Assembly: GCA_002633005.1 (NCBI GenBank)
Contig: NMRA01000843.1
Span: 1-64,000 of the forward strand
Length of the DNA: 64,000 bases
DNA from: Phoronis australis
Lineage: Eukaryota > Animalia > Phoronida
Direction: 5' to 3'
The translations under genes were made by a program, and so were the position numbers. Position 1 is the stretch's first letter; every line of letters starts with the position of its first letter. Positions 1 to 64,000 of the stretch are shown here, one piece after another. The notes under the pieces were generated by a model that was given only the letters and a program-made list of their open reading frames with translations, was not told the DNA's origin and searched no databases.

Positions 1-136
1 TCACTAAAAATGCAGGAACTATCTAAATTTGGCGAATGCACAACTCATAGCTCTGAACGTACCCCGTGAATCTTAGTAAAGGGTCTACATTCTCAAAATT
101 CGAGCACCCCCATTTTTAGGTAGGGTGCGCGCATGT
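1..136. mobile_element. Right end of a short hAT-like MITE (family also at 14814-15029, 20945-21164, 21400-21512)
   Basis: Ends in GGGTGCGCGCATG; shares 'aaattcgagc(a)cccc...ggtgcgc' and 'catagctctgaac...gtgaatctta' with the other copies. Confidence 0.5.
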
Positions 137-368
137 CATAAACTCACGTTGTTACGCTAACGCTTATACCGGAACTACTTGCATTTGAACCAACGTGTGT
201 TGAATTCCAGTGTAATGTACATTGGGCATTGTATTTAATAGTGTATAGTTTTCCATTCATAACTTTTAGCCTTCTGTGATAATAAATTTGGGGGTTTCAT
301 TGTCCCAGATTAAAATTTAAAACTACCTGAATCAATGTTTTAAGATCGACTCTGCTCCATTGCTTTTA

Positions 369-3300
369 ACCTGGTTCCCGGGCCTCACAAGCTGACGTCA
401 CGGATTGCTTGTGAAGGCCCAGGTACAGGGCACTAGAGCGATGGTTTTCATTGGCTGTCAGCTGGCAATTTTTAACCAGGAAGTTTGCTCTGCGCATGCT
501 GACATCCGGTATTATGTTATCAGGTCGCTAGGTGTCGCGAGAGTCAAAGTTATTTTACGACTGGGTCGCGTTTGCGGTCGGGGGTAACTCTCTGGTGAGG
601 TAGATGTTTATATGTTGTGATATTACCAACAAACTGTTGTGAAATCATGTAATTATCGATTCCTTATTAGGAAAATAAACCTGAATTAACAATGGCTTCA
701 CTCTTTTGGCATTTTTTCAGTTTCTTTGTTTGAACGCTGTTTATGAATTGAAAACGGTCCTGAAATCCTGGATCCTTCCCTGCTGTAAGATCTTACCGCA
801 GGGGATGATACAGCATTTTGAGTTAGGGGGTAGGGGTAAGGGCAGAGTATTTTGCCCGTCAAACATTTGCACCCCCAAGCTGCCAAATGGAATCTGGGAG
901 AATTTTAGGCAGGCCCGGCCATGGCCTCCTTGCCGCCCCCCCCTCCCCCCTATGCGTCTCTGTACAGTGTTACAGTAGATACTTCTGGCACCCAATTTCC
1001 ACCACTTCGCAGCCTACACAGTATTCATCCCCTAGAACGCCACAATTTTCGACCCTCCAGGTAGCCACGATTCTCAAGCTACACCCCTCACCTCGTTGAC
1101 ATTCTAATTTTTTCAGTCTTCCCCATTTCCCTTTTTAAGGTGGGACCCCACACAACTTGAGGGTCCTAAGCCATTCAGATCACCTTGGGTATATTCAGGG
1201 CCTCAATTTTCTCATTGGAGGTGAATTTAACCTGCGTGATCATCAAACATAGTGGAGAATGATTGGCCATGATAAAGTTCGCCCATGCACTGAAAACATT
1301 AAACTTCCAAGGGCATCCAGAACACCTCGGGTGTTTTTGTAACCTCAAATTTCACCTAATAGGTGAATGCTCTCTGCATGTGTGCGGACTTCAGTTTGCC
1401 TATTATTGTCAAGATTGAAAATCACGTGACTTGCCATATTTTGGATAACATTCATCTCCGAGAGGATAATTGAGGCTACGAAAATACCTGAAGTGTTTCT
1501 AAGAAAAATTTGTAAATGTAAATAGGGAAATAGCCGAGGTGCACCCGATGTTCCGAGGGTAAATTTGTAGCTACGAAAATACCCAAGAGGTGTTCCAAAT
1601 GGGCCATAACCTTTAGTTTTGTACATAATCGAGTACTACATGTAGAAGAATCTCCACCCATTTAGACAGTGGCTAAAAAGACATTATGTTTGTGGTCCGA
1701 GGTTTAGACTTAAATAAAATTGTAGCCTAATGTTTCAAATGCACAATCTTTTTATGAGAGCTAATGCTATCAAATGAATCCTTTCGTAGTGATTCTTGGA
1801 CAGCTGTCTTTTTCACCCATTAAGCTTGAAGAAGTCAGCTCAGAGATTCCTGTTGTCAAAAATCAGTCTGGTGTCCAAGGTTTTACAAATACAGGTATCG
1901 TATTAAAACCCCTTTTGCAGTAGGAAAAAGGTACCATTTGCAGTGTTTTTAACTTCCAGAGTGAAGCCCGTTGTATTCATGGGAAAAAAGTTTGCTTTGG
2001 TAGGGCTTTTTCAAGCACCATTTTGAAGAGAAATTGTTTGAGAAAAATCACCCAGTTCAGTGTCGTGTCTTGTATAAACCTATGGGAGTACCCCCCTTGG
2101 AATGGTTTTAGGAGGGTGCTATGAAAGCTCAAGGATGGTCGAATGAACCCTATCCCTATACCTAACTATGTGTGTTGAACATCTTGGAAAGTAAAAGCAC
2201 AATTGTTGATTTCAGAATGCGCTTATCAGATGGTGTCTTATAGCTTCCAGATTTCCTTCGAATTAAATCCCTTTAAGTTGCTATAAATGGGTCTTATGTG
2301 AAAAAGAATAAATTTTGATCTGATCAACTTACCACTACATACAGGAATTGAAATGACAATAAGAGGAATTTTTTCCAGGTGATTATCATTTCACAAATAG
2401 GCTTGTGTGATAAAAATATTTTTGTGTTGTGAAATTAAACTGAAATAAATGTTTTTGCATGAATCAAGCCAAAAATGATGATAAAAAGAAGCTGGAAATC
2501 AAATAAAAGGAAATAAAAACAAACAAGGAAAATTCCAAGCCCTATATAAATCCCTGTCTCAACTTGTTCCTTAGTGGACTTGGAAGAATTCAAACTTTGT
2601 TATTGCTCAAAGCCATGGTTATTGCAACAGGTCTTAAGCAATAACAAACTATCCGTTCAACCGAAGCCAATATACCACATGTAATGTCAGTAAGGAACAG
2701 TACAAGATCAAGAGTCTAATCACAAGCACACACATGAAGATGAACATCAGACACTAGTATCCAAATCCTCTACCAATCTTCATGGGAGTGCTTGTGATTT
2801 TTGCCAGTAATTTGGCCAAAAAACAACATTGTTTGTACCAGACCAATCTTATATTCTTACATGACGGTTCTAAAAAGAGTTTGGGTAAATAGCAGCTTGA
2901 AAAATGGTACAATTTGTGGATATGGAATGTCAAAAAGGTTCATTTTTCAACAGTTTAGTACTTGGAGGCTCTGCATGAACAAGGGACAGGGACAGGGAAG
3001 CTAGGCAAGAACAAAATGGAATGAATTTCTATCAGGGGAAGGGTTTGCAATGAGGATGGGATAGCCCTGTTGTGCGCCCACGGCTATGTTAATGCCCAGA
3101 CTTAGTACTTCAGTCTATCGCTAAACTAAACCATATTTGTAATCAATACATCAGCAAAATAAAGTTCCCGATGGTTAGATACATTTCTTGGCATTTTGTG
3201 TGTTTTGTAGCTTATGAGTATACTATTTCTAGAAACACATTAATGATGTCAACGTGAGGGTGTTTGCCAGTGCGAATGTTCTGAAGCATTTCACACTGCC

Positions 3301-3455
3301 CAACTCTTGCCACGAGGAGGCCCCCTCAGTAAGAGTCAAATTTGTAATTTTTGAAAAACTGTTCGAAAAGACCGAAATGTTGACTAAAATCACTGCTGTA
3401 CTATGTAGATCATAACCACAAGAATGAAACACTAGCATGTTGTTCAAAACACTGA
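369..3455 (+). mobile_element. Left arm of a ~3 kb inverted repeat (foldback-like or non-autonomous DNA element)
   Basis: Starts TA|ACCTGGTTCCCGGGCCTCACAAGCTGACGTCACGGA; co-linear reverse complement of 10034-13673 along its whole length; no coding potential. Confidence 0.85.
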
Positions 3456-3481
3456 TCGAACACAATGGTAATAGTCACATG

Positions 3482-6400
3482 CAGTGTTTTCAACTGCACA
3501 ACAGGAACCTGTTTTTCACTGAATAGCAGACATTAAAACTTGTTCTCAAAATGCGGATTGCCAGTGAGTGACTATTGCCTGGATAACAATCCTACATATC
3601 TAACGCGCAAGAAACCGTCAATTTACTTTAAGTGACCCAACTCAAAATCTTTGAAGTACCCTGAGCTCCCAATTTTAAAATATGAGATGTTTTTGCAACT
3701 AGTCATTTCAACGAATCAGGTTTTTAAATCCACTTGCTAACAATTTCTAACTCCAGGATGCTTTGATTACAGCGAACCTTAGTGGTTTCGGAATGGTTTA
3801 GAATGGTTCCAAGACATTGTTTTGCAATTAGACTGAAATTAATAGATGATTGTTGCAAACTGCAACACTTGATGTCATGTGAATGTAGAAAGCAAAAAAT
3901 GAAACAGTCGACGAGTCGGAGTCCACGAGAGAGAGGACACTTGCATAGATTGCATATGACCAAATGTGCCCCTCTGACCAGTGACTCAGGCATTACAAAA
4001 GTCAGCATGAAAGGGCGAATTTCCAAATAAATTCCACACAAAAATATTTACTTTTTGGTTTGAACTGTATAAAATGATCCATTTTTCGACCAAAACCACT
4101 GAAAGTTTCATATACAACTGAGACTTGTTATGTTAAAAAGAACACTGCCCAGAGAGATTCTTGCTGAAATTCAATTCCCTGTAAATAATAACTTTGCTTA
4201 ACTATTTTATCAGAAAAGTTGACTCTTTCATTGAGGCTCTCACCAAAATGGGTCAGTTTTAATGACTGTGCCAACTCACAAAAGGGTGAGGTTTTATCTT
4301 GCTGATTATAGAAAAGAGTGGGTATAATCATAATTTCACAGCAACAAACAACCTCCGAAATAATTGAATACTCCGTATGACTGTACGATTGCAATCAAAG
4401 GCATGCACTGCTGAATGGCACCGCCAAAAGCGATAAAATCAGTCATTATAACACTATTGCTAGACTGATTAATGTTTGCGTGTTTAGGACCATTGACTGT
4501 ATTTTTATGCTCCTAACTTCTGTTAGAAGTGACATGTGTGCCAGTGACAGTGTATTATATCCTTATCTGACCCACCAGTTCAACCTTCACAGCATTCACG
4601 GGAACTTATATAACACACATGAACATGTTAACATACGAGAGGGTGTGCTCTAAAAAGATCGAGACTCAGCAAGTCCTTTCCCGCTATTCGGTGATAGTAC
4701 GCGACTGTTGTTGTGGGTGGCCTAATGGAGTAATGGTATTGGTAATGGCATATTTCTTCCACAAATTAATTAGTAAAAAATCACATTACTTCAGAATCCA
4801 GCATAGTATACTGGACAATTATCATAAAATGTTTCGTATACGTTACTGGTGATGTATTCCTTGACTCGTTAGCATTGAAATGCGGGAGTTCGATGAAAAC
4901 AAGAGAGATTTAAACGGCTGTAAATCCATCGACATTCTTTTACTGGAAGTCGCCATGTTGGTGAACTAGTTTGCACTGAGCAAAACATAATGGTAATAGT
5001 AACATACCGGGCACCCCCACTTTGAGAACCAGTGTTTTCTACTGTATAACAGGAATCTGTTTTTCATTGAATAGCAGGCGTTAAAACTTGTTCTCAAAAT
5101 TTGGATTGCCAGTGAGTGACTATTGCCTGGATAACAATCCAACCCAAGTAACGCACAAGAAACCGTCAATTTGAGTTTAGTGACCCAACTTAAAATCTTT
5201 GAAGTACGCTGAGCTCCCAATTTTGAAATGTGAGATGTTTTTGCAACTAGTAGTCATTTTAACAAACCAGGTTTTTAAAGTTTGCTTGCATACAATGTCT
5301 AACTCGAGGATGCTTTGATTACAGCGAACCTTAGTAGTTTCAGAATGTTTAAGAATGGTTCTGAGATCTTGTTTTGCAATTAGACTGAAATTAATAGATG
5401 ATTGTTACAAACTCTACAACACTTGACATGTGAACGTGGAAAGAAAAAATGAAACAGTCGACGAGTCGGGGTCCAGGAGAGGAGACTTGCATAGATTTTA
5501 TATGACCAAATGTGACACTCTGACCAGTGACTCGGCATTGCAAAAGTCACCATGAAAGGGCGAATTTCCAAATAAATTCCACACAAAAATATTTACTTTT
5601 TGGTTGGAAATGTATAAAATAATCCATTTTAGCACCAAAACCACTTAAGGTTTCAGATGCAACTGAGGTTTGTTGTTTTAAAAAGAATACAACCCAGAGA
5701 GCTTTTTGCTGAAACTCAATTCCCTGTAAATAATAACTTTGCATAATAATGTTATCAGAAAAGTTGACTCTTCCATTGAGGCTCTCACCAAAATGGGTCA
5801 GTTTTAATCACTGTGCCAACTCAAAAAAGGGTGAGGTTTATCTTGCTGACTATACTAAAGAGTGTGTATAATCCTAATTTCACAGCAACAAACACCCTCC
5901 GAAATAACTGAATACTCCGTACGACTGTAGGATGGCAGTCAGAGGCACTGCTGAATGGCACCACCAAAAGCGATGTCAGTCATTATAAAACTATTGCTAG
6001 ACTGGTTAATGTTGGTATGTTTAGGACCATTGACTGTATTTTTATGCTCCTAACTTCTGTGGGTAGTGACAAGTGTGCCAGTGTATTATATATACATTAC
6101 AATGACAATGTCAATGAATAGCAGTATTTCAGCATATATCCTTATCTGACCCAATTCAACCTTCACGGTAATCACGGGAGCTTACACAACGCACATGAAC
6201 ATGTTAACATACGAGAGGGTGTGCTCTGAAAAGATCCGAGACAATCTCCCACGGCTGCGACGCACTCAGCTACTCCTTTCCCACTATTCGGTGCTGTAGT
6301 ACGCCTAAAATGACTGTTGTGTTGAGAGTTGTTGTGGGTGCCCTAATTTCCTCCACAAATTATTTCGTAAAAAGTCACATCACTTCAGAATCCAGCATAG

Positions 6401-6566
6401 TATACAAGGTTATTATCATGAAATGTTTCATATACGTTACTGGTGATGTATTCCTAGACTCGCTAGCTTTGAAATGCGGGAGTTTGATGAAAACAGAGAG
6501 ATTTAAACGGCTGTAAATCCATCGACATTCTTTTACTGGAAGTCACCATGTTGGTGAACTAGTTTG
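3482..6566 (+). repeat. Direct tandem duplication of ~1.5 kb (3482-4972 and 5030-6566)
   Basis: Both copies start 'cagtgttttc..actg' and end 'ccatgttggtgaactagtttg'; co-linear with scattered substitutions and indels. Confidence 0.9.
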
Positions 6567-7782
6567 ACCTATTATACAACTGACCAATAGAATGCCTTGT
6601 TTCTTGAAATCGGAACAGCCAATGATATTCCAAGAATGCGGATGGAAAAGTGCCCTGTAGCAGACCCCAACCAATCTCGTGGGTCTGTGTAGGAGACTAC
6701 ATTGCTTTGCGACTTTACTCGCTAGTATAGGCTGACTGGCGTGGCTTTCACACTGAATTTCGTCCCAGGGGGTGATTCTCAACTGCAGTTTTAACGGGGA
6801 TGCAGCTGGAAAATCAAGACACTCGCCCATCTGGGAGTGGATGCATCAAAAATTATTTGGACGTAGCTTCCTCGAAATGTCACCCTTCCAGTAGGGCACC
6901 GTTCCGGAAACATCGTTTTTGTAGAGATTTATTCCATATACCTAAATCCTATCGTAGAAACAGGTGGATTTATAAACTGTTCAGATTGAAAGAGTACATG
7001 GAGATATGTGATGTTAAACATAAATCTTTTGTAACCAGTTTTAAACGTAACATTTTTTAAAACCATTCTGAAGAATTGTGTAGTTGGTGGAACCTTGTGT
7101 GCCTTGGGTAGTTTTTAACTCATGAAGTGGCACTTTGTAGCGAATCAAATCCTAAAAGCAACATTTTGCATTAAAGCACTATTTCGTACTAGGGAAACTG
7201 CAGGCCCTGAAAAGTTACCTTTCTGAGTGGCATGTCTCGTACACCGCTTTTATGGGAGTAACCCCGATTGTTTGTGTGCGACAGTTGTCCTGTTGTTGCA
7301 GACAGCTGTCAGTTTTTCTGAATCCTTGCCAAGTAGATGTTACTTGAAAAGCTATTCTCCTGAGTGTAGAGGCAAAAAACTGAAATACATTGGAGGAGTA
7401 ACCTCTAAAGCAAAACACCTGGAATCGTTTAAATCTAATTAGCAACTATTCTTTTGTACTTATATTTGTTCAACTTGACGAACCTGTATTCTAGAAAAAT
7501 TGATTTTAGAATTCCTAAAGTAGTTAATTAGTATGATGTCATTATTTAGTTGCTGACATAACCTCTGAATCAACACTACGCTCAAAATTTAGTTTTGGAA
7601 AATTTTTCCTCAAATATGAAAGATTGATTTATTTGTTTGAAATGTATTGATTATTAGCCACCTTGTGTGATATTACTTTTGAATTTTTTTGTATTTTTAT
7701 AATGGGCGCGCGCGCGTGTATCCAGTGTATTTCTGTCATTGAGACAAGGAAGTATCTGTTTCTGCGGAGGCTGGAAACGAAC

Positions 7783-8218
7783 ATGTGGCTTCTCAGGACA
7801 ATATTTGTGAGTTTTGCTTTCTGGTGGATTGGATTTCTTTCACACTGTGTCCAGTCAAAGGTCTATTTCAAAAGGAAGCAGGCACTCCAGATCACCAACT
7901 TGATGAAGCATGAATTCTTGAACACGAGTGACTTATCTGACTGCTGTGTGGCATGTTATGGTGAACGTGAATGTACCGGTTTTGCTTTTGACGCCGACTC
8001 CATGACCTGTACTCTATACGTCGTCGAAGTTTGCAGTGCCGACGAACCACAGCGGAAGGATATTGAGATTTATGTTAAGGTAAAAAAATGTTAAGCACCT
8101 TTCGCACTAGTTGTCGAAGTTAATAATTATGTGCTGATTTCGGTTGACACTTTCAAAACTCTAATTTTAGGTTTGGCCAACACCAATAAAATCTGAAGCG
8201 TTTTATTTGAGTCACTGA
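7783..8218 (+). CDS. Small secreted PAN/Apple-domain protein; exon 1 7783-8079, probable exon 2 8171-8218
   Basis: Signal-peptide-like N-terminus MWLLRTIFVSFAFWWIGFLSHC; PAN core CCVACYGERECTGFAFDADSMTCTLY...IEIYVK; donor AAG|GTAAAA at 8079/8080; acceptor ctaattttag| at 8170 gives in-frame VWPTPIKSEAFYLSH*. Confidence 0.7.
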
Positions 8219-10033
8219 TGGTTTCATTGTTCATTTTCGGGTAACGAAAATAGAATCAAAAGAAAATGTTTTGTGGAAGCAAGAAGCTTGATTCGACTTC
8301 CGTTTTTAATCACCTAAATGTACACGATTCACAGTGCGCAGAAGCAAACAGTATTTTCACATGTTTTAACAACGGTCGTTCTAAGAAGTGAACACAAATT
8401 TAAAATAACGATTACACGGACTTTGGGCCTCGCAGGACTAATTATAGATTAAGCCGAAATCACAAACTTCAAGCTTGCATAATAATCCAGTTAGTGACTG
8501 TGAGCCTGTCCTGAAAGCTATCTTTGTATGTAATTAGGAACCTGGACTCACTGCATTAAACAATAAGTATGAAAAATGTATGTAACGGGGCGCGTGCTTC
8601 ACGCACGTAATCTGTTTGTAAATAAGTATTTAGTAGTTTCTTGTGCATTGTTGCAGAGGAATGAGACACGTGTAGACTTGTGTTTCAGTTTACTATTTCA
8701 CGAACCACAAGAAAAAAAACACCCTATAATATAAGACGATGGAAATGGCAAAACTATTACAATAGCCGCACACCACACATACCATCAACAACATAACAGA
8801 GTACACTGCCTTGTAATTTAGTCGCACGCATTAATGCTGAATTACGCAAATTAGACAATGTAAAGTTACGCTGCCATACCATCCAACAGCGAAGTACACA
8901 ACGCAAATGCCAGTAGAATTACAAACATAACGCGTCACTACTTCTGAGTGCGTCACTACCTGGGCTGTATGAAAACATATCTGTAAACAACGAACACTAA
9001 TATCACAACAGTAGAGAAACTATGAAACTATTACAATTCGTAACTTAAAGTTGCATGTCGCTCTCTTTAGCTGGCTTAAAAACAAAAATTGGGTTTGGAT
9101 TTTTACTCTGATAAAGTTAGTGTCATAGAATTCTCTTCCTTGTATGGATCATAATTCCGTTATCAACTCAAGTCTCAAACCAATGCGCCGCTTGACTTCG
9201 CAGTTATGGGCTTGTCAAGCCCAATACATTGTGAAACGTTTTCTTGAGTCTTGGTAGTTAAGGAGATCTCGATGGTGACCGAAATAGAATCCTATCATTA
9301 TAAGAGATATCAGACCGAGTTTTGATAGTAAAAGGCTTAAAATTCGTTTCTAGCGGGATTTAACTGCCTTGTCGTTTTCTTGTATTTCAGCAAACCGACT
9401 TGATTAAATACCGACCACAGCCAGGTAATAACAGCGACTTTCAATTATGTGTTACGTTCAAATGTCGAGTATTTTCATTTTATTCCTTGATTTAATTGGT
9501 GATTGAGAAATACTCTTATTTTTGGAGACAATACCTTAGGAATACGAGTCACGAACGTTGAAACCATTTAAAGATCGTATAAACCTATCTCGTGTCCTTA
9601 CAACCAATATCGTTATTTCAAGAAAAGCCTGGAGAGTAAAGTGGTGTCCAATTTCATTCACTGTGTTTCAAAGTAGCTCCGAACAAGCTGGCACTTTACG
9701 TTGGACCACCTTGCGGCCAATTTGCCGCGTACTACAAAAAGTTTACAATGCTAGTGCAACCTTTAGCATTTAATGACCAGGCAATCGGGGTTTCAGAGTT
9801 CAGATTGAAGAATTTAAAGAAAGTCTTTTCATTGATTCTTAAAGTTTAGTTGATCCTGATCCCCTGTGCAGGCTACGCAACATGTGCTGGCTACAGTCGC
9901 CGGCACATTGCCAACGTCTAAACCCTCCGAGTTTTCTTATATCGCTTTGGAGTGTGTGGGCAGGTGCTACGACACGACTTATAAGTAAAACCTCGTATGC
10001 TATACTTGTCGAATAAGGATGTTTCTTTTTATN

Positions 10034-13000
10034 GTGTTTTGAGCAACATGCTAGTGTTTCATTCTTGTGATCTACATAATACAGCAGTGATTTTAGTCAA
10101 CATTTCGGTCTTTTCGGACAGTTTTTCAAAATTACAAATTTGACTCTTAATGAGGGGGCCTCCTCGTGGCAAGAGTTGGGCAGTGTGAAATGCTTCAGAA
10201 CATTCGCACTGGCAAACACCCGCACGTTGACATCATTAATGTGTTCCTAGAAATAGTATATACTCATAAGCTACAAAACACACAACATGCCAAGAAATTT
10301 ATCTAACCATTGGGAACTTTATTTTGCTGATGTTTTGATTTGAAATATGGTTCAGTTTAGCAATAGACTGAAGTACTAAGTCTGGGCATTAACATAGCCG
10401 TGGGCGCACAACAGGGCTATCCTCTCCTCATTGCAAACCCTTCCCCTGATAGAAACTCATTTCAGTTTTGTTCTTGCCTAGCTTCCCTGTCCCTGTCCCC
10501 TGTTCATGCAGTGCCTCCAAGTTGCCTCACATTACAGTCATTGGTTGCCACTAATTTCAAGTTTAGCAACCTCTTGAATAATTCTGACTACACCAGTGTT
10601 GCTATGTGAATAGGTTACTAAAGACCCGACTGCCATTCAAGTTTCACATTCCCTGCCTTGGGAAAGCACTGACCATTATGAAATTAACACCTGGGCCCTG
10701 GGTTTCAACTTTTTGCTCAGAATTATTTTTGTTATTTTCTATGAACTCGAGATAAGTTTCTTTTATTCTATGTGCTTATTGATGGCAATTAATGATCCCA
10801 GCATTAGAGCTAAGAGTTCGAGTAAGAGGTTTTGCTAGAAATCTAGAGTTTTTACTCAAATTTTAGCTCGAATCTAGTGGTAATTAAGTACTATCTTGAT
10901 CTCCCAAGAAAGTGGAGTAGAAGTGACAAAAACAATTTCGAGTTCGATTTGGATTGAAAGTTTCACTCTAGAGGTGTATTCCCAAAACATGATCGCATAA
11001 TCCCTTTTCAGGGTTTTAAGTCAATCCATACTAGACTGGGTTGGAATCTGTTTAGCCCAAAAAGCATTTAAATGCTATGTGGAGAATAATAAAACATCTG
11101 TACTAAACTGTGTTGAAAAAATGAACCCTTTTGAAGTTCCTTAACCATTTTTCTAGCTGCTATTAACCCAACCTCTTTTTACAGTCGTCATGTAATAATA
11201 TAAGATTGGTCTGGTATAAACAATGTTGTTTTTGGCCAAATTAGTAGCAAAGATCACAAGCACTCACATGAAGATTGGCATTGGATTTGGATACTAGTGT
11301 CTGACGTCAATCTTCATGTGTGTGCTCGTGATTAGACTCTTGATCTCGTACTGTTCCTTACTGAGATTACATGTGGTATATTGGCTTCGGTTGAACTGAT
11401 AGTTTGTAATTGCTTAAGACCTGGTGCAATATCTATGGCTTTGAGCAATAACAAAATTTGAATTCTTCCAAGTCCACTAAGGAACAAGTTGAGACAGGGA
11501 TATATACAAGGCTTGGAATTTTCCTTTTTTTGTTTTTATTTTCTCTTATTCGATTTCCAGCTTCTTTTTTATCAACATTTTTTGGCTAACTTGATTCATG
11601 CAAAAACATTTATTTCAGTTTAATTTTACAACACAAAAATATTTCTATCACACAAGCCTATTTGTGAAATGATAGATCACCTGGAAAATTTTCCTCTTAT
11701 AGTTATTCCAATTCCTGCATATAGTGGTACGTTGTTCAGATCAAAATGTATTCTTTTTCACATAAGATGCATTTATAGCAACTTAAAGGGATTTAATTCG
11801 AAGGAAATGTGGAATCTAGAAGACACCATGTGATAAGCGCATTCTGAAATCAACAATTGTTCTTGTACTTTCCAAGATGTTCAGCACACATTGTTAGGTA
11901 TAGGGATAGGGTTCATTCCACCATCCTTGGATTTTCTGAGTACCCTCCTAAAACCATTCCAAGTGGGTACTCCCACAGGTTTATACAAGGTACGACACTC
12001 AACTGGGTGAATTTTCTCAAACAATTTCTCTTCAAAATGGTGCTTGAAAAAATCCCTACCAAAGCAAACTTTTTCTCATGAATACAACGGGTTTAAATCT
12101 GGAAGCTAAAAACACTGCAAATGGTACCTTTTTCCTACTGCAAAAGGGGTTTTAATACGATACCTGTATTTTTAAAACCTTGGAAACCAGACTCATTTTT
12201 GACAACAGGAACCTCCGAGCCGACTTCTTCAAGCTTAATGGGTGAAAAAGACAGCTGTCCAAAAATTACTACGAAAGGATTCAGTTCTTAGCATTAGCTT
12301 TTATAAAAAGATTGTACATTTGAAACATTAGGCTACAATTTTATTGAAGTCCAAACCTCGGACCACAAACATAATGTTTTTTTAACCACTGTCTAAACCG
12401 GTGGAGATTCTTCTAGTACCAGATGTGCACAAAACGAAAGGTTAGGGCCCATTTGGAACACCTCTCGGGTATTTTCGTAGCTACAAATTTACCCTCGGAA
12501 CATCTGGAGCACCTTGGCTATTTTCCTATTTACATGTACAAATTTTTCTTAGAAACAATTCAGGTAATTTCGTAGCCTCAAATATCCTCTCGGAGATGAA
12601 TGTTATCCAAAATATGGCAAGTCACGTGATTTTCAATCTTGACAATAATAGGCTAACTGCAGTCCGCACACATGCAGAGAGCGTTCACCTATTTGGTGAA
12701 ATTTGAGGTTACGAAAACACCCGTGGTGTTTTGGATGCCCTTGGAAGTTAATGTTTTCAGTTCATGCTCAAACTTTATGGCCAATCATTCTCCACTAAGT
12801 TTGATAATCATGCAGGTTAAATTCACCTCCAGTGAGAAGGTTGAGGCCCCGATCTGAATGGCTTAGGACCCTCAAGTTGTGCGGGGTCCCACCTCAAAAA
12901 GGGGAATGGGGAAGAAAAAATTAGTATGTCAACGAGGTGAGGGGTGTAGCTTGAGAATTTTGGCTGCCTGGAGGGTCGAAAATTGTGTTGTTCTAGGAGG

Positions 13001-13673
13001 TGAAGACTGTGTAGGCTGCGAAGTGGTGGAAATTGGGTGCCAGCAGTGTCTACTGTAACACTGTACAAAGACGAATAGGGGAAGGGGGGGCGCGGCAAGG
13101 GGGTCATGGCCCTGCCTAAAATTCTCCAAGATTCAATTTGGCAGTTTGGGGGTGCAAATGTCTGACGGGCAAAATACTCTGCCGTTGCCCCTAACCCCCT
13201 CCCCCCTAACTCAAAATCCTGGATCATCCCCTGCTGTAAGATCTTACAGCAGGGGAGGATCCAATTCCAGAATTTCGTGACGTTTTCAATTCATAAAAAG
13301 CGTTCAAAAATGAAACTGAAAAAATAGCCAAGTGAAAAGAGTGAAGCCATTGTTAATTCAGGTTTATTTTCCTAATAAGGAATCGATAATTACATGATTT
13401 TACTTCAGTTATTTGGTAATATCACAATATATAAACAGCTACCTCACCACAGAGTTTCCCCGACCGCAAACGCAACCCAGTCGCAAAATAACTTTTTACT
13501 CTAGGGACACCTAGCGACCTGATAACGTAATACCGGATGTCAGCATGCGCAGAGCAAACTTCCTGGTTAAAAATTGCCAGCTGACAGCCATTGAAAACCA
13601 TCGTTCTAGTGCGCTGTACCTGGGCCTTCACAAGCCATCCGTGACGTCAGCTTGTGAGGCCCGGGAACCAGGT
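10034..13673 (-). mobile_element. Right arm of the ~3 kb inverted repeat, carrying an extra ~580 bp segment (10523-11099)
   Basis: Ends ...GAGGCCCGGGAACCAGGT|TA; reverse complement of 369-3455; begins immediately after the single N at 10033. Confidence 0.85.
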
Positions 13674-14813
13674 TATGGCCGTATTTCCCTCGACAGATTC
13701 AACGCGCGTGGGATAAATGTGCGTATTCGGAATTTAGGGCATAAAGCCAGTTTGAATAGAAGTTGGCAGCAAAATTTTGCAAAGCGGTAGAGTAATAAAA
13801 AACTGATATGTCAACATAAGTATTTCAGAGACAAAAGAAGAATGGACGACACCAAAAACACCCTGTACTGGTTGGTAAGGCACGCACATATATTTCGGTT
13901 AGCCGCGTGTGCCTGTGAACACCACTGTTTGGGCGGTCGAAGCCGGAGGTCGCCTTATGCATTTCCACAGACCCAATTTCCCGAAAGGTGGTTGGAATTG
14001 TTTGCTTCACGTTATACCAAGGAATAATAATTACATCAGGAAAAGATAACCACTTCCTGGAATTACTTGTCCTAGTACTTAATTCATCTTAGCCTGGCGA
14101 ACTGGTAATTTGTACAGTTTGAAGCGACATGGTCTCACAGTTCAAAATATTGTGTTATATACTCTTCTGTAAAACAACTTGACACGCCGCGGAACTAGAG
14201 TTTTAAGAAGGCGTTCGCATTATTAATTTTTACCATTATTAATTTTTACACCACTCAATGTACCCCCTTTTATGCGACCATGATATGGGGAGTCGCCGTT
14301 TTTTGTGTCAATAACAAGCACACTTCCATATTATAGGTCATCCGCAACGAGGACAAGAAAAATGTTCACCCACAGAAACAACGCATTGAGACACTGTAAC
14401 CATTTCAAACAATAAAGTTTTGATTTATTTCAAAATATATGTATCACCATCACGCAGTAAAATCACACCGTGACAGATGAAGGGGAAATGTCTAGCAGGT
14501 ACACAGTTAGGACAGAAAACAAAAATGATGTTTTTCCTCAAGTAAGACAGTTGCAGATTTTAATAGCTTACCAGGCTACAGAACATTCGTCTACCGTCTC
14601 AATATAACATTGCGGGGTGTAGCATTCTTGATGTATCCCTACCTTCGATCCTGTTCTATTCTTAGTAACCGGGATATATTAATATATCTTTGAAATAGTG
14701 GTCACTCTGCAAAAATGCACAACTATTAATCTTGTAGTTACGTTTTGTGTTCCTTCGATGCTAGAAAACGACAGATGTCTTGGTCACTAAACCCTTAAAG
14801 ACATATCGGACCG

Positions 14814-15029
14814 ATGGCGCACCCAAAAAATGTCCGCCTCAGTGAAACAAAAAGTCCGAGTAAACGAGACAAAAGTCCACGGGAACTCGGAGGATACACT
14901 ATTCGTAAGCCTGAACCTAGTGGCCCCGTTTTTTGTTTTCTTTTTTAGTCCTTGTTGATATTTTTCAGTAAAAGGTCCACATACCGAAAAATTCAAGCCG
15001 CCTATATTTTAGAATAGGTGCGCACATGC
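14814..15029. mobile_element. Decayed hAT-like MITE
   Basis: 'gcgcaccc' left end, 'ggtgcgcacatg' right end, internal 'aaaaggtcca'; resembles 20945-21164. Confidence 0.4.
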
Positions 15030-15489
15030 GGACTAAGAAGGAAAGTCAAGTAAAAGACCGTGACTTAAGTGGGTGTTCTAGGGACCAAATTAAGTTGTTT
15101 CTGAGACGGGATTCTCACCCACAAAATCATTTTATTTAGGTTTCAATATTAAAAGCTCGAACGATCAAAAATTATATCATTGATTCTGGGTCTAATCTTT
15201 GTACTAGAAACTTTTTTATTTTTTATGTTTTCTGCAAAAACTAAAGACCCTTTAATTCTGTGCTCAAGTACGCAATGATTTTTTGGATGATTTTTAAAAA
15301 ATCCTTGTTTGCAGTTGGTGATTCTAACATGAGTTTTTACTTGAAATCTCGCGTTGTTATCAATATTGGTTCCTCGATACTACACTGTACACACGCATCT
15401 CCTCTAACATGATTCATCAGCAAGATGGCGGACCACTCCGCCCAACGAAAACCACGTGACTTCAACTCTAGTTATATTTATCTCATTGA

Positions 15490-16100
15490 CGGCGACCTCA
15501 AACCGCTGAGAGCACTAGTTTTTGGCGTGAAGACAGAAACCTTTATCAGTAGGCTTGTAATAAACTGATATAGACAATTCAAATGAAAAATGGTTCACAA
15601 GCAAATCCAAAAACGGAATCTCGTCATTTACAGCAAGCTCGTACGTAAACGTCAATGCAGAGTAACGCTCAAGTTCATCACATACAAGTCATGAAAAGCA
15701 CAACAAAAATATCACCTACATATCGTACATAGATAGGAATACCACCAATCATATTGCTACCACTCTTTCCACTTCAGACATATAAAATTCCGAAAAAGTG
15801 GGACCCAGCGGAGAGCCTATACTCAAACCACCTTTTTGTAGAAACAACGTACCATTTATATGGCGAGTGGTACTTTGATAGAGCAGATCGCCAGCAACTC
15901 TCTCATATGAGTTGGTGAAATCTTGACTGGCTTTAAATGTAGGTGATGGCATACATTATCCAAAATGATGGCAATTGCCTTGTCAACAGGCACGTTGGTG
16001 ATCAAAGACTCAGCGTCAAGCGACAAAGGTTGATAACGAGGGGATATCAATGAAATCTTCACGAGATATAAGGGAGTAACGTCTCTGAATATGCGCTTTT
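15490..16100 (-). pseudogene. Penelope-like element reverse transcriptase, 3' part, frameshifted
   Basis: Motifs across frames: LSLDAESLITNVPVDKAI, FLQKGGLSIGSPLGPTFSEFYM, YLRYVGDIF (YVDD equivalent), LTFTYE..IPFLDL. Confidence 0.85.
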
Positions 16101-16104
16101 GAAC

Positions 16105-18175
16105 TTACTTTAAACACTTGATGGAACTGTGCTCAACCGTCATCTTCAGTTGGTCTCCTACTGTCCTTAATGGTTTCGTCCCTAAACCAAGACCATCTCT
16201 AGTAGGCGGGACAACAGAGTTGATCAGGCTCTGCTTGACGGTTGTTGATGGTATTGCTGTTGGTGCTTCATCCATATCCAACAAGATGCCTGTTCAGCTT
16301 CGGTGGCCACATCGCGTAGAAGAACCTTCTTTCCTGTCGCAGAGACGCCCAGAGACCTTGCCATAGCAGTAACCGAGCTGGCCGGAAAACCACGGCAACC
16401 AACCTCCACAGAAAAACTCCAACACCTCCAGCCGTTAACGTGGCAGTCACTCCTCAGATCAGTATATTTCAGGTTCTTCCGCTCATGTGCCTCTTCTACC
16501 CTACTCTCCCACGGAATGGTGAGCTCGATCAGGATGATCTGGTGGGAACTGTCCGAATAAAGAATCAAGTCAGGGCGCTGGGTAGTCTGGACAATGTGCT
16601 GTGGGAAGGATGACTGGTGACCGGCAAGATCAACCCACAATTTCCAGTCGTTGGCTGTGTGAAGGATGCCTTTTTGCGCTGGTGACTTCTTCTTACTTGC
16701 CTCATCGCCACTTCTTCTGAAACTGATAAATTCGATCCGGTGGCTTCTTGACTTTGGTTTACTCTTGACTTCGTCAACCAACACCCTTGCGAAAACTTTC
16801 AGTACCTGGTTGTGCCGGTAGGTGTACTTTCCTGATGCCAAAGACGCGCTGCAAGATGACAGAATGTGTTCTAAAGAACATCTGCGTNNNNNNNNNNNNN
16901 NNNNNNNNNNNNNNNNNNNNNNNNNNNNNNNNNNNNNNNNNNNNNNNNNNNNNNNNNNNNNNNNNNNNNNNNNNNNNNNNNNNNNNNNNNNNNNNNNNNN
17001 NNNNNNNNNNNNNNNNNNNNNNNNNNNNNNNNNNNNNNNNNNNNNNNNNNNNNNNNNNNNNNNNNNNNNNNNNNNNNNNNNNNNNNNNNNNNNNNNNNNN
17101 NNNNNNNNNNNNNNNNNNNNNNNNNNNNNNNNNNNNNNNNNNNNNNNNNNNNNNNNNNNNNNNNNNNNNNNNNNNNNNNNNNNNNNNNNNNNNNNNNNNN
17201 NNNNNNNNNNNNNNNNNNNNNNNNNNNNNNNNNNNNNNNNNNNNNNNNNNNNNNNNNNNNNNNNNNNNNNNNNNNNNNNNNNNNNNNNNNNNNNNNNNNN
17301 NNNNNNNNNNNNNNNNNNNNNNNNNNNNNNNNNNNNNNNNNNNNNNNNNNNNNNNNNNNNNNNNNNNNNNNNNNNNNNNNNNNNNNNNNNNNNNNNNNNN
17401 NNNNNNNNNNNNNNNNNNNNNNNNNNNNNNNNNNNNNNNNNNNNNNNNNNNNNNNNNNNNNNNNNNNNNNNNNNNNNNNNNNNNNNNNNNNNNNNNNNNN
17501 NNNNNNNNNNNNNNNNNNNNNNNNNNNNNNNNNNNNNNNNNNNNNNNNNNNNNNNNNNNNNNNNNNNNNNNNNNNNNNNNNNNNNNNNNNNNNNNNNNNN
17601 NNNNNNNNNNNNNNNNNNNNNNNNNNNNNNNNNNNNNNNNNNNNNNNNNNNNNNNNNNNNNNNNNNNNNNNNNNNNNNNNNNNNNNNNNNNNNNNNNNNN
17701 NNNNNNNNNNNNNNNNNNNNNNNNNNNNNNNNNNNNNNNNNNNNNNNNNCAGATTCTTCTTGCCCTTCTTCGCTCGGTGTATGAGTTCACTTATGATAGA
17801 ATTATGTTCCAGGCATCCAGAAAAGCCTGGTACCCCGCCTTTCTGTGAAGATGTGTCAATATACTTGTTCTTGATCATGAAGTCTGTCATTCTGCCGGAT
17901 AGGATTGCTAAGTAGATCTTTCCTTCCACGCTAAGCAGTGAAATTGGTCGAAACTGGCTAATCTGCTTCGAGCCTTCTTCTTTCGGAACATAAACTCCTT
18001 CAGCTCGCCCCCACTGGGCTGGAACTACGCCCTTCCTCCAGAGAATCTTAAACAGCTTCCAGAGCCTTTCTCTCAACTTGGGACTCATCTTATAGACCTT
18101 GTAGGAAATTCTACTTGGACCAGGGGCTGATCCCGATCGGGCTTTCTTCACAGTGCTATCCACTTCTGACTTCTT
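16105..18175 (-). mobile_element. 5'-truncated non-LTR retrotransposon with restriction-like endonuclease (Hero/R2-type); ORF 18175-16224 interrupted by N gap 16888-17749
   Basis: RT motifs SAPGPSRISYKVYK, QFRPISLLSVEGKIY, QKGGVPGFSGCLEH; C-terminus HILSSC..YTYRHNQVL, RPDLIL..IELTIPWE..K..KY (PD-(D/E)xK), VEVGCRGF. Confidence 0.92.
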
Positions 18176-18480
18176 GTTATGTTAGCAAGATGTTAAGCTG
18201 TCTCGTAAGCTGGCCTTAGGACTTGGGATGCCGTAGTTGAACATTTTTGTGTGTTTTGGGTTACCATAGAGATAACCTTCAGAGTAGTCACCTTCCATTT
18301 CTGAGAAAATGCGACGAGCTGCCGCGTGTTTTGTATGCCTTCTAGCTTCACAGTAGACCCCTCGACATTGCAGAGGAAGTTGACTTCGCAGTGCGATTTT
18401 CCATTCATTAATCGTTTTCCTCTCCCACTCCCACCCCACCGATCTCCATGCAAGATGCCATAAAAATCAGTGTTATCTGT
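18176..18480 (-). pseudogene. Penelope-like RT, 5' part, continuing into 15490-16100
   Basis: GYLYGNPKHTK (YGxPKIHK motif), then in the adjacent frame SQVLRPAYETA*HLANI (PTYxxAKxL motif). Confidence 0.7.
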
Positions 18481-20944
18481 GGGGAAGCCCGTCTTAGTTG
18501 CTCGGGCTACAACATGGACTTAAAAACTTCCTGGTTCATTGTGCTGTTATAATATTTTCAGAATGTAAAACAAAAATTATTAATATCACAAAGCAACTTA
18601 AGCATTCCGAATGGTATTCGTTGATAAATGCAAGTTGGCCGTCAGGTTCACTTGAAACACATTGTAGAGAACGAAGGAATGGACAGGGAAAACCGCAGTT
18701 TATGATGTTACACATTTTGATTACGTCATCTAGCGGTAGACATGAAGCTGAATGCTACTGTATGCCAGCAAATATTAAGCATCAAAAGGTTCTTGAACGA
18801 GAACCTTTCTGCGAATTGAATTAGTTTTGCTTTTTCAGTGCGAAGTTTTGCTTAGTGAACGCGAACTTACATTGTATAGTTCTTTTAGAAACGGTCATAC
18901 TTCTGCTCTTATTCAACGCGTACTTTGGTTAATCAAAGCGTTCTGCAGTTTTACTGAACGCGTACTTTTACTCAGTTCCTATAGTCTAATGACGACAGTG
19001 CTCTCAAATCTCAAAATGGCGGAAGATTTTCTACAAGGGTGTGCAAGGCAACTTTTGTGGAATGTTGCAGATTCTTATCAAGTGACGAGTAAGATGGCGC
19101 TGTTAACTTTGTTAGGAACAGTCAACCCGCTCATAGGTACTCGTTCAAGAACCCTTTGGCGATTTGTAGCGAAACGGCGTCGCTTGTAGGGAAAACCCAT
19201 TTCATATTCAATGCACAGCAGCGCCACTAATATGCGAATCACAGTACTCTGGTTGGTGGCGACTGCTCCCGGCTTTTTTAATAGCATTTTGAAAACACGT
19301 TAAAGTGTGCCAAAACAGCTACCCCTTTTTGGTAACGTCTTCAGGATGTTAACTGCTACTTAGTCAGAACACTTGAAAACTGGTTGAGTAAAGTGACGAT
19401 TTTAAAGGGTGTAACTAAACCATCGTCATGTACAAGAGTACTGTAACCTCTGTATATTCCATTCTAAGGAACCTACTTCAACGACTTCTGCCTTATCGGA
19501 TTTTGTCAACTTGCTTTCGACGCCCAGCTAAATGTAAAAAGGAATCTCTTTGTCTTTAAAGTCCGTCTCTCAAACTGCCCATGTGGTTCCAGTATCCGAA
19601 AATACTTAATAAAATGTTATTTTCGACACCCTTTCTTTATATTCTTTTCGCCTTTCTTGCCAAAAGCGATTTTTTAACAGTATTTGTCCCTTTTCTGCGA
19701 GCGTATAATTACCGGCTGTCATCGGTTATTTCCGTACCCACATTTCCGGCTCATCAGTTCAGGAACTTTTTCCTTGTAACTGAATGTGCTATGGCTTGCT
19801 CGAAAAGTCTTCATTATTTTGTTTTATTAGTAATATCTCGTGATTCGTTTGTGTGTGTAGTGTATTTATAGTTTGTAGTTAGTGGTCATTGAATTTTTTT
19901 GGAATGTTACGCGTACTTATTATGGTAAAATAGCATTGGTGTTTAGGTCCTTACGAAGGCCGGTCGAACCTAGGAACCAATATGGGTCGAACCAATTTTT
20001 TTTCGTTTTGATTTTTTTCTCGTTTTGAAAAAGTACTTTGCCATCATCGGAAAGTTAGTGCATTCTACTCAAAAAAAATCGAAAAAGTATCAAAATCGGT
20101 GCAAGCAGTGTAAAGATATTGCAATTTTTTTGGCGAAATTTGGGTCACTTTGTTTGGATTGCGTCGGCCATATTGGAGGACAGCGGGATAAGTTATGAGT
20201 TTAAAACTTTGTGTAAATTGTTTTCGCCAACAAATTACGGTGAAATTTAGTTAGACAATATCTTTAATTACTATTTTGCACGATTCAACAGTGTTCACCA
20301 AATTTCAGGCTCGCAGTTGTTATTCAATAAATGATAAATGTGCTCACAATTCCCGTTGGTCTCATTTCTGGTGGCACCGACAACATGGCGACTTTTGCTG
20401 AACTGAAAGGCATGTGCAATCGGCTACTTTGTAATTTGTGAAGATTAACGTTGATACATTTTGACAAACGTTGCTACAAAAAAGGAACTTTGTTCAATTT
20501 TCGTGTTTTTTGTGCAAAAATATGAGATATATTCGAATTATTTTACTGTGAATTTCCCATTCAGGTGTTCTTACACTAAGCTAAAAATAGTTGAAATAAT
20601 TTTGAAATGGTTTTTTGTTTGACTGTCAACTGCTGTTCAGGACTTGATTAGGTGTCACAAAATGATTCATATTTTTCTAAATTTTAAGTCTCAATTGCTT
20701 TCAAGTCAGGTTTTGTAACTTATTGCTTCTTAATTCAGGTTATCAAGTCAACAATATGAATAATCTTAAGTTGAGAAATAAGCTATGTTCGATTGTGAAG
20801 CTTCAAGCCTCCAATTCTTGTTCCTTTCAACTTCATATTTTTTAATCATGCTTGTCAAATTCTGGTGTGAGGAAGCACTATTCGGTCACCATGGTAATAG
20901 TTACATGTAAGTCCACTTTCACAACATGGAAACTTTTGCTGTTG

Positions 20945-21164
20945 CATGCGCGCACCCACCCATTTGGCGAAGTGGGCAAAAAGGTCCGCTCTCGAGAGAT
21001 AAAAAGCCGGAAAAAATGGGACAAAATTCCACTAAAGAAGCGCAAACGCGCAATTCACAGTGGTACTTCCGTTTTTTTTTTAGTCCGCCGACTCTTTATT
21101 TTAGCAAAAGCCCCACATCGCCGGGAATTCGAGCCCCCCATATTGAAGGCTGGGTGCGTGCATA
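20945..21164. mobile_element. hAT-like MITE
   Basis: Termini CATGCGCGCACCCA / TGGGTGCGTGCATA, flanked on both sides by TGTTG. Confidence 0.6.
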
Positions 21165-24039
21165 TGTTGAATAGTTTTTGTAATGCTAAATGTTGTAACG
21201 TATTGTATATTTTTAAGTTACTTATTATGTTAAAAGGTTGAATCATTTTGGCTTAATGAATAAAAATGATAACATTTTGTATTGGACTTGTCATACTTAT
21301 GTGCTCAAACGAGCCCCCTATTTAAGTTGGAGAAATGGAAAAAGTCCTGCCTCAGTCAGAGAAGCACGAATTCTGAAAAAATATAATAAGACAATATTCC
21401 ACTAGAAAACAGGAAGTACCAAAATTTAGCGTCTGCAATTCATAGCTCTGAACATACCCAGTGAATCTTATAGTAAAAGATAGACATTCCCAAAAATTCC
21501 AGCCCCCCCCCCNGCACAAAGCTGTATAGGCCTGCATGTACTAACAAGCTGTATTTAAACGATAGTCTTCACTGGTAGCTGGCACTGAGGCTAGCTAAGG
21601 TCTGCCGCGGCAGTGTGACACAGGACTAACCAGCCCGTAATTTCATGCAAGTGTCTGAAACTATCTTTGAATATATGAGGCATTTATGATTTGAGCATTT
21701 TACTTCGACAAAACAGCTTGCAACCGCATGCATTTACCGTTCGCCAGTGTCTGGTCTCGATCGGCACTGGGTCCGATACGCTGCGGTCCCGAGTCTAGCA
21801 AAATAATTTCTGTCAAAATTTATTCGCCACATTTCTTCAGCAAATTCGATAAAATTGTCTGTATTTTGATTCTATTAAAATTAAGGCGCTGTCGATTATT
21901 TTATCCCCATTTACAGGCTAGTAACCAGCACTGCTCCAGTCACACTGACGGCGTTTTCTTAACCTGGCGTGCGTTCAGTAGATGCTAGGACCTACGCTAG
22001 GACCTAGCTAAAACCTAGTCAAAGTCACGTGTTCTCATTTAAAATGCACGGCAATATCTCACATAACCTCGCGAAGTCTTGCTTTTTATAGCGAAGTCCT
22101 AGCGTTACTGAACGGGAGGCTGGGTTCCTGAATGAATTGTACTTCCGGGTTCGCGGCAAGTTCAAAATGGCGGTCGTTCTTCGGGTGCGAATCGTGAGTG
22201 GCGCGTTCATTTAAAATTTTTTCGATTACGGATTGTGTATTAGTTATGGGGTAAGTACTTCTTGGATCCTTATAACATCCTCTAACCATGTAATAAGGGT
22301 TAACAACGTGTGAGACCAGGACTTTAATCACCACAAAAATAGAAGTACCGGGATGTAAATCCGCACTGAATGACAGCATGTTAAACGTTTTAATTAAGTA
22401 CTGAGTAAAGCAAAAGCGACGAAAATGTCACCAAAATTACAATAACGTAAAACGTCAGCATGCTGTATTTATTTGAATTACATACTTGCACATGGAATTG
22501 TTTGATTGAATTAATAAGCTTCTTCGCAGTCCAAACGAGTACACTGGGCGACAATGCGTGACATTCCTGTCTCGGACTTTTCAAAGACAGCTGAAAGGGA
22601 TATTGTTGCTTTCACGACCGAAAAGCATTTTTGAGATTATTCTACAAATTTATCATTTTGGTATAGATTTTGAGGATTTTATGTCGAGGCACTCGCTCAC
22701 TTTCATTTTTTTATTTTGACTATAAATGACCAGCACTCATTACATGCCTGAATAAAAATTAATGGGTGTTTTACGATTTGAAGCAATGAAATACAAAAAA
22801 ATATATTGAGTGTTTCTGACAATGAAAGACATGTCATACTGAATCTTCTCACCTGTATTATTAGCCTAGTACGATCAGCGTGACAACAGCCAACACACAC
22901 TCTCTTGATGCGAGCGCTATAATGTGAATACTTGCACACAGTCGTCTTTGAAGAACGGCTGGGTATCACTACAGAAAACAGATTACATATGTACAAAGAA
23001 GTAGCACTGTAGAACTACAGGAAGTTCTTTTGGTTCTATGGAGATATCAATGCTGTCCAATTGAAAGGGACCGATGAAGATTGGCTTATCAGTTTACCGG
23101 GCTTCAACTAAAAGGCAAAAAACTGACTTAGCAATGATTTTGTTCGTTGACACTTCCTGGTTTTAGGATAACTTAAAGTTCATTGTGAGTTGTTTTTTGA
23201 ATTCGCAAACATTTACTGTGCTGCATATCGCTATGTGTTTAGTCTCAGAGTAATTCAATTTACAGAAAAGGGAAGTTTTTTTCCATCGATTTAGGCCTAC
23301 CGGGAATTCCCTTAACAAGGCGCCTCAATTGTACGCTCATGGGTCTATTTACGGATTTATTTTTGAATCTATGCCACGCTGAGCCTACTTTTGGAATCTC
23401 AATGAAAGACTACTTTAAACTTGATTGTAGTTTGCAAACTTATGCACGTCATCGTTAACTCTTGATACAGAGAGAAATTAATAAAAATTTGTCCTTCATG
23501 TGAAATCTTTTGAATACCAGGAGCGATTGTACTGATTCATGGTTTAAAAATGTCAGAAATTCCGTAATACCCTTCAACTTAAGTGGTATTTGGAAGTCCA
23601 TAGACCTCTTGCACACGAAGGGCCTAGTATCTACTAGCATATGACTCCAGCAAACGAAGCCATTTGGTCAGATTTACACCGTACTATGATACGATCTGTT
23701 TTGTATGCAATTTCGTCAATTCAGATAGTCTTGTATTTCTCTCATTTGCTGTTATTTTTTACAAATGTTGATTCAGTTTCTTATTTCTGGGCGGTGGTTG
23801 CATGCTCATTTTGTTTCAGACCAAATTTATAAGATACGAAAATAGAACAGTATAGTTGATACATAACCACAACAAAGCATTCTGCTCCAATAACAAGACA
23901 ACTGTTTACATGGTGTATTTATCGTGTGTCTCACGTTACATCAGTTATCCTTGCAAGATCACTGTTTCGCTCTTTGTGTTCAGCTAAACTCGTCCTTGAA
24001 TAACCAAATATGAACCAAATGTCCAAAGATCTACACCAT

Positions 24040-24336
24040 ACCTCAAGTGCTAAAATTCACGATGTATAACCACCAAAAACCTTGCACTATTAAATTCTCT
24101 GACCATGGAAACATGGGTGAAACCGTCAAAATAACCTGCCTCCATGCGGTGCTTGGTAAGGAAATTATAAGCAAAAATAGAATTTTGCGTAATGGCAGCC
24201 TTAATTTGCATATTTAAAAAGGCTCAGAGGTTGTGAACTGTCACATCCCTAAATCATGGTCACTTAACCTTAGGTTATATTATAAAACAGCAAAAAATAT
24301 CAGTTAAATCCAGGTTGAGCCCCTGTCTCCCGCACT
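24040..24336. mobile_element. Terminus of a non-autonomous DNA element, Academ-like
   Basis: Ends ...CCCCTGTCTCCCGCACTA (TAGTG terminus on the reverse strand) after an 'aatggcagcc..aatttgcatattt' subterminal tract; family assignment from memory. Confidence 0.4.
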
Positions 24337-24466
24337 ATTGGCATGGATCCAGTTGAGCCCCTGTCTCCCGCACTATTGACATGGATCCAGTTGAGCCCCT
24401 GTCTCCCGCACTATTGGCATGGATCCAGTTGAGTCCCTGTCTCCCGCACAATTGGCATGGATCCAG
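24308..24466. repeat. 38-bp minisatellite, ~4 copies
   Basis: Unit atccagttgagcccctgtctcccgcactattggcatgg. Confidence 0.95.
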
Positions 24467-25272
24467 CTGCCCGACACGGAAACGGTATGTGCAACGACTG
24501 TGCGAAACTTTGCGATGAGCCTGGAGTGAACTTGAAGGCTACTTGTGGTGGTGATCGAAACTTAAGCAATTTGCATTTAAGAATTGTCAGAATACTTCAC
24601 ATTCATGTCCATCAAATAAAAGTTCAGTCCTGCGTAGACACGAAACAGGTTGTTGGCTTCCGTGTAATAGACGCAACCGTCAGCTTCACGTTTTTCGAAA
24701 ACGTCACTCTAGTGTTGTAGTGAGTAGACTTGTCGTGACAACGCAATATTTAGAAGGAAGTTTGTTATATTGTAATGGTTTCTTAATTTCAGCTTTACCA
24801 GCGAGGGCTTTTGAATTTGTTACTTGTAGACCGGACTGTTTTGCGGCCTCCTGGCTCAATTATTATTGACAGTACATTCCCAACTTATTTTGGGGTGTCC
24901 AAATACAAAATAAGTATTTGGTATCTTCTCAGACAAACTGAATTAGTTACTTGGTGATCTGCCCCGTGGACGAAATAGGATGGCAGCACAGGCGACGAAG
25001 GGGCGGCATAATTAAAAGACACGGAGCAGCAAAACCGATGATGACCGTAAGGCGGTAGTGTCGCGGCACGAAATTTGTGGAACATCGTCACTAAGTTCTG
25101 GCAAGGATGGTCACTATAAAACAAATGTGCGGTTTCTTATGGATGTCTCAAACCTTATTAACAACAATTGGCCATTTTTACAATATTTCACATTATCTAG
25201 GGAAATACCCTTTCTTTATTCCCGGGTAACTTCAAAAAAATACATACCGTGTAGCGACTCACGAGAATAAAA

Positions 25273-25545
25273 TTAAGATAAAACAGAACCACCTTGGAAC
25301 CGCACAACTGCGTGCATACTTGTACCATGGAAAATGTCCGCCAGCAGGCCAGGACAATTTTCTAGAAAGAATTCATAAATGAACTCCATTCTCACTCTAT
25401 GTTCTCTGATGATACTTGAAAGAAGCTGTTTGTGTGTAGTGCAACACTGCTTCACTTGTAATAGATAAGGTTACAATACCCAACAATGGAAGTTGAAAAT
25501 ACAAATTGAAACATGTTTTACTCGTCTCTTAGTCTACCTCTAGTG
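25273..25545 (-). pseudogene. Internally deleted remnant of a second FAM111-like copy
   Basis: REHRVRMEFIYEFFLENCPGLLADIFHG parallels [28 protein letters not shown] of the last exon; 25436-25545 matches intron sequence at 32825-32925. Confidence 0.8.
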
Positions 25546-25547
25546 GC

Positions 25548-25873
25548 TGTCACGGTTTTAATAGGATGAATGCTTTCAGTCACAAAGCTGAGTAAATAAC
25601 ATGCAGCAAATTAAGTCAAATACTGGAGATAGGGATTGAGTTGATTTGGCTACGTTGCCGCGTCCTCAACTCGAGGATCTTCGGCAGGCCACTGAGGTGT
25701 CACGTGACTCATCATGTGATCGACAACACGCGGAATACTCTTCAGCGCCCTATCCCAAGTTCTCGGTAACAGAAATCTCAGGCCCCTTGTCTATTTAAGC
25801 TGGGATTCTTCACTCGTTCATATATTGCTTCCATAACCTGAACCAGTTTTCTTCCCTATCCAGAATTGTGACA
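25548..25873. mobile_element. Possible solo LTR
   Basis: TGTCAC...GTGACA termini, internal TATTTAAG; a related segment occurs inverted near 52940-53005; no target-site duplication seen. Confidence 0.3.
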
Positions 25874-25965
25874 TTATCCGATGGAGAAAGAATGGTCCTT
25901 ATCACCATGTGACTGAATACTTTCGAATCATTACGGAGGTTGTTGTGATTCGGCGGTACCAAAAG

Positions 25966-26768
25966 CGTGAAGAAAGCGTAAGGTAAGCGTTAGAGAGGCT
26001 TGAGGAAGGTGTTCAATAAACCGGAGGCAAGCGTGAGCGCTACTCGGAGAGTAAACGTGAGAAGACCGTGACAGATTTCATTCATGCCTGTGTTCCGGTT
26101 ACGGCCGGGTTACGCTTAACCAGACCCGAAGAAGCCCGGATGAAGTCTAATAATTTAGTGACGGTACTGTAAGTATAGTTTATGATGTTGATGAGCAAGT
26201 AGTTTGTACGTCACTTTCTCGATCATAACTGGGACGCGCCCATATAGGCAAAGGGAAGCTTAACTGAGCATCGTCATTTAACGTAGCAATTAAGACTATT
26301 GATGTCACCACTTGACTTCCTTTGGCGTTTCCATATTGGTTTCTGTTAGATTACATATTGTATGATACTTGTGTGAAGAAAGCGTGAGGTAGGCGTTAGA
26401 GAGGCTTGAGGAAGGTGTTCACTAAACCGGAGTCAAGCGTGAGCGCTACCCGGAGAGCTAGTCTAAACGTGAGAAGACCGTGACAGATTTCCCTCACGCC
26501 TGTGTTCCGGTTACGGTTACGCTTAACCAAACCCGAAGAAGCCCGGATGAAGTCTATTAATTTAGTGACGTACTGTAAGTATAGTTTATGATGTTGATGA
26601 GCAAGTAGTTTGTACGTCACTTTCTCGATCGTAACTGGGACGCGCCCATAGGCAAAGGGAAGCTTAACCGAGCATCGTCATTTAACGTAGTAATTAAGAC
26701 TACTGATGTTACCACTTGATTTCCATATTGGTTTCTGTTAGATTTCATGTTGTATGATACTTGTGTGA
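25966..26768. repeat. Tandem duplication of ~405 bp
   Basis: 'gtgaagaaagcgt..ggt..gcgttagagaggcttgagg' recurs at ~25967 and ~26373; both copies end 'tatgatacttgtgtga'. Confidence 0.9.
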
Positions 26769-28687
26769 TACTTACGTACCTTCATCCAGTGTAACCGCCA
26801 CCACCGTAAAATAGAAGCTCTACCACAGCCGAACAGATGAGCGTCCCGGAGACGCAAGTTGCTCGCGAAAACACAAGACCAAGCTAGATATCACCATTAA
26901 AACTGAAAGGCAATTTGGCACAGACGACTAAGGCTAAGGGCCGAATATAATTGCACACAAAAATGACTCGTCAGTTATTAGAAAATCTCATAAACTATTC
27001 CCTGTCTCAGTCAGCATGTAAGTTAGACCACTGTTTCCGTTTTGAACAGGGAATAAATTGACGCGAGTTGTCTAGTGGCACTTGTTATTGATCTAAATGA
27101 CAAGTTGCCTTCTTACACATGTGCAGTAGCCTTGACAATAGAAAGGGTACAACCATATCCTGAGCATGGTTTTGTACATGGTTCGCATGGGCAGAATTAC
27201 CGATATAAGCACAGCTTCGAATATAGGCGCATGGGCCTAAATACGCGCATACATGGTCATAATAATGATAACATTATCTGTGCACGTGCGTACATGTTTC
27301 CACCAAACGCAAGCACTTTAATGGCTGTGAATGTAAGAGACATGTAGAGTAGATCAACCTTTTATTGTTACAAACACTCTAGGACATGCAAATACATGTG
27401 ATGATGATGACATCACGATTCACATACACACAGATGAATTATGTGCTTTGAAAGCGCGGTGTTTACATCTCTATGTAGACAGTCGCTTAAAAGGTTTGTA
27501 ACGTTTGACTTTTTACACGACAATGAAATAAGTGTTTATACTCGAGTGCATAACTAAGGGAATAAAACAATTAAGCATATTATAACCATTTAGCGCGACT
27601 GTGTTGTTTTAATAGCTGAGCCTTCCAATATTTTGTGACACCCTGTATTCATAAAATTGAGTGAACACCAAGAAGTAACAAGGTACGCTAGATGGGGTGC
27701 ACAACAAAGTATTGCTTGTCACATTTTGACAAGTGTTTACACAGCCGATGACTTCACTGTTGGACCATGCAACACAACGGAACAATTACAAGTTGTATAA
27801 ATATAAACAAATATGATGACACGAAATTTACAATGAATCAGGAATGAAGAAAATTAAAGAAACGCGTAGTGTTAAAGCACAACAAGTGGGGTAAATGGGT
27901 TACTGTATAATCACGTGATGTGTAGACAATTATTACATATGTACAACGACATACAATTGATGTCGCAGAATTCCAAATGGTGGCACTGTTGTGAACAAAT
28001 GGTAGATCTAGAGCGGAACTCAGTTAGCAGCGCGAGACGTCAGATGTCTTTTGATGGGCATCCCAACATTACGGACAGTATATTGTCTCCCAGTAACCCA
28101 TCCCGACACACATGGCCAAAGACAAGCCCCTTGTTGTTGAGAGTACGACCCTGCGGTTTGATGGTCGACTTGAAAAGTTCAAAGTTTACTAAAATTTATA
28201 GGAAAATAAAACAGTATAATCACGAACGCCAGTACCGAGAGTGAAATGTCAACTGGGTTCTGCTCCCTACAAGGCAATGCACTGGCAAGACTTGCAAATT
28301 GGCTTATGGAACCCGTTTCACTAAACTGTTGCGTCTTAAGGAGGTAACTTTGTGAAATAACTGATCAGACAAGTTACCAAACAGTGTTCATTTTTGATCT
28401 AGAAACATGAAAAGTTCACTTGACCATGTAACCGACCATGCTGAAAAACGACCACAGCCCACACTGACCACAAACTCACTAGACTGATCACTTCGACAGC
28501 CTTGAAAACTATCACTTTGTACAACTAAATCGACTATCATGCTCAATTATCTAAGTTCATCACCACTTAGAATAACAAATAACCTTATGAGTGTACCCAT
28601 GTAGGTTAGTTGGTGATCTAGTACCAAGCTTACTTGAGGCATCATAGATCACGCTACACGAGCTGGCTTGACCAAGACCATCACAGA

Positions 28688-31600
28688 TCACACTACACGA
28701 GCTGGCTTTTTTCCACGGAAAATATCTGCACACAAGTCAGCGTGATTATTTTCTAAGAACTCGTAGACACACTCCATCCTCACTCCCTGCTCAATAGCAT
28801 CAAGATGAAATTCCCCAGGCGCCACCCTTATGAAATGTCCGCACGAGTGCATGACGGCCACGCACGCCCGTTTTTTGTGGTCAGCTACAAACCCTGGACT
28901 TCCTGAGCTGCCGTTGCCGAATTTTTCGCTGGATTGGTAAAGCGCTCGCCGTTTGTCTGTTATTTTCTTGAACACGTCGTTGTTATATTTCCTGTGTAGC
29001 CCAAGGAGCTGTAAGTATAACAAGGAGCTGTACATGTAAGTATAACAAGGAGCTGTAGATGTAAGTATAACAAGGAGCTGTAGATGTAAGTATAACAAGG
29101 AGCTGTACATGTAAGTATAACAAGGAGCTGTAGATGTAAGTATAACAAGGAGCTGTACATGTAAGTATAACAAGGAGCTGTAGATGTAAGTATAACAAGG
29201 AGCTGTACATGTAAGTATAACAAGGAGCTGTAGATGTAAGTATAACAAGGAGCTGTACATGTAAGTATAACAAGGAGCTGTAGATGTAAGTATAACAAGG
29301 AGCTGTACATGTAAGTATAACAAGGAGCTGTAGATGTAAGTATAACAAGGAGCTGTACATGTAAGTATAACAAGGAGCTGTAGATGTAAGTATAACAAGG
29401 AGCTGTACATGTAAGTATAACAAGGAGCTGTAGATGTAAGTATAACAAGGAGCTGTACATGTAAGTATAACAAGGAGCTGTAGATGTAAGTATAACAAGG
29501 AGCTGTACATGTAAGTATAACAAGGAGCTGTAGATGTAAGTATAACAAGGAGCTGTACATGTAAGTATAACAAGGAGCTGTAGATGTAAGTATAACAAGG
29601 AGCTGTACATGTAAGTACAACAACGTGATTTCGTAAACAACAGGTTAAGAACATGCAAGATGCAAACTGTGACTGACGATTATTGAAATAAAACAATAAT
29701 CGATATACGATTTAATTTTAAGAATATATTGAAGGACATAAAAATGTCAACCTTGTTTCCAAGAAAACTGAAAGAATTTAAGCCAGTCGCCTAAGCATCT
29801 TTTCTCTGAACTCACGAGAGAACACCGATATATTTGAATTCAGTGAAATCTCTTATCTCACTAGCACTCGACTGGCAAATTTCTAGTAATGCTACCGATA
29901 TAACTTATGTAAAAAATCGTCCATCCTAAATTGTACTGTAGAACTAGTTTAATTGGTTGTATTTAAAAATGGACAGGTGTACACCGTAGGTCACACCCTA
30001 CTCATTCTGAGTGACATAATCAATGTTATCGCACCTTTTGTGTATTGTGTGGCGATGTACAAGTACGGTCAATTGTACACTGAGTATCCAAAACTTTCCC
30101 GTCACCAGTTGGATGTCCAACAAAATGAATACATTCCTGCCCATCGATAGTCGCAAAGTCAGTAATAGGCGGTGGAAGCGAGTATTTATTGGTCGTCTCA
30201 CACTCGCTGAAGGCTATTGGAAGTATCGCGTCGAAATCAAGGTCTAGGACGGCCACATCGAGGTCCTCGCAATGAGCCAATATGGCGCGGATAGGCGCTG
30301 CTCCGACACCGTCTGTGCCCAACAAGCGAGGCTTGTCGAAATGGAATACTGCCACGTTCTCCTTGGCTGTAAAGTACATATTTGAAATGATCAACAAACT
30401 GGTGTATCAGCTCATTAATGCATTATAGAATGCACTAAATGACTCCACATGACGTGCTGTAATTATAGATTACCCGAAATACATACATGCAGGAATACTA
30501 CAGTCATACTTTATCTAGAATTCATTTCATCTTTGAATGTTTCTACTCGACTTTTGGTCTCGTTGGGATATTTCCAGATGAAACGAATTCAGGAAAAAAA
30601 ACCCGGGCCTGCAAAGTGACCAAGATAATCCTTGATGTTAAGTATCAGTCCACGGATCCACCGACCACTGTACAGCCAACAAGCGGCAAGGTGGGGGGTC
30701 AGCCATTCAGATCCATGTTTAGTCTGATAAAACACATTAGGGATGAGAGAAAATGGGTGAAGTATGACACCACAAAGTTTGGTGGTTTAGGAGATACAAG
30801 GGAAGTGTTGTGGGGGGCAAAATGAGGCAATTTCTTGGTGTGGAATGAGTCATTTTTGACCAAATTTTCTACTCCAGTTTCTGCTTCAAACAGAATNNNN
30901 NNNNNNNNNNNNNNNNNNNNNNNNNNNNNNNNNNNNNNNNNNNNNNNNNNNNNNNNNNNNNNNNNNNNNNNNNNNNNNNNNNNNNNNNNNNNNNNNNNNN
31001 NNNNNNNNNNNNNNNNNNNNNNNNNNNNNNNNNNNNNNNNNNNNNNNNNNNNNNNNNNNNNNNNNNNNNNNNNNNNNNNNNNNNNNNNNNNNNNNNNNNN
31101 NNNNNNNNNNNNNNNNNNNNNNNNNNNNNNNNNNNNNNNNNNNNNNNNNNNNNNNNNNNNNNNNNNNNNNNNNNNNNNNNNNNNNNNNNNNNNNNNNNNN
31201 NNNNNNNNNNNNNNNNNNNNNNNNNNNNNNNNNNNNNNNNNNNNNNNNNNNNNNNNNNNNNNNNNNNNNNNNNNNNNNNNNNNNNNNNNNNNNNNNNNNN
31301 NNNNNNNNNNNNNNNNNNNNNNNNNNNNNNNNNNNNNNNNNNNNNNNNNNNNNNNNNNNNNNNNNNNNNNNNNNNNNNNNNNNNNNNNNNNNNNNNNNNN
31401 NNNNNNNNNNNNNNNNNNNNNNNNNNNNNNNNNNNNNNNNNNNNNNNNNNNAAAAAAACTGTTCGTCTTCCTCATCTGTAGTTGTTGTACCACATGCCCT
31501 CTGTTGTCTCTTACAGGAACTCTTGTCTGCAGATCGCTGGTAAATGCTGGTGGAACAGTTCAGATATGAGAACTTTAAACTACATCAGTTGAGCAGTGAC

Positions 31601-34600
31601 TCTATCTTTGTAGTTACATTACAAGCTGGTCTGTCGGCACTTAAAACACCGTATCCTTTGTTTAAGTATGTCATGTTTAGCATGGAGGAGTAATTCAACC
31701 CTGCTTAAAGTGGAACTTGCCCACAAATTTCCTTATCTGTGTGATTGCTTTGTCAAATTAGTAAAAATCGCAACATGTAGCAACAATGTGAATATGAAGT
31801 AGGTTGAAAATTGCCAAATGTTTTCACGAACGAGTTTTGTGTCAAAAGTGGTCCGTCATAAATCACTAAACCGTATCCAGTGTTGGGGAAATAACACTGC
31901 CTGATGCAGGTTATGTGAGCCCCCAAGGTTCATCATTAGTTCAATAATTTTTTTATTTTTACATTTACAAATTGTCAACGAATACAACTGCACTTTGTTT
32001 AGCATAGATGACGTTCAAATAGCATTGTCGTTTAGTTCCTGTTAGACATTAGCATAGTTAGAAGCGTGCAAATACATCTTTAAGGTTATATGGGACCTTA
32101 ACGGCTTGTCTTTGTCTTAAGCCAAATATCAACAAAAGTATAAATTTAAACTAATTGAGAGCGTGTATTTTCGAATGTGGAAAGCCTGNTGAAATCTCTT
32201 ATCTCACTAGCACTCGACTGGCAAATTTCTAGTAATGCTACCGATATAACTTATGTAAAAAATCGCCCATCCTAAATTATACTGTAGAACTAGTTTAATT
32301 GGTTGTATTTAAAAATGGACAAGTGTACACCGTAGGTCACACCCTACTCATTCTGAGTGAAATAATCAATGTTATCGCACCTTTTGTGTATTGTGTGGCG
32401 ATGTACAAGTACGGTCAATGGTACACTGAGTATCCAAAACTTTCCCGTCACCAGTTGGATGTCCAACAAAATGAATACATTCCTGCCTATCGATAGTCGC
32501 AAAGTCAGTAACAGGGGGTGGAAGCGAGTATTTATTGGTCGTCTCACACTCGCTGAAGGCTATTGGAAGTAAGGCATCGAAATCAAGGTCTAGGACGGCC
32601 ACATCGAGGTCCTCGCAATGAGCCAATATGGCGCGGATAGGCGCTGCTCCGACACCGTCTGTGCCCAACAATCGAGGCTTGTCAAAATGGAATACTGCCA
32701 CGTTCTCCTTGGCTGTAAAGTACATATTGGAAATGATCAACAAACTGGTACATGCTACCCAGCCAAGTAGACAAGAAGAAAAAGAGTTTGTTTCCTGATG
32801 ATAATTGACAGAAGCTGATATTGTGTAGTGCAACACAGTTTCACTTGCAATGGGCGTGGTTATAATGCCTGACAACGGAAGCTGAACATACAAATTGAAA
32901 CATGTTTTATCGTCTCTTAGTCTCTGACGGCTGTCGATAATAAGGTGTATCAGCTCATTAATGCATTATAGAAGGCACTAAGTGACTGCACTTGACGAGC
33001 TGTAATTATAGATTACCCGAAATACATACATGTAGGAATACTACAGTCATACTTTTTATGATCGACATATGTCCCGAAAAATAGATAAATGATACGTGCG
33101 TCGCAAGCTCGTTACCAGAGATGAAAGGAGATTGATGTAGGAGATATAAGGTCATTTATTATGACTAGTACAATTACAATAAAATGAATACAGGTAAATA
33201 AGTATAACAGGTAATCTCTGGTAAGATGGGCAATAAAAAGCGCCGGCCACGTGGAAGTACGAGAGAATGACGAAAACTGGGAGGAAGAGGGTGGGAAAAT
33301 TGAATGAGTTTTTGACGTACGACAATGTGGCCGGAACAAAGTGAATTGAAAGCGAGGTTACAATAACAAAGTAAAACGCCCCTAAAGACACGTGACAATC
33401 ATCAGCCTATAAGAGCCAAGAGCTGACCAAACTCGAGGCACGTGATAACAACAGACCAATGCGAAGGCTGGAAAAACGTCGTGTAGTCCTGCACGAGGGA
33501 ATAATGGAATAGACCAAGATGAGGGGGAAAAGNNNNNNNNNNNNNNNNNNNNNNNNNNNNNNNNNNNNNNNNNNNNNNNNNNNNNNNNNNNNNNNNNNNN
33601 NNNNNNNNNNNNNNNNNNNNNNNNNNNNNNNNNNNNNNNNNNNNNNNNNNNNNNNNNNNNNNNNNNNNNNNNNNNNNNNNNNNNNNNNNNNNNNNNNNNN
33701 NNNNNNNNNNNNNNNNNNNNNNNNNNNNNNNNNNNNNNNNNNNNNNNNNNNNNNNNNNNNNNNNNNNNNNNNNNNNNNNNNNNNNNNNNNNNNNNNNNNN
33801 NNNNNNNNNNNNNNNNNNNNNNNNNNNNNNNNNNNNNNNNNNNNNNNNNNNNNNNNNNNNNNNNNNNNNNNNNNNNNNNNNNNNNNNNNNNNNNNNNNNN
33901 NNNNNNNNNNNNNNNNNNNNNNNNNNNNNNNNNNNNNNNNNNNNNNNNNNNNNNNNNNNNNNNNNNNNNNNNNNNNNNNNNNNNNNNNNNNNNNNNNNNN
34001 NNNNNNNNNNNNNNNNNNNNNNNNNNNNNNNNNNNNNNNNNNNNNNNNNNNNNNNNNNNNNNNNNNNNNNNNNNNNNNNNNNNNNNNNNNNNNNNNNNNN
34101 NNNNNNNNNNNNNNNNNNNNNNNNNNNNNNNNNNNNNNNNNNNNNNNNNNNNNNNNNNNNNNNNNNNNNNNNNNNNNNNNNNNNNNNNNNNNNNNNNNNN
34201 NNNNNNNNNNNNNNNNAAACCTAACGGTAAAGGGTCGTTACCGGAAAGCGGCGGCAGGCTGTGAGGTAAAGCAGGAGGTAGCGGTCCAAGTCCGGTGGCG
34301 GAGACAGCAGTAGGCTGAGGCGCTGGTGCAGGGGCGGTGGTCGATGAAGAAGAGAGCGATGGCACAGGAGTGGATGGCAGCAGTAGTAACTTTATCTAGA
34401 ATTCATTTCATCTTTGAATGTTTCTACTCGACTTTTGATCTCGTTGGGATATTCCCAGATGAAACGAATTCAGGATAACATATTATAGTAGTATACCTAT
34501 ATACATGTATGTAAGATAACCTATTTAGGCCTAACACACACACACGCACGCACGCACGCACGCACGCACGCACACACGCACGCACACATGTGTGTGTGTG

Positions 34601-37588
34601 TGAACATTTGTTTCGCGGCGATATCTTATTGTTATATGTGCTTTGGCGTGTTGTTACATGAAGTTATATCTATATCAAGCCTACTCACGCGTGCAAAGTG
34701 ACCAAGATAATCCTTGATGTTAAATAACTACTAAAGTTTTATTTCACATTGAATTTGATAAGAATTTTCACTTTGTGAGATATTCAAGTTAAAACGATGT
34801 TCAATCATAATAAAACTTGATACGCATGTGCGTGCAGCAGTGTGTCGCTTTGGCTTTGATGATTATCGTAGATTCCTATGTTTATTTTCCTGTCGCATGT
34901 TTTGGAATGAAAATACAGCTGTAGTAATAGAAATGTTTCCCTGTTGATGACAACACAGGAGAATAACGGTGTTTGAGGCAAAAGGAAAGTATCCCAAAAA
35001 GCAGATTTTACGTTACCAGGAGAGCCTAGGAATGCTGTGAGCACACGATTGTCTTTAAAAAATGCATACTCGATATTAGGCTGCAATTAGCTGTAAATAG
35101 TATTATTTCTAAGTTAATATATCCTGTATCCGTCCATAAGAAAAACGTTTTCGTTTGATTTGAATGTGTTGTAATATCGTGTATCAACCCACTCATGGAA
35201 CATAGGACGCAATAAATGACTCCACTTTAACCTGCAAAAACATTTTGGTCCTTTAAACAAGGGCAGGAATCAACAATTGGTCGGAGTTGGCGGACTTGAA
35301 AACCAGTCGACTGGACTGCAAAAAAATGGCCGGGGTCAAACATGTTGTCAGAACTTCAAAACGCGATAGCCTCACTTAAAAAGAACTACTTGGCTGGACC
35401 CAAAACACGATGGCCGGTGTTATAACCAGTTGGCTAGAGAACACACACAGCGGTGGGACTTCCTCGGAATTTGGATTTGAATGTCTCGAAGGATTCACGT
35501 GTCATCTAATGTTTACTTTTCGTACCCGTTTGTTTTGCTCAAATTTTTTCGGCCATTGCGTTTGACCATCGACCAAACCGCTTTAATTCCGGCCAACCAG
35601 TTCTATTTTTGGGTTCGGCCATCTGGTTTTGGGGTATCCGCCAATCCGTTTTGAGGTCCGACCATCAAGTTAAAACACCAGCCATATTTGGTTTTGCACT
35701 CCAACCAACTGGTTTTGAAGTCCAGGCAAGTGATTTTGAAGTACGGGCAAGTGGTTTTGAAGTACGGGCAAGTGGTTTTGAAGTCCGGACAAGTGGTTTT
35801 GAAGTACGGGCAAGTGGTTTTGAAGTCCGGGCAAGTGGTTTTGAAGTCCGGGCAAGTGGTTTTGAAGTCCGGGCAAGTGGTTTTGAAGTCCGGGTAAGTA
35901 GTTTTGAAGTCCGACAATTGGTTTTGAAGTCCAACCAATTATTGATTCTCCTTCTTGTTAAAGCTTCATTTCACCTGTTTACTTAGATAAAAAAGAAAAT
36001 CGAATTAGACATTGTACTCCCCGAGGTCAGTCTCATTACATAAGTTTCTTTTTGCTACAAAGAAAACACAGAAACCATCAGTGACACAAGAGAAAACGCT
36101 TCAAAGTTTACTACAGTTGAACCATTTGAAAATGGCGCTGCCTTTGACTCTAGTCGTTGTGGGTTACGAGGTTCTTGTGGGTAACGGAAACGGAATCCTA
36201 TCACGGTCAGACCAATCTTGACATAGTAAAACGAGCAGTTCGATTGATGCTTTAGTTATTTTTTTTTAATTTGAATTATATGCGGATTTGATTTGGATAG
36301 AGCTCCTCAACATTTTGAATGTTGCCCTTTACAATGTATCAATTATTTAACTTTGCTTCCACAATTAATTGTCTACACTTGTTAATTTAGATTTGTAATA
36401 GTACAGCTCACTCCACTTTGACCATAAATTGTCAAATATATTCATTTATACCTTTAAATGCATTGGCTTTATTTTGATCAACACAGTTTTGTTATTTTAT
36501 ATTCTATACCAGGGTAGCCATTTTGATGTTTTTGCCGTCTTATAAGTAATATTAGTTGTCACAGTGTTTAATCCAGTTAAGTTGGAAGACCTTCGACCTG
36601 CACCTGCAACATCCAATACACTGACAATATGAACAGATGAGCGTGTTTATGGCGGGCTGAAAAATGAATTAAAACCGTACCTCTACACTGACTGTAAAAA
36701 TAATTCATTTGTATATTGGTGTACAAAATTGGTAGACAGTCTGGCAACCATGTATTTGTGAACTATTAGACAGATGGCGCTACCAACACATAGCGTACAT
36801 CCAGGCTAAGGCGACACAGTCACCGAGTGCCTTGACGCAGACTAGACTGGTCTCTCACTAGTCAGAAAAGTAACAACGTAGTTCATGCTTGAACCCCAAT
36901 AGTTTTAAACTACCAGGCAGCTATACATAAGTTTATTTATAAATAAAATGTTGTTCAAACAATAGCAAATTTGTACTTACGTTCATAACTAAGTCCTTTT
37001 AATACGTGACAGTTTGTCATGACGTAAGTTGGACCAACACGGAACCCAGATCCCACTCCTGTGCCGTCTGCTTTTGCCAATAACACTACGGATTGGAGAG
37101 CGTCAGAAAGAGACTTGTGTAACCGTGCCGACATCACGTTCTTACCAGGAGCAAGGAATTGTGTCGTTGAACCGGTAAATTGTGTAGGAGACTGTATGAG
37201 TGGGAAGTAATCTGGAAAATATAGAGTTGGTTCATGTAGGAACTCTTACGCTGAAACTGGAATAGAAACAGAAATTCGTTTATCAAATTTGACTCCTTCC
37301 TTGAACTTTACAATTACCTGACTGCCTGATAACCAACTTCAATATGTCCAAGTCACCGTCGTTTCTCCTTTTTACTGTGAAGCTGACTTCCGCCTCACTG
37401 TCGGGGATGGTTTTACCTTTTGAGCAGGCATAACGTTCGAGCATTGAACTCAACTGCTTCTCATACGGTGCAGCACTCGCCCCAAGACCTTGCTCCGATG
37501 AATCCGCAGTCGCTCCTACAGGCACGTGGGATGGCATTTCATCAGCCTGTTCAACACTTTGGTCCATCCTTCGACCATTTTGTTCCAT
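28688..37588 (-). CDS. FAM111-like: FAM111-like trypsin-type serine protease, ~384 aa; exons 37588-37318, 37211-36981, 32712-32381 (or 30366-30035), 29008-28688
   Basis: All introns GT-AG with matching phases (1,1,0); catalytic motifs GSGFRV..VMTNCHV (H), DLDVAVL (D), GSSGSP (S); FAM111-typical [21 protein letters not shown]. Confidence 0.9.
29002..29616. repeat. 25-bp minisatellite, ~24 copies, with C/G alternating 50-bp higher-order unit, overlapping the last acceptor of the FAM111-like gene
   Basis: Unit caaggagctgta(c/g)atgtaagtataa; the first unit is shortened to 19 bp. Confidence 0.98.
30035..30366 (-). CDS. Second intact copy of FAM111-like exon 3
   Basis: 332 nt with the same acceptor (tttacag|) and donor (aag|gtgcga) as 32712-32381; three amino-acid differences (L/I, V/I, R/G). 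Confidence 0.85.
31517..31650 (+). pseudogene. MAEA: Isolated MAEA (CTLH/GID E3 ligase subunit) exon with an in-frame stop
   Basis: cttacag|[44 protein letters not shown]|GTATCCTTT; matches the MAEA segment recalled as RW..L..QFRYDN..LHQL...[15 protein letters not shown]; TAA at 31541. Confidence 0.85.
33056..34388. mobile_element. Insertion with 5-bp target-site duplication ACTTT, spanning an N gap
   Basis: Empty site 'cagtcat-acttt-atctag' at ~30501-30518; filled site has acttt at 33051-33055 and 34389-34393; Pro/Ser-rich minus-strand frame at the right end. Confidence 0.65.
34535..34602. repeat. (CA)n/(CGCA)n microsatellite followed by (TG)n
   Basis: Directly visible. Confidence 0.95.
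35705..35935. repeat. 21-bp minisatellite, ~11 copies, inside FAM111-like intron 2
   Basis: Unit gtggttttgaagt(c/a)cgggcaa. Confidence 0.95.
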
Positions 37589-37774
37589 GTGTTGCTGAAG
37601 ATGACATTGTGAAATGAAAGCAATTGGCTATTTTCACACACCAAACGCTTCAAACGACGAGCATGCCCAAGCACTACGAAACACTATGAAACCTCGTCAA
37701 CTTTGATTATCAAAAGGGAACAGTCAAGACCAAATGTCCAGTTGTGCAACTATGTTTGAGTGTTAACAGCGGCC

Positions 37775-37915
37775 TTAGGTAACTTTCACCTCGAAAGTTA
37801 ACACACTGCATTAGTTCTCGCTGGTTACCAGAGTGTCAGCTAGGGTAAAAGAGCCGGAAGGTATCATTTAATATTCCTAGGAAATTTTTTTCACCTGCAT
37901 TTCTGATTGGCTGCT
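37775..37915 (-). promoter_or_regulatory. Candidate promoter of the FAM111-like gene
   Basis: CCAAT box on the minus strand (~37904-37909); inverted AACTTTC..GAAAGTT motif at 37781-37799; 200-300 bp upstream of the ATG. Confidence 0.3.
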
Positions 37916-40514
37916 CTAATTGTCAACAGGTAGCGCTTCATACGTAAACAAGCCGGCATGATGGAGGAAGTGTAAATGTGGATATAGTTTGTGGTCAACT
38001 GAAGACAAATCGGTGCTTAATTATGGGGGTATGTTCAAGACGATTTTGACACTGTAGAGAGAAAAATTGGTTCATAAAGATGTTCACAAGGCTAAAAATT
38101 GTTCACAGTCCGCCATCACCTTTCTTTGTTGTAAAGCTAACCAACGACTGCCGAGACTACATCAACTATGACACATGCTGCTGAATGATAACTGCAAGTA
38201 CCTTTCCCCCTAACGGACACGCAGGGAACCAGCGAATGAATTAGTAATTCGTCACGTGCAATCAAAGACAAGTTTACATTGAAATATACCTGTTCCAAAC
38301 ATGTACGTGGTCACTTGATAGAAGTCTGCAACGTAAATTCTTCAAAAGTTGCCTTGCGCCGTGTAGAAAGTCGTACGTCCGTCAATTTGAGATTTTTGAG
38401 TTGGGGTGTGATTGGACTATATGAATTGACTAGACGTATCGTTGAATAATCAAAGTGTAAGTTGATTAAAGAAAACTACGCGTTGGATAAGCTAAAATGC
38501 GCGTTGAGAAAGAGCAGAACGATGGTCGTTTAAGAAACAAAATTATGCGTTGATTTAGCACATTTCGACGCGCAGAAACGTACGCATTTAAGAACATTTT
38601 GATGCTTAATAAGTGTAGATTGGAAACATTCCGGATTAGTCTATATGTTGGACTATTGCAATGGCGTCCGGAGATTGTGTTAGAGATTACAAATGTCATT
38701 TCAACAGGAAGTACTAGAGCTGCAAACGCAATTAACCGTCATGAAACGGAAACGGTATTGTTTTTTCGTCTCTTGAAATACAAGAAATGCATATAACTGC
38801 CATGCTAGCAAAATTCGGAAACCTCTACCGATCATCATGATCTATTGATTGCTCTGATTACGAGTTTGAATTGGATATGATTTTCCGCCAACTAGGAGCA
38901 CTGCTCATCTTCAACATGACAGTACCACCCACCATGACATTGATAACGCGCAACTGACAGTCTATAGACCAAGCAACAACCGTGGCCTTGACTCACGCCG
39001 ACTTCTTGTTTCCTGTCCCCTTTTCATATTATGTCCGTCACGAGGTATGTGGCGTAGCTCCCTCTGGCGATGCTTTAAGTTACAAAACGAATCACCTGGA
39101 GCCTGTGGATATCGTTTTAGATGTGGTATGGTTTCTTAAAACGCTTATTCTTAACTCTGCACGTGAGATATGTTTCTTTGGGTGGTCTGATGATAGCAGT
39201 ACTAGTAGTAATGAGGACCAATATTGACAATGTGGTCGTGATATCAATAACAAAAACAACCAAGTTACTAGCTATGATGATATCGTCTGCGTATCAACTC
39301 ATAAACTGGTTCATTACTTTGTACCTTAAGGAGGTTCTTTATTTCTTCCTTCCAACAGACATCGTAAGCAGTTTTTCTATTCTGTAAAATACGTATTTTA
39401 ATTCAGATTAAAAATTAAAATTAAAATGGGTATTAATTTTAAGTCAAAACTGCACTACACAAAACACTTGACCTCCATATGTATTCATGTTCATACATTT
39501 TGCCGTTTCTGCAAGGTTTCATAGTTTGGAAGTTGAGACAAATCTAAGGCTTAAATCAGTTTCTTGAAGAGACCAGGGTGTGAACCACTTTTGGTTCATG
39601 ACCTACACTTCGATGAGTTGTAAACAAAGCGTATGGATCAGATGACGACGCTGAAAATTGATTATAAGCTACAGAATGACATCATCAACTGAAGTCAACA
39701 CACGCTCTGCATCCTTATCTATTATGGTTAAACATATTTTCAATAGGTTCGACTCATCTGCATGAGGAGGATACATATACTTGAGCACCCCGTCAAAGAC
39801 AGTTGAACTCACGGTTTCCTACAGCTTTGTATTGCATGCATGAGTCTTGTAGAGTAGTTATATTGGAAAATGCCCTGAGGCTTTTGTCTTTAGTTGTTCA
39901 CCCTTGAGTGTAAATAAAACTTGCTGAGTAACATTAGTCAATAACATTATATTATCTACTGCACAAAAAGTGGCTAAACCTTTATCTTTCCAATTCCGTA
40001 TATAGTCTTACAGTTAGCATAGTTTGCCAACAAAGTCTTCCTAAACATGCTAAGAATTATATGGTGACACTTGGCTTACCTCACAGCCCAACTGCCACCT
40101 GCTGGTTTAGTAGTTGATGCAGTTATGTTGTACATCCACCAGATTTAATGAGAAACATAATGTATCAATGTTTTATAATGTTAGGTTGCAAGTCACATTT
40201 CTAGTCTTATTTTGAAAATTTCAAAACCTGACATCGTACACTTTTTGCGAACTATTCCCCTATGCTATTTAAACACTTTCAAAACGAAAATTACAAAAAA
40301 AACTTCTGTCGCCACCAATGTGTTAATGATGAGTCTAATTATCTAGTGACTGATAACATCAGCAGCCTGTGGCGTCCAGACCGATGTAATTGCCTTCAAC
40401 TGCATTGTGTCTTTGATCTTTGCTGCAGACTTTACGGTACGTAAACTGGTCGATACGCCCAATGAAGGTCAAGTGCTACCTGAGATTCCTTTCAAAAAGA
40501 AATTGCATCATTCG

Positions 40515-40800
40515 TTAGATTTTTTTGCATGAAAATATACATATTTTGCCATCGTTTATATTGTTTATATCTTCTTCGAACCTAATAGTCTTCATGTTTG
40601 CCAAACTTTTATCTTCCCGTTTCCGTTCAACGCTATCACGTGGTTTTAACCCAGTCCAAACAAGATGCTTTCCCAACAACCTCTCCCTAAAGAAGTTGTT
40701 ATTCTTTGAATCGCTGTTTTGGGCGAAAATCTCCGAGGTGAGCCTCACTGCGGAATGAACCTTCAAACCCCGCGGTCGAAGCCCAACAATGCTGTCCGGA
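40515..40800 (-). pseudogene. Degenerate coding segment, possibly C-type-lectin-like; paralogous to 43770-44010
   Basis: IFAQNSDSKNNNFFRERLLGKHLVWTGLKPR..CIFSCKK versus IFAPNTDLKK/NFIREM*LGKQHVWTRLKPR. Confidence 0.4.
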
Positions 40801-42654
40801 AATAATTATTCTCTATGAATGATGGACTACGTTAAGAATATTTAAAGTGACGTTATTGGCGAGTAATGTATTTTTTACAATAGTCGCAGCAAGAAATCGA
40901 AAGCAACTGCTCGCCAGTCGCAGTCTAATACCGCCACCGAGCAAAATCTCACTAGTTAAATTTAGTAGCGTGCTTGATTAGTAAAAATACTGGCCCTACT
41001 TTCAGCGGATGTCTGCCCGAAAACAACGAGAATTGGAGACTTCTAACAAAATCACAAAAAACATATTTTGCAGTTATATAGGTATGGTGAAAGCGAAAAT
41101 TAAAGAATTCTGTCTCATCCAACATTTACTGGAGAAACCAGAATATCTGCAAACAACTGAGAATTTGCGACAAAATCACAAGAACACTAAGGATTATGAA
41201 GGAACTTAGAAAATTGTCCAAATTTCTCAACAATCGGAACGATTGGTTATTCTTACAGCTGAACCTGGTCTGCCATCTTTGAGGTAAAACATTCCGAAGT
41301 TACATTATTTGTGGGAATTTTCCTTCACACTACCATTCAATGTAAGTTTTAGAGAAAAAAAATGATATTTTGGACGCAGAATGACGGTTTTGTGTGCACT
41401 CTCGTGACATTATTACGAGACTTATGCTGCAACTGTGCATGGAGAAGAATAAACGGGCTCAAGAACATTTACTGCGCAATGAATATGACGACTTTAATTT
41501 TTGATAATTTTAAATGGATTTCCACATGCTATCAGCAAAAAAATAATTTATGCCCGAGATTATCCCATCACAGAATATATAAATCAAACCACGACAGGAA
41601 CATACACAGTCATCCAATCGGATTTAATATAAGCCACCGGTTTACAACACTTTGAGAGAAGTAATTGAAATTTCAAGTACTTTGTTCCGTCATTTTCTCA
41701 TCTGGTGAGCACTTCGACCACTAAATAATCACCAATTATGAAAATGCCAACATCTTAAAAATTAAAAGTAAGAAGCACCCCAGCCACCGATAAAAGTACA
41801 CGTTGGCCCTAAATCACATTGCTGTAGAAAAAAAACTTATTAACAATATGAAGGAGTTGGCTATAGCAAAAGGACTATCCTTCCATTAGGTCATACATTA
41901 GAGACTGCAAAATGTAACGCAAATAAATATGTTTGATGAAAAACGTCCCCCAAACGTGATTGTTTGTCAGTTGAACATATCTACCAAAATGATTTAGAAC
42001 TTCCATTCTCTGTAGAATTACAAACATGCAGGAAAATGTTATGTCCAAGAACTCAGAATCACATAATTTCAAACCCAAAACTGTACTACTCATCACATGG
42101 TTGAATTTCACCAAACATATCGAAATTATTACGATTCGATTTATTTTCCGTTGTAACATGAAGTTAGTGTTAAGAACTTTGACCTAGACTCATCCTTTGT
42201 GAAGATATGAATATCTTCGTCTATTTATTTTGGTGTTTACATTTTTTACTTCTAAATCTATAGAAACGCACGTCTGGCGGAAAGTTTTGACCAAAACGTT
42301 TATTGCATATGGTGCACTATGACTTAAAATCGATTTACTGAAGGTATGAATATTTTTGTTGATCTAAGTGACTTTTTGTGTATGTGTTTCCATGGAAACG
42401 CACATCTAGAAGAGTGTTTTGACCAAAACTTTTTATTGCATATGTTTTTGATGCACTGTGTCGAGAACTATGTCCTTGTAGCCGAAATGAGATGGTCCTG
42501 TGAGGGGTAAACAAAATTTATTGACTGGATTCCAGACTAAAATGTTTACTTTATTTTTATTTCTGTGTTCAAGACCCGCTTTACGATACACTGTGATTTG
42601 CAGTCTTGTCACTTTTATTTCATTGACGACCCTCGTATCAAGAAAATGTAAAGA

Positions 42655-42868
42655 CGAAAATCTACAACTGGTGGTACTTGGTGATGATCAAACGAGAGGA
42701 AAATCTACAACTGTTAGTACTTGGTGATGATCAAACGAGAGGAAAATCTACAACTGGTGGTACTTGGTGGTGATCAAACGAGAGGAAAATCTACAACTGG
42801 TGGTACTTGGTGGTGATCAAACGAGAGGAAAATCTACAACTGTTAGAACTTGGTGATGATCAAACGAA
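42655..42868. repeat. 43-bp minisatellite, ~5 copies
   Basis: Unit acgagaggaaaatctacaactggtggtacttggtgatgatcaa. Confidence 0.95.
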
Positions 42869-42939
42869 TTTAATATCTTACATGAGATTCGACACTTCCA
42901 TTGAAGTTGCGAATAGAAATAGAAATTTCAACGAAATAT

Positions 42940-43180
42940 TTAAATAATCGAGTTTTACACGATTTTGATGTGCGAACCACAGACTGGCGGTAGAAACTAG
43001 TCGTCACGTAAATGTGATATATCAAGACAGAGTGTGTGCATTATGCTCGAGGAATTGTGTTGAGGAGGAATATCACTTTTTGTTAGTTTGCGACGCATTT
43101 TCCGAAATCAGAGTTAAGTTTATAAATGAGAGTCTCTGGACAAGTCCCTCTTTGTTTAAATTTCAGACTTTTATGTAATC
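42940..43180 (+). mobile_element. 3' fragment of a non-LTR retrotransposon ORF2 (CCHC zinc motif)
   Basis: TRF*CANHRLAVETSRH..DRVCALCSRNCVEEEYHFLLVCDAFSEIR. Confidence 0.8.
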
Positions 43181-43769
43181 CCGATATCTCAGTTGTGAAA
43201 TATGTACACTACGGATCTAAAAAACGGAACAGCTTGTGTATTACTGACTAGTGTGCATAACACTCCAATGATCTTGTTTGCTTGTTTGTTGTACTTTGGG
43301 CCGATGGCCATGTGTACAAATAAAGGAACGAACGATAATCGATTTATTGTTAATACTCAAAAAGGAACGATTTTGACTGATCCTCATAGTGATCAACACA
43401 TTTTGTGAGGGGATTATTTTGTATTTCACTGGCAGCTGCCACACCAGCGAATTTATTTGCGGGATACATTGTCGTCGCCCAGATGAGTATAGAGTCCTAT
43501 TTACTGTCGCTGCTCGAGACACAAAAGGCTTGTACCTAACCGATTTGCGAGAATGTGAGTGTTTTGGAAAGAAATGTTCGAGTTTCTAATCAAACACGCA
43601 TCCGATACATTAGGAATGTCACTACCATTAGCCATATTGCCAGTTTATTGGACATACACACGTTGCAATCCTGTAACTACCCTTGTTGTAAAAAGTACAA
43701 CGCTTTGCGTTGAGAATGACTTCCAAAAAGCTTCCCCAATAACTAAATTTTAAATAAACTATACAAATG

Positions 43770-44310
43770 CCATTCTTTGATCTTTCGGTCATTAATTTTC
43801 TCATCAGGTATATCGTCTACATCCACGTCACACAATTTCCCCGAAACTTTTCCATTCCTATCAACGCTATGACGCGGTTTTAACCTCGTCCACACATGTT
43901 GCTTTCCTAACTACATCTCCCTGATAAAATTTTATTTTTCTTTAAATCGGTATTTGGGGCAAAAATATCGATAATCTTGTCGTCGGATGTGATCCTACCC
44001 ACGTGCTGCTCAAACAGATATATATCTAACTTCTTTACAGATAATTCATTCATCACAAAATGTCACAGTTTCACAATCACTGTACTATAGCTAACACAAG
44101 TTACTGTTTGTGCATTCGTGGTGTGCTATTTGAATCGCTATTGGTGAGAAATATGATTTTCCTGAAGATACGTCCCAGACTGGCTGGAACCATCATGTTA
44201 GCAGCCAAGTGCTTTGCTGGCCATTTAAACCACACCTGGTCAAAGTATTCTACGCAAATGTTAGCCAGACAACGGCGAAATTCACTATTTGTAATAAAAT
44301 CGCAATCATA
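43770..44310 (-). pseudogene. Decayed paralog of 40515-40800, preceded by a signal-peptide-like and Cys-rich decayed frame
   Basis: Nucleotide match 'tcaacgctat.acg.ggttttaacc..gtcca.aca..' to 40626-40680; upstream frame MIAILLQIVNFAVVWLTFA* contains several stops. Confidence 0.35.
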
Positions 44311-47300
44311 TAAATAAAGAACCATAATTGATTGCGGTATCTGCAAACACAACGCATCTCGTTTTATAAATCCGGTCAAACCTAATGACGTCTATCCAAT
44401 CAAATAATAGTTCCAAAAATACATTTTCTTTTAACAATAAAAAATCAACAACATTGGAAACAGGATAGGGACAGTTATACTCTGTAGTTCTAGTTCATTT
44501 CCAACATCTCAAAAACAGCAGCACCGAGTTTTAACAGCGGCTTTAATAACACATTATCGTCGAGAAAAGTGATTTTCTGAGATAAGCATCTGCTTGGAAT
44601 CTACTGTCAACAACCGTGGTAGCAATGTTACCCTCTGCTGGTGCAATTTCGTTGTTTCTCACATCAAAAATAACTACTATTACCGCACATGCGCGAAAGT
44701 ATACCCATGCTTCTTAAGCCTTGCAATAGTACGTTAGTGGAAACGTTTCGCAAATAGGTGCATGTGCTTTAGCTTCACTAGTAGGTGCAGGTGCCTATCC
44801 TTTCTTAAACTTGGTGTTTTTACTTCGTTTTTTTCGTCAGTTCTCAGTACTTTTTATTCAATAGTTGATACACCTCAACGTCTTCCACTTTGTATAGGAA
44901 AAGTGTACTTTACACAAAGGCACATGTTCCTAAATGCCCGCATAGGCGGCAACCGAAACAGTAAAGATCATCAACTGTACTTATGGTACTGGGGCAGCTT
45001 TTTTTAAATCGATACTTTCAAAAAATCATAATGTGGGTCTCGTTCATGTGACCGACAGCTAGGGAATGATCGAGGGGTGGTGCACTGGAAGCGCCTGACA
45101 GGCACCGACGCGGTTCATCAAAGTTATTTTTCCTGCGTTTGGACGAAGCTTCAACAATTGACAGGTGATCTGATGAGACCGATTTGAACATCAGAACTAT
45201 CAAGAATTGACAGTATGTAATAAATTCACCTTGTTTTATAAATCTGGTGAAAGTGCATGACTTCACATAAACCAGCCAGCATATAACCATCTGTCAGTGT
45301 AGCGGTTGATAGTGAACGGGTCCCAAGTCAATACATCTAGTGTCACTTTTGCGAAATTAACATCGAGAACAGTGTATGGTACAGAAACACCAGTCACAAT
45401 GAAACCTGCGTTAACCAACCCATTTCATGAATAACATTTTTAGGCCGAAATGACTTGTCCAGTAATTAGGTGAAAATAAAAGTGCACCGAAATGGTTTTT
45501 AAAAAAGTAGGACATCTTTGATGAAATATTTCGGTTGAATGAATACTTCCTCTAACTAAATGTATCTTGTGACTACTGCTCACAAAACTGTACATTCATT
45601 TCCATGTGCACCGTCTTTTCATTCTCCAATGTTGGCAACTTTGGAAACGTTCCTAAATAACTTGAATTTCTTTTTGCTCATATCGTATGTGATACATATA
45701 AATGAAATATTTGGAGTGGTGTTTGACGCAGGTAATTTGGAGTGATATGTTCGACACAGGCAATTTCTTATAAAGTGGCAGCCCACACACATTTAGTCCA
45801 GACATAATCAAGATTTACCAAAAAGGCACCTTGTACGACAAAGGAAGGATATCGAGGGTCTTTGTTTTCAAACAAACAGGTGAAATACAATTTCACAATT
45901 TTAGAAGTGTTCGCAACTAACGGATCAAACTGGTTCACATTACAGGAAGATGACATCAGTGAAAATAAAAATACGACACGATAGTTTGAGCTAAGTGAAG
46001 CAGACGAAAGTCGAAAACATGGTAATGTTTCTTGCAACTAAATTCACGCAATAATCATTAACAAATTAGCTTCTAAACACCATTTAAAAGAACCTACACA
46101 CATATCTTGGATTTACAGTGGACCAGAAAAGAAGATTGCCGCACGTAAATTAGTTTTACAAAGATCTGCTTTTTAAGGTTTAGTGCGCGCAGGCTTCTGA
46201 TATAGTGAAAAAACGATTTTCCTTTCGAAGGTTGAACTTTGACCAATTCAGCCTGTCAGACGATTGTCTGTGTGGGTTTGTTTAAAAGGTAGCTATGCTT
46301 TGAAGTTGTGCGTAGATGGAGAGTGAATAATCAAATCCAGTAATTAATTTATTATATGATAACCCCTAATTAGACAAATGAAACCTATTGTTAATTAATA
46401 ATCAACTACAAAGAGAAACTACGCTAGCGCCCTCTTTAAAAGATTACTTTAATCAAACAACCAAACGATCAAATGTCTTATCTGCTATCCACGCTAGGAC
46501 TCTCCACTTGTTGGATGTCTGTCCTGTTGGTGAATCTTCGAACTACACACACTGTAAAGCGACAGTGTACTTGTTGGTCACCGTCTTTGGTGATTCAACA
46601 CTTGCAGGCAATTTCTTCTACCCGCTACTCTTCTTGCTGGTCACAGTCTCTGGCTGATGACGCAACACTTCAGGTAGTATCTTACTACCCACAATGCAAG
46701 TGACAAGCTCTTAGTTAACTTCCGGTTCGTTAACCCTTGCCCTTGCCTTTCTAGAATCTTCCACGAGATGGCTCTGTCGTACAACTGCTTCTGTACACTG
46801 TAGCAAGTCTTTATGCTTCAACTACTTTAGCGCATCTGATTATCTTGCTGATTTCAGCCCATAATATAACATTCTACTTATTTAGTGATTGGCTAATAAA
46901 AACCACATGATCATATCCACTCGTATTATTGGCTGTTACAATTTGTTCACAGAATATTCTAGAATCTCTAGAGTACTTTGACCCCAGAACCCAAAGTTGT
47001 AAACACCATCTAAAAATAGATTTTGACGTTAAAATACATGTCAACAAGTCTGACCCCATGATTTAAAAGTACATATGCACAAATTTTGGGCAACTTAAAA
47101 TGGATCTATTCTCACTAATTACTTAATCAATATTTATTCTGACACAGCCCTAGATTACCCCGTTACAGTATATATAAATCAGCCCATGGCAGGAACATAC
47201 ACAGTTATACAGTCAGATTAAATGTAAATCACGGGGTTACAAAATAACCCGCTATATTAAAGAAAACAGGCCTAAAAATCTTTAGGGAGATTTCCTAAAT

Positions 47301-47607
47301 GCACGTCAAATTCCTTGCACAGTTCTGATTTAAAACCTGAATATTTTATAAGTAATGAGATGAGAAAATCTAAATTTGTGCCTGGTGTGGGCGATTTATT
47401 GCGTTCTTGGTCTGTTTTTAGATGATGTCGCAATGTTACGACAATTGACTTGACGTGTTTTACTGAGTGTTCTGGGAAGGTACATACAGTAAAGAAACGA
47501 CTTCCTGTATAGCTTCATCTAAGAGGTAGATCATTTTGATGAGATATTTATGTTCAATGAATTCCTCGAACTCGATGTTCATATAAATACATTTATTGCG
47601 GTATGAA

Positions 47608-50600
47608 TTAAACACGGAGTCCAACACTCTTTACGGCAGTCACGTCACAGCGGCCTTTAATGATTAGAAGCTTCACCACCGCTGCGTGTCCTACCTCTGA
47701 CGCCATGTGTAGCGGTGTGTCACCCCACTACAGCAAGTTGATCAGCATTATATATAGCGAAATGGGTGGCTCAACAGGGCGTCACGTTTTATATTTTTCA
47801 AATTTAAAACGTCACCATCATTTGCATATTTATGACATCGGTGGATCAACAGAGCGTGACCACAACCTGACGTTTGAACTGCACACAACTTGAGCGAGAT
47901 TTCTTAAATGTTCGTCTGATGTGTTGTAGTCGCGCATTGAAAACATAATTTTAAGTATGACAACTTGATGTTATATATTACAACACAGACATTCATTTAG
48001 TGAGTACTGTGGAAATGCAAGTAAATACTCATTGTACAACTCCATGTGACCTGGGCCCAGTCTCAAATCTTTTTACTCGAAATGGAACTCGAAATTATGT
48101 TTGGCATGTTTTACTCTACTTTTGTGCGAATTCAAGATAAGTGGCTATTTTTCTATGCTCAAGTGCACAATGACTTACTTGGATAATTTATGAATCCTAG
48201 TATGCAGTTCATAAACCCACCAACAACAATAAAGCTAAAAGTTCGAATTTAAACTCGAAAATTTCGAGTTTTTGCTGGACTTTGTAGCACGAATGTCAGG
48301 GTCTTCAAGTGCAAAGTTGGATTAGAAACTCATACGCATAAACTATACTCATTCGACCACTGTCTGATAACCACTTATATTGAGAGTTGAGTTCTTACAA
48401 AAGGAGCTGAGAAACTGCCAAAATCTTGAGTTCGTTTCAAGTACAAAGATTAGAGACCGGGCCCAGGACCTGAAAACTGTTTCTAAATACTTAAAACCGC
48501 GAGCAAGTCACGTCACGTGCACGTCACGTGGAGTGCAAGGAGAAATATCAAAATTACAATGAAATCATCAATGGTGATTGATTAATTAAATCACCAATGA
48601 TTCAGCCTAGTCACGTGTTGTGCGTTCAACATCGTTGTGTAAACAAACAGTTCAATCAAACAACCCGTGTGTCATTAATTACCTCAGTGCGGACATTCAC
48701 GTTGGCCCCGTGTTGGAGGAGACACTCCACTGTCTGTGTATGACCATACCCTGCTGCCCAGTGCAGCGGTGTCCAGCCCTCCTATGTAATATATAATGGA
48801 GATGTGTGAATGGACGATCAACGTTTGGAGCTTATTAACATACACAGGGGGAAAGTGAACTTGTAAGGTGACATAAATGAAACATCACTGACCCCTCCAA
48901 GGTGCTAATACTTGTAATGATGTCAACAGGGAAATGTTAAGTTTTACAACAAAACAACAGGTAACACAGGTAAGTCACACTGCATTGTCTACGCAGCTTT
49001 GGTGGTTCACGAACGGAAGGCAGACGACATTTAATTTGACATTGTTTGGGGGCATTAAATTGTAAAAATATCAACAAAATTTGTCGTCATCAGTTTTAAA
49101 CATCGTTTGTGTAATCAACTAGATCAACCAAACAACTTGTGTGTCATTAATTACCTTATCACGGACATTCACTGTGGCGCTGTGTTCAACTAGACACTTC
49201 ACTGTCTGTGTATGACCACGCCCTACTGCACAGTGCAGCGGTGTCATGCCCTCCTATGTAATATATAATGGAGATGTGTGAATGGACGATCAACGTTTAG
49301 AGCTAATTAACATACACGGGAGAAAGTGAACTTGTAAGGTGACATAAATGAAACATTACTGACCCCTCTAAGGTGCTAATACTTGTAACGATGTCAACAG
49401 GGAAATGTTAAGTTTAAGAACAAAACAACAGAACCTGGTTAGTGTTTCGTTTCTCTTTACTGGGCGGTAACACCTGTAGTAATTGTGCGCTGTAACGTGT
49501 TGGACAACCCCAGTGTAATGTATGTCTAGTGCTAACGAATTAGGGGTACTTTAATTACCTTATATATCATTTACCTGTACAGGTAAGTCATACTGCATTG
49601 TCTCTACCAGTCTACGCACTTTTGGCGATTCTCAATCAAATCTCGAATGGAAAGCAGACGACATTTAATTTGACATTGTTTAGGGACATTAAATTGTGAA
49701 AAATCAACAAAATTTGTCGTCATCAGTTTTAAACATCGTTTGTGTAATCAATTACATCAACCAAACAACCGGTGTGTCATTAAATACCTTATCACAGACA
49801 TTCACTGTGGCGCTGTGTTCAACTAGACACTCCACTGTCTGTGTATGACCACACCCTGCTGCCCAGTGCAGCGGTGTCTGGCCCAACTATGTAATATATA
49901 ATGGAGATGTGTGAATGGACGATCAACGTTTAGAGCTAATTAACATACACGGGGGAAAGTGAACTTGTAAGGTGACATAAATGAAACATTACTGACCCCT
50001 CTAAGGTGCTAATACTTGTAATGATGTCAACAGGGAAATGTTAAGTTTTACAACCAAACAACAGGTAACACAGGTAAGTCACAATGCATTGTCTCTACCA
50101 GTCTACGCAGCTTTGGTGGTTCATGAACGGAAAGCAGACGACATTTAATTTGACATTGTTTAGGGGCATTAAATTGCAAAAATACGAACAAAATTTGTTC
50201 TTCTTCAGTTTTAAACATCGTTTGTGTAATCAACTACATCAACCAAATAACCTGTGTGTCATTAATTACCTGAGTAGTGATATTCACTGTGGCGCTGTGT
50301 TCAACTAGGCACTTCACTATCTCTGTATTACCACACGCTGCTGCATAGTGCAGCGGTGTCATCCCCAACTATGTAATATATAATGGAGATGTGTGAATGG
50401 ACGATCAACGTTTAGAGCTTATTAACATACACGGGGGAAAGTGAACTTGTAAGGTGACATAAATGAAACATTACTGACCCCTCTAAGAAGGCTATAATAC
50501 TTGTAACGATTTCAACAGTCAAGTTTTACAGGTGATTTTAAAACGTTGCAATAATAACATGGTGCAGACGTGGACTGCCAGAAATTACTAAGCGCCTCCA

Positions 50601-50945
50601 TAACTTGACAGCGACCCCTCCATGTTGTGTTTATGCTCCGGTTTAGTGGCTTCCTGTTTAATGTAAAGTTGTAATGTTGAATGGACGATTGCCATGAAGA
50701 ATAAAAAAGTATCAACGTTAAGTTGACATATATATTGTTGACACGATTCAAACCTCACTGTTTCTTAACATGCATGTACCCTACAGCTTTTGTAATAAAG
50801 ATAACATGGCCTTATTATCAAAATTGTATCAAGTACTTTCTATTACCTTGTCTCGCATGTCTACATCGGCCCCACCCTGTAACAATACCCAAACCACTTC
50901 TGTGTTGCCCCGCCATGCTGCTTCGTGTAGTGGGGTCTCGCGGTC
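47608..50945 (-). CDS. Ankyrin-repeat protein, one repeat per exon: 50945-50847, 50368-50270, 49886-49788, 49253-49155, 48781-48683, 47727-47608; 5' exon(s) not located
   Basis: Five 99-nt phase-0 AG/GT exons: DRETPLHEAAWRGNTEVVWVLLQGGADVDMRDK; LGMTPLHYAAACGNTEIVKCLVEHSATVNITTQ; LGQTPLHWAAGCGHTQTVECLVEHSATVNVCDK; EGMTPLHCAVGRGHTQTVKCLVEHSATVNVRDK; EGWTPLHWAAGYGHTQTVECLLQHGANVNVRTE; last exon WGDTPLHMASEVGHAAVVKLLIIKGRCDV.. reads to TAA followed by AATAAA. Confidence 0.92.
48050..48467. mobile_element. PIF/Harbinger-like MITE in an ankyrin-gene intron
   Basis: ~45-bp imperfect TIRs cctgggcccagtctcaaatcttt..actcgaaatggaactc / gagttcgtttcaagtacaaagattagagaccgggcccagg; CWG-type flanks. Confidence 0.75.
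48655..50515. repeat. Tandem array of ~480-bp exon+intron cassettes (4 units; unit 2 has a ~150-bp insertion)
   Basis: 'aaa(c/t)aac..gtgtgtcattaa.tacc' recurs at ~48657, 49130, 49763 and 50244; introns nearly identical. Confidence 0.95.
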
Positions 50946-52102
50946 CTGCAGAAACAATGAGCAAGTTATAGCAAGACTCACAATCACTAACTTCACAGTG
51001 CATCTTAATTACTCGTCACCGAAACTTTTAAATAACACATTTGCAAATGAAATTACCAATTCTACTCCCTGTTTAAGAGGTACATGTAATATAACAGACG
51101 TGGTTGGAATAGATCATCATTTTTAAAGAACGAGGTTACGTCGCTCTCGTAGTACGTTTGATAATGTCAATAGTAATTCTCAGAGTTAAGACGCAGCATG
51201 TTCTTTTATAATATGAACACTTTTATCAAAGTCCGGACGACTGGTTGTAGCCAGCTGACTGTTATTGACGAAAACGTGACCTTGATATTCACACTTAAGA
51301 ATCAACTTAACGAGGACGATTCCATAAGAGTAAAAGGTTTAATTCAATTTTGGATTTTAGCCAGCTAAACAGTACGAAATGCAGTTTGTCAGAAAATCAT
51401 TTTTGGTAATAATATGAGGTAATAAGCGACTTTGTTGATATGCTCAGTACATGTACTGTGTAGGCTATACATGAAAGATGCGATTATATCAATTAAACCT
51501 GTTCTTATCAGTAAATCTACCCAAGACCAATCCATGCCGGGTGCATCAATTGAAAACCATGGTTAAACTAGCTTATGACGTCCAGTCTCAAGCAACTGGA
51601 AATTTATGCCACTTTTTCCGAGTTCCAAAATAATTTCTAACGAATCTCAGGAACAAACTGGAATAGAGAGATGAGAGAACATCAATACAGGGTTAATATA
51701 TCAGAATGGGATATCTAAGTATGTCAGGAGAACATCGGTTAGGCAATGTTTCGTCTTGCCGTGGGTGCAATAATGATTAGGATCACAGCCACGGTATAAA
51801 CACTACAAATTTAACACATGTTGAAACACATTTTACCAAAACCTTTTTTCTGATCAAGATCCCTGTAAATCAATCAATCATATAGTTTCCATTTCGATAC
51901 AAATCCAAACAGTCAATTGCTCTGTTGTAGGTCTAATGAGACTTGAAACGACGAGACAGTGGTCTGGCCAGACGAAGCGGTGCTTTTAAAAAGAGCGCTT
52001 TGCCGGCCAGTTTTCACGTGTACACGCGATAAATTGATACATTTGCCTGTTCTTGCATATATTTAAAGGGGCATTTCATCATAATTGCAAGAAACTGATT
52101 AA

Positions 52103-52434
52103 TACGGTGGCTGTAAAAGGATTGCAAGGCAACTTTTTTCTCCGTTGCTAACTCTATCTACATGTGTTGACTTAATATCCATATCGATAGAGTTGTTAGC
52201 TATCTATCAATAGAGACTAGTAAGTCTATAGACAGAGAAACTAAGTATATCGATAGAGTTAGTAAGTCTATCGATAGAGTTAGTAAGTCTATCGATAGAG
52301 TTAATAAGACCATTGATAGAGTTAGTAAGTCTATCAATAGAATTAATAAATGTATCGCTAGAGTAAGTAAAGCCTGTCGACAGAGCTAGCAACGGAGAAA
52401 AAAGGTTCCGTGCCGTCCTTTTACAGCCACCGTA
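52103..52434. mobile_element. MITE with TACGG termini (IS3EU-like) and an internal 21-bp repeat array
   Basis: TIRs tacggtggctgtaaaagga..ttttctccgttgcta / tagcaacggagaaaa..tccttttacagccaccgta; internal (atcgatagagttagtaagtct)n; no TSD seen. Confidence 0.75.
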
Positions 52435-53289
52435 CTTATGTAACGGTATGATTACTCCAGTTTTTATGGCAAGCAACTAAGGAGCAAAAATGTAGAACAT
52501 CTTGAGTATTAGCTTCAATTTGATTTTCCGCCACGACTAGCGGACCTAACGGTTACTTGGTCAAAAAAATAGAAAAATCATTGATAAGTACAAAATACGA
52601 CGAGTAGTATTAAAATAATGAACAATTTCATAATAGAATAAAGCATCGATGCCTATAATAATAATAACATGTTCCGCAAAACATGTGTTTGCTTGAAAAC
52701 TATCTAAATAATATCTTCAAACCTTTATTATTCATTAAATATTGACCCTCGTAAAAAGTCGCGTGTATGTCTAATCATAGAAAATTCTGGAAATTCGACA
52801 TTTTACATTCACACTGAAATAACAACTCCGCCTGATGAAGAATAAGCAAACGTCATTGCGTTCGCTTTGAGAAATGAATATTTAGTTGGCAACATAACAG
52901 TGACGTAATATGTACAAAATGAAATCAATTGCTGGACTTAAGGATTGAGTTCGATTTTGCACATTTTATTTACTCAACTGGATGACTGAAAGCATTTATC
53001 GCATAATATTGACGAGAGCATAAAATGTAACAACTTCAAGTTTACGTCGCTCTCCCTTACTTTGCAACTGTCATTGGTAGCAATTCACAGACAAGACTGT
53101 CCTTCCAGTCAGTGACCTAGTGGGATGTTCACTCACAAGTGATCACTCGACTTTCATCAACCGAGTGCCCGTGAAAATCTTAATAACGTCTTAGCTAAGA
53201 CCGGTCGCATGGCCATGATAAAAATGTTCCCATTTCAAGACCAAAGTTACGTCGTCTCTGTTAAGTGATACACTTTAGAATCTTGCAAT

Positions 53290-53385
53290 GCGTTCTACTG
53301 CACAGGCCCTAATTCTCACGCGTAAAAATAGATGGCGCGTTCTACTACACAGGCCTTAGTTCTCATGCGTAAAAATAGATGGCGT
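53290..53385. repeat. ~47-bp tandem duplication
   Basis: gcgttctact.cacaggcc.ta.ttctca.gcgtaaaaatagatggc, twice. Confidence 0.85.
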
Positions 53386-54589
53386 TGCCTACATGCAAAG
53401 GCTGCTGAAATTTGCAATAAAATATTATTCGTGCTGGAGACGGTTATTTCAAATCACGTCACTTAAAGGAATGGAAAGAGATTAAGTAGGTGCTAAAAAC
53501 TGAGTGAGTGCATACATTAGTTAAAAAAAGTTATCTTAGTACATTCCTCTTGCGCTCAAACGGCGATTGACCGTTGCGCCATTGCGACGGACATTCAAGG
53601 TGTTTGAAGGGTATTACGTAACTGTCACAACCGTCAAAACAGTGTGTCGATTTTTGGCACCTGGGACACTTTGGGTCACACATTAATAGCCAGACCAAGT
53701 CTTTCGTGTGATGTCATGACACAGACTTCAATTGTCTACCACGCTGAATGAATACATTAATGTAAATCCGGAAAATATTATTATTGGGGACAAATAAAAC
53801 AACACAAGAATGAAAAATATTTTAAGCTGTACTGGGAATTTAAGGGTCGCAGCTCTACAAATAATTATTTCACAGAAGGTACCAGATGGGTACCTTAATT
53901 ACAAGAGATAACACAAAAATATACCGTATGCCGTCTGAATACGAACAGTCCAGATCAACTGACAAATTTGCCACATGGACAGGGTTGCTAAAATAATCAA
54001 CCTAAAAACAAACTTTGGTTCAATAACAACGTCAAATGATAGATAAGCAAAACCAATCAGTTCGATTACAAAGATCAAACCAGAAAACAAAATAAAATCC
54101 GCTGATTTTTCAACGATATAAAAACTGTATGTACATGTAGCTGTACAGCTAGTAATTTGTAATTCAAGCTAAACACGAAAACAACATCAAACACTTTCCA
54201 GATATAAATACTGTTTTCAAAACACAAAGGAATATTGCTCATTTATAAACAAAATGCGACCAACGAACAGAATGTTATTAAATCACCAGCTAGGAATCAC
54301 AAAGCACAGCCTGTGTGCTTTATTCTTGGATAACTTCAAAAATATAGGATGTGCCATCTGAATACGAACAGTCCACATCAACTGACTAATTTCCAAGAGC
54401 TCGTTGCACAAGTCGGACATTTGCTAAAAAACAATGATATAAGCTACAGTCTAAAATGTACCGATCATATAACAAATAGCAAAATATTTAAACAAATATA
54501 AAAGACATGTCTCCTACAACTACTCATTTATTCAAAAAAATTTTACTTACAAATTGAAAAATGAATTTCATGTTTTACATTTAATTTCT

Positions 54590-55450
54590 AGATGTGACAC
54601 GCTCGTTTGACGTGGTTTCACATGACCACCCATGAGCTCTTCTTGCTCTTAAGGAATATCGTTCACTCTGCACACACTATTTACTTCATATTACCCCCAA
54701 TCGAGTAGTACAACTAGACGGTGTGTTTTCAACACCCCTAACCCCGGTGTTGTCAACGTAGAGTTCGCAAGTGTCTTGGGGCCTCTGTTGTTTCTGCTCT
54801 ACATCAGTGTGATTCCTTCAGACATCAGCTCGAAAACTTCATTTATATGCTGATGAAACAGCCATATTTAATCCTAGGTACCCGAATTAAACACGGACCC
54901 ATTTTCCTATGAACTTGAATGGTGAAATTATTCTAAAAAAACATTCGCACAGAAATTTAGGCATTATAAGACACGATTAACTTTCGTTTGTACCACACTG
55001 CGGGCAAAAAAATGAAATTTTAATCAACCTAAGCCTATTGAAAATTTAAACTCTTTGAACGCATTTTATATCATTTTGTACACCCCATTTTGACTTTGGT
55101 GACATAATATACCAAACAGTAGGACGTTTGGTTCAGCTGGACAGATAACAATATCAGGCTGATATAGCCATTACTGTTGTTATAAAAATTTCACATACAA
55201 TAAAAAAATCTAAACTAGTCCAAACTGTTAATGCAATGAAAACTTCATTGAAATGTTTAAACACATAAAACTCTAAACAAGGTAAATAATATATTCAATT
55301 AAAAAACTTTCGAAAAACGCTAAATCAGGTCGACGTTCGATAATATTTATCTTAGTTCAACCGTCTCACATTCGAGTCATTCTTAAATCCACAATAATCA
55401 TTTGCATAGTGACAAGGAACACACTTCCAACCGATATGATAAATAGCAAT
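54590..55450 (+). pseudogene. Decayed CR1/L2-group LINE RT (second copy at 59460-60320)
   Basis: FDVVSH, SVLGPLLFLLYI, YADET motifs, then a frameshifted 'FVHPIL.FGDII'-like motif. Confidence 0.7.
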
Positions 55451-58400
55451 TCCGTATCATTACTAAAGTCTAATTTTCATGAATACTTTTTAAAAAAATA
55501 TTAGTCCAAGAGTTACATTCAGCCATACACATCGTGCAAAACGATATTTTCTGAACAGATTTTGATCAAGATTATTGTTGAACTCTGAAAAATTCAGGTA
55601 CGGTTTTCAGAATTTGTCTTCCTTACGCAAATGTGAAACTACACAAAGCGGTCTGTTTCTAATTGTTCGTACTGTCATGGATTGTTTGCGTGGTCGTTTT
55701 TCGGGACCCTAAAGGGTGTCAAAGATATGAAAGACAAAATAACAGCGTTCCATGGGAGATTGATGAATACGCGTTTCTAACAACTGGATCTGCTCATAAC
55801 TGTCCGAATGGTGTCAATCAATGAAGTTGCCAATTTCCTCCATGTGTGCATGGCTTTATACAAAAATACAGTAGGTCTGCTAATCACATCACTTTGTCAA
55901 AGTTTGATTGTGTTTTTCTTACCAACATATCTGTGTTCACTAATAATGTAAATTTCAAAAAACTACTTCAATATCGATAACTTGGGTAGCTGAATGGGTA
56001 CATATCATTATTACTGTTTTACATTGTTTCTATAAGTCACTTCTTCATTGTTTACCTGTTGCTCAGGTAAATGGGTATCTATTGTATTTACCTAATGTCG
56101 TGAAATAAAAATAGTTTACCTTGTCGAGCGAATTATTTTAGACAGTGTGCAAAAGAGGCGATGTCAAAAATATGTGGAGACAAATAATTCCCCTTGCAAC
56201 GGTCCGATCACTTTTACTACATACAAACATGTTGAAGTTTAACCTCTCTACAAAGTTGTATCAATATAACATTTCACGACTAGACCACTTCTACTTGGGC
56301 TGGTCTTTAATAAAACACGACGAGTAATATCAAAATAAGGTGAAAGTACAATGACTCGGGCCTGATTTTTGAGTCCGCGATTTCAAAAACTCTGAAATCT
56401 CGGAAACCACAAAAAATCAACTTGAATGGCCAATTATACGAAACTTCGAGTACTTGCCGCTAATTACGCTTAGAGGGAATAATACCATAGATTCTAGTCT
56501 GAGCTCTTGGAAAAAAACAACGTTCTATGTAGTATTTTGTAGTCATTCATTCACTCAAACGTCAACTGATATGAAATAAGGTGATGCACTGATGCCGTAT
56601 TTTCCTTACAAGCCTCAACGATATCGCAATGCAGGTCAAAGGTTGGTGGGGGGTGTATGGTGAGGTCGACACGAGGTGTGACCGAGGCTATAAAGCGGAA
56701 CACTTACCTTTGGTAAACCGTCCTGATCAATTAACGGGGCATTAAATCATTGAATTAAGTAAAAAACAAATTTGGATTTCGAACACTTACCATTACTTAC
56801 TTAGTTGACCGCACATTTACATCAATTATGCTATATTTGGCCAAAGGTAGGTGGGGGGAATATGTTTCTCGCCAATCCTGTTTTGGTAAAAATACACCAC
56901 GCGTTGCTACATAACACTGAGCCAAAATTCGACGTTTACAAATTTAACCTTTTTGGAACTCGTTAATTATGTTTTAAAAGTGCGGTTTAATGCTTAATTA
57001 TATTTTGTTTTTGATCAAAAAGCAACAAAAGTTTGTTTCAGTAGCTCATGGTGACCGAGAGGAACATTTACAATTTGTTTTCTCTGAATGCACAAATTTC
57101 GCAAAGTGATCAGATTGAGAAATGCAATTTTATCTTAATGCCGCCGCAATTCAAGAAATACATACATGTATGAAGGCGTGTTACGTCAAACCAAACAACA
57201 AAAGAATGTGTTGGAATTTGATTGTAATTAACAGGAAATATTTTCAAGAAGCCGAAAGTCACTTGTTTGACATTTTTAGACGACATTTCTCGGTCAACAA
57301 TACTTTCTTTAACTTCCACTAACAGTGTCACGTGACCAGTAAATGACCATTTTGATCATTACACTGAAATGTGACACGGTTATGACACCGCGGCCGTATA
57401 AAGACTTCTGCGGCATGACTTGAAGTTATTTTTTAGTTTACTGTGACTTGCTTCACCGATAATCCCTGCTTTCAATGTCCTTGAAATTTACAAAGTCGGT
57501 GGGAAATCGGGAATGCCCAAGACTTCTAATCGTCATTATATTTTATGTGAACGGATTTTCATTTGGTACTCCACTGTCGTAGCGACACAAGGGCTATTGA
57601 AAGAGACAGAGAATTGGCTATTTTTATGCTCTATTAAAATGCTGTTACTTAGAAACAGATTTTTTGTGAAGACTACGCGTTAACGTAATCGTTCAAAAGA
57701 CATCAACATCCCACGCCCCCGAGGTGAACAGTGGTTCACACTCACCGGCCAACACAGTCTGATAAAGAATAAATCTACTCATCAGAACTATGCTGACATG
57801 ATTGAGTGATAGTGTTCCCGTCTGAAATATCACAACAGGGTCAGGTANNNNNNNNNNNNNNNNNNNNNNNNNNNNNNNNNNNNNNNNNNNNNNNNNNNNN
57901 NNNNNNNNNNNNNNNNNNNNNNNNNNNNNNNNNNNNNNNNNNNNNNNNNNNNNNNNNNNNNNNNNNNNNNNNNNNNNNNNNNNNNNNNNNNNNNNNNNNN
58001 NNNNNNNNNNNNNNNNNNNNNNNNNNNNNNNNNNNNNNNNNNNNNNNNNNNNNNNNNNNNNNNNNNNNNNNNNNNNNNNNNNNNNNNNNNNNNNNNNNNN
58101 NNNNNNNNNNNNNNNNNNNNNNNNNNNNNNNNNNNNNNNNNNNNNNNNNNNNNNNNNNNNNNNNNNNNNNNNNNNNNNNNNNNNNNNNNNNNNNNNNNNN
58201 NNNNNNNNNNNNNNNNNNNNNNNNNNNNNNNNNNNNNNNNNNNNNNNNNNNNNNNNNNNNNNNNNNNNNNNNNNNNNNNNNNNNNNNNNNNNNNNNNNNN
58301 NNNNNNNNNNNNNNNNNNNNNNNNNNNNNNNNNNNNNNNNNNNNNNNNNNNNNNNNNNNNNNNNNNNNNNNNNNNNNNNNNNNNNNNNNNNNNNNNNNNN

Positions 58401-58724
58401 NNNNNNNNNNNNNNNNNNNNNNNNNNNNNNNNNNNNNNNNNNNNNNNNNNNNNNNNNNNNNNNNNNNNNNNNNNNNNNNNNNNNNNNNNNNNNNNNNNNN
58501 NNNNNNNNNNNNNNNNNNNNNNNNNNNNNNNNNNNNNNNNNNNNNNNNNNNNNNNNNNNNNNNNNNNNNNNNNNNNNNNNNNNNNNNNNNNNNNNNNNNN
58601 NNNNNNNNNNNNNNNNNNNNNNNNNNNNNNNNNNNNNNNNNNNNNNNNNNNNNNNNNCCCGTTTGAAATACACTGAAGTAACGAAATGAGTACAGAAAGC
58701 GAATGGAAGTATTGTAGCCCCTAG

Positions 58725-59022
58725 ATGGCCCCGCGTTGGTTTGAATGCGCTAAATCTCCCCTTACTCCCAGCTCTCCTAATGTTGTTTATCCATTTTTCA
58801 CGAAATTCTTGGCTTGCAGGGAACTCATAAAAATTCAGATTTTTATCTCTCTTGTTGTTTTTGAAGCAGCCAGGAACACAACAAGTGTATTCGCCGTAAG
58901 TTTTCTTCGCGCTCATACCGCTTATTATGCTTGTTACTATGGCCGCTTTCGGAATCCTGACCACAGCACCCACAATGCACCATTTTAACCTAATTTCAAC
59001 ATGGCGTCGCTGCAAATCCGCT
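58725..59022 (-). mobile_element. Left end of a THAP-domain DNA transposon (ISL2EU/Harbinger-like); THAP ORF from ATG 58916, truncated
   Basis: MSAKKTYGEYTCCVPGC..LNFYEFP..REKWINNIRR..FKPT; final CxxHF missing; terminus AT|AGCGGATTTGCAGCGACGCCATG abuts sequence that is uninterrupted at ~54160. Confidence 0.75.
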
Positions 59023-62000
59023 ATTCAAGCTAAACACGAAAACAACATCAAACACTTTCCAGATATAAATACTGTTTTCAAAACACAAAGGAATATTGTT
59101 CATTTATGAACAAAATGCGACCAACGAACAGAATGTTATTAAATCACCAGCTAGGAATCACAAAGCACAGCCTGTTTGCTTTATTCTTGGATAACTTCAA
59201 AAATATAGGATGTGCCACCTGAATACGAACAGTCCACATCAACTGACTAATTTCCAAGAGCTCGTTGCACAAGTCGGACATTTGCTAAAAAACAATGATA
59301 TAAGCTACAGTCTAAAATGTACCGATCATATAACAAATAGCAAAATATTTAAACTACATCTGCAAATATAAAAGACATGTCTCCTACAACTACTCATTTA
59401 TTCAAAAAAATTTTACTTACAAATTGAAAAATGAATTTCATGTTTTACATTTAATTTCTAGATGTGACATGCTCGTTTGACATGGTTTCACATGACCACC
59501 CATGAGCTCTTCTTGCTCTTAAGGAATATCGTTCACTCTGCACACACTATTTACTTCATATCCCCCCAATCGAGTAGTACAACTAGACGGTGTGTTTTCA
59601 ACACCCCTAACCCCGGGGTTGTCAACGTAGAGTTCGCAAGTGTCTTGGGGCCCCTGTTGTTTCTGCCCTACATCAGTGTGTTTCCTTCAGACATCAGCTC
59701 GAAAACTTCATCTATATGCTGATGAAACAGCCATATTTAATCCTAGGTACCCGAATTAAACACGGACACATTTTCCTATGAGCTTGAATGGTGAAATCAT
59801 TTAAAAAAAACATTCGCACAGAAATTTAGGCATTATAAGACACGATTAACTTTCGTTTGTACCACACTGCGGGCAAAAAAAATCAAATTTTAATCAACCT
59901 AAGCCTATTGAAAATTTAAACTCTTTGAACGCATTCTATATCATTTTGTACACCCCATTTTGACTTTGGTGACATAATTTACCAAAAACTGTAGGACGTT
60001 TGGTTCAGCTGGACAGATAACAATATCAGGCTGATATAGCCATTACTGTTGTTATAAAAATTTCAAATACAATAAAAAATCTAAACTAGTCCAAACTGTT
60101 AATGCAATGAAAACTTCATTGAAATGTTTAAACACATCAAACTCTAAACAAAGTAAATAATATATTCAATTAAAAAGCTTTCGAAAAACGCTAAATCAGG
60201 TCGACGTTCGAAAATATTTATCTTAGTTCAACCGTCTCACATTCGAATCATTCTTAAATCCACAATAATCATTTGCATAATGACACGGAACACACTTCCA
60301 ACAGATATGATAAAAACAATTCTGTATCATTACTAAAGTCTAATTTTCATGAATACTTTTTTAAAAAAAATATTAGTCCAAATAGTTACATTCAGTCATA
60401 CACATCGTGCAAAACGATATTTTCTGAACAGATTTTGATCAAGATTATTGTTGAACTCTGAAAAATTCAGGTACGGTTTTCAGAATTTGTCTTCCTTACG
60501 CAAATGTGAAACTGCACAAAGCGGTCTGTTTCTAATTGTTCGTACTGTCATGGATTGTATGCGTGGTCGTTGTTCGGGACCCCAAAGGGTGTCAAAGATA
60601 TGAAAGACAAAATAACAGCGTTCCATGGGAGATTGATGAATACGGGTTTCTAACAACTGGATCTGCTCATAACTATCCCAATGGCGTCAATCAATGAAGT
60701 TGCCAATTTCCTCCATGTGTGCATGGCTTTATACAAAAATGCAGTAGGTCTGCTAATCACATCACTTTGTCAAAGTTTGATTGTGTTTTTCTTACCAACA
60801 TATCTGTGTTCACTAATAATATAAATTTCAAAAAACTATTTCAATATCGATAACTTGGGTAGCTGAATGGGTACATATCATTATCACTGTTTTACATTGT
60901 TTCTATAAGTCACTTCTTAATTGTTTACCTGTTGCTCAGGTAAATGGGTATCTATTGTATTTATCTAATGTCGTGAAATAAAAATAGTTTACCTTGTCGA
61001 ACGAATTATTTTAGACGGTGTGCAAAAGAGGCGATGTCAAAAATATGTGGAGACAAATAATTCCCCTTGCAACGGTCCGACCACTTTTACTACATACAAA
61101 CATGCTGAAATTTAATCTCTCTACAAAGTTGTATCAATATAACATTTCACGACTAGACCACTTCTACTTGGGCTGGTATTTAATAAAAATTAGGATTAAC
61201 ACAGTTAAGATATGTACAAAACACGACGAGTAATATCAAAATAAGGTGAAAGTACAATGACTCGGGCCTGATTTTTGAGTCCGCGATTTCAAAAACTCTG
61301 AAATCTCGGAAACCACAAAAAATCAACTTGAATGGCCAATTATACGAAACTTCGAGTACTTGCCGCTAATTACGCTTAGAGGGAATAATACCATAGGTTC
61401 TAGTCTGAGCTCTTGGAAAAAGAACAACGTTCTATGTAGTATTTTTGTAGTCATTCATTCACTCAAACGTCAACTGATATAAAATAAGGTGATGCACTGA
61501 CGCCGTATTTTCCTTACAAGCCTCAACGATATCGCAATGCAGGTCAAAGGTTGGTGGGGGGTGTATGGTGAGATGGACACGAGGTGTGACCGACGCTATC
61601 AAGCGGAACACTTACCTTTGGTAAACCGTCCTGATCAATTAACGCGGCATTAAATCATTGAATTAAGTCAAAAACAAATTTGGATATCGAAACAACAAAA
61701 GAATGTGTTGGAATTTGATTGTAATTAACAGGAAACGAATTGGTGAAATTGACTAATCTAAACTGCAATGACAATGGAATGGTTAACATTTTAGATTATT
61801 CAACAAAAAGTCATTTAATAACGGTTGCAGAGAAATGATCTTTTCGAAGTTCGCTTCAGATCTGTGGAGTGTTCAGGTGTGCATACTTACTGCGCCCGAT
61901 TGTTGGTTGACGTCCCAACCGGCGTCTAAATGTTGCCGTATAGTTGCACAATCGTTATCATTTACGGCTTCGCTAATCTGAAAATAACAACAAATTAATA

Positions 62001-64000
62001 TGAATTATACATCACACAGTGTTTTATGTGCCATCATTATAGAGTCATACAACTGTTCCACATTTACCAGTGACCTTAACATTATTTCAACTTTCCCGCA
62101 ATCACGAAATTATCTTGTACAGTTCAAAATGCGGACAGTTCCTTGAGAGTGACAAATTTAGACGCAATTTCAGGGATACTACACTATTTTGTCACTATGG
62201 TAACTTTCATTGATTTTGCATTTCGTTCATACCGTCTTTGACTGCACACTCATAATAGAACAGAGCTTTCAAGACACTCGAACAATACCATTCGCAACGC
62301 TTTTCCCGAATTCCCTAATTTTCAAAACGTTATTTAGTTTCAATTTCATAACGGGGTCATTTATTGCTTAAACTGATATAGTTTAGTTCTGAATTCATAA
62401 AATACCGTATTTGTACTCCATGTCTGTATAACATGTAATCACTCTTCATCATTACATTCATGATATTGTATAACAGTTAAAGTTGAAATCTTTACCAACT
62501 GTTACAGTTATAATGTTAATCCGTATATTTCATTGACATTCTTGCTGCATTTGTACATGTATATTTCAATATATATGTAATTATGTGCATTCCTGTGTAT
62601 ATGAAGATATCAGTGTAATATTTTTGACAGTCGGGTGTAATGCTTTTCAACGCCTCTTGGGCTTAACTCTTGTCCTTGTACATTGTAGTTGTTATAATAA
62701 ATATTAGAAACAATATGGAGTCATCTTTACAAGCCGGGAACTCCTTAAATCAACGTACGTATAGGGTACACAGGGTGTCGTACTTGAACCTTTTCTTTGG
62801 CAAGGCAAAGACAACGCTGTGCGAAATAATTTTCACGCCAGGTAAAAACTGTGGACTACCAAAATGTCATAACGCATGCAGCAGTGTAGCATCGGTGTTG
62901 TAAATAACTTATATCAAGGTAAAGAAAAGCCGCAGTGTTAAAGCTCTTACCGGGCAGAGTAAGAAGTGCGTACTACAAAATGCTTATAATACAGTGTAGT
63001 GCCAGCGTGGTAAAGAAGTGATATCAATATATCAATTGACAATTAACATATGCCAAAAAACACAAATACGGTTACGGTTTTGGCACGCATTACTTTTTGA
63101 AACTCCACTTAAAAACAATGAAGAAAAAGTAGTAGATCATCTGTTTTGCGAAATCTATTTTATCGTACATTTTTAAAAAAATCACTCTACATATTACACA
63201 TATTATGCTAAACCACACCTGTTATCATACGGGTGTTATCATACGGGTGATATTAATGGCCGATGTTTTTGCTGTAAGTAAATATTTCAAGAAGCCGAAA
63301 GTCACTTGTTTGACATTTTTAGACGACATTTCTCGGTCAACAATACTTTCTTTAACTTCCACTAACAGTGTCACGTGACCAGTAAATGACCTTTTTGATC
63401 ATTACACTGAAATGTGACACGGTTATGACACCGTGGCCGTATAAAGACTTCTGCAGCATGACTTGAAGTTATTTTTTAGTTTACGGTGACTTGCTTCACC
63501 GATAATCCCTGCTTTCAATGTCCTTGAAATTTACAAAGTCGGTGGGAAATCGGGAATGCCCCAAGACTTCTAATCGTCATTATATTTTATGTGAACGGAT
63601 ACCCATTTGGTACTCCACTGTCGTAGCGACACAAGGGCTATTGAAAGAGACAGAGAATTGGCTATTTTTATGCTCTATTAAAATGCTGTTACTTAGAAAC
63701 AGATTTTTTGTGAAGACTGCGCGTTAACGTAATCGTTCAAAAGACATCAACATCCCACGCCCCCGAGGTGAACAGTGGTTCACACTCACCGGCCAACACA
63801 GTCTGATAAAGAATAAATCTACTCATCAGAACTATGCTGACATGATTGAGTGATAGTGTTCCCGTCTGAAATATCACAACAGGGTCAGGTACAGTGCTGT
63901 AGTGGGGCGTAGGCGCAGCCAACCACCTTTTGGTATCTGAATGTAACGCCTACGTACCGCAAGTTACGTTCAGTGTTCAAAGTGATACAGAGGGCTTTGG

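Follow-up and report, generated by a model that had tools for sequence, protein, structure and literature searches.

The ankyrin array

A tandem array with the appearance of a satellite, lying in a 64,000-nucleotide stretch of the Phoronis australis genome (the window), raises the question of whether it belongs to a gene, and of what the differences between its repeats are for. The original prediction resolved the array into four cassettes, each with a clean 99-nt phase-0 ankyrin exon, and all four exons are found where it had placed them, on the minus strand (Table 1). The cassette exons c1-c4 and the preceding exon A have the form AG-99 nt-GT in phase 0, c1-c4 are free of stops, and all six exons with a full repeat (A, c1-c4 and T) match Pfam Ank (PF00023) at 34.8-49.6 bits against a gathering cut-off of 21.1. 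As the exons are open and spliced, a plain satellite is ruled out.

The repeated unit is an exon together with an intron. The supposed ~480-bp period is thus right as a repeated exon/intron cassette and wrong as a uniform spacing, the actual distances being 482, 633 and 472 nt, an unevenness caused by the ~150-nt insertion in the c2-c3 intron. The three full introns differ pairwise by 4.6-6.5% (c1-c2 versus c3-c4 4.6%; c1-c2 versus c2-c3 6.0%) and the 120-nt stretches just upstream of the cassette exons by 0.8-4.2%; the exons differ pairwise at 9-27 of 99 nt (72-90 identical). The near-invariance claimed for the scaffold codons does not hold, 18 of 78 scaffold nucleotides being variable. A 25-nt acceptor context is identical in all four cassettes, with 0 matches in 100 shuffles, and its pattern gave 0 matches in metagenome contigs. 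Exon A is identical to the cassettes at 47-51 of 99 nt. The c1-c2 block shares 89.5% identity with the c3-c4 block over 791 nt, a similarity suggesting that two cassettes were once duplicated together. A profile of 211 natural repeats, run against 3373 six-frame peptides of the window, detected no ankyrin exon beyond the six (it missed the half-repeat cap described below), and a search of the locus for inverted or dead intronic repeats gave nothing significant. The window is intron-rich, with ~38% GC, and also contains a THAP ORF, a reverse-transcriptase remnant and a PAN-domain ORF.

Gene model and transcription

The gene extends past 47608, down to a predicted last exon ending at 28688 on the minus strand. 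Ten joined exons give a partial model of 570 codons with zero internal stops and AG/GT at every internal junction, and the ankyrin array very probably forms the first half of a single spliced gene encoding ankyrin repeats and a trypsin-like protease. Exon structure, minus-strand transcription and splicing from the cassettes through the cap and the linker to the protease exons P1-P3 are all observed; strictly, the RNA junctions establish this arrangement for other alleles or for the gene family and not for the copy in the window.

Table 1. Features of the ankyrin-protease gene and its surroundings, in window coordinates.
Feature	Position	Strand	Description
Candidate start exon	51521..51657	-	ATG at 51535, five codons, phase-0 donor
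Exon A	50847..50945	-	Divergent full ankyrin repeat, 99 nt, phase 0
Cassette exon c1	50270..50368	-	LGM..Y..AC..TTQ
Intron c1-c2	49887..50269	-	383 nt
Cassette exon c2	49788..49886	-	LGQ..W..GC..CDK
Intron c2-c3	49254..49787	-	534 nt, insertion of ~150 nt
Cassette exon c3	49155..49253	-	EGM..C..GR..RDK
Intron c3-c4	48782..49154	-	373 nt, canonical ends, spliced in 3/5/15 reads
Cassette exon c4	48683..48781	-	EGW..W..GY..RTE
Exon T	47626..47727	-	Divergent 34-residue ankyrin repeat, weak in-frame donor
Cap exon	39325..39381	-	57 nt, phase 0, half ankyrin repeat of C-cap type
Exon P1	37318..37594	-	Linker of ~92 residues
Exon P2	36981..37211	-	Start of trypsin-like domain, catalytic-His motif TNCHV
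Exon P3	32381..32712	-	Asp motif DLDVAV, also FVGHP
Second copy of P3	30035..30366	-	3 residues differ from P3
Exon P4	28688..29008	-	Catalytic-Ser motif GSSGSP and stop; phase fits P3

The RNA data comprise three stranded runs (three samples from one study, 18-19% of each run being read) and one contig set (X5) whose RNA status is a guess. RNA depth over the cassettes is almost all on the minus strand. The predicted exons are spliced in reality: c3 is joined to c4 in 3/5/15 reads with canonical ends, and c1 to a c2-like exon in 0/2/3 reads and one contig. Exon A is joined to a c1-like exon in X5 contigs only, and to a c3-like exon, with a different first codon, in one contig set only; the latter may come from another allele or gene. 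The c2 to c3 join is absent among the 15 of 93 joints listed, and so are joins of exon T itself. Exons like c4 are joined directly to the cap exon (10/5/6 and 3/1/17 reads in two rows, 13/6/23 when summed), skipping exon T and 9.3 kb. From the cap the transcript continues to P1 with canonical ends (7/2/10 reads, in a region with all 7 joints listed) and from P1 to P2 (18/11/21 reads), while for the P2 to P3 step loose ends at 36981 (37 reads in sample X8, 3 contigs in X5) match the first 30 nt of P3, the X8 consensus agreeing by eye with the start of P3 at 32712 in 27 of 30 nt.

These junctions alter the picture of the array's ends. Divergent flanking exons had been thought to act as caps, an idea that does not survive: exon A is a complete repeat of ordinary type, exon T is ruled out as a terminal cap since the reads from c4 to the cap bypass it, and the cap-like exon lies further downstream, where it carries an xxxTAYD motif, the label of cap being assigned by eye. 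Exon T, which is in frame with c4 and with the cap exon and reaches a stop at 47608 if unspliced, is an optional or degenerate exon. At the other end, the candidate start exon has a strong acceptor and an in-phase donor and is in phase with exon A; stranded RNA depth is 4-7.5 in its 577-nt bin, and no junction read for it is seen among the 15 of 93 joints listed.

Read depth is several-fold higher over the cassettes (141/123/374 at 49225) than over the protease (35/42/49 at 37177), an excess that points to sister transcripts or longer arrays. Fixed-site differences from the window are also present in P1 in all three samples, and because of these the reads may derive from other alleles or sister genes. 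Expression is seen at the level of the family.

The protease half

The motifs of the catalytic triad occur in trypsin order, TNCHV (His345), DLDVAV (Asp390) and GSSGSP (Ser499, all in the numbering of the partial model), with spacings of 45 and 109 residues, against 54 and 102 in FAM111A (PMC9798293). Scanned as a single exon, P2 matches Pfam Trypsin_2 at 18.8 bits (E=0.0029, under the cut-off of 27.6) and the second P3 copy at E=0.18; P3 and P4 scanned singly give no Trypsin_2 match. A feature search with P3 ranked trypsin clusters first (0.91), and 10 of its 10 best named matches belong to one clan. The protease is likely to be active. A single-sequence fold of P4 alone reached pLDDT 48 and is unusable. 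Exon P1 has no Pfam match, by which a ubiquitin-like domain is ruled out there. The second P3 copy is a haplotype duplicate or an alternative exon, and the remnant of a second protease end is seen at 25276-25470.

Homologue searches with the protease exons returned nothing among 194 candidates and nothing among 88 at E ≤ 10, and the sole match among 1.84 billion representatives is a repetitive protein judged to be spurious. Single exons searched against PDB sequences gave weak matches only, the most relevant being a membrane-associated serine protease (E=1.2), with no match to FAM111A at E ≤ 10. The search with c4 retrieved generic ankyrin proteins (65 of 69 candidates), none of these 65 carrying a trypsin domain. 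In the exons found, the splice chain from ankyrin repeats to cap, linker and protease includes no STAND NTPase or Roc-COR domain, and both UBL domains found at the N-terminus of vertebrate FAM111 are absent, the N-terminal part consisting of ankyrin repeats and the 92-residue linker. The resemblance to FAM111 may extend beyond the catalytic triad. The feature is more structured than originally reported, being a repeat array with a putative protease effector.

Variation at the predicted binding face

Contact positions were defined as the union of those randomised in two designed-ankyrin libraries, 2, 3, 5, 10, 13 and 14 (PMC3308923) and 2, 3, 5, 10, 13 and 33 (PMC4308713), that is seven of the 33 positions of a repeat. 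The residues originally quoted at the variable sites of the cassettes are correct, and their clustering at the contact positions of designed ankyrins is far above chance, these seven positions taking 12 of the 23 extra amino-acid states (exact p=1.8e-5). Among nucleotides, 13 of 21 are variable at contacts; this exceeds both the scaffold, with 18 of 78 (p=0.0011), and the aligned intron, with 26 of 202 columns (p=1.6e-6). Codon positions 1 and 2 of the contacts are variable at 11 of 14 sites, versus 2 of 11 fourfold sites (p=0.004). The alignment of the cassettes that had been proposed as a check hence places contact codons above both intron and synonymous sites. Mean pN is 0.445 at contacts, versus a pS of 0.128, a scaffold pN of 0.121 and an intron divergence of 0.05-0.065, rates that rest on only four copies, with little power and with pairwise values that are non-independent. 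The scaffold is slightly more variable than the intron (p=0.044) and its pN is about equal to pS, and the whole-exon pN of 0.196 versus a pS of 0.128 is a modest excess. There is, in sum, an excess of amino-acid change at contact codons, and near-identical repeats are combined with hypervariable contacts, as in high-internal-conservation diversifying repeat sensors.

Ancestry of the cassettes appears mosaic. All three possible four-taxon splits are equally supported, by 3 informative sites each, which fits exchange between cassettes, although repeated substitution at the contact codons may have played a part. The RNA of other individuals shows further residues and further cassette orders, namely c3 followed by a c2-like exon (9/11/4 reads) or by a c1-like exon (16 reads, sample X8), and c2 followed by c2 (one contig), all three orders being absent from the window. 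Decoded junctions add R, S, D or G at position 3, V at position 5 and GQ, DR or NK at positions 1-2, variants which are biased toward positions 33-5, as only changes near junctions are visible in the junction table. These novel orders may reflect alleles, sister genes or paralogues, or back-splicing, as well as exon skipping. Taken together, unequal exchange has probably reshuffled the repeats, and diversifying selection probably acts on their predicted binding face.

A possible sensor-protease

Ankyrin-repeat proteins are generally located inside the cell. We consider the gene to encode a fast-evolving ankyrin sensor-protease, likely intracellular, whose repeats are reshuffled by unequal exchange and shaped by diversifying selection in a conflict such as immunity, a reading to which we assign a probability of roughly 0.55; for the specific role of an immune sensor-effector the odds are about even. 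The original view of a rapidly diversifying binder or immune receptor is retained as regards diversification at binding-surface codons, and falls short in resting on the array alone, since the protease half had been missed. In the proposed mechanism the phase-0 one-repeat exon would be the unit of recombination, and mispairing followed by unequal crossing-over or conversion would add, drop or mix repeats. As every repeat occupies a single phase-0 exon flanked by near-identical introns, such exchange would leave the reading frame intact and maintain the similarity of the introns. Selection would maintain the differences at positions 2, 3, 5, 10, 13, 14 and 33, and about six stacked repeats and a cap would form one concave groove, whose specificity would shift with cassette content. 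Target binding could then recruit a substrate, or cause dimerisation and release of the protease, and the protease would cleave a foreign protein or a host effector. FAM111A is reported to be dimerisation-dependent (PMC10920703), and gain, loss and shuffling of repeats in fungal HNWD/NLR genes have been attributed to unequal crossing-over and conversion (PMC13449251).

The same gene and the same diversification could instead be driven by something other than pathogens, either a fast-evolving self partner (allorecognition, gametes, germline conflict) or substrate targeting. We regard this as unlikely. In its favour, allorecognition is a known setting for fungal HNWD repeats, which bear the same signature (PMC13449251); against it, by analogy, most descriptions of repeat-plus-protease architectures concern anti-invader systems (PMC8195603), and FAM111A is antiviral (PMC9798293). 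A wider form of the sensor-protease reading, in which an expanded animal family exchanges ankyrin exons within and between genes and splices them combinatorially, so that each animal would have a DARPin-like binder repertoire wired to a trypsin-like effector, is speculative, and we hold it to be improbable.

Alternative explanations

Positive selection could be dispensed with if conversion homogenises the introns while the contacts are simply unconstrained and the multi-base differences are patches from older sister genes. Contact positions are tolerant in all ankyrins, and for this reason the neutral controls (intron and synonymous sites) matter; indeed the contacts rank with the most variable sites of any ankyrin (PMC4308713, and the profile of 211 repeats). 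The introns are moreover more alike (5-6%) than synonymous sites (13%), which points to conversion, and the several-fold deeper cassette-like reads imply that donors likely exist. Neutral patches should, however, bring synonymous changes, and c2 and c3 differ by 7 nonsynonymous contact changes with 0 synonymous in ~23.5 sites. The excess of contact codons over synonymous sites is also found among sites interleaved in the same exon, and six positions outside the contact set, matched to it in variability across the 211 natural repeats, have 0.67 extra states apiece, far fewer than the 1.71 at contacts. Selection at the binding face is therefore preferred, its absence being rather improbable.

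Less probable again is that the copy in the window is a minor or decaying member of its family, with most cassette transcripts coming from sister genes with other ends, and with a protease that may be inactive. Such a state would agree with the excess of cassette over protease depth, with high stranded depth inside the A-c1 intron, with the fixed differences between reads and window, with a cap that reads NRK in the window versus GGE or GGK in the reads, and with the remnant of a second protease end. Against this, the 570-codon frame of the window copy is intact, its splice sites are canonical and none of the three catalytic motifs is missing. It is very unlikely that the assembly created part of the array by placing two haplotypes, c1-c2 and c3-c4, in tandem. 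The two-cassette blocks are similar and other near-duplicate blocks adjoin assembly gaps in the window, but the interval from 34217 to 57847 is free of gaps, behind c2 comes a full cassette intron and not the unique flank of c4 (which requires at least three cassettes on one haplotype), and c1 to c2-like and c3 to c4 joins are present in RNA.

Comparison with known systems

Ordinary animal ankyrin genes such as ANK1 also have one repeat per 99-nt phase-0 exon with the boundary in the beta-hairpin, so that exon size, phase and boundary are common to both. In ANK1-type genes, however, the repeats date far back and their introns can no longer be aligned, whereas the cassettes here are recent copies with introns 94-95% identical. 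Candidate receptors of brown algae, the ROCO (LRR) and NB-ARC-TPR proteins, resemble the present gene in having one repeat per exon, shuffled repeats under diversifying selection and a fused enzymatic module, and a role in immunity has been proposed for them (PMC3341825, PMC11378527). The present gene differs in being an animal gene with ankyrin repeats instead of LRR or TPR, and with a trypsin-like protease instead of Roc-COR or NB-ARC. Fungal HNWD and other high-internal-conservation NLRs share near-identical repeats with few hypervariable ligand positions (PMC13449251), but in our gene the exons found contain no NACHT or NB-ARC, the effector is a C-terminal protease, and the repeat unit includes an intron. 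The gene thus works like the brown-algal one-repeat-per-exon receptors and the fungal HNWD proteins and belongs to neither.

The protease half is similar in design to FAM111A, FAM111B and invertebrate FAM111-like proteins, to which it may or may not belong and which have a C-terminal Trypsin_2-type domain with the same His-Asp-Ser order and similar spacing; the FAM111-like proteases of marine invertebrates likewise have no UBL domains (PMC9798293). The N-terminus distinguishes our gene, as it is an ankyrin array, and the word 'ankyrin' occurs 0 times in the main text of that review (PMC9798293). With the engineered ankyrin libraries the cassettes share the variable positions (2, 3, 5, 10, 13, and 14 or 33; PMC3308923, PMC4308713), but in the cassettes position 1 and several scaffold positions vary too, and there are only four of them. 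The term 'natural DARPin' is no more than an analogy.

Significance

Exon-per-repeat shuffling with hypervariable contacts is known already from brown-algal LRR and TPR genes, and in fungal WD40 and ANK NLRs without introns. Here this signature is found in an animal gene with ankyrins and a protease output; no description of diversified ankyrin exons combined with a protease output was found in the literature searched, the scope of which excluded most subscription papers. The locus offers a test, set up by nature, of whether the ankyrin positions chosen by engineers for randomisation are also those that evolution varies, and with small cassettes and soluble domains, assays of ligand and activity would be simple to set up. 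If the wider reading of an expanded family is true, diversified recognition would exist without Ig, LRR or STAND NTPase. If the gene is an immune sensor, it would give a hint at the partners of the UBL-less invertebrate FAM111-like proteases, and it would add a route from recognition to proteolysis to invertebrate defence.

Protease exons and neighbouring sequence

The protease exon carrying the Asp motif is present in two copies (29844-30403 and 32190-32749), which are 97.5% identical over 560 nt, differ at three residues and both adjoin assembly gaps. These paired blocks represent either a haplotype duplicate or alternative exons. Further downstream, a fragment at 25276-25470 (minus strand) shares 50% identity over 34 residues with the end of P4, the catalytic-Ser exon, and is a remnant of a second protease copy. 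A tandem array of a 25-nt unit (29010-29623, 24.6 copies) directly abuts the predicted P4 acceptor at one end. Also within the protease gene, on a short contig between gaps, lies a 99-nt exon-like piece (31571-31669, plus strand) that matches CTLH weakly (E=0.0085), resembles MAEA and is possibly misplaced in the assembly. Larger duplications and other reading frames are listed below.

Near-duplicate blocks and other reading frames in the window
Feature	Position	Strand or orientation	Identity
Near-duplicate block pair	367-2961 vs 11100-13675	inverted	89.5%
Near-duplicate block pair	54162-56783 vs 59023-61691	direct	95.6%
THAP-domain ORF	58659-59024	minus	
Non-LTR reverse-transcriptase remnant	16224-18181	minus	
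PAN-domain ORF	7651-8094	plus	

Inverted repeats and transcription around the cassettes

Between cassette exon c4 and the divergent ankyrin exon T, an element with 33-nt inverted ends (48050-48467) shows RNA coverage from both strands and is likely a dispersed miniature transposon. A 21-nt palindromic tandem array flanked by 65-nt inverted arms occupies 52098-52439.

In the intron between the divergent ankyrin exon A and cassette exon c1 (50369-50846), a short HGADVD peptide on the plus strand (50561-50600) looks like an inverted ankyrin remnant; its ankyrin match was not significant (iE 52). Minus-strand RNA depth in this intron is high, reaching 27/44/191 at 50555 in the three RNA samples, with 16/5/17 in exon A. 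Most reads of two of these samples, X7 and X8, carry a 5-nt insertion relative to the window, and one contig of X5, a presumed RNA set, spans 50376-50780 without splicing. Exon c1 itself contains an ATG at repeat position 5. In sister transcripts, this transcribed intron stretch may serve as the first exon or as UTR sequence.
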